Shown here: positions 1 to 64,000 of the stretch, piece by piece | How positions within the stretch are numbered: position 1 is the stretch's first letter | Layout of the letters: every line of letters begins with the position of its first letter | Assembly (NCBI RefSeq): GCF_006345805.1 | Contig: NC_043000.1 | Span: 36,642,001 to 36,706,000 of the forward strand | Direction: 5' to 3' | DNA: 64,000 nt | Origin: Octopus sinensis | Lineage: Eukaryota | Notes under the pieces: generated by a model | What the model was told of the DNA's origin: nothing | Database searches by the model: none | The model's input: the letters and a program-made list of their open reading frames with translations, nothing else | Made by a program: the position numbers and the translations under genes

Positions 1-600
1 CAATTATATTTGGCCACCCCTGTCAACAGCCAGAAGGAATCCAAGTTTACAACTGACAAAAGAAACGGAATAAACAAAAACAAAAAGCATTTTCAGGACC
101 GCACTACAATTTGCAGAGAAAAGAATCGTTTTGTGTTCTGAGTTGGTTGATGTTCTGGGTAATAATCGTGACTTGATGAAAGAAATTGATTGCCAGGAAG
201 AGTACAAGTGTAGGTACGCACCCCAGCCAAATATCAGTCACTATGTCTGTGCTTTTTATCAATAAATAGTAACGTGGTGATGAGCAAAGAAATGTCACAG
301 TGGAAAGAGTTTATCTGCAAGATCAAAACTAATCACAAACTTCGTACCAAATATGTTGGTTATAATCTCGGATTTTGCGGTCTCAGCAGAACATTGAAAT
401 CTCGACCATTGCTGTTGAACAAAATTTTCTACTTTGGAGTTTTCTACAACTCAATGGAAGATGAACACCACCAATCACACTGGTGCTTTTTGGCAGCGAT
501 TTGTGATTAAAAAAACAAAAACTTATGTAGTAAAGTTCATACAGGAGAGACGTTCTTGGCCTAGCCTTGTAAAACGTGTCTCATTTGCTGACGCTTCAGG
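1..600 (+). mobile_element. Degenerate LINE (RTE-like) APE endonuclease fragment
   Basis: Frameshifted patches YAPQ (~215-228), VIISDF (~359-377) and TLEFS..N..TN appear in the order of RTE endonuclease motifs (SAYAPQ, IGGDFN, ILEF..L.ITNT). Many stops. Confidence 0.4.
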
Positions 601-645
601 AACAAATCGCTCCTGAATCTATCAATTGTTTTTCATCGTTTATCC

Positions 646-850
646 TTATACTTGTTTCAGTCATTAGACTGTGGTCATGCTGGAGCACCGCCTTGATGAA
701 TTTATAGTCATACATTTCGACATTAGTGCTTGTTTTACTTTGTAAGCCTGGCACGTATTTTATCGGTCTCTCTTTTTCCGAACCGCTAGATTACGGAGAC
801 GTAAACTCACCAACACCGGTTGTTCAGCGGTGACAGGGGAGAAACACAGA
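646..850 (-). mobile_element. SINE family A, 3' half
   Basis: cttgtttcagtcattagactgtggtcatgctggagcaccgcc is the reverse complement of the tail of the complete copy at 14329-14723. Confidence 0.85.
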
Positions 851-867
851 TGAAAAGACACACACAG

Positions 868-910
868 ATATATATATATATATCTGTGACTGTGTGTGTG
901 TGTGTGTGTA

Positions 911-962
<52 letters not shown>
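868..962. repeat. Compound microsatellite (TA)n/(TG)n/(TC)n
   Basis: Direct reading. Confidence 0.95.
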
Positions 963-966
<4 letters not shown>

Positions 967-1067
967 ATAGAGGGCATTATTACAATAAATGCCTCACACT
1001 AGGAGGGACAAAGTCATTACTACCCGATAATTTCTTGTTAAGATCCTTATTAAGAGATTATCCTTAA

Positions 1068-1296
1068 TTATATATATATATATATAATATATATATATAG
1101 TGTGTGTGTGTGTATGTATATATAGTGTGTGTGTGTGTATGTATATATAGTGTGTGTGTGTGTGTATGTATTATATATGTGTGTGTGGTGTATGTATATA
1201 TATGTGTGTATATATATGTGTGTGTATGTATGTATATATGTGTGTGTGGTGTGTGTATGTATATATATGTGTGTGTGTGTGTGGTGTGTATATATA

Positions 1297-1327
<31 letters not shown>

Positions 1328-1360
1328 GTGTGTGTATGTATGTATATATGTGTATGTGTG

Positions 1361-1393
<33 letters not shown>

Positions 1394-1425
1394 ATATATA
1401 TATATAATATATATATATATGTGTG

Positions 1426-1479
<54 letters not shown>

Positions 1480-1506
1480 GTGTGTGTGTATGTATATATA
1501 TATATA
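1068..1506. repeat. ~440-bp compound (TA)n/(TG)n microsatellite
   Basis: Direct reading. It generates the C/V/Y/I/M-only ORFs in the track. Confidence 0.95.
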
Positions 1507-4046
1507 CGATTGTCTTTGGGTTTCCGTCCCGAGAACTATGCAGTTAGTGAGAAAACTTCAAGCCGCACACCCACATCTGTGCCTAGAAAGTATATTCGAG
1601 AGTGGAATCATATAATTATCGTTCTCAGTATTTAACTAAGTCAATTTGAATTTTTTCTAAATTTTCTTTTTCATCATATTTTCTAATACATTGCAATCTT
1701 CAGTAAGTACTTATTCCTGTGTCCATCCAGTCATACTGTGGCAGAAGTATGCTTTGTATATACATATTTCACTACACGAGTGCGAAACTCTTTCAACACC
1801 CACACACGCACACCCACACACGCACAGAAGGTCATTTGTATGTTGGCGCGTAATAAACTCGGTGCAGATGAGTGTAATAACATTATTGTTACCCAAGGGA
1901 GAAAAACAAATTCCTTTCGATGATGAGAAATTACAGAAAATACAAGAAATAATAAAATAGGAAGAAATAGTCTCTATTCTAACCGCATACCTTCCTTCCG
2001 ACACGGGGACAAAAGTTAAGCCTCTAAGTTGGCTAGCCATGTATGAGTTTTGATGTAAGGCCACACCAAATACAATAAGATGGAAAGTCCACGCCATATG
2101 TCAATGGATAAAAAGAATGTAAGCTATGCGTAGCTGAAAGAACGCAGATCCATTTCAAATCTAAAACCTCCACCGCACTGCTGAATTCCAGATGTGAAAT
2201 TTTTAGCAGTTGTAAATATATGGATAAGTTCCTGTCAACGAATTGGAAAACACCACCCTCTCCAGATTAAGTAGCTGTACTGCAGACTCTACGCCACTAT
2301 CTATTCGGCCATATGACTTTACGGCCAAAGGGAACATAACCAAAGTTCACCACCCCCATTTCTTATTTTTCGACTCTCCACCTTTTACATCTATCCCTTC
2401 TCATCTTTCCTGTCATCCTATCGTCCTGTTTTAGCTTGTTGTGCCATATGGGCATAGCTTGAGGATTGCGTGAAATCACTAGATGTGTTAAAAAATGTAC
2501 TCTGAGATGTTTCCATCGGATGAAACTTGTAGTCGGTCATAAGAATATATATATAATACGTAATTATTTAGTGTACATAATGCACAACTTCTATATACTA
2601 TAAAAAGTCGGCAGGGGAAATTGGTTGACACATTTATATATGGGTATAATAAAGAAGCCCAAAACTGTGATAGATTTTCTTGGTTTCCAACTCTTTGGGG
2701 ATTTTAGCAATTAGTAAAACCTCGCGAAGAATATTCTGATACAATGATGGACTCTGGATTTGTAGTTTCTTAATACTATGCAAGTGCAATCATTACAACT
2801 TCCGTTCGACCATTATCATATAGTTCTTGCTATAAATGTTATGACACTTGACTCGGATCCTGTGATCGATTTAATTCATGGCTATTGTTTAAAAGAATTA
2901 TCGATTTCTACACCGATACAAGTCCTTGATATATACACCCCGAAGACATTCAGTAATAATAGCCTCCGTATCTTACTGGTATTTCATCGACATATTTGAA
3001 GTAGTTCGTAATTAAATGCTGCAAAATATTTAAGTAAAATAAGAGAACTTCGATGTAATTAACATGATTAATTGGATACCCTTGAGATAAATTAATAGAT
3101 TTGCGTATTTTAGATGTTTACATTATTTGTACAGCCTGTAAGTGATATTATATTTGTGAACTATATTCAAATTTCTTTTGTCATAACAAGCATTATAAGT
3201 TATTGATATATTGATGTATTACGTTACATAAATATAAACAAATCCACCTCTAATGCATATATCATGCAGAACCTATCAAATTCCATCAGATATGCAATTT
3301 ATTGCTTTGACATATTTGTAATCATCGCAAGATGTGTTCGATGAAAGGAATAAAAATCAAGTAAAACAAGAGAATCTAAAAAGGAAGACATCTACAATAA
3401 TTCTTCTAAAGAAAGGTATGACGTTTAACAATCAAGAAATATTGGGGAAAATATGTCCTTATCAGGTTTTTGCTTCGCTTCATTTTGGCACAAAATATTA
3501 CTTATCTTCAAGACGTCTGTATTGAATGAATAATTTAAATCATACTTGAGGTATTTCCAATTTAATTACACAACTTTACTACATTAACCCCAACACAAAA
3601 TTAATTACTATGCTTTTCTCTAATTTTTCTTATATTTCATGCAGTCTACGGCCCATGTAAGGAGAAATATTATTGAGATAATTTAATTATGGTAAATAAC
3701 TGACGTTCAAAATAACACATGAAGTATATTTTAAACGTAGATACTGAAAATATTTTCTTTCTGACTTAATTTCTACGACAGACTAATGTCATCGAATCTA
3801 AAATTATCTCGTTTATATTTTCTATCAATCGTAAATATTGATTTCCTAATTTCAAGTGTATATTATTTCGAATTTTGTCCCAATAAATGTCGGTTACGAC
3901 ATAAAATGTGGATCGACTTCACATTTTTGCTTCTAATAATTAGAATTTTCGTATTCAGTTTTGGCTTCGATCGCTTATAATTACGTTAATAGCATAAATA
4001 AGTTTACTTTATTTATCTAAACTAACAAATTGTTTTTCTTTTGTAG

Positions 4047-4340
4047 TTATCTCTTACTGTCGTTAAAGGACCCAATAATGCAACACTATCAAAATATATC
4101 AACGTTGTACGTCAATAACGAAACTTTGATATCTGCTATCGCATGTTAGAACTTCGTACACTTTCCTATGGAGAGTGAAATTATTTAGTCACGGCTCTAA
4201 TGGCTGATCCTTACCACATGACCGCAGTTTCAAAAATAATTAATTACTCATCTATAGAAACCTATTGGATATATTTCACCTTTTTTCTAGATTACATTCC
4301 TCCATTACAAACTTCGCACCCTTCTAAGCACTTCGAGGTA
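4047..4340 (+). pseudogene. TUBB: Beta-tubulin pseudogene exon (about codons 175-285) with preserved splice acceptor
   Basis: One frame from 4047 reads LSLTVVKGPNNATLS...FDICYRMLELRTLSYGE*NYLVTALMA...FFLDYIPPLQTSHPS, versus beta-tubulin VSDTVVEPYNATLS...[27 protein letters not shown]...FFMPGFAPLTSRGS. It has 2 stops. It is preceded by ACTAAC (4021), a pyrimidine tract and AG (4045-46). Confidence 0.8.
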
Positions 4341-5822
4341 GACAGTTAATATTTCAGCGAAGTAAATCCTTGCAATGAGAGATAATAGATTTTTGCGCCT
4401 TCAGTCTTCATTTTATAAAATTATTTTACTTCTGGTTAATTTAAATTTTCTAAATGTTAATTAAGATGTAATATTTTTAGATCTGTTATATTCGTTAGGA
4501 AAGTCAAGACAAAAATTGGCATTCATTATTTTGTGACAAGTATCTATAATTCATTTGATTTCAAAAAGTTGTAAATATTATATGTTAGTTCCAATTTTCG
4601 AATTCAATTATCAAAATAAACTTTGGTTATTGGTGTACTTAGACGGCAAGATGGTGGACCTGTTAGGACGTCGGACGAAACGCTTAGCAGCATTTATTCC
4701 GGTACAAATTTACCTTTCCTGTCATCGGGATCGATAAAATAAAATACCAGACACTGATGTTTTATTTCCCATAAGGGGTACATACAGAAGGGGACAATAC
4801 AAGATATGTGGGGGTGCGAAACAAAACAAAAAAATCATATGTAAACAAGATGAAATGAAAAATGAAATTAAAGATGTAATGAAGCTTCTCGGCCACAACT
4901 CCGAGTAGATTCATTTCTACCTTTTTAACACTTTTTAAACTTTGTACCGGCCAAAATATCCACTTTGTATTCCTGTAACAACTCTAAGAACGTTAAGTTA
5001 CATGGTAACTGATTAATATTTGCAGCCACCTTCCAACATTTATATATCTATTTTTGTATTTCATTATTATTGATCTTTGCTCTTCAGTTTATAATATTAG
5101 GCAACGATGCCTTCCTTCATAAAGTATCAGACACGTACTGGGATCGGTGTGATATAGATGCCCCATTCCCTAAAATAATGCTGTCATTGAACTCTACAGT
5201 TGCCCTGTTCAGGGGTAATTTCGATTACTCATATACCGGGAAATGCGTGTAACCGAACTCGCGGGACTTCGAGCGCGAGAAAAACAATGAACGTGTTTAA
5301 TCGTATATTATTAGTAGCTTGGCATATATTTTCCTACAGAGTTGAAATTTCTGGACAAAGTTTCGAATGAAATACTATAATAGAACACTTCATCCTAAAT
5401 TCCTTCATAATTATTTTAACAAGACAGATGCATCATTGGAGGGTTTTCCAGGATAAGTTCCTTTCTTTTAAATATTATTTGATGTTGGTTATTACAAACG
5501 TTGATCATTATTGCGATTTCCGTCTGGTGAAGGCTTCCAGTTTTGATCTAATTCCGATCCATGCAGATTTCTATATTTAGCCATTCGGTGTCTACAGTTT
5601 TCCTATATTATCTCAAAAAGAGACTTTTAATTTAAATAACAATTGGAAATATCCAACATAAAAATATTTTTTTTACGTGTCTAAGGCCAGGATTACCATC
5701 AGAAATACAATGCAATTGATGCTTGATATATTTTATTTTTGCACGTGTGGAACTTTGTCAACTGATGTCTTAAAGTCGATCAGATTTTAGAGTACAATTA
5801 AAATTATTGAGTCGGGTATATA

Positions 5823-6026
5823 CGAGGTGGGTGCAGGAAAAGTCTTTGGGTAAAAGAAAATAAAGGAGGATCAGTTAATTATGATTTTATTCAACAATTT
5901 TCTTCTCTCAGATTCACACACTTATTGCAGTCGTCTTTCGGTTTTTATAAGACCTCTAAAAGTTGGGTCCCCAATCAGGCCTTTTCTCGATAACGTTAAA
6001 GCCAGGAAATGTTCAGCACCTCCTCG
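5823..6026. mobile_element. Mariner-derived MITE
   Basis: TA|cgaggtgggtgcaggaaaag ... aaagccaggaaatgttcagcacctcctcg|TA gives imperfect TIRs with a TA duplication. The interior is shared with 29245-29438. Confidence 0.75.
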
Positions 6027-6030
6027 TATA

Positions 6031-6220
6031 TCCAACAGAGGCCTCAAAAGACATGTTAAGATCCACAAAGAGCGGAACTTATCTGCAGGTCTCGGTGGTC
6101 CAAATCAGAGGTGCAATCTATGTGGGTGTCTTTTCAGAACATTGTCTGGTTTAAAAATCCACATCAGAAGCCATGATGGTGCTAAAGTGTAGGTACAGGA
6201 GGTGGTCAAACTCTGTATAA
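6031..6220 (+). mobile_element. 3' end of RTE-type LINE with C2H2 zinc fingers
   Basis: SNRGLKRHVKIH...CNLCGCLFRTLSGLKIHIRSH, then a stop and a short tail. The same terminal C2H2 architecture occurs in the RTE at ~47080-47150. Confidence 0.6.
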
Positions 6221-6539
6221 TGAATATACATCCACCATGAATATATATATATTGGAAATAATTTTTTTTATTAATGAAGAGTTGAATTTTATTTTGATTA
6301 GTGATAATTTTATGACATAACCATTAAAAGCATTGTGTGGAGCCAAAATATACATAAGATATATCTCTTAGAAGGTTTGTGTCCTGGATTCTAGTTTGTG
6401 TAACTATGAAATATTACTTTTATAGAGTGGCTGTACTAAACACTGTTAGTTTGACATATGTAAGTTATTTGCGATTTCTTTTTATAGCGAGGTAATCCCT
6501 TCCTTGTAGCGCATCTGATTGCAATAACCGCGAAATCTC

Positions 6540-6690
6540 CCTCTAATCATATCCTACAGCCTGAAGTACGACGGAAACATTCGGTGATATAGACGAAGAT
6601 ATCCATTAAGAATAATGTCACGGCTAGAATACCGTTGACCCTGGATGACCTTCGACAGACAGAACTCCCAGTTCTCTTCCTCGATAAATG
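6540..6690 (+). pseudogene. Tentative beta-tubulin remnant (about codons 205-255)
   Basis: With frameshifts: LK.TTETFGDID / ISIKNNVTARIPLTLDDLRQ versus [38 protein letters not shown]. Confidence 0.45.
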
Positions 6691-7654
6691 ATTTGTTGAG
6701 TGAAACATTAAAAGTTTTCATTTCAACAAGATAACTACATTTATATTCAAACTGCTACTTTTCGTTATACTTTATTATTACGTATATTTGTTCCCTGTAA
6801 AACATTATCCTGCCATGGTAGCATGTGACTTTCCAGACTGCTAGGACAGATGCAGTAACGATGGGCACCTCTTGCAGCAGGTGTTAATAGAGATTACTAC
6901 CCACACTTTCACATGCCTTCATTGAATCACGGAATTTTTCATTGGAGGTTTTGCCTTTTTCACTTACGGCCAGACAAGGTATGCGACACGCAGCAGAGAT
7001 GTCAAGCGACACCTGTGCCTGGTGGTTTTTAAGGTTAAAAATTCTCTCACGGGGACAATCCTAGTCTACAAACAACGTTTGCATTTTCCCAAAAGGACGA
7101 ACTTTTCCCCATCGTTCGATGCAAATGATGTCACAGGTGTTACATCAGTGATTTCTTTCCTTTAGAAGAAGAGGTCTAAGAAAAGGTTAGGGGACTCTCA
7201 TTATTCAACAGCGGAGAAGCTGTTGAATGGCCGTTAATTCTACTTTGTCCATCCACTATTTAGCATGTTTTGATTTACCACACACCTTGCCAAGCAGATT
7301 CGGTTAAGTTTTCAGTTTAGTAACCGATGGTCCAACCATGCGAGAGCTTGTCCTCTGTTTTATAATTCCATTAGCACTATATATAAATGTGTATGTGTGT
7401 GTGTTTAGCGTATATACGTACGCGTATAAAGAGTCATGAAGAGGATAAGAATGCTGTAGACAGAAGGTTTAATGAATAAGTGCAGAGAGGTCAATATGAA
7501 CGAGATATGTTCATTTATATCTCCGTGTGAAGATGTACTAAAAGTAACAAATACGCAGGTTCGAGCGTCTGCATTTTTCTCATATATTTGTTTGTATATG
7601 TAATATTCTCACGAGTAGACAGAATCGTTAGCTTTCCGGAAAAAAAACACTCAG

Positions 7655-8105
7655 CGACATTTCATCCGTCTTCAGATTCTGAGTTCAGATTCTGTCGAGG
7701 TCGACATTGCCTTTTATGCTTTCGACTCATTAACCCATAAAGTGCTGGGACTTGCACTTAGACAGCATAGACTGCTGAGCACATTTTTATGAAAACAAAA
7801 AATAGTTAAAATATCTTCTTAGTATACAATGGTGGCAAGTTTTACATCACCTGAAAAGTCATTAGTCGTCTTGCATTCTGGGGAGATATCGGAGCGTTTG
7901 AGTGACATTAGACCCCTAACAAACGCCCATAGATTAAATGCATCTATCTGGACCACGATTGGCCTGTCGACCTGTGCCTGACCGCCACGATCGTGGCCCG
8001 TCGCGCTCTATGTGTTAAAATAAGTACCAGTTGATAACTGGAGTCAATGTAATCGACTAGTTCCTTCCACCAAAATTACTGGCCTTGTGCTAAAATTTGA
8101 AACCG
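7655..8105 (+). mobile_element. SINE family B split by a piggyBac-type MITE
   Basis: ttctgagttcagattctgtcgaggtcgacattgcc lies before the insert, and aataagtaccagtt...ggccttgtgctaaaatttgaaacc resumes after it. Confidence 0.7.
7734..8014. mobile_element. piggyBac-type MITE, copy 1
   Basis: TTAA (7730-33) cccataaagtgc ... gcgctctatgtg TTAA (8015-18). Colinear with 56029-56331. Confidence 0.85.
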
Positions 8106-8329
8106 ATACTTTCCTTTCACCTGGTGTTAATCCTTACTCCTGCTTCTAAATTTGCCAGAGTCCTTGTTATTTCCTCCTGTCAATATCGGCTTTGCCTTCT
8201 TCCGTCAGCCTACATTACAGCCACCCTTAAGTATTAGTCTTAACACTCGTGTCATTGGTGTAAGGTTTAATTTTTAATATGTACCGCTTAACTTGCTTTA
8301 CTAATGTCTTTTAATACCAGATATAATTT

Positions 8330-8960
8330 GCAGACAGTACTGATGGGTGCTGTCTCTCCTATTCTATTGAAAAATTAGTATCCTATGGTCACCTGATCAC
8401 AACATATTTTCCTATCTAACACCATTCTCACAGATTCTACAAAACAGTCACGTGTACTCTTCCTTCCTTTTTAATAAGACTAAATTGTATAAAAAAAATA
8501 AAGTAATTTATTTGTATTAACGAAATTTTGTCCTTAATATTTGCCGATATTTCTGAGTTCAAATCCAACCGAAATCAAATCGCTTTTTGCTCTTCGGCAG
8601 TCGATAATATCATGTAGGACTCAAGCACTGGTGTCGATATCATCGACCATTCCTTCCCTTTAGTTCCCAGCCTTGTGCCTCTTTCTACGAAATCAATTTT
8701 GATTGAGAGATGCCGTCATTACTTTCCTCAGATTCCACAGTTTTATTTCGATTGAAATATCAAAAACGTTTCATCTCTCGTGAATCAATTAACAAATCGG
8801 AAAAAAACTATAACCTTATTAACAGGAAGCCATATCGCAGACATTTGGCCATTTAATTACTGTATAAATTTAAATAACCAATATTTGAAATCTGCCAGGG
8901 ATGTGTAATGTTGACATATACAGAAGCACGGAACCAAATGTGGAGTAACGCTTAAGTATG
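8330..8960 (+). pseudogene. Tentative beta-tubulin remnant interrupted by a SINE (8545-8700)
   Basis: tcctatggtcacctgatcac (8381; SYGHLI vs TYGDLNH), gtcattactttcctcagattc (8715; VITFLRF vs VTTCLRF) and gaagcacggaaccaaatg (~8924; E...QM vs ELTQQM) occur in the correct order. Confidence 0.45.
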
Positions 8961-9096
8961 GCCTTTTCAGTTGTTGAATGGTTAGTAATGGTTTATGAGG
9001 ACTTCAATTAATTATGTTACTCTTCTATAAATATGTCGTTTATGTCTTTGAGCTTGTGGGAGAAAGCAACTAATATTCAAAATATGTTTTTTTTAC

Positions 9097-9397
9097 CATT
9101 TACTTGTTTCAGTCACTATTCTGTGGCTATGCTGGAGCAACTACTTGAAGCGTTATAACTGAACAAATCGACTCCAGGATCTATGCACTTTCTAAAAGTC
9201 TGTTATTCAATTGGTCTCTTTTGCCAACCCGCTACGTTACGGGGGCGTAAACAAACCAACTTTTCACACAAGGCTTTGGTCAGCCCAGTACTAAAATTGA
9301 ATATTCTTGTCCGAGGTGTTGCACAGTGGGATTGAACCCAAAACCACGTTGTTGCAAGGTGAACTTCTTACAAACACGCAACCGTGCCTGTGCCTAT
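9097..9397 (-). mobile_element. SINE family A lacking the central microsatellite
   Basis: Tail and tRNA-like head both match 14329-14723, and the middle is deleted. Confidence 0.8.
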
Positions 9398-10025
9398 GTA
9401 TGGACAAATAATGTGTGTCTTACTTTTGGATTACTCCTTTTGATTGGAATACACGTCTAGAAAAAGAGAGGCAGAAAGAAATGGTATGCATGTTTGTGTA
9501 TAGATCTGTATGTTGAAAGGGTTCCGTTTATGGACCGGAGGAATATAAAGTGTAATAACCTGATATTTATGTGAGAGCTGTTTACTGTAACCAGAGACCC
9601 ACGCTGAGCAGGAATTTAGGTATATTGCAGCATGTTAGACCGATGCATGTTGGCACGAATAGGGATCGAATAAAAGGCCCTGGTAGCTGGTTGATATTCT
9701 TTTATTTTTTATTTTAGATCCAAAAGAATAGAATGCAATTTGACCTCATCTGGATTTGAACTCGGAAGAAATACGGCCGTATATTTGATTGACGCTAAAG
9801 CCATTCCGTCAGTCCTGCACCATCGAGAGGAATTAATTAGTATTTCTATTGAAAATACAAATTAATATCTAATAGACCATTGGAAATTTTCACAAAAATC
9901 TTGCATGAAAATTTTGCCACGTTCTACCTAAAGAATGATTGCGACGTCCTTCATGACTAGAGAACTTCAATCCACGAAGAACATGTTTTATTCGACGGTC
10001 GACAGTTCGATTCCAATGTCTGTCA

Positions 10026-10640
10026 GGAGGGGAGATCGTTCATTTTAATACTATTGTTTTCTATGAACACCGTATCAGTTCTAATGGAATCTATTGTGGT
10101 AATAATGACTTACATTTAAATTGACTACGTCTAATATAATGAAGTACCGGAAGTATGTATCACGCGTTATTTTGTCGACTTGGAACCTGGCACAATGGAT
10201 TCTGTTTGTCCGGTGAACTCTTACGACCAAATAATTTCCTTTTTGGCCAATGCCGAATTGGTATCAACTGAACCAAATGTTACTTACACAGAATTTACCG
10301 AATTGGTTGCTACTAGCATGGAAGTAGAAGCTAAAAAGGTGTAACTGCTTTCATGGCTTTCATATGAGTATGTTTATCTTCGAGAGTATCGGGACCTACA
10401 CGGAAAATATAACGGGAAGAGCATCTTGATGGAATGGTAAAGAGGTTCTCTGTTGGCCGCTTCACGCAAAGTAAGTCATTTTTTTATATTGCCTCTCCTT
10501 GTTGCAGGCCGTTGGCTGCTTTTTGGAAATCACAGATATAAATGTAACGATTTAGTATACAGTGACTTCTGGTAACGACTAACGCGATTGTGCAATAAAT
10601 ATATTATCCTGATTAAACCTAACCCGTGTAATTTAATCCC
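10026..10640 (+). pseudogene. TUBB: Beta-tubulin pseudogene (about codons 1-225)
   Basis: EIVH (10032), EHRISSNGIYCGNNDLHL vs EHGIDPTGTYHGDSDLQL, KYVSRVI, exact VDLEPGTMDSV (10174-10206), RPNNFLFGQ (10224), YTE..ELV, REEH, then a GTAAGT...TTGCAG intron (10471-10507) after the PK-equivalent codon. Multiple stops and frameshifts. Confidence 0.92.
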
Positions 10641-11355
10641 AGTAATTACAATAGTTGTTTAATACATTTGAACAGTCTGACTAACCTATCACACTTATAT
10701 TTTAATATTGTTTTGTTTATTAAACAAATTATTTATTAAAAAAACATTAAGAATATATTTCTTATACATATGTATAAAAGTTTCTAATTTCAGTTTATAT
10801 TATGAGATTTTAATGCTGATTTATTAATTAATTAATTATTCGTAATGTTAATATAATATTTTGTGTAATATTCATTAGGAATGATCAGTTATTAATTTAG
10901 AAGGTATTTAATATTTATTGTTATTTGAGAAACGGCGTTCTGTTTACTAACCGAAAGTTAAAAATATTAAAATTTTGGTTCCAATTTTAAAGTGAATATA
11001 ATCAAAATGTGAGTTTAGTCACAAAATGCCTTAGTAAAAGCGCTGTGTAATACGATTTTTACTCTCTCTCTCTCTCTTACACACACAAATATGTATGTAA
11101 TAAAAAAGTTATTAACAAGGGATTATCAATTTGGACAAAATACTTCTTTAGCTCTCTGTCCATATAAATACTTAACAAAAGGTTTTCCGGTTGGTATAAT
11201 CGACCGATTGAGTAAAAGGAACCATTAACAAACTTATAATGCATATCAGAAGGAGTTGCATATCAACGATACACAAATTTGTTAAGCCCATTATGCTTTT
11301 TTCCATATATATTTGGATGTATAAAAGTGTCTACACACACACACACACACACATA

Positions 11356-11545
11356 TATTAGGTTGGTGCATGATTATTGTGGCTGTTTTTCAACAAATTT
11401 TATTCAACAAAAACAATAACAATATTTAACAAAAGCATCTTTAAATGACGGTCTGACCGTCTGCCAAGCAAATGGGAAGCGGTAATTGAAGTAGATGGTG
11501 AATATGCTCCGGGATAATCATTTAAAATGTTTTTATTACATGCTG
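11356..11545 (+). mobile_element. Mariner deletion derivative (left TIR plus transposase C-terminus)
   Basis: TA-ttaggttggtgca mariner-type terminus. LPSKWEAVIEVDGEYAPG* resembles the mariner C-terminal LPERWQKVIEQNGEY. Confidence 0.65.
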
Positions 11546-11875
11546 TTATTGTTGAATAGGCTCCGTCCTTGCTTAGTGCAATTCTTGCTTCTATAAAGTT
11601 TTTAATTCTGTTCCAGTTATTCTTTGTATATTTTCGCTTTTGTAACTGCTGTTGTAGTAAATTATTCCTGTTCTTCATCGTTTACTAATGTTGTTGTTTA
11701 GTCTATACTACTATTACTTCGTCTATAAACAAATGTGGATTCTGTATATAGTAGTACTTCCATTCATGTACAAACACACACATTAATGCATTCCTCTACC
11801 TCCTCCTCTAAATCTACACGTGTGTGTATATATGTTGGTGGGGATAAATCCAGTGTAGATAATACTGAGAGGTAG

Positions 11876-14160
11876 TTTTTTTTATTGCGCACAAGGGGCC
11901 AACACAAACACATCTGGGGGCATAGGATCTTTACTTTTGACCTACAGATTTAAAAAATAATTTTTTGTAACTAAATACTTTCAAACTTTGGACACTGGTA
12001 GAATGTGTCATATAAAACATCTTTTACTCTTAGCATTTTTGAGAAAAACTTATATTTACGAAGTTATTTCACCTTAAAGTTCTCGTATTTCAGTAATTTC
12101 AACCAATCAATGACGTGTATTCAGCGGAATAAAATTACTGCCGTTGTTTGTCAACAACAACTTCCGGCTGTGTATATTTCGTTTGTCACAGTTATTTATG
12201 ACAACCCTAACCTTAAAACCAGTACACATGCACGAACGATGTCATAAATAACAGTGACAAACGAAAAATACACCACCGATAGTTGTTGTTGACAAACAAC
12301 GGCAGTAATTTCATTCCGCTGAATACACGTCATTGATTGGTTGAAATTACCGAAATAGGACAACTTTAACGTGAAATAACTTCGTAAATATAAGTTTTTC
12401 TCAAAAATGCTAAGAGCAAAAGATGTTTTATATGACACATTCTACCAGTGTCCAAAGTTTGAAAGTGTTTAGTTACAAAAAATTATTTTTTAAATCTGTA
12501 GGTCAAAAGGTATAAATCCGGGACATATAACACAAAAATAGAATTAAAAATGAATCAAAATCAACTCCATTATGAAAATGAAAATGAGCTGCTAGCTCAA
12601 TCTCAAGCAGCAACACTTCCTTCCTTCTGAATGCCGATCCTTCAAAACGTCCAATCTGAATTTTTCTCTCAGTTCCTCATATCCTGCTTTTACCGGAATC
12701 CTTTTCAAGTTCACATCAATCTTCCAATACTAATAACCTATTTTTATATATTTTGCAATCGCTTGCTTCTGGCTCTGAGACACCAGTACACACATGTGTC
12801 AACCCACAACATTCGTCTATCCCTCCACATCCACAAATTTTGCTGTCTTCCACCTTGTTACCTCATTTATTAGTTCCTCGTCTACAACCTCTCTTAACAC
12901 ACATACATAACTATTTTCACGGGGGATGGGAATTTCATGTATCTTGTGACGTCTGTTTCTCTCACAATGTAAAACATTGTGAAGGAAGGGAATGGATGGA
13001 TTTGGTGTCTGTGAGGAGAGGAAGGGTCTGAGGGGTTATGTGTGAGTGGGGATGGCTAGGATGTTCCGCATCACACTGTCTTTTCTTTTCCTTTTTCTTC
13101 CCTCTGCCACTGTCCATAATTCTTCCTTTTTCCTTTCTTTCATCTGTACCTCCTCTTGCTTCTTCTCGAGCTCTTTAACCACTTTTGTACGCTATGCTTC
13201 AGCAGAGGGGAAGTGTGCTCTAATGTGGCCGTTTTGGCCACGTTTAAAACAGCTCGGGATTCTGCCCTCTACCCACACTATCAAGATTATGTATCCTACA
13301 GTCACCGTTTTCAAGGATTCTACTTCTGTCTGAACAATAAGTTCTAATGATTTTTCCTTTCCACATCACCTCCTCCGTTTCCGTGGCTTGGAGGACTGCC
13401 ACTTCCTCCTCACTTCCGAGGAGGACAGCCGCCGCAACCCAAGCCCCTTCTATGTCTGGCGGGATTCCCTCTACCCTGATCTTGGGTGTCCTCCTTCCAA
13501 GATACATGGTTAGAAGGACCACTTTATTCGATTTCACCGTATTTACAGCCACCCTCCTCGCTATTTCCTCCGTCTTGAACTGGACCACCACCGTCCCATA
13601 TTTTCTTCCTCTTGCCAAAAATACCATATCCTTAGATACCGCGCACAACGCCTTCTCAATTGTTTCAGCTTCTACTTGGTCTACCTTTTTCTGTTCTACT
13701 GAATAAACTTTATACACTATTGTTCTCTTCTTCATGTCCTCCATAACGTTCTGTGGAAGCGACATCTTTACGTCACCACTTACTTTATGAGCCATTTTTT
13801 TGTTCCAATTTAGACTAGTCTATATCATTCCTTTCTAGCTCCGTTACCTTAGCGAAACTCTTTCTTTCCTCAAGAGTTCTGTCCATTTTGTTTACTGCCT
13901 TTACTAATTCATCCTCTGAAGTAGACAATTCCGACACACAAAGGTCCGAATAGAACATTTTTTCATAAGCCATCGCTCTCTCTCTTGAAACAGAGAGAAA
14001 GCACAACCGGTAAACCGCTGCCAAGGAGTCCCCAAATCAACCCTTCAATACAACTCAATACACGTTCAAAAATACACTTACAATAAGAAGAGGTCGTAAC
14101 CGACAGAGTGATCATACAGAGAGGTGTCCAAATGAATTTATGCGAGCTTAAATTCCACCT
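11876..14160 (-). mobile_element. Non-autonomous ORF1-only (Tx1/L1-like) retroelement with a nested foldback element
   Basis: ORF pieces 14024-13815 and 13795-13244 are joined by a stop and a +1 slip in an A-run. They encode an L1/Tx1 ORF1-like region (GRRTPKIRVEGIPP) and a decayed CCHC knuckle CFKRGQNGHIRAHFP (13251-13210). No EN/RT follows. The 3' tail ccccttgtgcgcAATAAAaaaaa is at 11900-11876. Confidence 0.7.
11934..12510. mobile_element. Foldback MITE: ~270-bp inverted arms, 36-bp spacer, TA-flanked
   Basis: 11934-12203 is the reverse complement of 12240-12509 with few mismatches. TA at 11932-33 and 12511-12. The spacer begins with ACCCTAACC. Confidence 0.9.
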
Positions 14161-14328
14161 CCTTCATCCAGGGTCAGCATCTCCGTCTCGAATGTTAGCT
14201 GAAAGAGTAATCTTTGCTGAGTTGTTATGGAGGTAGTAAGTTAGGTGGATACAGTTAGGCTTCTGACAGATATATGGAGCACAAATTTCAGATAATAAAA
14301 TAAAGATTATGTAAAATTTGACCTCGAC

Positions 14329-14723
14329 AGGCGCAGGAGTGGGTGGGTGGTAAGTATCTTGCTTCCCAACCACGTCGTTCCGTGTTCAGTCCAACTGCGT
14401 GGCACCTTGGGCAATTGTCTTCTACTATAGCCTCGGGCTGAACAAAGCCTAGTGAGTAGATTTGGTAAACGGAAACTGAAAAAAAAACCGTAGTGTGTAT
14501 ATATATGTGTGTGTGTGTGTGTGTTTGTGTGTCTGTGTTTGTGCCCCACAAACCGATATTGGTGTGTTTACGTCCCCGTAACTTAGCTGTTCAGCAAAAG
14601 AGAGTGATAGAATGAATAATAGGTTTACAAAGAATAAGTCCTGGGATCGATTTCTTCGACTAAAGGCGGTGCTTCAGCATGGCCGCAGTAAAGTGAATGA
14701 AACCAGTAAAAGAATAAAAGAAT
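14329..14723 (+). mobile_element. SINE family A, full length
   Basis: tRNA-like head, cttgggcaa core, central (TG)n and an AAAAG-type tail. At least 8 related copies occur in the window. Confidence 0.9.
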
Positions 14724-15190
14724 AGTGTTTTAAGGTTGCCATATTGATGAGTAAAAGGTGTTTGGCATCATAGGTGTGCGATAAGTGACAAGTCCAGCTG
14801 AAATTGTTCAAGTATATTAGACATCTATTTTGAAGTGTAGAATGGCAAACACGATTTCTCCTCGTGTTCACCTGAGCATCTCCTCAACTATCATCACGAA
14901 ATAATTGACTTTTCTAGCCACTTTCCGCATCGCTTCAAGACTCATAACGTAGGTTATGGCCATCTTGACCCAGCTGTCGAGATGACTTTATATTATCTTC
15001 ATTTTAGAATCTGTATTGTGCGATCCATATCAATGTCTCAAGACTAACTCTATCCACCTGCTACCCGTGTGTGTTAGTATTTATACATCCACGTGGATAA
15101 TATATTAAACCAGAAAACGCACGATGTGCGAATATTTATCGCTCTACCAAATAACTCTCTCTCCCTCTCTCATATATATACATAATATAT

Positions 15191-15398
15191 ATTCTTTTAC
15201 TTGTTTCAGTCATTTGAATGCGACCATGCTAGGGCACCACCTGTTAGGCGAAATCGACCCCGGGACTTATTCTTTGTAAGCGTGGTACTTATTCTATCGG
15301 AATCTTTTGCCGAACCGCTAGATTACGGGGATGGAAATGCACCAACATCAGTTATCAAGCGATGGAGGACACACGCACGCGCGAGCACACACATACAT

Positions 15399-15472
<74 letters not shown>

Positions 15473-15637
15473 GACGGGCTTCTTTCAGTTTCCGTCTATC
15501 AAATCCACTCACAAGATTTTGGTCGGCCCGAGATTATAGTAGAAGACACTTGCCGAAGGTGTCACGCAGTAGGACTGAACCCCGGATCATATGGTTGGTA
15601 AGCCGACCACTTACCACACAGCCACGGCTGCGCCTAT
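15191..15637 (-). mobile_element. SINE family A, full length
   Basis: Reverse complement of 14329-14723 with an expanded (CA)n/(TA)n centre. Confidence 0.9.
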
Positions 15638-16926
15638 GTATATATCATGTTTGCATTTTACCACTCCGGGGTCGATAAAACAAAGTACAGGTCACATAAT
15701 CGATTAACCCCCTCCAGCAAAATTTCAGGCTAGCAATTTAGGGGCGGGGTTTTGTGTTTACCCGCCTCCCACTCGTTTTCAAAAGGTACTAATTTTATTA
15801 TCCTCAGAAAAGGAAAGGCAAAGTTGACCTTGGTAGCATTTAAATTCTGAAGCTTGAAAGTTAGCAGAAATGCTGCTAAGCATTTTGTTCGACGCACTTG
15901 CGATTTAGCCTTCTCGTGAAGTATTTAGTGATAATATTTTACAAAGAAGTTTCGAAAAAAAAACTAATCTTTGAGATTTAATGATTTATTAAGGTATTCA
16001 AAAATGGATCAATCCCCTGCTCCACATACGAGTGTCAAAGAAAGACTGAAATTCGGAAGGTCAGTTGCAGTGTGCAAATATCTCTTATTTCAATGAAATT
16101 TTAACCTCTCCGTAATGTATAACTCCCCAGCAGCGGACACATTTTTTACCTCCTGATAAACCTAACATCATCGTGTAATATCTGTTCAAGAAAACCTATA
16201 TTTCCATATATCAAAATGATTTCTTTCTAACTGCTTAATTAGATACTTTTGAACGATTGAGGTTCTCGCGTCTCATCCAAAGAGAAAACTAACGGTCAGG
16301 TTACAGTTTCCTGTCTGTCGGATAGCATTGAACAAAGTAATCAGCCAGATAAAAAAAAAGTATTTTAGAAATACAGGGAGATATAATATTAATTTGTTTA
16401 TTGAAAGAGATGTTTTTCTGCTCATTCTTATCTCTGAATCTTTGTTCACTTTCAAACACCCACGGTGCACTCATATTTCCTTTCTCTCTCTCTCAAGTCA
16501 CTTGAAACAGAAATATATTAAGTCCTTCTCCCCCCTCTGACACCGCTTTCCTCGTTTACAAATTTCATTCAAATACCAACCTGAAATGATTCAAAGTCAA
16601 TTCGAACTGTTGACAACCGTAAACTACTTGAGATAAAACATGGCTATGAATTTAACTTCCTACTCACACACGCTTCCTATTAGTACACAATTAATATACA
16701 ATATTTCAATGATTTCGCCAATGATGTTCCCATAAAATAAGGAATCACAGTTTGATATATCGTGGAAGATCTAGAAAGTTCTCATCAACCGTACCACCAA
16801 CACGATCTTACAAAAAAAAGAAACAGTAAAACCGAAAAATCTCATAAATTAGAATAATCCCTGCTAGCCTAGATTTCGTGTCTTCCAGTCGCGGTAGGAG
16901 CTACATTGTCGACTTTAACAAAAGAT

Positions 16927-17046
16927 TCTTAGAATTCGATGGAAACATTCAATCTTCCTCTAGACATATTTCAAACGTGTGCTTTTGGAAATGAAAAATA
17001 TATATTCCATGAACAGAACTGCACTGCTGCCACTGTGGTCTTTTAG
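16927..17046 (+). pseudogene. Tentative alpha-tubulin-like remnant
   Basis: LR.FDG, then in one frame LDIFQT...EKYIFHEQ...F*, versus alpha-tubulin LRFDGALNVDLTEFQT...EKAYHEQ...FE. Confidence 0.35.
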
Positions 17047-17523
17047 AAAGTTAGCGAATTCTCCCCGACTTTCTCTATCTCCTAGTAAATTTATAATGAT
17101 TTAATACGCCATGTCATGGCTGGACAATAAACTGTACAGTCAACTCAATTATTATCATACAGGTAGGGTGGAACGGTGTGGGTGAGGTTCACATAAATCT
17201 CCATAATGTCGACCAACTATATTGTTATTGACACTAGCACTTCCGATATGCTTACATTGTATAATCAGTGAATAGCACAAACCGCAAGCAAGAACCACCA
17301 ACCCCGACACCGATCCGTCTCACATACTTGTCGTTCATTACTGGCTGCACGAAATATATTCACTATGTTTATTAAATGATTTAGCTGTTCTTGACTTATT
17401 TCCAATATATTTCCGAAAATCGACTTTCTACTCTTTGCTAAGTAAAAACCAATATTCCGTTCGGTTTATTTGTCATATCATGTGACATACTAATAATTTC
17501 ACTATATATATATGTATGTATGT

Positions 17524-17595
<72 letters not shown>

Positions 17596-19625
17596 ATCCA
17601 CCTACATATACACATATATAAAGTTTACTACCGTGTGCAAATATTCAAGAAACAATTCAATGTTTTGAAATAACTTTTCAAATATACTACCGGCGGCGGC
17701 GGCGATGTTAGTGTATTTGTGATTCATCTCTTTTGTTTAGTTGTGATTACAGTTTCTTTTTGGTTATAATAATAGTTCGGTGCTGTTTATTCCTTTATGA
17801 CTCTCTTCAAATGTGTAAACAAAAGCTGATTAAGAGCGGGGAAAACCTAAATGGTAAAAATAAATATTAAGCTATGAAAGGGAATTAAAGGCTTGCTAGA
17901 CTCATTATACATTTACCACATACAATGGAATACGATAAAGAAACGTGAAATATGTTTAAAATGCGAATATATCCATTGACTGCCATTGTGTAAAGGTGTC
18001 AAAAGGGGAATGAAATCTAATGCATAAACTAGTTAAAGGTTTCAAGAATAACGTTTTAGAAAGGTAATTGAGTAACGACTGAAGCGGCCTCACGATTGCT
18101 GCAGTGGATTAATTTGGTAATCATTTTTGTGAATCCTATGTTTGTGTTCAGGGTTGACTGGAGAGGAACAATAAGGAAAAAAAAGATTTTTTAATCTTTA
18201 AAAAGAGCAAAGAATGGAGATAATTAGAAGTAAATCGGTGTTTGGAAATTTAGACTCACTTCAAATGATCTTTAGGGCCTTGTTAATAGAATGCTGTAAT
18301 TGTTGTATCGTCCTATGTTCGTTCTAACTCAGCAGACCTGTATTCAGGGGAGATTCATCCGTGTCCATTCCGACACAATGTCGGAATGGAGACGTTTATA
18401 TGATTTAGTGTGTGTTTGCACTTAAAAAATGGAACAACGTGATTGGTGAAGTTTTTTGGAAAGGAAACACTACAGTGATAAACAGTTGCCCCCTCATTCC
18501 CACAAACACCGGGGCAAAGAACGGTTAGCCAATAAATAGCAGTGAGGACTATTTAGGGTCATTTGATCTTAGCAAGCGGGAGTTATGTTCTACATACTTT
18601 TTGGAAACAGAATGAAAGCAGCATTAAAACATTGAATATATTTTCTCTATGTGAAGCAATCAAGTGATTTTCATTTACAATTCTATCTTTACATGCACCT
18701 TTCTCTTCACAGGCGAACTCAGTCGCCACACCTGCAGGAAATAGCTGTCAAATCATCCCGTATTAACACCGCTACTATAGTGACAATACTCTCCGAGTCG
18801 AATGGACGGTATTGTCAGAGCAGCAGCCATAGAATATTTTGATTAATATTGAACGCAGTGGAGTTGTATATGACTTTGTCATTTGTAGATGTGAAGATAC
18901 AACGGTTGAAATGTTGTCTGTATATTCTTGGAAGCGATCTGATGAGTGAATATGTTGTTTAAAAAAGAATGGTAGCTCCACCATCACAAATATGTTAGCA
19001 GCACTCTTGTCTAAGAAGCATCTGCACTTTGTGTGTTGGGTAAACAGCTGTTCGGGAGTGAATTACATTATCGGCTGCAAAGAGGAAATCCTGTCGTTTC
19101 GTAATAGTTTTGGATACTTGAAGAACATAAGCAGTAAATATGTAATTTCGTTACTGTTTTAGCGCGGAACTGATAGCATTCAGATGTGAGGCATCAGGCG
19201 AACGGGGCGGATGTTTGTTCTAAAATTATACAAGTCGTAATCTAAAGAGAAATGAATAAAATATTTGAGAGGAAGAGTATAGAGAGAGAGAGAGAGGCGA
19301 AATAATAGTTGAGTTAACAATGATGTTTAAATTTAAGCTCCTGTAATATTGCTTACCTGTATCTTTTCACTCCACATAAGAGTGCACACTCAGTGACACA
19401 GACAGTTACGCGCGCGAACATGCAATTTTATTGCTTTCGTTCAGCGACCTAGCTGGGGCACACGTTCAAGCGTTTGAGTTGATGGTATCGATCCATTTAT
19501 GTTGGCTACCAAATTCATTGATTCTTATGAGTATTTAACGTGCCGCTAAGTTATCAATCATAAAGAAACATAAGTTTTTAGACTGGTATGAATAGGGGTA
19601 GATGCAAACCTACAGCCATATATAT

Positions 19626-19836
19626 AAAATGTGACCGCGTGTGTACCGTTGGCGATTTTTTTTCATCCGTCTTCCCTTCATTGGATCTTTCCTTTTCCTA
19701 TGTTTCTGATGAAGAGCTCCGCTCGAAACGTTGAATCCTCCTTCTTTCCTTCCTTTCCTGAACGTCCAAAAACACTATTCTTGTTCCACGTCCTTGCGTT
19801 GTTGTTTTCTCTTTGTGTTTTCATGTTTGGATTAAC
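19626..19836 (+). mobile_element. ~210-bp hammerhead-bearing element (Penelope pLTR-like) flanked by TA-rich repeats, copy 1
   Basis: Colinear with 54407-54602. Both run aaaatgtgacc ... tttggattaac and are flanked by TA-rich repeats. No TIR, poly(A) or Pol III boxes are visible. Confidence 0.8.
19702..19736 (+). ncRNA. Minimal type I hammerhead ribozyme, intact core
   Basis: gttt-CTGATGA-A-GAGC(TCC)GCTC-GAA-AC GT-T-gaat: conserved core, 4-bp stem II, palindromic ACGT stem III, and a 4-bp stem I with two G-U pairs. Predicted cleavage after 19732. Confidence 0.75.
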
Positions 19837-20049
19837 TATATATATACATACATATATACATACATACAGACCCAGAGACCCACGTACAAACCCATTTATA
19901 CTCACACACATGTACACACACATAATGGGTTACCACAAAGTTTCCATCTCTCGAGTTGGTTGGTGAAACCGGGTCGAGAGACTGTCACAAAGTTCTACTC
20001 TTTGAGATCTAATCCGGAATCACTTGACTGAGAAATTAATTTAACACAA

Positions 20050-20850
20050 CAGTCTATATAAACTTATATAATGTCCCCCGCCGCCACCATTTAAATATTT
20101 AATTTTCTGATGTTTGGAAATTACAAAACTGCCAATATCTCCCTAAAATATGGATTCTGTCGGCTTTCAAATAGTTCATCCACTTTTGGCAAGTTTAGTT
20201 TTAAATCCTGCTGGGTACGTACGTATCTTCTACAGTCATCTATCTCAGCATATGTCGGTAATACTGGGCTATATGTTTACCAGTGGCAGGAATCACATGG
20301 ACACCAACAGTGAATCTAGATCAGGTGAATCCAAACACAGGTGTATGTTCTTTAAATTTCGCAACAAGTTCGAAGTTTCCCTGTGCAACGCTCTAGAAAC
20401 CACCGCTTATAAATGGGTATCGGTCGTATATTTATTGATAAACTGGGAAAAAATTCAGTCTGTGTCAAGAGGTACCGAGTTAACTTCTTTTTCTAGTACA
20501 ATGTGATCCCTGTCCAATCGTCCAGTAAGATGATGGTCTGTAACTAGTTTGTTTGCGAGAATCAGTTCTCTCAGTTGCAGGAGATTCGTATCACTGGTCG
20601 CAATTGATGGTCTCTCGCTGCATCATTTGTTTTCAACACTGGTTTCTACTTCCTTATACATCTTCTTCCATTCTCTACATATTGCTTATATCAATGGTGT
20701 CACCTCTATGAACAATCTGTAGACTTCTGTGGATGTCGGATAGCCTGCACTTCTTCATCAGGTTCTTGTTGGCGACACAGGCTGCTTTTGCTTGGAAGCT
20801 AATAATTGCTTTCAAAGAGATAAAAAAACAGGAAAAATAGTAAATTCCCT
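20050..20850 (-). mobile_element. Degenerate mariner transposase remnant
   Basis: Minus strand gives SDIHRSLQ.V..GDTID, a GRPS-like HTH linker and a terminal CLNGGGDI-like motif, all frameshifted. Confidence 0.55.
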
Positions 20851-21639
20851 TTGTTTGATGCAGCCTAACGGACGAGAGACCGGGTATTGAAGCCGCAGAA
20901 TACTGACGAGCATAAGTCTCCTAGACACAATAACAGTTACTAGTAAGGAAATGTTGAAAACAAGCCCAAAATATCCCAGTCTGTTCGCATAAACTTACCG
21001 TAAAATTGCTTCCGGTAAGTCGACAGGTGTGTGGTACCATCATCTCATATATCCGTCTTCAGGGCGCAGAATCAACATCTCATATGTCTTACGTAATCTG
21101 ATGGCGGTGTTTTTACTACTAGAAATGAAAATTCTAAAAAGATAAAAGGAATGTTGAACTTTGATCCGCTTACCAGGTATTCGCTATGAGAGGAGACTAG
21201 AAAACCACAGTGAGGGTGGGCCAGCCTGTGGCCGATCGTGATGATAAAAAACGTAAATAAAATAGCATAGATAAAAAATAGAGATTTTTAATAGAAATGC
21301 TTTTGAACAAAGTACAATTAGAAGCAGAGAAAGAAATTGAAATAAAGTCCTTTTTTAATGTAGTTTACGAGTTTCCGGTTTCATACTGTATTCCAGTATG
21401 CTGTGATACTGCTTCAGCGGTGTATTTACATGCAGTCATACGTTTCGCCCCACAAACCCACTTTAAGATATATTTCAATACATGTACGATGAAACCTGCT
21501 AAATTTGATTCCTCACCCCGTCGCAACACAAACTCGTAAAACAGGGGTGCGTCTTATGCGGGAGTGCGTATTACACACCTGTTGATACTGTAACTTCTCT
21601 ATAAAAGAAGAAACTAATAAACAAGGAGGCCAATTTCTG

Positions 21640-22780
21640 TTATTTTAACATTGCAATAGCAGTACTGATCTATTATAGAATAAACAAAATTGCATTTCAT
21701 AATCTAGAATTTAAAATCTCCCACATTTTACACCTTTCCACTCTTTCTTAATTTTGTTTCACCTAAGGCTCAGCTAACATCATGTAATTATGTTTAATTA
21801 TTAATCTTACAATTTCCTTTTAAAAGCATCAATTTTTTAAGTTTGCCCAAGGTTTTCTCTTAATATATTCATTTTTTCAGCCATTTCTGATCCAATACAC
21901 AAACAACTATTCCAGACAAACAAAGCTGTTATTTCCCTACCTCGTATCAACCGCTTCCATTTTAACATACTTCAATAATTTGTATTTTAATGCCTACTTC
22001 TATGTATTTACATTCGCACACTTTCTCCTAATATGACATTTTCTATTTGATTAGATAATACCAATGTTTGAACTCATACTACATTATCTCCACCGACGAC
22101 GTACAATTTCCATATAGACATATTTATTTGACACGACTCTGCCAAAGATAACGGTATTTAAAGCTACGTATGCCGTATAATTATATCTTTGTCTAGCTAA
22201 GTATGTAGAAATTATCTTCGCAGGTAAATCTTGAAGCAGTTGCATCAAATGCTTTTATTTCCATGTCTTTAATACATAAACATACGTTCACACTCACATA
22301 ATTATATTCTTCTGTAACCATTTGTTTAAAAGAAAGATGACTATATTATATATTTATTTCTCTATACATATTTGAATGTTATTCGTCAGATATTGAAGTA
22401 ATCCAAAGATACAGTTCTATAGAATTCATCAATCCAACCTGACGTTAATGTCTATGTATATACACAATATTCCGTAATTAGAATAAATTAGTTTTCCAGC
22501 ACTTATGGTAGAATATAATACTACAATTATCTGCTAGTTCGACTTGGCGAGACTCTTCACAATACAATGTTTAAATACAGAGGGTTTATTTTAAAATCTC
22601 TTGCCTGCATAATTTATGATTTTCCTTACATCAATTCTGCTTTCCATTTAGAGAAATAGTCAATACAACTTAACTAGTTGTTTTGCCATGAAACTCTTCT
22701 CCAAAGTTTTGTAACAGACTTCTATACAAGTTTCTGCCTCTTATTCAAGGAATTACATATATAAAGCCTTACTTCCCACC
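21640..22780 (-). mobile_element. Ancient non-LTR RT C-terminal/thumb remnant
   Basis: Patches resembling QxQLxKLYDYxSKWK, FDA and NxxVYxE occur in order. Very degenerate. Confidence 0.4.
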
Positions 22781-22919
22781 TATATTAGAAAAATATACAC
22801 TATGAAAAAGTGGCACTGAGCACATTTGGTAGGAGGCACATATTCAGTAACAGTTGGAATCGGCTTCTTGATGAATCAAACCGATACCTATCCATCTAGC
22901 TATCTATCTATCTGTCTAT

Positions 22920-23490
22920 AACGGCTGCTGTCACGTGTGGGACGAGTCCACCTGTCAGCTGGGTCAATCGTGAAAATTGATCTGCCACCTTCCCTCAACT
23001 GAGAAGGCAAGGCAGTCTTCATCGTACTGGTGGCCATGGTCGCTCATCGACATTTTCAAATACTACTTGAAAAAAAAAACGGTGAGAATGGAGAGTCAGA
23101 TTTTGTCTCGTACAAGTTTCAAAAAAAGGTGGGTGAATATAGCAAAGATGATACGTGCAAGTGACGAAACCACTTTGAGCATTATCCTGTAAATCGAAAA
23201 AACAGAGAGATAGAGCACTTTGCTCTCATGTCTTTACTCCCTCCTTGCTTGAGGTTATCGTGGTCTTTTCCGTAAGCTTTTCTTTCCACGGATAAACCTA
23301 ATCTTGCTTTTTACATTTTAAAAATTATTCTCTGATCCCTTTTGATCATTTTCTTTTCCCCCTATCCCTTTTGATCGGAATTTTACTTTTTTTCCTTTTT
23401 CCCTCCTTTTGCTTTTCATTTTCGAAAAGAAAAGTTCTACATTTGTGTTTGTCCTCTCTGTGTTCATCCCCGTGTGGCCAATAAAGAAAG
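22920..23490 (+). mobile_element. 3' end of Tx1/L1-clade LINE
   Basis: ORF2-like C-terminus (LLSRVGRV.LSA.SIVKI..PPS; FKYYLKKK.VRME..KRWVNIAKM..TTLSIIL*), a pyrimidine-rich 3' UTR, ccccgtgtggccAATAAAgaaa, then (TCTG)n. Confidence 0.7.
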
Positions 23491-23803
23491 TTATCTGTCT
23501 GTCTGTCTGAATATTATTTACATAGGAAGGCCGACGATGGCTTAACTGATGAACATTACGAAGTCACTGTCACAAACATTCTTTCTTATGAATAATAAAT
23601 TTGCACTCCACAAAATAATGTAAAATTATGTCTGAAGAATTTCTAAGAGGAGATATCCTACATGTTTTTTTCTACATGTACAATTTTGTATTTCCTATTA
23701 ACAAATGAAACACAAGTGATGTTGAATAAACAATACTGAAAATTTCATATGGGACAGGAATGTTGATGCAAACAGGAAAAATAAAATTCAAAATATGAGG
23801 ATA

Positions 23804-23966
23804 TGTATCTTTTTATTAATATTCAGCAGAAATAACAGAGTGACTCAACGCCCGAGAGTTTCTTGCATTGGAGTTTGAAGAGACTAGTTCGATAAGTGCT
23901 AACGCACGAAGACCTCGGACCTTGAGTCACTCTGTTATTTCGGCTAAATATCAATAAAAATGTACA
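23804..23966. mobile_element. MITE with ~45-55-bp TIRs
   Basis: tttttattaatattcagcagaaataacagagtgactcaa versus ttgagtcactctgttatttcggctaaatatcaataaaaa. Confidence 0.8.
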
Positions 23967-24866
23967 TGATACCCAAAAGTTCCAGGACTAGTTCTGTAGC
24001 GTGCCACTAGATGGTAGCACACGGTTGCGCGCGCAATAAGAACTACCAATGACCTTCATGGGGCTGTGGGCCGAGTGACATCGTTGTTTTTACTTCGCAA
24101 GATGTGAGATTTGTGTCCTTGTGATCCCGTGTAAGCTGTAGTCAGCGATTTTGTCATAGACAAGAAGCCAGAACAAAGACCAACGTGAAATTTAGGGAGG
24201 TCTGCTACAGAGACATTGAGCATGCTTCGGTAAGCTTAAGACGCAATGGGTTACACAGAATATTTCGAATGGCACGGCCGCTTCAAAAGCGGAAGAACGT
24301 ACCTGGAGGAGGATGAGTGATCTAGAAGATCGGCCACGAGTGCCACTCATGGGTGTGTAGAGAAAATTCATCGCCTTGTTCATGTGGATTGTCTGAAGAC
24401 AATGACATTGCTGATGTTGTTAGCCTGTCGTATGTGTGCGAGCAGGTGATTCTAACGTCCGGATTCTTCACTACGACAATGCACCCTGTCAAGGAGCTCT
24501 ACTCGTGAGTTTCTCGCCAGAAAGGAAAACCAAAAGAAAAAAAAATACATGGTATTGCTTCAACACCCGTTCGATTCGCCAAATTTATCACCTGCACACT
24601 TCCATCTTCTCCCCAAAATGAAAAGGCAGCTCAAAGGTTGCCGCTTTAATATCGTTGTTGCGATCCAGAGTGAATCGCAGAAAGCCCTCCACTCGATTAC
24701 AGAAAACATCTTCCAGGCCGGATTCCAAAAGTGGCAGGAATGCCGGGAACGATGTATTGCTGCAGAAGGGAGACTATTTTGCAGGAGATTAAAACTTAGG
24801 TAAATAAGTTATTTTTTTCTTTTATTAAAGAGAACTAGTCTGGAAATTCTTTGATACCACCTCATG
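23965..24866 (+). mobile_element. Mariner family A, internally deleted copy
   Basis: TIR ccaaaagttccaggactagtt / aactagtctggaaattctttgatacc and motif HPFDSPNLSPAHFHLLP. It lacks ~400 bp relative to 26761-28063. Confidence 0.9.
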
Positions 24867-25590
24867 CGTGTATATATACATAAAGATAAATTAAATATAG
24901 AGATATTCTATTGAAAATCCAATAATTCATTTATATTACAATATTACATTAAATACTATGAATACAATATATATAACATAATATTATATAAATAATAAGG
25001 AAAACAGTAAAATGCCAAAATTTTTCGACTTATATATATTTCTTCTGATATACTTAATATGTTAAATATGTAACACGTTTCACTACTCCCTCGCTTTTCT
25101 CTCTACATATATGTAAAAAAAAAACATAACTGAAACATCAACTAATAAAACACTTACATAAAACACTTGTATTGGCTAATAAAACAGTTATAAACACTTA
25201 TACCGGCTTTTATGAAACAGAGACACTTTTGAATCCGTTACATTTTCACGTTGCTAATGACTATATTTTAATTTTATAAACTTATATTATATAAAATAAA
25301 ACTTTTACTAGAAATATAAATCCTTAGATTATATTTAAAATAACCCAATTCTAAATTTATAATTCCGATATTTCATATTTCCGGTTCGAATATTATCGGC
25401 AAATCCCATTCGTCTTAAACATTTCACAAGAGGATAAGAAGCAACTACAGAACATCTCTTAAATTTCTGCTAATAATCGCAATTCCCATGTAAACCGTAT
25501 GAAACAGAATCCCACATTGCCCATCCCCACTGGTTATATTACATTTTTATAAGTATTTTCACCCCATCGCTTACAGTAAACTCTTACAAG

Positions 25591-25654
<64 letters not shown>

Positions 25655-25785
25655 CCGGAATAAGCACTTAAATGTGAAACAAGGTGGAAAAAAGAGTACT
25701 CAAATACTAGAGGTAGAGTAATATGCTTTACTTCAACTCCGAGTAACAGCTTCTGTTATATTTCTGCTGCTTTTAAATAAAGTGG

Positions 25786-25818
<33 letters not shown>

Positions 25819-26369
25819 GGCACGTGCATACACACTCCCTCACTCAATCACTCCCTCCCCCTCACTGAGCATTCCAGAAGTTTTGAAATTTTCAGAAGAG
25901 ATTTAATTTCAATTAATTACAAAACTAATCTCCTTCAAAGTAGGACCGGCTGAACTCAATACACGTTTTATGGAGCTGTAGCCACTTTGTGAAAGCGCCA
26001 TTGAAGTTCTTCCGAGTTTCCCAGATTCTTGTAATCACCTCTTCAACTTCAAAACGAGTGCACCTGAGGTTCTACTTCAGATTGGGGAACAACCAAAGTA
26101 ACAAGGAGAAAGATCTGGACTGTAGTGAGGGATAGTTTTAAAGTCCATTGCTTTCAGGACTTTCGTCAGAGGTCACCGGAGACTCCAGTACTCTTTGATT
26201 GGAAGTAATGAGCTCAACCTTTCCCTGCTGTCAGAAACGCGTCTTTCCTTCTGGTCGTCACTGAGCATCCCGGAAACAGGTACCACACAAACCCTGCATA
26301 TTCGGATCTTCATAAATAAGTGTACATTTGCGACAGCAACTTCAGACAGTGTTTATTGTCTTTATAGAC

Positions 26370-26540
26370 CAGTGGTTCCCAACCTGGAGTCTGCCGACCC
26401 CGGGCGGTCCGCCAAGGTCTGGGAGTCAGAGAACAAAATTCAAAACTTTATATATATATATATATATATATATAAAGGATAAGCATTTTAAAAGGGGCCC
26501 GTGAGAAAACTCATTTAAGTAAAAGGGTTGAGAACCAGTT
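26370..26540. mobile_element. hAT (Charlie-like) MITE with internal (TA)n
   Basis: cagtggttcccaacc ... ggttgagaaccagtt, with an exact 8-bp TSD TTATAGAC (26362-69 and 26541-48). Confidence 0.9.
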
Positions 26541-26760
26541 TTATAGACACACGATTATCTTCATCCGGAATATTGCCAATTTTCTCTACCAGTTCTGTTA
26601 TGGTGTTCCTCTCGTACCTGTCATCATTTCTCACCTCCTCAGTACTGTCCTTGAAACTCTTGCGCCAGCGAAACACATGTTCGGCTCAAATAAGATAATC
26701 TATAACGAGCCGGGGTCATTTCACAAGTACTTTGTAGCGTTTAGGCCAGTTTAATGCGTA

Positions 26761-28063
26761 CATGTTGGTATCAAAAGGTTCCAGGACTAGTTCTGTAGCA
26801 CGCCAACAGATGACAGCACATGGCTGCCTGCGCAGTGAAAGCTACCAGTGCACACCTCATGAGGAAATGTGCAGAGTGGCATCACTGTATTGACTTTGCA
26901 TGTTGTGGAATTTGTGTTTGTGATTACGTGTATGCTGTAATCTGCGATTTTGTCATGGACAGGAACAAAGAGCCAACGTGAAATTCTGCGTTGAAATTGG
27001 GAAGTCTTCTACAGACCATTTGAGCATGCTTTGGCAAGTTTACGGCGACGCGGCAATGGGTTGCACGCAATGTTTCAAGTGGCAGGGCAATTCAAAAGCC
27101 GAAGATCTTCTCCTGAAGAGGATGAGCGATTTGGAAGACCTACCACGAGTGTCACTACCCCCGCACCTGGAAATGTGGAGAAACTTCATCAGCTTGTGTA
27201 TGAGGATCGTTGGAGGAGAACCAACGACATTTCTGATGCCGTTCATCTGTCGTATGGGTCCGTGCAGACAATCTTAACGTCTGAATTGAACATGCAGCTT
27301 GTCTCTGCCAAGTTTGTCCCCCTCCTGCTGACCACTGAGCAGAAGGATTAACACGTCGAAGGCTATCAAGGTCTCTGTCAGCTAATGACCTATCCTTCAT
27401 GTCTTGAATCATCACCGGTGACGAGAGTTAGGTCTACAGGTACGACACTGGGACGAAGCAGTAGTCGTCACAATGGAAGAGCTCTTCATCTCAACGACCA
27501 AAGAAGGCACGACAGAGCCGCGGCTCAATCAAGAGTAAGCTCATCGTTTTCTCTGGCATCCGCGATATTGCATCGAGGATTCAGTCCCCCGGGGTTCTGT
27601 TACGATGTTTTGAAGCGATTGATGGAGGACATTCGGCAAAAGAGATCTGATCTACGAAGAATTGGATTCTTTATGATGACACCTGCATCCTGTCACTTGC
27701 AGCCTGTCACCCAGCTCTCCTCGCTTGTGAGTTTCTCGCCAACAAAAAACGACATGGTATCGCTTTCGCACCCGCCTTATTTGCCAGATTTAGCCCCTGC
27801 AGATTTCCTTCTCTTCCCCCAAGATGAAAAGGCAGACCAAAGGCCACCGTTTCATTTCCGTTGTCAAGATCCAGAACGAATCGCAGGTTTTCGACTCACG
27901 AACAGAAAACAACATCCAAATCTGATCCGAAAAGTGGCGGGAACGCCGGAACCTGTGTATTGCTGCGCAAGGTGACTATTTCCAAGGAGATGACGCTAAA
28001 ACTTAGGTAAGTAAATTATTTTTACTAAACATAACTAATGCGGGAATCTTTGATATTACCTCG
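26761..28063 (+). mobile_element. Mariner family A, near full length (1.3 kb), inactive
   Basis: TA TSD (26759-60, 28064-65), ~30-bp TIRs and frameshifted transposase motifs: KFCVEIGKS, EDERFGRPTTS, VSAKFVPLLLT, HPPYLPDLAPADFLLFP. Confidence 0.95.
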
Positions 28064-28214
28064 TAATGAGCTTCCAATGTTTCCTTCACGTTCTGAAAAC
28101 TATTCAGCTGTGACAAACAGTATTTTGTTGGGTGTGTTCAAAGTGCTGTAACAGCCATCTCCTCCAATCTGGTATAGCAAGTATTGGCAGGTCAGCTTGT
28201 TAGATATATATATA

Positions 28215-28334
28215 TGGCCTGCTCGCTTAGCCAGCGGGGTGGCGTCATTTGAAGGTGAAAACAATGTGAAGTGCATTGTGACCAGCGATGTGTAGTAACA
28301 TCTGATAGCCTGGTCAGTCACGGTGATCACGGTG

Positions 28335-28335
<1 letters not shown>
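28215..28335. repeat. Short interspersed segment between microsatellites, unclassified
   Basis: GC-richer block bounded by (TA)n and (TATG)n, ending in tandem cacggtgat units. Confidence 0.4.
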
Positions 28336-28417
<82 letters not shown>

Positions 28418-28420
<3 letters not shown>

Positions 28421-28668
28421 CTTTACTACCCACAAGGGGCTAAACATAGAGGGAAGAACAAGGGCAGACAAACGGATTAAGTCGATTATATCGACCCCAG
28501 TGCGTAACTGGTACTTAATTTATCGACCCCGAAAGGATGAAAGGCAAAGTCGACCTCGGCGGAATTTGAACTCAGAACGTAGCTGCAGACGAAATACGGC
28601 TACGCATTTCGCCCGGTTTGCTAACGTTTCTGCCAGCTCGCCGCCTTCCACGTTTCTGCCAGCTCGCC
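28418..28668 (-). mobile_element. SINE family B, young full-length copy with a duplicated 5' end
   Basis: Nearly identical to 58956-59185. acgtttctgccagctcgcc is repeated twice at the head. Confidence 0.9.
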
Positions 28669-28869
28669 TATATATATATATATATATATACACACACAAA
28701 CACTCACAGGGCGTGACAGAAGCAACGCCGACCCTTTTGCATATGTTTTTATGATTTTCTACTCCATAAATTTCAAGCATTTTTAATTTTAGATAATTTT
28801 GTATTTTATCATACATCGTTTCTTCTTTATTGCACCTACAATGGTTTAACCGTCCCAGAATGGTTAAAT

Positions 28870-29215
28870 CTTAATTTTGTACGGAGGTGGAGAGGATGAC
28901 TCAGAGTAATTTAGTGGCCATCATGATCACTAAATCCAACATCACCTGACTTTTGCTTGTGGGGCCTATTGAAAGATGTTTACCGGTTCAATTATCTGCA
29001 ATTAACGTAGAAGTATGTCAAATGGTTTGTGGAAGTGCTTCTGGTAGGGTTCAGAATTGTATTGATCGCCAGGGGGCGCGTTTTGAACTTGTTAAATAGT
29101 TTGATAATCATAACACACCACGTTGTTTTAATATTTACAAATTTTCTTAAACCACTGTAATCTATTTTCCATCAATAAAAGTTAATAAACAAAATACTTT
29201 TGTCGCACACTCTCT
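28870..29215 (+). mobile_element. Tc1/maT-like transposase 3' fragment
   Basis: A decayed WPPRSPDL..DF.LWG-like patch and CGSASGRVQNCIDRQGARFEL*. Confidence 0.6.
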
Positions 29216-29244
29216 GTGTGTATGTGTGTGTGTGTGTGTGTTTA

Positions 29245-29438
29245 GGGGGGGGGGCTGAAAAGCTCCTGGCTATGACTAAAAGGAAATACAAGGGTTCAGT
29301 TAATTGATTTTATTTAAGATATTCACACACACACACGTTGCAGCGGCCCTTCAGTTTTTCTAAGCCCTGTAAATGTTTCTATCTCCAAATAGATTTTTCT
29401 CGATACCCTTAAAGCCAGGAACTTTGCAGCCCCCCCCC
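29245..29438. mobile_element. Mariner-derived MITE (same family as 5823-6026)
   Basis: ggggctgaaaagctcctggct ... agccaggaactttgcagcccc TIRs. Confidence 0.8.
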
Positions 29439-29455
29439 TCTCTGTGTGTGTTTAT

Positions 29456-29486
<31 letters not shown>

Positions 29487-31679
29487 GATATAATACAAAT
29501 GTTTTATTGATCTTTTCAGTCTCTCTTTACATCGTAAAGAGATACAAAACTTTAGTTAAATATAGTCAATGAGAATATCATGTACTGAAATTATATTGAG
29601 TGCTCCGTTGTATAAAAATATTAATACTATTAAAGTATTTATATATTTAATACGAGCGATATATATATACATATATTTTTAATAATGTATTATTATTATT
29701 AATATAAGGAAATTAATATCCAAACTCATCACAAAGAGACAGAGAGAGAGAGAGTGAACATAAGAAGTGCAGGATGAGTACATATACGAAGCTTGGTGTC
29801 GAGCAGAGGAAAAAACACTACACACACCCACATAAACACACCCACATACACACACCCAGTGAGAGAGAAAGAATCGTAGGGACAAGGGAGGAGGAGGTGT
29901 AAATGAAAGAGTATTTATGAAAGAGTAATTCTAAGGAAATAAATACTTTTTTTAAAATTAGTATTTCCTTTCATCGCTTTCTATAATCACCAAGAAATTC
30001 GATAAAAGTTAAAATATAATTAATGTAGGTATGTTGTATTTTCTGATATTACCCATGAGGGTTAGTATAGTTACAAACGACCCCGTTGTATAACAGATGC
30101 TACTCTTTGTGTGCGTGTACACAAACGTTAGTACGTTAGATGTGTGTGAGCGCATAGACACACACACACACACACACACTGCAGTTGAAGAAGTCTTAAT
30201 TGGTGAAACTACAGTTACAACCAATCTCTCCATAAATATTTCCCACCACTTCACATACTGACTATCATTTGGAGTTTATTTCATATTAAAATAAAACCAT
30301 CAGATATAAAAACATGAGATTATGCAGGTCTGGATAGTTGCATAAGTCTTTATACATATGCGTATAGGTACATCTCTGTGTGTATGTACGTATATTGCCC
30401 TGAAACACCGTTCCTTATAAACATATGCTTCTGTTTAAACTAGGGAATTGCACAAAATCAAAAAAAATTAGTCTAACTTTCGGCTGTTTGGAGCGCTTTT
30501 CTTTTTTCGTAACGTGGGTTGGTTTCATATTCTTGTCGACTGTAGTCCGTGTTTGGAGTGTGTTCTTTTGTAACGCGGGTTGGCTTGATATTCTTTTCGG
30601 TTGTGCTTCGTGTTTGCAGCATGTTTCCTGTAAACTAATTCTATAATATAGAATCTATATCATCCGTTTTGGTCCTTGTGCGAGTTGTTTTTTTTTTTAT
30701 AGTGTGACTAAGTTATTTTATATTATTTCGTAAAAGTGTTTCTCATTTTAGATGTTCTGGTTCAGCTGCCGGGATACGAATGTCTCATATTTATTTTAAT
30801 ATCTCTTCCCACCTTTTAATAAGTCTACGCTGCTCTATTTCTGCGTATTGTGGTATAGCGTGAGGGATTAATTTTACTGTAAAGACAACTATCTCAATCT
30901 CTGACCGTTTGGGCCAATCCATTTCAAAATAACTCGTTTATATTATTCTGACGTATTAGGACATGGTAAGAGCATGCCCTGCTCTGTGATTCTGTTTGGT
31001 TAAACCTCATAGACGAATTTATTTGGTGTTTGTTTATTTTTCAATAATAAAGATTTTATGAATCGCCTTCCCATAATGTCTCGTACAACAATAGGTCTTG
31101 AATATTTATAACACTTTCATTTATATGCCTTCTTGTACACTGGAAATTTTAAAACCTTTCAAAGTCGTGACTAGTTGCTATTTTCCTCAATAACAGAGAC
31201 AGATACACGGTGGTATGGGTGCTGAATAAACAAACAACATGCAATAAAATTAACATAAAAATTAACAGCAGGAGAGTTCCCTTTCGATTATGAGAACAAT
31301 GCCATTGGCAAACATCTAAAGAACTATTTCTGTTAATAAATATTTTTGAGATTAAGACAGAATATTCTTTCACAACACGCAGTCTCTTTGAAAAGAAAAA
31401 CTGTCACACGATTTGCTTTCCAAAGCTAAGGTTTTATTTTTTTTCGTAATTCACGTCGAGTTCTTTGTATCAGTTCCTTCCGTTTTAGTTGCCACAGCCA
31501 ATTTCCACATTCCTACAGATTAATCGTCTTAGTTATATTTATGTCTGATTATCTTGATTTTGTTAAAAAAAAAATTTACTGAAAGTGTTCAAAGCCGCGT
31601 GCTTTGCCTTAGACTATTACGTTACCGAAAGCCGCATTGTTTAAGTTCAATTACATCGCTGAAACTATATTATGCCATA

Positions 31680-31885
31680 TTTGCCGGCTGAACAGTTACA
31701 AGACCAGACAAATGCTTAACGGTACTTCGCCCGTCTATACGTTCTGAGTTCAAATTCTGCCATGGTTGATTTTGCCTTTCATCATTTTGGTTCGAAAAAA
31801 TAAGTACTGTTTGAATGCTAGGGTCCATGGGTTCGATTATTCCCCTCCCCTCAAAAACTGCTGGTTCCATTCCAAAATTTGAAAC
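31680..31885 (+). mobile_element. SINE family B, old copy
   Basis: cgttctgagttcaaattctgcc core and an aaatttgaaacc tail. Confidence 0.75.
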
Positions 31886-32734
31886 CATTATTATTGTGGC
31901 AAACTCACAGAAACGTTTATATCAGACAAATTTCTATGCATTTTTTCTGGATCTTTTCTTTCTGTGTTCAAATTCCTTGGAGATTAACTTTTCTTTTCAT
32001 TCTTTCGGGATCGAAAGTAGCAGTCAAAAGGCTGACCGAAATATTTGAAATTAGAGCAGTTTCTTTTTTATTAAACAGCCACAATAAAAACTAGGAACTT
32101 GCCAATTCAACCCAAAAGCAGTTCACCGATTAAATATCTTTTAATTAGATTTTTGTACATTTTAGAACTAAAATACGAAATGTATATGATTTGCGAATGT
32201 AAATACTTTTACGCATGAACTTACCATGACTTCATTTATTTTCATCATCGCTTCTAGAATATTTTTTTTTGTTTTGTGTGTGCGTTTTTTCTGGGTTAAC
32301 TTCTCACCGAGGTCATCTTTGCCTTTCATCTCTCTAGAGGTCAATAAAATGAAGACGCCAATCAACCATTAATTATTCTGATCTAATCACTGCTTTCCTA
32401 CAACGGTTCAGTAACAATGAAATCAGATCACGATATTTGTTTTTTTACTTCAGAAGGAAACTGACACATTTTAAACGTGATAAATCATACTCCACCGTCA
32501 TTTGCGAGCGACGAATAAATGATTGTGACAATTCGTGTTCTCAGCAAACCAAACGACTCATCTTGACGTGTTCAATCGTAGATTACAGAGCAATTCTTTT
32601 TCTGTATAAGTGAACACTCTACATCCCTAGCTAAATGCTGTATATTCCTTCAACCACCACAAATTCTCCATTTCCAAGTGAATTCGTTAAAACGGTCTTT
32701 GAAGGTGTAGTCTTCAGTGATGCCAATATTGAAT

Positions 32735-33170
32735 TTAAATTTTGGCACATGATCAGCAATTTTGGAGGAGGGGGTCGTTCGATTGAACCAATCGCAGTGC
32801 TCAAATAACACTTATGTTATAGACTCCCCCCCCCCCGATTGACAGAATCTGAACTCCGAATGCAAAAACGGACGAAACGCCACTAAGCATAAATTTCAGC
32901 GTGTTAACGCTTCTGCCAGTTCGCTGCCCTTTGGGTGATGCTAATATTAACAGGAAGCAGAGTCGACAGAATCGCTTGTGCCCCGGACAAAATGATGAAC
33001 GGCATTTCGTCCATCTTCACGTTTTGAGTTCAAATTCTGCCGGGATCGACTTTGCTTTTTCGTCCTTTCGGAGTGGATAAAAACAAGTTCCAGTGGAGTA
33101 TTGGGGTCGATGTAATCGACTTGCACCACTCCAGCGTCCCAATCACTAGACTTGTGTCAAAATTTGAACA
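32735..33170. mobile_element. Two SINE B copies head-to-head (32735-32930 minus, 32948-33170 plus)
   Basis: Each copy has the head, gttcaaattc core and tail in opposite orientations, ~20 bp apart. Confidence 0.7.
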
Positions 33171-33502
33171 CTGGCCTTGTGTCAAGAATTGAAAGCCTGT
33201 CATCGAATCATAGTTGTTATATTTTAAAGATTATTCTTTGTGAAGCTAAGGACAGAAATGGCTACAAAATTCCAAATGAACAAAAGGGGCAATGACGTTT
33301 ATAAAAATCTCAAGATGTAAAAGAAAATGTCGATTACGTCACCATTCAGTGGAACATATTATGCTCTGAGGCTGCACCAAAATATAATCAAGTCTTTTAC
33401 ATACTGTAGTATTATGATGTTGCTAAAACAACATGCAACGCCATCGCTAGGAATGAGTGTCCTTAGATGAAGATTCAGGAAATTCCGTTAGAAATCTATA
33501 CA

Positions 33503-33640
33503 TAGGTGAAAGCGTGTCTGTGTAGCAGGTAACTTGCTTCCCAACCACATGGTTCCGGGTTTAGTCCCATTGAGTGGCACTACATAATTTATGTGAGTGA
33601 ATTTGGCAGACGGAAACTGAAAGAAGCTCGTCGTGTGTGT
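33503..33640 (+). mobile_element. SINE family A, 5' half
   Basis: ccaaccacatggttccgggtttagtccca ... gacggaaactgaaagaagc. Confidence 0.8.
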
Positions 33641-36227
33641 GCGCACGCTTTCGGAAACATTCCCTGTACGAAATTTCTCTCAGAAAGCATGGCTGAATCG
33701 TAAAAAAAAAACTTTCAAGAGCGCTTTAATAGCATAAGTTCTTCACAGACGAAACCCCTCTCAGGCAAATGTTTTGGCCGTTACCTTCTTACACTCTTAG
33801 GGGATCGGGCCACATCTAGGTCACGACTTCTGAGTGCTCTTATGTTGACATATTTTAGCCACTTGGATATCGGAGACTTGTAAATTTAAACCGCTTGAAG
33901 ATGTCTTGTACTTTGAACTACTCTCCGTTGGGTCAGCTTCCAAACTTAACAAAGAAATAATGTTGATTGTTATGGTAGAGGTGAAACGCAAATACCATCA
34001 CAATGACTCACCCAGAGATACTTTCCTTGAGGTTAAAATACAAAAAGTATTGCCTTCGAACGGAATGGAGGTAGTTGTTTTTCCCCCTCGATCAGTTCCA
34101 ACGCAAAATGCTACGCAGCGGAACTGAACCAGAGGTACAAAAGACTGCAAAGTGAACTTGAAGATCGATCTGCTAGAAACAGTGTTGAAAACTCTATCAC
34201 ATCCTCTCTCCCTCTCTCTCTATTTGATGCTTAAAATAAGAAGAACATTAGATAAAGGTAGTCCTATCCACACCCTTAAAATGGGGTGGTCACGACTGGA
34301 ATTCTTTCATCATAAATCCACTCTATTAGTTAACCTTGAGCTAGACGAGAACAATATCAACAGCACACGATATCGATAGTAAAGCTGCATTTCCTTGTTA
34401 ATATCCGCATCGCTATTGACACGGCCACCCATCCTGGCAATTATACTCGTGTTTCTACCTCAGGGTATCTCACTAATTCATATAATTACGGAATCATTTC
34501 GTTGCTTTAGAAAAACAATTGAAACTGCTTAACAAATAAATCTAGCTCTTCACAAGTTGTTTTGATTTTAAATATTCCTATTCTATTTCTTTCAGCGAGT
34601 TTAATTTGCCTTTCATTTCCTTTATCTCGATGCTTCCTTTCTAGTTCTCCATATATCAAATATGAATCTGTTTTTCTCGGAAGGAGGCTGGTCTCATATG
34701 TAATAATTAATTCATTCTCTCAGGCGTTCCAAACTGAAATTAAATCTACCACATGTCGAAATATGATGATATATATAATTATAAGAGAAGAGAGCGTAAT
34801 TATTAACGTGCAACGTTCGCTAAGAATCAGAATCCGAAGGAAGAAACTTGAAGACAGCAGCTTATTAGTTTTTCTTCCATTCTGATATTCAATCCAATCT
34901 CAGTTGTACACATAAACTCCTGGGGCCGTTTATTACACACACACACGCATTATATGTATGTATGTATGTATGTATGTTTGTGTGCGCAAATAAAGTATAA
35001 TATAATGTCTATGTAAAAGTAATAATGCCTGTATACAGAGATGTAGGGTTACAAACTTCTGTCTGTCTGTCTCGTTTATATATATATATATATATCATTT
35101 AATAAACACATAATTTAAATGTGAGCTACTGCATGTTCCCAGCTCGGATAGTTACAGTAATGAGAATGGCGTGTAACAGTGTGCTATGTACTATCCTACG
35201 GTACTTGAGGCAGAAAGACATGTTTATTTTTCAGCCTGAAGCCTTTAAATTTTCAGCATGAAATTTTCAGTAGTTCACATTTATTTTCCGTGCTTATTAA
35301 ATGATATTTGTTTTTTGACTGATTGAATGCGTTTTTTTTTAGCTCCAGAATAGTGTAATATATCATTTTACTCATCATTTACTCGTTTCAGTCATTAGAG
35401 TGCGGCCATATTGGAGCAGCGCCTTGAAGGATTTTCGTCGAAAGAATCGATTCAAGATAATCTTTTAAAGCCCTGTACTTAATCTGTCGGTCTATTTTAT
35501 ACAATGCAGAACGTGTCTCTGCTGGAGGTCTTTGGACTGCGCTTGCTACGATGTAACCCTCATTGATGCTCCAGATATTTTCCATTGCCATAATTGAGCT
35601 GGAATAAATGGATAATACCAGGAAATATTCATGCAATAATTATAATTTGAATTTTAGCAAATTTCTTGGTGCTTATACAGAGTGATGAAATGAATAATAG
35701 TTTTTCATAGAATAATATTTGTTGCCTTAAAATATCACATTCAATACGACATATATATAACAAATTCCTCATTTGTATATTTGTAATAAACGTTACTTTT
35801 TTCCCCTAAATTTCTTCAACATAATCGCAGTCTACGCCATCGAAAATCTATCACGGCTAAATTTCATTAAAAGAAAGATGTGGCCTTATGCCTATAGTAG
35901 AAAAGAGTAAACGCAGAAGAGCTGAATGTATGAGTGCGCGAGTATAAGTGTGCATATACATAAAACTTTCGAAGTTACTGTCAAGATACGAGAAGCTCAA
36001 CCTCTTCCCTATGTTCACATTACCTCACTCTGGTTCTTTCTCTTGCTTTTTCTCTGTTTGAAGTGAAGCGTGATTGGAGAAATAAATCAAACAATCGATC
36101 AATCACCCAACATTTAATGCGGTTATTATTAGAGATTTTTTTAAGGAAGCTGTTGACAGTGACTTTATGTATATGCACACTTATACTCACTAACTCGCTC
36201 ATACATTCATCTCTTCTACTTTTATTC

Positions 36228-36440
36228 TTTTCTACTATAGGCACAAGGCCTAAAATTTGGAGGAGGGGGATAGTCGATTTCATCGATCCCAATGCCTAAC
36301 TGGTACTTATTTCATCGACTCCGAAAGGATGAAAGACAAAGTCGACCTCGACGGAATTTGAACTCAGAACGTAGTGAGGGGTGAAATACCACTAAGCATT
36401 TTGTCCAGCGTGCTAACGATTCTGCCAGCTCGCTGCCTTT
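36228..36440 (-). mobile_element. SINE family B (ggcacaaggcc-tail subfamily)
   Basis: aaagtcgacctcgacggaatttgaactcagaacg core. Confidence 0.85.
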
Positions 36441-36766
36441 CTTCTAACTTTATTCTGACGTCGATAAAATCTCCCCCATTTTCCTACTGTAGTGTAAATC
36501 TCTCTCTTCCTACGTCTGGAATATTCTGTGGGGTCAAGCGTGTGAGGGTGCAAAATGGTTCTGTTTGCTCTCGATTCCATGGATTCCCAAAACTTTAGCA
36601 GGAAACATGGTTGATGTTAATACCAAATCCTACCCGACTGCAACAGGCAGCAGATTGCACTGTTATTACTTTGAATGTCAACCGTCTCTGTCACTATTGT
36701 TATGTGTTAATGGGTTCGTATGCATGGATATAGACGCATATATACTAACAGAAAGACGTATTTTTA

Positions 36767-36889
36767 CGAGGGGTGTATGAAAAGTTTTGAGCCTTTAAGG
36801 CCTTCGAGACTTGAAGTGTTGTACCTTCATCAGAAGTCTTGTACCATGTTTTGATTTTTTGAGGCTGAAGACTTTTCACCCACCCCTCG
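36767..36889. mobile_element. 123-bp mariner-type MITE
   Basis: TA|cgaggggtgtatgaaaagttttgagcct ... aggctgaagacttttcacccacccctcg TIRs. Confidence 0.8.
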
Positions 36890-37489
36890 CATATCAATAT
36901 AGGATAGACATAAGCTCAATCAACACATCGAGCGGAAAACGTGCTGGCGTGCACATATACATATATATATACATATACATGCAGGCGTAAAAACACGCGC
37001 ACACACACACTATATATATATATATATATATAGTGTGGAATTTTTCACTCCCTTATGACAATTCATAGTTCTATTTCTAAGGAACTATTTTTGTGACGCA
37101 CATAGTAAAATTTTGGAGGGAAAGTACGAATTCATTCGTCTATATGGATTTGGCCTATGCTCTTCTACTATTCCGATGACGCTGGCTCGGGAAGCGGAGG
37201 GTATGTATAGCATTTGAGAAATCTGAGTGGAATGTTGCGCTGAGAAAGGAAATGAATTGATTTATAATTCTAATCCAGAAACGCGTCCGTAACTAACCCT
37301 AGACTTTGTTTTCGTTATTTTTTCCTTCTGTTTTACATATGTGATTTACATGGATATGTTGTATGTGGAGTCATTTTTGTAGAAAATAGAAATAAAGTCT
37401 TTGACTGCTATTTCTGATTTTTCGGTATGTGGCTAAGCAATCTGTTGCTTCCCCTTTATATATATATATTAAGGGTACATAATATATAT

Positions 37490-37780
37490 CTGGCACTCCG
37501 TCTGTTACAATGACGTGGGTTCCAGTTGATCGGAGCACTCCACAGACTTATGTACCCTTAATGTAGTTCTCAGGGACATTCAGCGTGATACAGAATAAGA
37601 CTGGTCCTCTGACCAGCCTTTTCCTATTCTGCTGTACTCATTTCCTCCAGCTCAGTCGAGTGGAGCTACGTGAAATAAAGTGCCTTGCCCAAGGGTATAA
37701 CTACCGTCTGGTATCGAACTCAAGAACTTAGGATCTTTAACAGACAGCCCTAACCACTTAGCCACAAGCCTTTACTTCCA
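37490..37780 (-). mobile_element. SINE family C (tRNA head plus cttgggcaaggcactttatttcacg domain)
   Basis: Minus strand has A box tggctaagtgg and B box gagttcgatacc. Related to 60885-61175 and 62345-62490. Confidence 0.8.
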
Positions 37781-37915
37781 TCATTTATTTATATATAGAA
37801 TGTTTGTGTGTGTGTGCGTGAGCATATGTGTGAGTGTATGAGCATATTCAAGCGTGCGTGTGTGTGTGCATATTCGTGCGTGCGTGCGTGTGTGTGAGTA
37901 TATTCATATATATGC

Positions 37916-37973
<58 letters not shown>

Positions 37974-38299
37974 GTATATATATATAAAAGGATATACACA
38001 TAACGTAACATGCCTACGTACATATATCCTTATGAATTGATATTCGACTCGAACGTATCAGAGGCATCATGCGATTCATCTCAAGATATGAGCTGATCGT
38101 ATATAATTAGATCTTTATATTGGAAACATGTGTGAGATTATCAAACGCGTTCCCTGTTTGCTTATAAGCTGTAAATGTTGCTCCTTAATTCGGCAACATT
38201 CGAAAAATGATGGAGTTTTTGACAAATGATGGCTTGTAAAGCGAATAAAACACCAGCAAAGGCTTGTCGGAAGATATATGGCCCAGGGAATGATGGCGC

Positions 38300-38700
38300 A
38301 GAAAAACATGACAGTGATGATAATGACGAGGAAAAAAACTGTTGTAGATGAAGAATATTGAAGGGAAGAGAATAATAGGAAGAAAATGAAAGCAAATGAA
38401 AATTATGGAGGCATCATGTGGAGACAATGTTGGTAATGAGGGGGGAAAGGGAAGGAGTGTAAGGAGAGAGGGATAGAGAAGAAAAAAAACGAAACATATA
38501 ACCAGTTTGAGAAGGAATAGAAAGAGCAAGGAAAAGAATTCATAAAAGAAAACGAAGAGGGGGGGAGAAGAAAGAATAAATGCCGCAGATAGAACGTTGT
38601 ATAATAAATAATAATAGGAAGAAGAAGAAGAAAGAGGGAGAGAAAAGAAGAGGAAGATTTGCTGAAGAGAAGAAAGACAGAAATGCTTTGAAACCTGGTA
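38300..38700. repeat. Purine-rich low-complexity tract
   Basis: Direct reading. Confidence 0.8.
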
Positions 38701-40459
38701 AATTTTGGCAAGTGCCTAAAGTAAAAGCAACACGCTAAAAACATAAGAATTCGTTCAGATGAATGGGTTTACAAAGATTTCGGTGTACTGCTGCTGCTGT
38801 TCTACAAAAGCTTTTCTCTTTGGGTATTATTTCTTTCGGCGGATTTCATTACATTTGTGGTGTTATTAGGAACATAGCTGGTGCGGCAAATCGAGCCAGA
38901 GGTAGCTGCCGTTGCATTCCAGCATGCAACATGGCGAGAGAAATATATTTAAACCGGTCGATATTTTCATGCTGTGTTGTCCCATTAAATATCTACATCT
39001 TTTGTGTTGGCCTTGTTGCTTTATTATTTCATTCTAGTTTTTAAATTATTTTTACTTTTTATTATTTCATTACTCTGTTTCCCCCCACCCCACCCCCGTG
39101 AGTTAAGGAGATTCTCTTTCCATATTCTAAGCATTTTCTTCTCTCTCCAATATTAGTTATAGTTGCTTGGTAGTCAGTTACTTAGGACTTCTCCGTTGCT
39201 TTGTTGTTGTTGTTGTTTTTTTTTGAGGGGTGAGAGGGGGAGAGACGATAGTGAGTAGCTGGCATTTTTATGATTATATACAGCTATTTTATTTTGGTTT
39301 TGTTTTATTGCTGCTGCAGTATATGAGAGCAGCGTGTGCATATATATATATATAATATATATATATATATATAGCTTTTGAACATGGTGTGAGAGGAGCA
39401 GGTAATTAACGTGTAAGAGAGCGGTTAACTAGCTACCTACGTGAGAGTTACTTACTGTCTAGTTAGTAATTGTTAGTATTAATGGTAGCTATACGGATAT
39501 TAGTTACTCAAGTACCAGCAACCGACAAAATATGCTCGAGAACGATCAGAATTTAACTGATGAGCGAAAGTATTTCTATTTAGCAAAATACCAGCTTCTA
39601 GTATTAAAACAAGGAGTATACATAGCAGAGTAAAACAAAAACGGTCGAATAAAATCGACCCGAATAAACTACTGGTATTTATTCAAGCCAATATCGGAAC
39701 CTCTACGAGATCGATCGAACTGCTTGAGTGAGGGTCCAAAGTTTTCTCTGATAGTACTCTATCGTTTTATAAATAGGAGACAAAGGATAACGCCGTCCTT
39801 GTATACTGTTCCTAAAGCAAAATAAGTGAATTGCCGTGACTAAAGAACCTTCTTTTTACCTTAAGTCTTAACATTTTAGTTTTATTTGTTTTTGCATGGG
39901 TCTTCTGGTTTTAGTCAAGTCTCTTTATGGTTGAAGTTTTACAGTGGAAATTGTGGAATTTTAATAACGTGCAGGGGTGATATGTATAAATCGCTTAAAA
40001 GAGTTCGATATACTCATCTGACACGTGTGTGTTTTGCTTTGATTCTGTGACCTATTTCGTGTGCAAATGGCATATGCCAAGATTTCGATATTTTCGTGTT
40101 TGATAAAACTGAAAAATTTTATATTTTAATTAATAAATAAAAATATGAGAATCAAGATTCAATGTTAATCATTTTCGGGAATGTCTTAAAATGTTTCTAC
40201 CTTAAATTTTATTCAGTATATTGTTTTTATTAATGTTTTTCATTTATATTTTCGTGGGGGAGGATTCATTATTAATATTAGCATTCTAGCATTTTGTCGT
40301 GTAAGAAAGATACAACCTCGTTATAAATAAATTCGATATTCAGTAGCAGAGAATACAAGCCAAATAGCGTGACTGCAAATTAGAGAAAGTATCAAAACGA
40401 AACGAAAATATTGAAAAGAATCATTGACCGACAACGGTCATTAATTATAACGGATTGTT

Positions 40460-40800
40460 TTTGTTATTTATTTATTTATTTTTATTATTTTCATTAGCAT
40501 CTTTTAATTCTGTTCCATTTCTTGCCGAGTGTCTTCCTGACACCTAGGGCAGATAAACTTACTGTATACATTAGTAGGCCATTAAAATAAATACACCAGA
40601 TTGTTCATTTACAAAAACATGTGATAGAGAAAGGGGGGAAAAGGAAAAATAAAGAATAAAGTAAACAAAGAAAATAAAGGGGGGAAGAAAATTCACAGTG
40701 ACAATGCTCTTCTCAATAGGTGTGATTCCCTTTCTCTTTTGATCATTCCAAATGCTCCTACAATCACTGGTATTGTAACCGTCTTGAGATGCCTCAACTA
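40460..40800 (-). mobile_element. Short 3' fragment of an RLE-type LINE
   Basis: IPVIVGAFGMIKR parallels VVPIIIGELG in the element at 41525-43070. A-rich end near 40460. Confidence 0.45.
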
Positions 40801-40873
40801 TTCGATTCCAATCAGAAAAATTATGTACATTATTTATATTTGATGGATATTTGTCCTCATCATGTTTGTTGTT

Positions 40874-40920
40874 AACACAACATTTCGGTTGATATACCCT
40901 CCGGCCTTCATCAGGTGTCT
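40874..40920 (-). ncRNA. Degenerate minimal hammerhead ribozyme
   Basis: agacac-CTGATGA-A-GGCCG..CAACC-GAA-ATGT-T-GTGTT. Stem I is intact; stem II and the ACGT palindrome are mutated. Confidence 0.55.
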
Positions 40921-41116
40921 TGAGGTAATTTTGAACCTGGGTTCTCATTCCTAAGGTATTTTTCGATGTTATTGTTATTAATATTATTATTATTCATGTC
41001 ACTGCCTGGAATCGAACTTGGTATCTTGGGGTTAGTAACCCTCGCTCTTAACCACTATGCCCACGGGCATATGGCGTATGCCTTAGGAATGAGAACCCAG
41101 GTTCGAAATTTCCCCA

Positions 41117-41163
41117 AGACACCTGATGAAGGCTAGAGGGTATATCAGCCAAAACGATTTGTT
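41117..41163 (+). ncRNA. Degenerate minimal hammerhead ribozyme
   Basis: agacac-CTGATGA-A-GGCT..AGCC-AAA-ACGA-TTTGTT. Stem II is intact; G12 and U16.1 are mutated. Confidence 0.5.
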
Positions 41164-41302
41164 AACAAGAAACAAGATGAGGACAAAGATCCATCAAATG
41201 TAAATAAAGTAAATAATGTACATAATTCCTCATCTCTTAAATATAGAACTATAGTAGCAAAACTGTTATTTATTATTATTATTATCTCCATCATCACCAT
41301 CA

Positions 41303-41520
41303 AAGCAGTGAGCTCGAAAAATTGTTAGTGCGCCGAATAATATGTTTAGCAGCATCTTTTCCAAGTTTTTATGTTCTGAGTTCAACTCCAGCCGAAGTCA
41401 GCTTTACCGATTATCATTTCGGGATCGATAAAATAAGTACTAGTTGAGTATTGGAGTCGAAGAACTCGACTAACTTTGCCTTCTAAAAGATTACTGGCCT
41501 TGTGTCAAATCTCTGAAAGT
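41303..41520 (+). mobile_element. SINE family B, old copy
   Basis: gttctgagttcaactcc core and a ggccttgtgtcaaa tail. Confidence 0.7.
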
Positions 41521-41524
41521 ATTA

Positions 41525-43070
41525 TTATTTTCGTTTGGCTCAGGTTCGGTCTTATTCCTGGTAGGAATTATGTGGATAACGGGTTACTACCTGCAACCTT
41601 AGGTATCCACAAGTTTTCTGCAGTCTTTCAAGTGCTTAGAACCCTCTTGATAATTCTTGCTGTCATCCAGAGACAAACTTTCAGTAGGAGATCTACCGGG
41701 CATTCGATTTCCATCTCCTTCAGCCACTTGTCTATATCTTGGCTTAGTGTTCCCAACTCACCAATTATTATAGGCACAACTTTTACTTTTCGCTTGCTCC
41801 AAATTTTTCCTATTTCAAATTTTAAGGAATTGTAGTTGTTTGTTTTTCGTTCTCTTGTTCTCTTTCTTTACAATCCGGGAATCAGACAGGAATGATGGGC
41901 CGATAAGTAAGCAACTTCGCTTTTTCTTATCTATAATTGTTATGTCTGGTCTATTATTTTCTAATTTCTTATCCATTTCAATAGGCAAGTCTCACAAAAT
42001 CTTACATTTCTCCAATTCCAATACTCTTTCGACTCAATCATTGTACCATGTGTTTACAGCTTCAAATCTGGCATTTCTGGCACAGTTTTCAGTGCACAAC
42101 TTTTACAACGTGATCGTGTCTCCATTTCATATATACTTCTTGTGCCAATTTGGGGTATTCTGCCACAATGTGTGCCACTGTCTCGTTCGAAGTTCCACAA
42201 ACTCTACATTTTTCTTACATATTCTCTCCATATATACTTTTTCTCAAGTTGTTTGTTTTTCATCGCTTGATCTTCTCAGTTAAAAAAAAATATGGCAATT
42301 AAAAGAATTAACAAAGCCCAGCATTTTGTTCCACATACGTCTTCAGTGGTTCTCCAAAACGGGCCATGCAGAGGTTTCTCTTCAATCTGTCTCATGTGCT
42401 CTCTCTGCATTTCATTCTTATCATTTTCTCTTATTACGCGCTTCATCACCTGTTCTTTATTCACTGTCTTTAGTAGTTTTTTTCTGTGCTGCTCTGTAAA
42501 TATTCTACTGGGCTTTTCATTAGCCTCTATACGTATTCTTCTACTGCTATTAAACCTCTTCCACCCGGCTCTCTACTCAAGTACAGTCGGTTGATATCAG
42601 CTATCGAATGGTGGGATCCATACAGCGTCAACAACTTCCTAGTTTTTTCTCTCAAGTTACTTTATATCGTTTCCCGTCTAGTCTATAATTCCAACTCTAT
42701 ATCTGATTAAGGGTATTGGTCTTGAATTTATTGCTTCAATAAGGTTTTTGGAATTTCGCTTTGACTGCAATTCTTTGGCAATTTGTCTTATTTCCTTATT
42801 TTCTTTACCTCGTCGTCTTCCAGTATTCCCAAGTACTTATACCGCTCTCCTTTCTCGACCGCTCTCATTGTTTGTCCGTTTGTCATTTCAATCCCCTGGC
42901 TTTTCTCAAATCTTCCTTATTTCATTTTCAATACAGCGCACTTTTCTATCCCAAATTACAAACCTACGCCATTTGAGGAAATGCGGCAGGAAGTACAAGA
43001 CTTATTATCGTAACTGTTATTGCATTCGTTGTAATGTTAGTGAGAGATTTGTTGTGACGGCAATGAATTG
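41525..43070 (-). mobile_element. 5'-truncated R4/Dong-like LINE (RT thumb, CCHC, restriction-like endonuclease)
   Basis: Minus-strand EKCAVLKMK, YKYLGILE, KPLHGPFWR, CRVCGTSNETVAHIVAE, RHDHV, NRPDITIIDKKKRSCLLI and VVPIIIGELGTL..RIIKRVLST*, followed by a (TAA)-type tail. Confidence 0.88.
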
Positions 43071-44221
43071 GTAGCAGAGAATTCTAATTGTTCTGGGCGA
43101 TAATTATGGTAGACAGAGGGGGAGGATCCGGTTGATAACGAAACATTTCATTTTATTTGGTGTCTTTATAGACACGATGATCGTCGTCATCATCATCTTT
43201 TGTATGGCTGTCCTCCTCATCATCATCCATTTTCATCACCACTACAACTACCATGCTCCATTATTATCATCGGAAATATATTTCGACCCTGTTCTAAAAC
43301 GGTAAAGGAAACTATATGGGAATATTATTAAAAATACGACATAAAATTGGAAGAGCGACCTCTATTGATATGCAACCACTGAAGCATACGTTGTCACGGT
43401 TCAGTGGGTTTGCTGTAACAATAGTTGATCAAACTGAATATTTCATTAGAACGGATTTAAAAATATAGAATCTGCCAAACTGCGGGAACAATGTGGAAGG
43501 TAATGCTTAATATAGATTAATTAGATTACTTCATGGTGACTGGTTGTTAGGGGTGGGTTTTATAAGGACTAATCATTTGTGTTTGTTTATTGTTTTCTTT
43601 TTGCATTAATTGTTTTGGTGTTGTTTTATTAAGTTAAATATTGTTCTTTTGTAGACGGTGCTTTGGGCATTTGTGACTGGTTTGGGAAGTTGACGGTTTC
43701 TCTTTAGAATTTCAAATGCTAGAGGTTCAGCGTTGCAATTAGAGATTCTGTGTAATTACGGAGTGTTTCATTAGCTTCGTGCGTTGAACTCTCCCCTGCC
43801 TCCTGTGTTTATTTGTTTGCGGTAGATTTATATATCTCTCTCGCTTGTTGATACTTACCACGTCCTAAACACAACAGTCTCTATCATTTATTGTTTCATG
43901 GTAATGTAATTACTGTTATTATATCTGAACTTACATTTGATATAAACGTTTGAATAAAAAAAAAGAAGCTTTCGTACTATGCAGGTTAGAAATTAGGCAA
44001 AGCATGTAAGGAAAGTTCAAAACATAAAAAAAAAGAATGAATATCGTATTTCCTTATATTAGTTACTTAATGATCCTGTAATATTTCGGGTAAGACACTC
44101 CTTTTTCAAAAAGAAGAAATATAATAGTTTACATACTTGATTGTAATATTGTGATATTAGGTATCAAGTTCTGTCATCGTAGTTTATAAAACAATCAGTT
44201 TCAGCATCTTAAAATACTGAA

Positions 44222-44430
44222 CCATGAATGGCCATGGGATTGCATGTAGAAAGTTACCCTCCGAAGCACAAGTCCAGGTAAGGTTGTTTATGGAAGACCA
44301 GCAGTCGCCCATACGTACCAGCCTCCCCACTCCGTGCCACCGATGTTATCCAAGGTAACGGCAAAAGCCGATACAGCTTGGCACTTGTGACGTCGCAACT
44401 CATTTCTACAGCCGAGTAGGACTGCTGCTC
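44222..44430 (-). mobile_element. SINE C-like fragment in antisense, abutting the RTE 5' end
   Basis: actcatttctacagccgagtaggactg resembles actcatttcctccagctcagtcgagtggagc of the minus-strand SINE at ~37645. Confidence 0.45.
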
Positions 44431-47190
44431 CATGTAGCTGCAGCATGCACAGTCTACCCATGCTTGCACAAACCGGTTCTGGCGTATTGGGCAGAAAAGC
44501 CCACTAGTGAGGTCCAGCAGTCAGGAAGGCAGTACCGACAAGGGTTTTGGAGCGCCTTGAGCATAACGACAGACAATGGAGTCCTGGTCATCTACTTCAG
44601 CAGGAAAGGTTTCTAACCGTAACGGTTCTCTGTGCCACTGGTCAAGGTTCTTTTACTGGTCAAGATTCTTTCTGCCGAGAGAGTGGAAATGCCCCTGTGC
44701 AACGGATCTCCTGCTTAAAACAACTTCACACAGAGATGTGTGTGCTTCTCGGTCTGTCAGCCTCAAGTTCTGCGGAGATAGGGAAGTGGCGAAAGGGACA
44801 GGTGGAGGTAACCACTAGAAGTTCTAGTGATTCTTCGTATTGGACAGCTGAAGACTACGACAACATCCCAGGCGACTGGACAGCACTGCTCACCCTAGTA
44901 AGAGAGGGATCTAGATTAGGTGGCCTAAAGAACGTTTGTCCTAAACATTTTGATCAGGTAACCGCGACTGACAGAATTCCCCATTTGCAGTTGAAGATAA
45001 CCTAATCATTGGGACATGGAACATGGATCGATACAACGTCTCCAAACTCAGAGAAGAACAGCGCTCATTGTCAAAGAATTGTCCAGATATAATATCGATA
45101 AAGCAGCAATCAGTGAAACTCATCTGGCTGAGGAAGGATCGCTTACAGAATCAGGCAGCGGCTACACTTTCATCTAGAGACACAAGGCCCTACATGAGGA
45201 CAAAATACACAGTTGGATTCGCCATCAAGTCCAGTCTTCTGAAAGAGATTCCCAGCCTTCCCATTACCGTAAATGAAATGCCTATGAAAATTGGTCTCCC
45301 TCTCAGCGACAAACGCTTCATCACTATCATGAGCGTGTACACCCCTACAGTGATGTGCACGGAAGAGATCAGAAAGTAGTCCTATACTGACTAGGATACT
45401 GCGCTACGTGACACACTTGTACCTACAAGCTTGTAATACTAGGCGACTTCCAAGCCCGAGTCGGCAGGGACTAGGAGCGGTGGAGAGCTGTTATAGGGAA
45501 GCATAGAGGTGGGAAAATGAAGAAGCAATGGCATGCTTTTGCTGAACGAATGCGCTGAGTACAACCATGCTAAGTATAAAACACCATGGATGAATCTGCA
45601 TTCAAAACTGGCATTTTATTGATTACATTATCGACCACCGGCGCGACAGCAGCGATGTACTCTTACCAGGGCAATGCGTGGAGAGGACTGCTGGACGGAC
45701 CACAGACTTCGGGAAATACAGGGACATTTCCCGGTGTTCAATTGCTGGAAAAATATTGACTCTTCAACATGCTCATAACTAGCGTCTGTGAGAGAAATTT
45801 GCCTGAAACCTGGTGTAGCTTCCGCCCTGACCATAACACCGTAGATATGGTGTTTGATGTGTGTGAAGTCAAAGAGAAATGTATTGATGTGTACTCTGTG
45901 TTCACAGACCTGATCAATGGTTTTGACAATCATCAGATAAGTTTTGTGGACCATCCTGATTAAGGTGGGTTGCTCATACAAGCTCACGAGCTTGATAAAA
46001 ATCTTTCATGATAATATAACCGGTCTCGTTCTTTGCAATGGTGACTGCACCGACTCTTTCAACATTTCCAATGGCGTGAAACAGCGCTGCATACTCGCTC
46101 ACGTCTTCTTCCACTTGTTCTTCACACAAGTCCTACTTTACACAGTGAAAGACCAGGACCTGGGTATATACATCATATACCGCTCAGACCGCTGTTTTGA
46201 AAAACATCATCATTGAAACACAACTTGCAGATGACTGTGCCTTTATGGCACACAAGGAAAGTCTCCTGCAGACTATTGTTGATTGCTTTGCAGAAGCATC
46301 GACGCTCTTGAGAAAACGGAGGTCTTAGTCCAAGCAGCACCGAATACAATCCGCCTCCAGCCGAACATTTCCATTAGGGGAGTCCATTAAGTGTGTGGAG
46401 AGTTTCAAGTGTCTTGGTAGCACAATCTCAGCCGATGGATCATTGGACAGCGAAATTTTATCCAGGATCCACAAAGCCAACCAAACACTTGAAAGTGAAA
46501 GTCTTCCAGCAGAATGGCATCAGGCTATCGACAAAGCTCAAGATCTACAAGGCTGCAGTCGTTTCTTCAATTACTCTATGCATGTCAAACATGGATCCCA
46601 TACCGTCAGCACATCAAACAGCTGGAACAATTCCACACAAGGGTACTGCGCAGGATCATGGATATTCGCTGGCAGGGCAGTGTCGCAAACCAACAAGTGC
46701 TGGAGAGAGCTTGTTCAACAAGTATTGAGTCAATGCTGTTGAAGGTTTTGGCTCGCTGGACTGGCCATGCCATCTGAATGGCTGACAACTGTTTATTCTG
46801 ACAGCTGTTGTACGGCGAGCTCACACAGGGCTCACGCAAACGAGGAAGGCCGAAACTGAGGTACAAAGACACTCTGAAAAGTAATCTCAAATGGGGCGGC
46901 ACTAGTCCACGCGAATTCGAAATCTCTGCCGCTGACAGATCAACGTGCAGGTCTCTTCATTTCACCAACAGCCTTCTAAGAGGACCGTTGACAACGCCTC
47001 GATGTTGCTCCCCCCCCCCCCAAAAAAAAAATAAATGACATAGCAGGGCAGCATCCACATCAATGCAGTCAATAGACTATCGCTGTGACATCTGTGAGCG
47101 CCTGTGTGTTTCCAGTTTTGAACTGCGGAGCCACATGCGCTCTCATTGTTGAAAACACAAACTTTGTCGTCATCGGACACCGATGGACTA
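44430..47190 (+). mobile_element. RTE-clade LINE, near full length with an internal deletion, inactive
   Basis: APE (IIGTWN, AAISETHLAEEGSL, GDF.ARVG), RT (CSFRP, NGVKQRCIL, LADDCAL, ESFKCLGSTIS), YGELTQGSRKRGRPKLRYKD and a terminal C2H2. The EN-RT linker is missing near 45720. Many stops. Confidence 0.92.
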
Positions 47191-47469
47191 CCTGACATAT
47201 GTAAGCATGTGTCTCTTTCTGTATGCCTCTCTCTGCGCATATAATACGACTTAGGCTATATTGAATATTGTAGTTTTAATATACGACTGATTTTTACGGA
47301 TCTTTATATACGTGTGCATGTGTGTATGAAGTGGAGTGTGTGAGACTGTTCATATTTGTGAATGTTTATGGGTTTATCAAGGTGTGTCACTTTATATCAA
47401 TACATGAACCCTAGCGAATTCTTAGACATTAGTAAAATATAGAGTAGTTTAATACAAGAATTGGAAAAG

Positions 47470-48020
47470 ATATTATCGATAAATATTGAGCGCCGCAATC
47501 ACCGAAAATCTATTGACTTAAACATTGAAAAGAATATAAAAGTTAACATTACAATCTGCTCTCAAATAACTAATTAGAATTAGCGTTTAAATTTGGTTCG
47601 GCAATATTCGTGAAGCGAACGCTCCGATATATGGACGGCTGATGGTCCAGAATGCCAGACTTTGAAATGGAAATGTTTAAAGAAAACTTTACAACAACTG
47701 ACAGGTGGTTTAGATGGTGGTACTTGAGAGAAAATTGGGTAGAAAGGCGTTCAAGGATTCCATTTTTAACAAACTGAAGTGTGGTTTAAGACCGGGTGGA
47801 CACAATTTGTTACTGAATATCTAGATCATGGTATGTTCTTTAAGAAAACTGATTGTTACATTATTTTCGTGCAATATTCGCCAAGTATGCCTATTCAACA
47901 GATGTTTGTCGCGCTGATATAAATGGGCAGATATAAATGGTTTCTATCGATTGGAAAAGTAAAGTTCTGCGGCGCTTTAAGGAGGTCGAAGGCTTAACTG
48001 TTCATTAACTGTTCATTTTC
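47470..48020 (+). mobile_element. Tentative pogo/Tigger transposase remnant
   Basis: Patches resembling the CENP-B HTH (GWL.RF) and the first DDE Asp region (I.NAD). Heavily decayed. Confidence 0.35.
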
Positions 48021-48539
48021 AACCACTGGTTACTTAAATGAAATTTTGGATTAAAGCGGCAAATATTGTTAGCTGGAGGTCTTGAGAAACAGACTTTTTA
48101 ATCACAGAACATAAAAATAATTTCCTGACCTTCAGACATTTATATTCTGACCATCACTAAATCAAATATGTGACTAATGAATCAAATGTTTTGTTTTGTT
48201 TTTTGTTATCGAAAAGAAATTTATTCAATAATTTGAACTGAACTCGATGGTATTCACTCCGAAATTGCAAAGTTTACTCTGTTCTTGCTTTTTGGTGCAC
48301 ATTCTATGTTGGTAATATAGAAGCATGTTCCGGAGAAAATTCTTCAAATTGCCCCAAAAGTTATCCCTGAGGACTCTGCCAGTGGAGTGCAGGCGACTTC
48401 TGGGGTCTCCTGCCGGACAGGTAAAAGGAGGAGGGTAGAATAATATGAAGCACCTCTCCCCAAATATGAGAATGTTGTTTTCTAAGGTTAACACCACTAC
48501 CTAGAACAAAAACCAAAGTTACAGACGCATTGATGACAA

Positions 48540-48790
48540 TTAAAAACCAACAAGACCAGGGAGAGGAATGTCTTCGCGCGGAGAAACCCGACACGTCAGG
48601 CTCTAACATGGGACCCGCAAGGGAGGCGGAAGAGATGATGCTCCGAAAATAGCCGGAGATGGAATATTGAGAAAGCTGAAAAGGAAGGGATCCAATTGGA
48701 GAGGGGAAAAGACTGCCCAACGTCGAGAATTGTTGATAAAATATCGGCAATGCCTTCTGTTCCATAGGGAGCGAAAGGGTTTAAGCAAAA
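48540..48790 (+). mobile_element. 3' end of a second RTE family
   Basis: RQALTWDPQGRRKR resembles RTE C-terminal RQALDWNPQGKRKRGRP. Confidence 0.6.
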
Positions 48791-48991
48791 TCACAGCATA
48801 TTATAACTAAAATTATCGACAGATTAAAAGGTCTTTCAATGTTTCTCAAGATTACCAGTTAAGAATATTTGCCGCTTTAATCAAAAATTTCATTTCAGTA
48901 ACCAATTGTTGTAAACTTCTATAATCTTCCACAGACTAATGAACAGTTAAGCTTTCGACCTCCTGAAAGCGCTGGAGGTATACATAACTTA

Positions 48992-49410
48992 GGGTCAGGC
49001 GTGGCTGTGTGATAAGAAGCTTGCTAATCAACCAGACGGTTCTGGGTTCAGAATCCCACTGGGTGGCACCTTGGTCAAGTGTCTTCTTCTATTGCCTCGT
49101 GGAACCCAAAAACTCGTGAATGGATTTGGTAGACGTAAACTGAAAGAAGAAAATCGTTGTGTGTGTGTGTGCGTGAATCTCAATATGTATGTGTCTGTGT
49201 GTCTGTTCTCCTTCACCACTTGACAATTGTTGTTGGTATAGATACGGCTCTGTAACTTAGCGTTTTGACAAAAGGGACAGATAGAATAAGTATCAGACTC
49301 TAAAAATAAAAGAAAAAGTACTGGAAACGATTCATTTAACTAAAAGTATTTCTAAGCAGTGCTCCAGTGTGACCGTAGCTTAATGACATAAACAAGTAAA
49401 AGAAAATACT
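48992..49410 (+). mobile_element. SINE family A, full length
   Basis: Colinear with 14329-14723. Confidence 0.85.
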
Positions 49411-50954
49411 TAGAACATTAGTAGGCTATCCATGCCAAATGCGAAGTAAAACGACGTCGGTTGTTAGAAGAAACTGAACGAACAAAATCGCGAAATTTTA
49501 AAATATCCATCAACCTGTACACAGGTGCGAGAATTTCTAAAAATACATCAACACTGCATGCAAAATCCATTAGCAAGGATTTCAAAAGCAATTTTAGCAT
49601 GAGCAATTATTTAGCTAAATGCGAACTGTACACATTCCTGAACGGATGTGTTTTAAATAAATCATTTTTAGTACAATAAATCAAATAACAATCTGAACCC
49701 AATCAATTTTGTAGTAAGTATTTTATAATGTAAAGGTGTTTATAAGTGAATATAAACTAGTTGCGCCTGTGGAAATTCCAAGGGATACATATTAATCTTC
49801 CCTATTAAAGCTAGATAATTATGGAACATTCAGCATGTATATTGATCTTGTGATACATGTACACGGAATTATATTAACATATTACAGTTCACCATTTATT
49901 ATTTAAATGTCAGCTAATTTGACACGTAATCTGACATTATTAACACTAGCACCGCTATCACTTTTATTTCTGCTATAAATGTATTCTGTATGATCACCAG
50001 GAAGATCAAAGCAACAGGCGCCCTACCTACAAACGTAGTGTGCGGTGGCAGGATCATGCTGAGGCGGTGACGGAGGAGGTGGCGTGTTAAGCTAGACCAT
50101 GTGGTTGATGATATTGGTGTCTACATGTGTTAAGTGTAAACTGCATAGAAATTACTCTATAAAGCAAAAAACTAAAGCTACTGCAAATCAGATCAAAAAG
50201 AAAACTTCATCTAGTAAGCAACGGACCCTTCAAAGGTGTGTGTGTGTGTGCGTGCGCGCGCGCGTGTGTGTATAAAATATACAAAAAAGAACATAAAGTC
50301 GTTCCGAAACATGAACAGAAGAAAGTAACGTTCCTGTCTAAGCGCATCTGGGAGGGAGAAAGCCTAGAACACAATACGTATCTTCTTGTTTCAAATATTT
50401 CAGAATTTTCTCCTTAGCATCGTAGAAAAATACATCATCACCTCACGCTATATACACTTGACAAATAAGTGAAAGAAGATCAAGTTTCTCTGCAAGTACA
50501 AAAATGAAATTATATTAATATATATTCCAAACTGAGACAACGCTGGAGCAACAAGGGAAACAGATTCCAACACAAGCAGAACTGAATAACATTCACATTG
50601 TGTTTCGGCACGAAAATATTCGTCCCTGAGTAACATCTGTTGTAATTGCAAGTGTGGTTTAACTATGTTCATATATTTGTGTAATAATGGGTTAAACGTG
50701 TGTGTTCGCCACATATTTGTATCTGGAAGTATAATTAAACATCGGCTTCTGTAACAGAATTATGAATGAGAGTCGACAATTCTCAATGTAAGTGACATGT
50801 GTTTTAATAGAAACAGCAGCGACACTGCAGTAGCAGAAGCAGGAATGTGAGAAGCCGTGACTGATGACAGGAGAAAAGTGAAACGACAACACGTACGGTT
50901 GACGGGAAAAAAAGAAGTCACTCAATTTTAATTACGACATCACTATTCTTAATA

Positions 50955-51210
50955 AACAACAACAACAGCAACTGTGATAAAAGCAGTAAAGATTAACAGC
51001 AACAACAATGGCTCCTGAAACAATATAACATTTATATCTTCACAAATTCTGCAGTCGCCATCTTGGTTGTCGTCATCGTTGTCGTCGATTGCTTTCTCAT
51101 CAATCAACATCAGCAACAACATTATTGAACAATGATTACCCAAAATAGAAACCATTACTATCAACAAACAACTGTAACACCACCCAGAGCAACAACACCA
51201 ACAACAACGT
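50955..51210. repeat. Imperfect (AAC)n-rich tract
   Basis: Direct reading. Confidence 0.7.
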
Positions 51211-52249
51211 ATTCGGCTTAAAGGTGTAATTAGACTATTGTTCCTACTGTATTTTCTTCTAAAAGTGTCAGAAAGGGAAAGTCAACAAGCAATCTTGACT
51301 ACATTCGTTCTAGTAAAATTAGCCATCAATGGAAAATCTAAGATCGATAAAGTACATAGAAACTAGTTCTTTCACTAAACGATACTCTAAAAGAATATTT
51401 TTCTAAAGAGAATTCCTATATTTACCCTCCAATGTGAAATGTATGTCAGTTTATAAGAGTAGGGAATGTGTTTCTTCTCTGCTGCAACACATCATCGTTT
51501 TCAATTCCCAAACTGCCGACATATGGAATTTTGCTACCATTATTGAAGTTTTAGATGATGCAGCTGTTAGAACTGTGCAGCTGATGGAATGGTTTCTCTC
51601 TGTGTTTCGTGGTACTTTCACTATTTCAACTTTGGGTTAGTTGTTGCTTCAATAGAAATTATGTCCTTGATCCAACAGAATTTCCGTCACCATTTTCAGT
51701 GATACTGTTAGTGCCTGGCAGCATCTACGTCGTTCGAAATAGAAAATATTACATTCTGATCTATTCCTCCACCACACATAAGCAAAAGTGTACTCAGTAT
51801 ATTCCTTATTCATCTGTCATAGGATGACAAACTATATTTCGTCTTTAATCACTCAAATTTTAATCCCATCCACTAATTCCGGTCAGCCGCTGTACGCCAA
51901 GTAACTTATATAAGACATAAACTCGTCTCGTATAACCAAAGGAATTATTCATCGTTTATCTCGTGTTATGGCGTAGAACCAACATGTTTCTTAATTTATT
52001 GATGGAGGTCTATAATTACCGAACATCCATCTTCCAAGTACTATACTTCCCTGAGATGGCAAAAAGTTCTGATCCATTGAAGCCAATATTTTGCATAGAA
52101 TTTGCTATAAACGGTTTTATTTTGAAGAAAACCACAAAATTGGCTTAAAAAATAATTTGAACGACATATTCAAATTTATGAAATCGTTGAAATCGTCTTC
52201 ATGCCCCAACCAAATTCCACTAGAGACAAGAAAGGGATCACAAAACATC

Positions 52250-52784
52250 TGAGAAAGGATTCCGATAAATAGCAGACAACAACGAATAGTGATGTAGGAA
52301 TGATCGACATAGTTCTGACACAGAATGGAAATTAGAAACATGAGACAGAAACTGATGGAATAAAATAAAGAAGGCTTTTACTCAAAAGAAGAAAGACACT
52401 GATCGATTTGATTGATTAAATTACTCTGGTGAAAAGAGACAGTTGGGGGTATGTATAATCTAAGAGTAACACGAGATTAACGTTCTTCAGATGTCTGTAT
52501 ATAAAGAAAACATGTGAAGAAGAAAGGCAATCCAGTGATTCATAGCCGTGGCAAGGAAGGCTGCATGGAAGTATATAATGTACAAAACACACAAGTATGT
52601 GTGCGTGCGTTTTTATGTGTTGTAGTATAGTTTGTATAAAGTATTGTCTAATATATATATAGATGATCTGAATTTTTGAAAGCCAAAACAGTGCAAGATA
52701 CAAGAAATAAATTGCATTTTTCATCTTTTATTTCGGGGTTAGCACCCTTCAGAAAATCTTGTAAGCTGGTTTTTCTCTTCTTTG

Positions 52785-52820
<36 letters not shown>

Positions 52821-54060
52821 GTGTGTGTGTGAGTGCGTGTACGCGCTTATATACATGTGTACACAACGTAATGTAAGAGTGTAAAGCGTACCGAAATAGA
52901 TTTTACATGATGCTAACACGTGATATAAAACCCAATCTGTTGGGTTCAGTTCATCGATATGCTTATCATACGAAAAGATGATCTGAATGTCACCTCCAGG
53001 TTTGCTACGAGCAGTCATGGATAATTCAACCTTGGAAGAAACTGACAATAGATTATTAATCTGATTGAATAATCATGTTAAATAGTGTCCTGAAAGCTCG
53101 TCCTATTTTCATTGGGAGTCCATGGCTCAAATTAGTATATGTATTGGACCTGATTGACTGGTCTTAAACATCTTTGTAGGTTCTCCGCTACGTCCATGTG
53201 ATAATGTCAATTCACCAAAACCATAAACAAAGATACGTCTATTTACTATTGTATCATTTTTATGTGTTAAACATCTATATCGCAATCCCACATCATTATG
53301 AACTAGAGGCAATAGATTTCTGGCTTGAGAAATTCCCTCATAAAAATTCCAGAACTGAAAAATGTTTCATCACTGAAGCATTAAAATTCATTATCGAAAA
53401 CAACATTTGAATTCGATGATATTTACAAGCTATCTGCGACTGCGATGGGTACAAAAGTTGCTCAGATTTACGCCAATCCAATCATGGTATACATGATGTT
53501 TCATATATATGAACAATCTAAATGAAAATATAGCTTGGGTTTCCACAAATATTTACTAGAGAACTGGAAATCTTACTTTGATGACTGACTGATTCTGTAG
53601 ACGCACACATTGGAACAAACCTGATTTTGTGGACGCACACACTTGAACGAACTTATTGATTTCAAAATCCTAATCAGATTCACCATGAGATACAATAAAA
53701 CCCAACTACCATTCCTGGACATACTACTAATCATCAACACAGATATAAAAAATTGGGACATACACTACAAACACACACACATAGTGAATATGAATTGAAA
53801 CAAATCGTAGGATATATATATATTTATTTTAATTATTTGTTATATCTTTTTATAATATAGTTTTATATTACATCGTTAATAAATTTATAATATGTCAATT
53901 GTATTTCTCTATTTCCTCTGATATTTGTATATTGAAATCTCCATTTAAGTTCTGATTTTTTTCTCTACTATGTGGTGGCTTTTAACTGAAGAACCAGCGA
54001 AAATTGGATGTTTTCTATCCCCTTGAAGGAAATTATTTTTCCCTTGGATTGAACAATAAT
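52250..54060 (+). mobile_element. Penelope-like element remnant (RT), interrupted by microsatellites
   Basis: In order: IM.KTH, LKARPI, NI..IPH..LEAIDFWLEK, FITEALKFIIENN, TAMGTKVA..YAN, NWKSYFDD, IRFTM.YNKTQLPFLDILL..DIHYK. These are Penelope RT motifs, with stops and frameshifts. Confidence 0.8.
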
Positions 54061-54357
54061 AATAATAATAGTTATTATTATTATTATTATTATTATATAT
54101 TCTTGTTTATAGATATATATTGTATATAAATACGTATGCATATGATATTTAAAGTGTGCCTGTATGTATGTATGTATGTATGTATGTATGTATATATATA
54201 TATATATAAGGTTTGGAGATGATGTACAGGTATTTTATATTAGAAGAAATGACGTACTCAGAAATTCGGATGGTTTTATATTTACAGATATTTATTTGTA
54301 TCTGACATGTTTTTATATATCATATAGTAGAGCTTTCATCCATTCTAGTGGAGTCGT

Positions 54358-54406
<49 letters not shown>

Positions 54407-54408
<2 letters not shown>

Positions 54409-54602
54409 AATGTGACCTCGTGTGTACCGTTGGCGATTTTTTCCTCTGTCTTCCCTTCTCTGGATCTTTCCTTCTATGTTTCCGACGAAGAGCTCCGCTC
54501 GAAACGTTGAACCCTCCTTCTTTCTTGAGCGTCCAATAATACTATATTTGTTCCACGTCCTCGCGTTGTTGTGTTTTTTTGTGCTTTCATGTTTGGATTA
54601 AC
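54407..54602 (+). mobile_element. Hammerhead-bearing element in (TA)n, copy 2
   Basis: Colinear with 19626-19836. The core at 54478-54512 reads gttt-CCGACGA-A-GAGCTCCGCTC-GAAACGTT-gaac. Confidence 0.8.
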
Positions 54603-55009
54603 TATATATATATATATATATATATAACCTAAATTTGTTTACGAAGAATGTTTTGAATATGCAAATACAGTTCCTATTCCATTATGCCGCCCATAGACTA
54701 CGGACTACACCGTAATCATCCAAGGAATACGGCCTGTGATCTCAAGAGACATCTGACTTGTGGAAACACGCTTAGCGATGCAGTTTACAGACTGCATTTA
54801 AGGATTACTGTTACTATTACTGTATATTTATAAATATGCAGAGATGTATAAATATGTATATTTAAGCATAGGTGTGCATATATTTATGCATACGTAAGCG
54901 TGTGTGTTTGTATATATATATAAATTAACAATTGAGGATAAAATCTTTAAAAGAAATTATCAGTAGTCAGCGTGAAAAACCTCGTAAGAGAAAAAATCCG
55001 TAAATTCTA

Positions 55010-55051
<42 letters not shown>

Positions 55052-55099
55052 GTGTGTGTGTGAGAGAGAGAGAAAGAGAGATTCAGTAAAACACTTACC

Positions 55100-55990
55100 C
55101 CTGTTGTGACGCCCCCATTTCTATGACAATTAATTTTCCTCTACCATTTTGGCTGTAGGAAAACAGAATAAACTATGTCTGGAGGTGTGCATCGAAGAAG
55201 AGATAAACCACTCAGTGGAAGACCATCAACTGCGGCTGTTCACACAAATCTCCAGCGAGTGGGCGACTTGATGAGTGCTGACGGACGAATTGCAATCCGT
55301 AAACTTGCTCTGCAACTGTATCACAGTCATTATGCAATACAAAAGATGGTGGAAGATTTCAGGTATCGGAATGTGTACGAATTAGGAAATTCGATATGGA
55401 CACCCCATTTAAATGAGAAAAGAATGGAAATTCTCACCAATCTGCTTGAAACGATTGAAACTAATGGCGTTGCGTTTTTCCCGATCAGGTCGCAGATAAG
55501 GAAATAGGGATGTAATTATTTTTGATCCAGTAATAAAAAATTAGTCCATAAGCCATGGAGAAGTGATGCAACACTGACCTAAAATCCAGGAGTCAGCGAT
55601 CGTAAGAGAAAATCGTGAGGACTGTATTGGAAGATTTTTTTTTTGTTTTGAAATGCATCTGTACAGTGAACTGTGGGATGTACATTGAGACACTTGAAAA
55701 GCATAGAGAAGGCACCGGAAAGAAAATCTCGAACAAGAAACTGAAAACAATCAACATTCGCGAAGACAATGCGCGAACAAACATCTCTTTGACAACAAAT
55801 CGGGTAATCAGAAAATTGAGCTGGTCATTGGTCCTTCAACCACCAAAGAGCGCGGACCTGATACCCTCCAGCAGTCACCTGCTTTGTCTATTTAAAATAG
55901 GTCTTCGAGGACAAAGGTGAGGTGAAAGTGGCTATGAAGAATTTGGTATAATAATGTAATTCTAAATTCTTTGAAAGAGAATTCGAAATT
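55100..55990 (+). mobile_element. Degenerate mariner remnant
   Basis: DKPLSGRPSTA, DGRIAIRKLA, REDNAR and QPPKSADLIPSSSHLL.LFK.GLRGQR. Confidence 0.75.
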
Positions 55991-56028
55991 TAAATTTAAT
56001 AATGACGCCAATACATAACTTGTATTAA

Positions 56029-56331
56029 CCCACAAAGCGCTGGGATTTGCACTTAAGACAGTTTGGACTGCTGAGCAAATTTTATGAAAATGAGACTACC
56101 ATGCACACATAAAGAAAAAATAGTTAAAATATCTTCTTAGTATATATTGGTGGCAAGCTTTGCATCATCTGAAAAGTCATCAGTTGACCTATTATCTGAT
56201 GAGATTCTGGAGGTTATCGGAGCGTCTTAGTGATATTAGACCTCAACAAATGCCCATAAATTAAATGCCTCAATAGTGGCCTATCGACCAGTGCCTGACG
56301 GACACGGTCGTGGCCCGTCGCGCTTTATGTG
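56029..56331. mobile_element. piggyBac-type MITE, copy 2
   Basis: TTAA (56025-28) cccacaaagcgc ... gcgctttatgtg TTAA (56332-35). Confidence 0.88.
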
Positions 56332-57824
56332 TTAAATATATACAGAAGAAACCTTTACGAATATGCGCAGTTTGAGCAACCTGCGACATCTAATAAAGGG
56401 TTATACTCACATTTGTATTACTTTCAGGATTCCTATATACAACTAGTATATGTTTGAATATGCAAACAGGGTGGACTAACACATACATTTATATATATAT
56501 ATATATATGTAGTGTGTGTGTGTGTTGCTGAAAAATACCGAAATATTTACTAAGACGCAACAGTTTTGTATATCATGGTTTACATATAGATGAATTTGAA
56601 GAACTGACCAAAATTCTATTTCCAGGTTTTCTGTATTTTTTCTTTTAATTTTTGTATTTAGAGATTGACTCTACATTGTGAAGTTATTCATGAAACCAAT
56701 AGCGTGAAATAAAATATATAACAGCTAATTTAACTATGCGCTGTTCAAATAAAAGCAGGCGGGGAGTGGACAAATAGCAAAATCATGTACGAGAACACTT
56801 TACAAAAAGAATGTTTTACATCATACAAGCACATATTTACTCTACAGATAGTTATAACTACAGATAGATTAGATATACATAGGTATGGATAGACTAACAG
56901 GTACGTAGATTGATATATACGAGAGAGAGAGAGAGAGAGAAAAATTGATTGATTGATAGTAAAAAAAGACCATTATAGCGGAGAACCAAACTAAAATAGT
57001 TCTATAAGGCCTGCTCAGATTGGTACAAATTTACAGCCCAAAGTCAGAAATTGATAAAAACAGCAAAGAACGGTTGGAGTTAGACATGAAAGCTTATATA
57101 CACACACTTGATGTATGTGTATATATATATATATATATATGGTAAAAGAGAAAAAAAACTATATTGCGCTTTTTACACAAAAGAGGCAATAATAATAATA
57201 GTAGTAGTAGTAGTAGTAATAATAATTGGGGAAAGCAGCAGGAAAGAAAAATCTCTTCCTATTACCATCTATCCATCCATCCATTGTTCTATCAACATCG
57301 CTGTTGTAAAAACGAAAAACAGGAACATTTATATAAAAAAATAATAAACAGCATGGCCATCAAGGAAATTCTCTGTGGTGCAGACAAACCATGTTGGCCA
57401 CCATAAAAAATAAATTTGTAGAGAGGGAAGGAGGGAGACTGTTTATGTGTATGAGAGAGAAAGAGAGAGAGGCTAAGTGTAGTGTGTAGACACAATAAAA
57501 GCCATTTCAATCACTGGCATCGCCTGGGAAGCCGACCAGAGAGAACTGATAGCAAAATCAAAGCTAAATATTTTTGGTAATTCACAAAATAAATTACTTC
57601 ACAGCATTTAGCGGAACGAAACGACGGTGGTATTGACGGACTTGGAAATGGAATAGCGGAATAAAGCATAGAAATTTGTGTGGAATTGGTGTGTGTGTGT
57701 ATACGTGTGCTTTGTATGTGTTTGTGTGTTCTTTTATGCGTGTCTGGCGATGTGTGTGTGTGTGTGTGTTGCTTAATTTTGTGTTCGAGAAAATAAATTA
57801 ATAAACAAATGAAAATGCATAGAT

Positions 57825-58195
57825 TTGCCTCTTCCTTGTTTCAGTCATTAGACTGCAGCCATGCTGGAGCAACGCCTGGAATTGTTAACCGAATCAATTC
57901 CAATACTTTTCTTTTTTAAGCCTGGTACTTCTTCTATCGGTGTCTTTTACTGAACCGCTATGTTACGGTGATGTAAACATCGGTTGTAAAACGATAGTGA
58001 GGTACACACACACACACATCTATCTATCTATCTATATAATAAACGACAGACTTCTTTCAGTTTCTCTCTACCAAATACACTCAAGAAGCTACAGCAGAAG
58101 ACACTTGCCCAAGGTGCCACGGACTGAACCCATAACCATGAGACCTGGAAGAAAGCTTCATACCAACCAAAACGAAACCGTTTACGAAGCAGCAG
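57825..58195 (-). mobile_element. SINE family A
   Basis: Tail gtttcagtcattagactgcagccatgctggagc and head agaagacacttgcccaaggtgcc. Confidence 0.85.
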
Positions 58196-58786
58196 AAACA
58201 ACGATATAGAGCTATGAAGAATTGAATATCTATGACTAAATGGTAACATTTTATTGGATAATAAGTTTTGATGAATGACCAGCATATTGGCAGAGAACGT
58301 TAAGTTAACAAACCTCAGTACTTTATCGAATCAGAAAGAATAAAACTGTCAACTGGAAGTTGGAAGGATTCGAATCCAGAATGCAAAGGGACGTAACTCT
58401 ATGCATTCGGTCGTTTACTCAGGCGCTCCACATGTTATTTATTTATTTTGAAAGTGAAAATTTTGAGTTTTAATATAGGAACAAAACAATTAGTTGAGTA
58501 GATTCAGACCCCAGTTTCCATTCGGAACTTGCTTGAACTAAGAACTGACTTACCTAAAATGTTGTAGTCACATTAATTTTAAATAACACCTTCTTATCCT
58601 TAAAAGTAGGAAGTCTATGACAGAAACACAGAATGAATTTGTTTTTTCTTTTAAGACTACTGAGTGTTGATTTGGAACTAAAATTTCTCATTTTCATCCA
58701 TGACGGAATAGCAAAGGTAACGTTGACCACGGCAAGGTTTTAACTCACCACGTAAAGTACCGTAATTAAATATCTCAACACTACAG

Positions 58787-59185
58787 GTCATTTCTACTCT
58801 AGGCACAAGGCCCGAAATTTAAGGCGAGAGGGCCTGTTGATTAGATAGACCTCAGTATGCAACTGATACTTAATTTACCGACCCCGAAATGATGAAAGGT
58901 AAAGTCAACCACGACGGAATTTTAACTCAGAACGTAAAGACAGACGAAATACCTATTTCTTTACTATCCACAAGGCGCTATACACAGAGGGGACAAACAA
59001 GGACAGACAAACGGATTAAGTCGATTATGTCGACCCCAGTGCGTAACTGGTACTTATTTAATCGACCCCGAAAGGATGAAAGGCGAAGTCGACCTCGGCG
59101 GAATTTGAACTCAGAACGTAGCGGCAGACGAAATACCGCTAGGCATTTCGCCCGATGTGCTAACGTTTCAGCAAGTTCGCTGCCT
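58787..59185 (-). mobile_element. SINE B tandem dimer with a 14-bp TSD
   Basis: TCTCAACACTACAG at 58773-86 and 59186-99 brackets two units with different tails. Confidence 0.88.
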
Positions 59186-59369
59186 TCTCAACACTACAGA
59201 TCTTGTTAATCTACTGACATTTTGGGAGTCAAAATATCTATAAGGCTTAGTAAGTGATGTTAGCTGGCTTTGAACTGAATGTATATGGAGTAGGTTGCAA
59301 TCGACTGTCGAAACCAATACTTACCTGCCATACGTGTACCGACTGAATGTGTGTGTGCACGCACACTCA

Positions 59370-59503
59370 CCAATTTCACTCACAGGTCAAGTCCGAGCCA
59401 AAGTAGAATTCAGTTGCCCAAGGGGGTGCGCAAATGAATGAGCCAGAAACAACGTGGTTGTCAAGCAAATTTCTTTAAAATAGCGCTACGTCTCTGCCTA
59501 TGC
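59370..59503 (-). mobile_element. SINE family A, degenerate 5' half
   Basis: ttgcccaagg ... aacaacgtggttgtcaagc ... tgcctatg. Confidence 0.6.
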
Positions 59504-60884
59504 GAATATATATTTTGTTATTTAATAAAACGGTGCTAACTATTCAATAAATTTTCTCTTTGTATTTATGGGGTGTGTGTGCGCAGTCAGAAGACACGTG
59601 GATAATAATGCTCGTGTGTGGTCCCATTTATCGCCTAAAAAACAGCAATCATTTCCGTTTGTTTTCCTACTGCGCCATGTAAAAATGAGAGTAAAATGAA
59701 ATTTAGCAATTATTAAGGAAGAGTTTTCAAAATGACATCGGCGCGATATAGATTTCCGTCAACAGGTATGACCCAACGATATTCATTTAAATTTTAGACG
59801 TCAACTGTACCTATATTGACTTTCATGATTACTTCCTTGCTGGCCTAACGGAGGCCAACTAGTAATAAGGAATATAATGGCCAGGCGATTATATAATGAG
59901 CTGTTAACTAAGGAGCCACGAGTTCAAATCTGTCTCCAATGTTTTCTTGTGATTTAGGCACAGACATTTCACCGTTGCGTCGGAAAATCGAAACTAAGCA
60001 TGTTTTCTTTCAAATTCCAGCGTAAATTAGCGCCTGCAACCTCGACATTAATCGCTCGGCTATCTGACGTTTCAGCAATCCGAGTTAAACATCAGCGATA
60101 TTAATTGTTATTGCTAACATGCATTAACGGCAGAATTTCCAAGAATCGGGACAGAACCTCGAAATATCTGATTAGATGAGAATTAAAGGAAACCTGAATA
60201 ACCAAACAGATAGTAAGGAAAATGGAAATGCTCTTCATCTATAAGATGCGACATGGATAGCGCTGGAATTATCCCGTTTGATGGTACGATAAAAATCTAA
60301 TATTAATTATATAAACACTGAGAACTAATGTACGACGAAGGTGAGAAAGGTTTCGCGGAACGAGGCCGTGATTTGTGAAATGCAATTACTAACGACTCTG
60401 CGTCAAGAAAGCCAGGTAATGTGTTGCAGCCGATATTTTTATGTTTGTTTTTATGGCTTCGTCAAATGATAATGGGCGGCTTCTGTGATCCTCAATTGGA
60501 GTCTGTGATGCTGGCGGGATAAGTGAGTCAGTGATCCACAGGCTCGAATGCTTGCAGTAGCGGACATTACTATAGGCAAGCAGAGACACGAGGGAACTGT
60601 GAAAATGGGAGACGTATTAATTTTATGCCCCAAGGTTACAAATAAAGGAAAGGGCCTTCCAGCGAGGCATCCAAACATCTTCCGTCTACAAACTATCAGT
60701 TAATATGCTCTTGGATGACCCAAGGTTAATGTCCAGGTGCCGCACAGTAGCTTTGAACATAGAATCACAATTGCGAACAGAGATTCTTATCCAGACAACA
60801 ATGTCAATTTTATATGTAAACAATGCTTAAGTTGTTCTTTTAGATCGATATATTTCGTAATTGATTTATTGATTATTTTTCATA

Positions 60885-61175
60885 GTAGTAAAGTTGCGTG
60901 GCTTCGGGGTTAGGGTACTTGTCTCACAATCGTAAAGTCGTGAGTTCGATTTCCAGCATTGCATTGGGTCTTTGAGCAAGACTATATTTCACGTTGTTCC
61001 AGTCTACTTAGCTGGCAAAAGTAGGTTGTACCTTTATGTCAAAAGTTCAGCTTTGTCGCATTCTGTCCCACTGAATCGCCCTGAGAACTACTTTAGAAGT
61101 AGGCGTATCTCTGAAGTTCTGGACCACTTGCACGTTAATTTCACGGGCAGGAATCTTTGTCATCGTAATTGACAA
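60885..61175 (+). mobile_element. SINE family C
   Basis: gtgagttcgatttcc B box, ttgagcaagac..atttcacgttgttccagtc domain and ctgagaactac body. Confidence 0.8.
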
Positions 61176-62344
61176 AGCGCCAGTTATTGATTCATAGAAT
61201 TTCTCGTGGCCGTGAAATATCGATCTGTTAATGTTTTGATATTCGTTTAAAGTATTTATTAACATAACTAACTGTTGTGCATTATTTACGACACATCACA
61301 TCACATTTTGAGTTCAAATCACAGGCAGTTATATAAGGTGTCGGTGGTTTGTCTGCTATTTTGGAGAGGGATTTGTCGAGGCTGAGGACTGAACCCGGAT
61401 TCAGAGATGAATATTCAAAGACTACAATAAAATAACGTTAAAGACATCTAGTCTGGTGCACTCCTGATTGTCTTCGATTTCGCTGTCATTATGCAATCAA
61501 ACAATATTTGTAATCCTAATCATGAAAATTCTAAAAGCAACACATGAGGTTCTGTTTGATTTGCTGTCTGTTTAACAGTGCTAAGCAGCTCAAAGTTACG
61601 TTCAGTTATGTTTCTCCTTGTATCAATAAAGATCTCTCTCTTAATATTATCATAGTATTTTATTTCTGCAAGATTAAGAACACGTCGGTCATCAGGGTTA
61701 AAACACACGGGCATTCTGTAGAGTTAATATATATTGATTTCTTGAAGTGGCCGCAGAGCAGGAACTAAGCACGGAATCGGCAGAAGACGATGACATAGTT
61801 TTCTAGTCTTTGTTCAAGTAATTCCACTTACGTTAATCACGACCGCCTATTTTGCATTATTCATAAATCTGGGACACAAAAAATACACTCACTTTGATGA
61901 TTTCTTTCTTGAGAAGTGTTCTAATTTATCTAGCTATTCATTTCGTTATTGAATGAAACTTGTATTTTAAGTTCAATCGTTTTCAGTGGATTGTGCCACT
62001 GTATGTGTGCATATGATGTACAAATATCAAACAACTTTTTTTTTATATATCTTTCTTACCCGGTTTTCCTTCGTTCTTCTCAAATTCAGTGTGTGTGTGC
62101 ATCGAGACATAATCTTTCTACAATTTCACCATTCTTATTTAGTTAGTCGCACTTTCTCTTACATCAATACACTTTTTCACTCAGGTTTTCTGATGTCTTT
62201 TTTGTTGTTTTCTTAAACCCGATTTCTCATATTCCAGTCCCTAACAAATTCTTACTAACTACAATGCTTCAAATATAATTCTCCTTTATTCTGGTAGAAT
62301 CTGGTAAATGAGTTTTAAAAAAACCTTAATAATACATATGGCTG

Positions 62345-62490
62345 TGAAGGTGCATGGCCTAATGGTTAGGGCTTACTGCTTATGATCATAATGTTGTGGA
62401 TTCAATTCGTGTGTAGGGTGCAACATTGTGTCCTAATGTAAGGCACCGCATTTCACGTTGTTCCAATCTACTTCGTTGAAAGTGGGTACC
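62345..62490 (+). mobile_element. SINE family C, 5' part
   Basis: tggcctaatggttagg A box and the atttcacgttgttccaatc domain. Confidence 0.7.
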
Positions 62491-62845
62491 GTTGAGTGCT
62501 GCGCTGCCCTCTCTCCTTTCAGCTGTTCCTCCTTGTATATGTCGCTGGGTCAAAGACAAGGAGAGTCGAGAGTTTGTCCGTGTTTTCTAGTGAGAGTAAA
62601 ACACCAAAACAAATTAACGAAAACATAGTAATAGTTATCAGGTCACGGTAAACCTTTTGCGGTCCAACACAAAAAAATTATCCTCCGCCCAAGAACCTGG
62701 TTTGCAACAATCGGCTCCACTAAAGGTATTCGGGGGCCATATAATCACGAGTTAGGAGGACCACTCACCAGGAAGGTGGTTTGGTAGATGTAACACCTTT
62801 ACTTTCTCCAAAAGTGAAATGGACTCCACTTAGCATGGCTTACAC

Positions 62846-63145
62846 CAAGCCTGGCCAACTCGAGTTACATTGCCAGCCACTTTAATCACATAAAGCTTTT
62901 TGAAGGCCGCTTGTGGCATTTTGCTTTCTCATGCTATTATTACAATAATGAATGAATAATTGTTGATCCAACATGAAATATCATTGCAAAAATAGTCTTT
63001 CTTTTACTTTTGGTCACAATATTTACTTTTTGATAAATTTCTTAAAATGTTTAAATAAACCCATTTCAAGAAGGTTTCATGCGGGGCGCAAGGTAAAAGT
63101 CCGCAGGCCGCATTCGGGCCGCGGGCCTCAGATTGGCCAGTCCTG
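62846..63145. mobile_element. 300-bp hAT-type MITE
   Basis: caagcctggccaac ... attggccagtcctg TIRs, an 8-bp TSD GCTTACAC/GCTTAGAC and GGCCGC subterminal motifs. Confidence 0.8.
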
Positions 63146-63269
63146 GCTTAGACGATTTTGCATGGTCTGGCAAACTCCTCACAAGAAAGAACAAGATAAA
63201 GAGTTTGCTTCACAGTGACATGCCGTTAAATTCAGACGTACCGCGCAGCGGAAGCGTCTTCTGTAGCCT

Positions 63270-63410
63270 AAGGCTAACCAAAGCCTTGCGAGTGGATTTG
63301 GTGCGTGGAAACTGTGTGTGTGTGTTTTTGAGCTTCGGTTTGTACCCCACCCCCGCTTGACAACTGGTGTTCGTGTGTTAATGCTAAATGCCTGAAACAA
63401 ATAAACGATA
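63270..63410 (+). mobile_element. SINE family A, internal fragment
   Basis: accaaagccttgcgagtggatttggt ... cttgacaactggtgttcgtgtg. Confidence 0.65.
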
Positions 63411-64000
63411 ACAGATAATTTTCTTTTCAAACGGACACAAAATCTTCAACATTTTAGGAGAACGAAAATGATTATATGACATTCATACCTTCTCCCTTGA
63501 AGGATACGAAGTGAAACAGCTTCAGTGGCGGATTGAAGTTAAGTCCTCGTCTTATCCAGTCATCTTTCCGCCTTTTCTATATAACTCCTCACATATATAT
63601 AAATAGCGATGTAATTTTGCGAATTGAACAAATCTCAGCACATGTAAGACAATTGTTAGAAATACCGATTTACTTGACATGTTTTATTAAACCCAAAGTG
63701 ACAGAAGATGAGGCGGAGTTCAGTAGGGTTTTAACTTGGAGATAACCAGCCATCATTACATCCATCGTTTGATATCAACGACACTCGTTGCAGTGCGTTT
63801 AAGGGGACAACAACAACAAACAGTTCTTTTCATCCTTCCTTCTCACTTTCTCATTATATGCATGGATATGTATGCATGAGTGTGTGTGCGTATGTTTGTG
63901 TGTATGTATTGTATGTGTGTGTATGTGCGTGTGTATGTACGTGTGTATGTGTAACGGAGGCGTCAAAAACATTTAAAGTTCCCCAAAGATCAGAACTTAT

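What the first reader, a model, noticed from the sequence alone, without database searches (positions are those of the whole stretch)
3640..17050. Graveyard of co-oriented tubulin genes
Seen: two clear beta-tubulin pseudogenes (4047-4340, 10026-10640) and further + strand patches at 6540-6690, 8330-8960 (beta-like), 6815-7030 and 16927-17046 (alpha-like). The same codon interval (~175-255) recurs in several of them. None appear in the ORF track. Inference: this is a relic tandem tubulin array with at least 2 and perhaps 4-6 copies, a birth-and-death cluster later invaded by SINEs and MITEs. An intact member may lie just outside the window.
Basis: partly seen in the sequence, partly recalled or inferred. 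Interest (0 to 1): 0.7.

Follow-up and report, generated by a model that had tools for sequence, protein, structure and literature searches.

The report
Three decayed beta-tubulin pseudogene fragments

Summary
The two strong beta-tubulin relics are real. A2 lies at 4047-4345 (codons 175-279). All three are on the + strand. Each keeps 39-50% amino-acid identity to beta-tubulin and carries 1-5 stop codons and about 4-11 frameshifts.

No fragment covers codons 280-445, and the window holds no intact tubulin gene. A1 overlaps both B and A2 in codon range, so at least two source copies existed, most simply three.

A2 and B are each followed by a homologous AT-rich block of about 210 nt that occurs nowhere else in the window. 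A1 and B are also still alignable as DNA. Both results point to local DNA duplication rather than separate retrocopy insertions. B ends at a GTAAGT and A2 begins after a pyrimidine tract plus AG, at the same codon boundary (174|175), which suggests an ancestral intron. A1 runs through that point without a break.

Verdict: an ordinary cluster of pseudogene relics.

The parts
2596..2915 (+). Relic A1: beta-tubulin pseudogene fragment, codons about 105-220. It is continuous across codon 174/175. 40/102 aligned residues are identical, with 1 stop and about 4 frameshifts. The GGGTGSG signature region is deleted.
   Evidence: tblastn E=0.04-0.07. Targeted alignment score 76 against a null maximum of 53. 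phmmer against PDB E=0.007 as a single stretch over residues 111-220, with only beta-tubulin among the 60 listed hits. Neither half alone finds beta-tubulin in PDB. In a local phmmer run the full fragment scores 18.5 bits, against 10.2 and 5.8 bits for the halves. The second half (2780-2920) against codons 175-225 gives p<0.0025.
4028..4046 (+). Splice-acceptor-like signal directly before A2: AAATTGTTTTTCTTTTGTAG, with 12 of 14 pyrimidines followed by TAG.
   Evidence: Read directly from the sequence. Sites of this kind occur at 1.4e-3 per nt on the + strand of the window.
4047..4345 (+). Relic A2: beta-tubulin pseudogene fragment, codons 175-279. 46/97 aligned residues are identical, with 5 stops and about 5 frameshifts.
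   Evidence: tblastn E=6e-5. Alignment score 120-136 against null maxima of 60-79. phmmer against PDB E=1.4e-11, all listed hits beta-tubulin. No tubulin signal downstream of it.
4407..4617 (+). A-block: AT-rich non-coding block (GC 0.20), starting 62 nt after A2. It is homologous to the B-block.
   Evidence: blastn 58.3 bits over 225 nt at 62% identity, against a shuffle maximum of 44. It is the only partner found in the whole window on either strand. MAFFT alignment. Global z=6.9 and local z=7.5 against 30-nt block shuffles. 68% identity in a global alignment. nhmmer did not report the pair.
9996..10476 (+). Relic B: beta-tubulin pseudogene fragment, codons 2-174 or 2-176. It is the best preserved: 80/161 aligned residues identical, 4 stops, about 11 frameshifts, GGGTGSG signature destroyed. 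The nearest ATG upstream is at 9983-9985 and is out of frame.
   Evidence: Alignment score 221-252 against null maxima of 60-75. tblastn E=1.6e-4. Pfam PF00091 E=2e-5, 25.3 bits. Beta score 221 against alpha score 63. DNA homology to A1 over codons 110-176, z=4.0.
10471..10476 (+). GTAAGT directly after the AAA codon for K174. It reads either as a consensus 5' splice donor or as codons V175-S176. Tubulin similarity stops here.
   Evidence: Sequence. GTAAGT occurs only 11 times on the + strand of the window. The region 10471-10790 against codons 177-270 gives p=0.57-0.79.
10789..11008 (+). B-block: AT-rich non-coding block (GC 0.20), starting 313 nt after B. It is homologous to the A-block.
   Evidence: Same evidence as for the A-block.

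Best explanation
The region holds non-functional remains of beta-tubulin gene copies that arose by local DNA duplication, tandem or segmental, and have since decayed neutrally for a long time. Three fragments survive, all on the + strand: A1 (codons 105-220), A2 (175-279) and B (2-176).

A1 overlaps both of the others in codon range, so at least two source copies existed. Three is the most natural reading.

A2 and B look like single exons of intron-bearing copies. B ends in AAA|GTAAGT, and A2 starts after a pyrimidine tract plus TAG, at the same phase-0 boundary between codons 174 and 175. Each is followed by the same block of about 210 nt of non-coding DNA. A deletion in B's copy could have removed the exon that corresponds to A2.

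A1 crosses that boundary without a break. It therefore comes from an intron-less version: a processed copy, or a paralogue without that intron.

No copy keeps codons 280-445, so the duplicated unit may never have included the 3' third of the gene. Nothing here is expected to do anything now.

Shown: the three fragments, that they are beta-tubulin and not alpha-tubulin, their lesions, the homologous downstream block, and the absence of further copies in the window. Inferred: the intron, the order of events and the age.
For: - Significance and beta-specificity of the three fragments.
- Stops and frameshifts.
- Overlapping codon ranges.
- DNA homology between A1 and B over codons 110-176: z=4.0, 55% identity.
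- Homologous block downstream of A2 and of B, found nowhere else in 64 kb: z about 7, 68% identity.
- Tubulin signal ends abruptly at 10476 and begins at 4047, with splice-like signals at the same codon boundary. GTAAGT occurs at 1.7e-4 per nt and acceptor-like sites at 1.4e-3 per nt.
- An intron one codon away (175|176), together with an intron-less second copy, is documented for a strongylid nematode beta-tubulin gene (PMC2751842).
- A1 continuity. The GC content of its second half (0.35) matches the coding relics (0.33-0.39), not the spacers (0.20-0.28).
- Tubulin families commonly contain many pseudogenes and tandem duplicates (PMC4202323).
Against: - GTAAGT can also be read as the codons for V175-S176, so the donor reading is ambiguous.
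- No clear donor follows A2.
- No homology was detected between the sequence after A1's codon 174 and the sequence after B, or between 4053-4406 and 10477-10788. The copy-by-copy reconstruction is therefore not demonstrated.
- nhmmer did not report the block homology.
- The block could be a short transposable element rather than part of the duplicated unit.
- A1 on its own is only marginal in window-wide statistics (E about 0.05).
- The intron structure of the functional parent gene is unknown.
- Having an intron-less fragment and intron-bearing fragments side by side is less parsimonious than a single origin.
Confidence: 0.75

Rival explanations
1. The fragments all descend from one or more processed (retrotransposed, intron-less) beta-tubulin pseudogenes, later broken up and partly duplicated by local rearrangement. 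On this reading the splice-like signals at 174|175 are coincidence.
For: Together the fragments cover codons 2-279 with no internal intron: B covers 2-176, A1 covers 105-220 and A2 covers 175-279. A1 crosses 174/175 without a break. Most known tubulin pseudogenes in mammals are single pseudo-exons (PMC4202323). A processed beta-tubulin copy is reported in nematodes (PMC2751842).
Against: B's end and A2's start fall at the same codon, with a perfect GTAAGT and a pyrimidine tract plus AG. My rough joint chance estimate for this is about 1e-5. The 313 nt between B and its block show no tubulin signal and no homology to A2. That fits a deletion within intron sequence better than a replaced coding segment. 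B keeps the 5' end and lacks the 3' end, the opposite of typical 5'-truncated retrocopies. No poly(A) tract or target-site duplication could be identified.
Confidence: 0.15
2. The tubulin pieces and the shared 210-nt block are cargo of a gene-fragment-capturing transposable element (Helitron-like or Pack-type). On this reading the cluster reflects transposition, not tandem gene duplication.
For: Only fragments are present, never a whole gene. Each of two fragments is followed by the same discrete block of about 210 nt, and homology stops on both sides of it. The window is rich in interspersed repeats.
Against: No terminal repeats or hallmark element ends were recognised. The block and the fragments occur nowhere else in the 64 kb. 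All three fragments are co-oriented within 8 kb, which fits local duplication. Copy number in the rest of the genome could not be tested.
Confidence: 0.07
3. The fragments are exons of a live, very divergent tubulin-like gene.
For: They are co-oriented, and splice-like signals flank A2 and B.
Against: Every fragment carries in-frame stops and frameshifts: 1-5 stops and about 4-11 frameshifts. The GTP-binding GGGTGSG signature is destroyed or deleted. The exon order is wrong, since A2 (175-279) lies upstream of B (2-176). No ORF of 90 aa or more overlaps any fragment.
Confidence: 0.01

Closest known systems
Tubulin pseudogenes and tandem tubulin duplicates, as catalogued for the eukaryotic tubulin family (Findeisen et al. 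2014, PMC4202323). [quoted passage not shown]
   Same: Beta-tubulin-derived sequence with stops, frameshifts and missing parts. Several copies lie close together on one strand. No function is expected.
   Different: These are far more decayed (39-50% amino-acid identity) and more fragmentary (about 100-175 codons each) than the catalogued pseudogenes, which were required to have at least 150 pseudo-coding residues. No intact neighbouring gene lies within the 64 kb window.
Beta-tubulin isotype 1 of the strongylid nematode Cylicocyclus nassatus (PMC2751842). One gene copy has an intron at codon 175|176, and a second, intron-less copy is interpreted as a processed pseudogene.
   Same: An intron at or next to the boundary seen here (174|175). 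Intron-bearing and intron-less versions of the same stretch coexist in one genome.
   Different: The position differs by one codon. The organism is a different phylum. Here both versions are dead and lie side by side. The intron here is inferred from splice-like signals only.

Membership tests
Beta-tubulin (derived from a beta-tubulin gene, not alpha) | Sequence similarity specific to beta-tubulin over alpha-tubulin and other proteins | tested here: met
   B scores 221 against beta and 63 against alpha. A2 scores 120 against 57. A1 scores 76 against 50. phmmer against all PDB sequences lists only beta-tubulin chains among the 60 hits shown for A2 (E=1.4e-11) and for A1 (E=0.007).
Functional tubulin (Tubulin/FtsZ GTPase, Pfam PF00091 plus PF03953) | Uninterrupted reading frame of about 445 codons | tested here: not met
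   Each fragment has 1-5 stops and about 4-11 frameshifts. Codons 280-445 are absent.
Functional tubulin (Tubulin/FtsZ GTPase, Pfam PF00091 plus PF03953) | GTP-binding signature GGGTGSG (codons 140-146) | tested here: not met
   The motif is replaced by unrelated residues in B and deleted in A1 (alignments).
Functional tubulin (Tubulin/FtsZ GTPase, Pfam PF00091 plus PF03953) | Pfam domain score above the curated cut-off | tested here: not met
   B scores 25.3 bits against a cut-off of 33 (E=2e-5). A1 and A2 give no hit.
Duplicated (unprocessed) pseudogene / tandem relic array | Homologous non-coding flanks shared between copies | tested here: met
   Blocks 4407-4617 and 10789-11008: z about 7, 68% identity, each the other's only partner in the window. 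Caveat: the block is only about 210 nt and nhmmer did not report the pair.
Duplicated (unprocessed) pseudogene / tandem relic array | Introns retained at parental positions | tested here: inconclusive
   AAA|GTAAGT ends B, and a pyrimidine tract plus TAG precedes A2, at the same boundary 174|175. However, A1 crosses that boundary, and the parent gene's structure is unknown.
Duplicated (unprocessed) pseudogene / tandem relic array | Copies adjacent and co-oriented | tested here: met
   All three fragments lie on the + strand within 2596-10476.
Processed (retrotransposed) pseudogene | Poly(A) tail and target-site duplications | not testable with these tools
   The 3' part (codons 280-445 and the UTR) is missing from every fragment, so there is no place to look for these marks.
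Processed (retrotransposed) pseudogene | Absence of the parent gene's introns | tested here: inconclusive
   No intron lies inside any fragment. The intron positions of the functional gene in this organism could not be obtained.

The most novel reading that the evidence does not exclude
The cluster is what remains of a lineage-specific tandem beta-tubulin array whose members differed in the presence of an intron at codon 174|175. That intron would be an old protostome intron, shared to within one codon with strongylid nematodes. Alternatively, the fragments plus the shared block are cargo of a gene-capturing transposon spread through the genome.
Probability: 0.15. Interest if true: 0.3.

Novelty: new member of a known kind. 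Interest (0 to 1): 0.12.

Why it matters
It matters little for biology. Dead tubulin copies are common, and these do nothing. There are three practical points:
- Annotation should mask three beta-tubulin relic fragments here, one of which lies outside the flagged interval, and should not call alpha-tubulin relics or 4-6 copies.
- Resemblances to a highly conserved protein picked out by eye need a null model.
- If the 174|175 intron is confirmed in the living paralogues, the relics give a small data point on intron conservation and loss in protostome beta-tubulin genes.

Tried and rejected
I used frameshift-corrected peptides with X at stops instead. Only B hit.
- The search for homologous proteins with B's peptide returned only six aberrant or truncated tubulins. 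None was from a cephalopod, so it gave no parent gene and no organism.
- Exact look-up of ten window ORFs in the protein collection found none, so neither the source contig nor synteny could be fetched.
- I searched for continuations of each relic using a chaining alignment that allows long jumps: B's tail, A2's tail, A1's head and the spacer between A1 and A2. All were at null level. An earlier alignment with cheap jumps had produced long chains that were noise.
- Two alpha-tubulin-like hits on the - strand (44643-45289 and 55437-56336) and a patch at 63253-63359 were rejected as lying within the null range or as selected after the fact.
- nhmmer with each relic and each block as query found only self-matches.
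- A pairwise alignment with cheap gap extension over-fitted noise.
- I first read A1 as exon plus intron, with GCAAGT as a decayed donor. I dropped this because the sequence after it is itself tubulin-like and is not homologous to the sequence after B.
- Rfam and tRNA scans, run to type the SINE-like repeats, found nothing.
- Pfam on ten long ORFs gave only one C2H2 zinc-finger hit.
- Literature searches for cephalopod or mollusc beta-tubulin pseudogenes or intron positions found nothing specific.
Full report
**Setting.** The window is AT-rich (GC about 0.32-0.46 in 2-kb bins). It is full of dinucleotide microsatellites and interspersed repeats and has no long genuine ORFs in the region of interest. 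It looks like eukaryotic intergenic or intronic DNA.

**Checking the observation.** I compared human TUBB and TUBA1A with the whole window in two ways. The two sequences were written from memory; tubulins are more than 90% conserved among animals.
- The first method was tblastn.
- The second was my own local alignment of protein against DNA that allows frameshifts. Its nulls were the reversed sequence and block-shuffled copies of the window.
- One-strand null maxima over 64 kb were 60-75 for beta and 57-83 for alpha.

Two beta-tubulin hits are far above this. One is at 9996-10718 (score 222) and one ends at 4345 (score 120). No alpha-tubulin hit exceeds the null: the best are 85 and 80, both on the - strand. 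The window contains no intact tubulin gene.

**Relic B.** The alignment covers codons 2-176 at 9996-10476.
- 80 of 161 aligned residues are identical, for example [25 protein letters not shown] and LRPNNFLFGQ.
- It has 4 in-frame stops and about 11 frameshifts, and the GGGTGSG signature is destroyed.
- Pfam Tubulin matches at E=2e-5, below the curated cut-off.
- The stretch from 10477 to 10790 has no tubulin signal under any penalty setting (p=0.57-0.79).

**Relic A2.** 4047-4345 matches codons 175-279.
- 46 of 97 aligned residues are identical, with 5 stops and about 5 frameshifts.
- An independent phmmer search of its corrected translation against all PDB sequences gives E=1.4e-11, and only beta-tubulin chains appear in the list.

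2596-2915 matches codons 105-220.
- 40 of 102 aligned residues are identical, with 1 stop and about 4 frameshifts. About ten codons around GGGTGSG are deleted.
- Window-wide it is marginal (tblastn E=0.04-0.07). As a targeted patch it scores 76 against a null maximum of 53.
- phmmer against PDB gives E=0.007 as one continuous stretch, again listing only beta-tubulin.
- Neither half alone finds beta-tubulin in PDB. In a local run the halves score 10.2 and 5.8 bits, against 18.5 bits for the whole.
- The second half against codons 175-225 gives p<0.0025.
- The GC content of the second half (0.35) matches the other coding relics (0.33-0.39), not the spacers (0.20-0.28).

I conclude that A1 runs through codon 174/175 without interruption.

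I scored each patch alone and compared it with 150 random segments of the same length from the window. The results were:

| Patch | p (beta) | p (alpha) |
|---|---|---|
| 6540-6690 | 0.05 | 0.51 |
| 8330-8960 | 0.09 | 0.03 |
| 6815-7030 | 0.45 | 0.17 |
| 16927-17046 | 0.41 | 0.06 |

They are uncorrected, and the patches were chosen by eye for their resemblance. None hits Pfam. In a window-wide scan with codons 160-280 only A2 stands out. The best-looking patch, 6568-6684 against codons 218-262 (17 of 39 identical), cannot be excluded as a very decayed relic, but there is no statistical support for it.

**No further pieces.** A chaining alignment that allows long jumps found nothing beyond chance in five places:
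- codons 175-445 downstream of B;
- codons 275-445 downstream of A2;
- codons 1-115 upstream of A1;
- the spacer between A1 and A2;
- directly upstream of B.

No relic of codons 280-445 exists in the window.

**How many copies, and how they arose.**
- A1 overlaps B (codons 105-176) and A2 (175-220), so it cannot belong to the same copy as either. At least two source copies existed.
- A2 lies upstream of B, so those two are most simply parts of two further tandem copies, giving three in all.
- A1 and B still align over codons 110-176 as DNA (global z=4.0 against composition-preserving shuffles, 55% identity).
- A2 and B are each followed by a homologous AT-rich block, at 4407-4617 and 10789-11008.
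- The evidence for that block homology:
  - blastn gives 58 bits against a shuffle maximum of 44, and each block is the other's only partner in 64 kb on both strands;
  - global z is 6.9 and local z is 7.5;
  - identity is 68%;
  - the alignment is shown.
- nhmmer did not report the block pair, so I treat the homology as well supported but not beyond doubt.
- Shared non-coding sequence next to two fragments, plus co-orientation within 8 kb, favours local DNA duplication over independent retrocopy insertions.
- Homology stops on both sides of the block. The block could mark the end of the duplicated unit. In that case the duplicates never included the 3' third of the gene and were dead on arrival.

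**A candidate intron.**
- B's tubulin similarity ends at AAA|GTAAGT (10468-10476). A2's begins right after AAATTGTTTTTCTTTTGTAG| (4047).
- Both boundaries lie between codons 174 and 175, in phase 0.
- GTAAGT occurs only 11 times on this strand of the window. Acceptor-like sites occur at 1.4e-3 per nt.
- The 313 nt between B and its block are AT-rich. They are not tubulin-like and are not homologous to A2. That would fit a deletion that removed most of the intron together with the next exon.
- A strongylid nematode beta-tubulin gene has an intron at 175|176 and also a second, intron-less copy (PMC2751842). An intron here is therefore plausible for a protostome beta-tubulin gene.
- Caveats:
  - GTAAGT also encodes V175-S176.
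  - No good donor follows A2.
  - A1 crosses the boundary.
  - The functional gene's structure in this organism is unknown.
- My reading is that A2 and B descend from intron-bearing copies, and A1 from an intron-less one (a processed copy, or a paralogue without that intron).
- I give that specific history roughly even odds. The overall conclusion, locally duplicated and decayed beta-tubulin fragments, gets about 0.75.

**Age (inference only).** Jukes-Cantor distances are about 0.42 between the two blocks and about 0.69 between A1 and B. This is very old neutral divergence, probably tens to hundreds of millions of years depending on the unknown mutation rate. It also hints that A1 split off earlier than A2 and B did from each other.

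**Surroundings.**
- Between and around the relics lie members of an interspersed repeat family: 636-883, 9092-9260, 14329-14721 and 15190-15639, with more copies at about 49 kb and 57.8 kb.
- Other repeats lie at 5851-6023, 7612-7724 and 7729-8089.
- A foldback element has 270-nt arms (11934-12203 and 12240-12509, 95% complementary).
However, I could not type the repeats: there were no tRNA or Rfam hits.

**Comparison with what is known.** Tubulin families are known for many pseudogenes and for tandem duplicates in which one member dies. [quoted passage not shown] This locus is another instance, older and more fragmented than those usually catalogued. It is a new member of a known kind and of low interest.

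**What I could not do.** I could not obtain the source genome, the functional paralogues or related species. Still untested are:
- the intron structure of the parent gene;
- genome-wide copy number of the block and the relics;
- synteny with related species;
- whether an intact gene lies outside the window.

Noticed in passing
window 11934-12509: Foldback or palindromic element with 270-nt arms (11934-12203 and 12240-12509), 95% complementary, separated by 36 nt. It lies about 0.9 kb downstream of the B-block and is MITE-like. The high arm identity suggests it is much younger than the tubulin relics.
   Followed up: partly
window 5881-6192 (+), with a partial repeat at 29277-29436: A 103-aa ORF whose C-terminus matches a C2H2 zinc finger (Pfam zf-C2H2, E=9e-5, just below the curated cut-off). 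Part of it (5851-6023) is 72% identical to 29277-29436. It is probably a fragment of a zinc-finger gene or of a repeat that carries one.
   Followed up: partly
window 636-883, 9092-9260, 14329-14721, 15190-15639, about 48987-49402, about 57824-57979: An interspersed repeat family of about 170-450 bp, with copies 67-77% identical to one another in both orientations. The 15190-15639 copy contains a dinucleotide microsatellite. It is SINE-like in size, but no tRNA or Rfam head was detected.
   Followed up: partly
window 860-1550, and similar tracts near 15420, 17500-17620, 28340-28430, 37900-38000 and 54100-55100: Long, imperfect TG/TA-type microsatellite tracts. They create spurious 90-150-aa ORFs rich in Cys, Val, Tyr and Ile, and they cross-match one another in self-comparisons.
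   Followed up: no
window 26978-27975 (+), 44547-46742 (+), 55175-55920 (+), 13244-13795 (-): Clusters of 100-196-aa ORFs in the more GC-rich parts of the window. They look like remnants of transposable-element proteins. None of those tested matched Pfam at E<0.01, and none is present as an exact sequence in the protein collection.
   Followed up: partly
window 63253-63359 (+): A short patch resembling alpha/beta-tubulin codons 237-265 across a frameshift (tblastn sum E=0.44). As a targeted patch it scores 45 against a null maximum of 39 for alpha. It was picked from a whole-window scan, so it is not significant. It lies at the far end of the window and would be worth re-testing if the neighbouring sequence becomes available.
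   Followed up: partly
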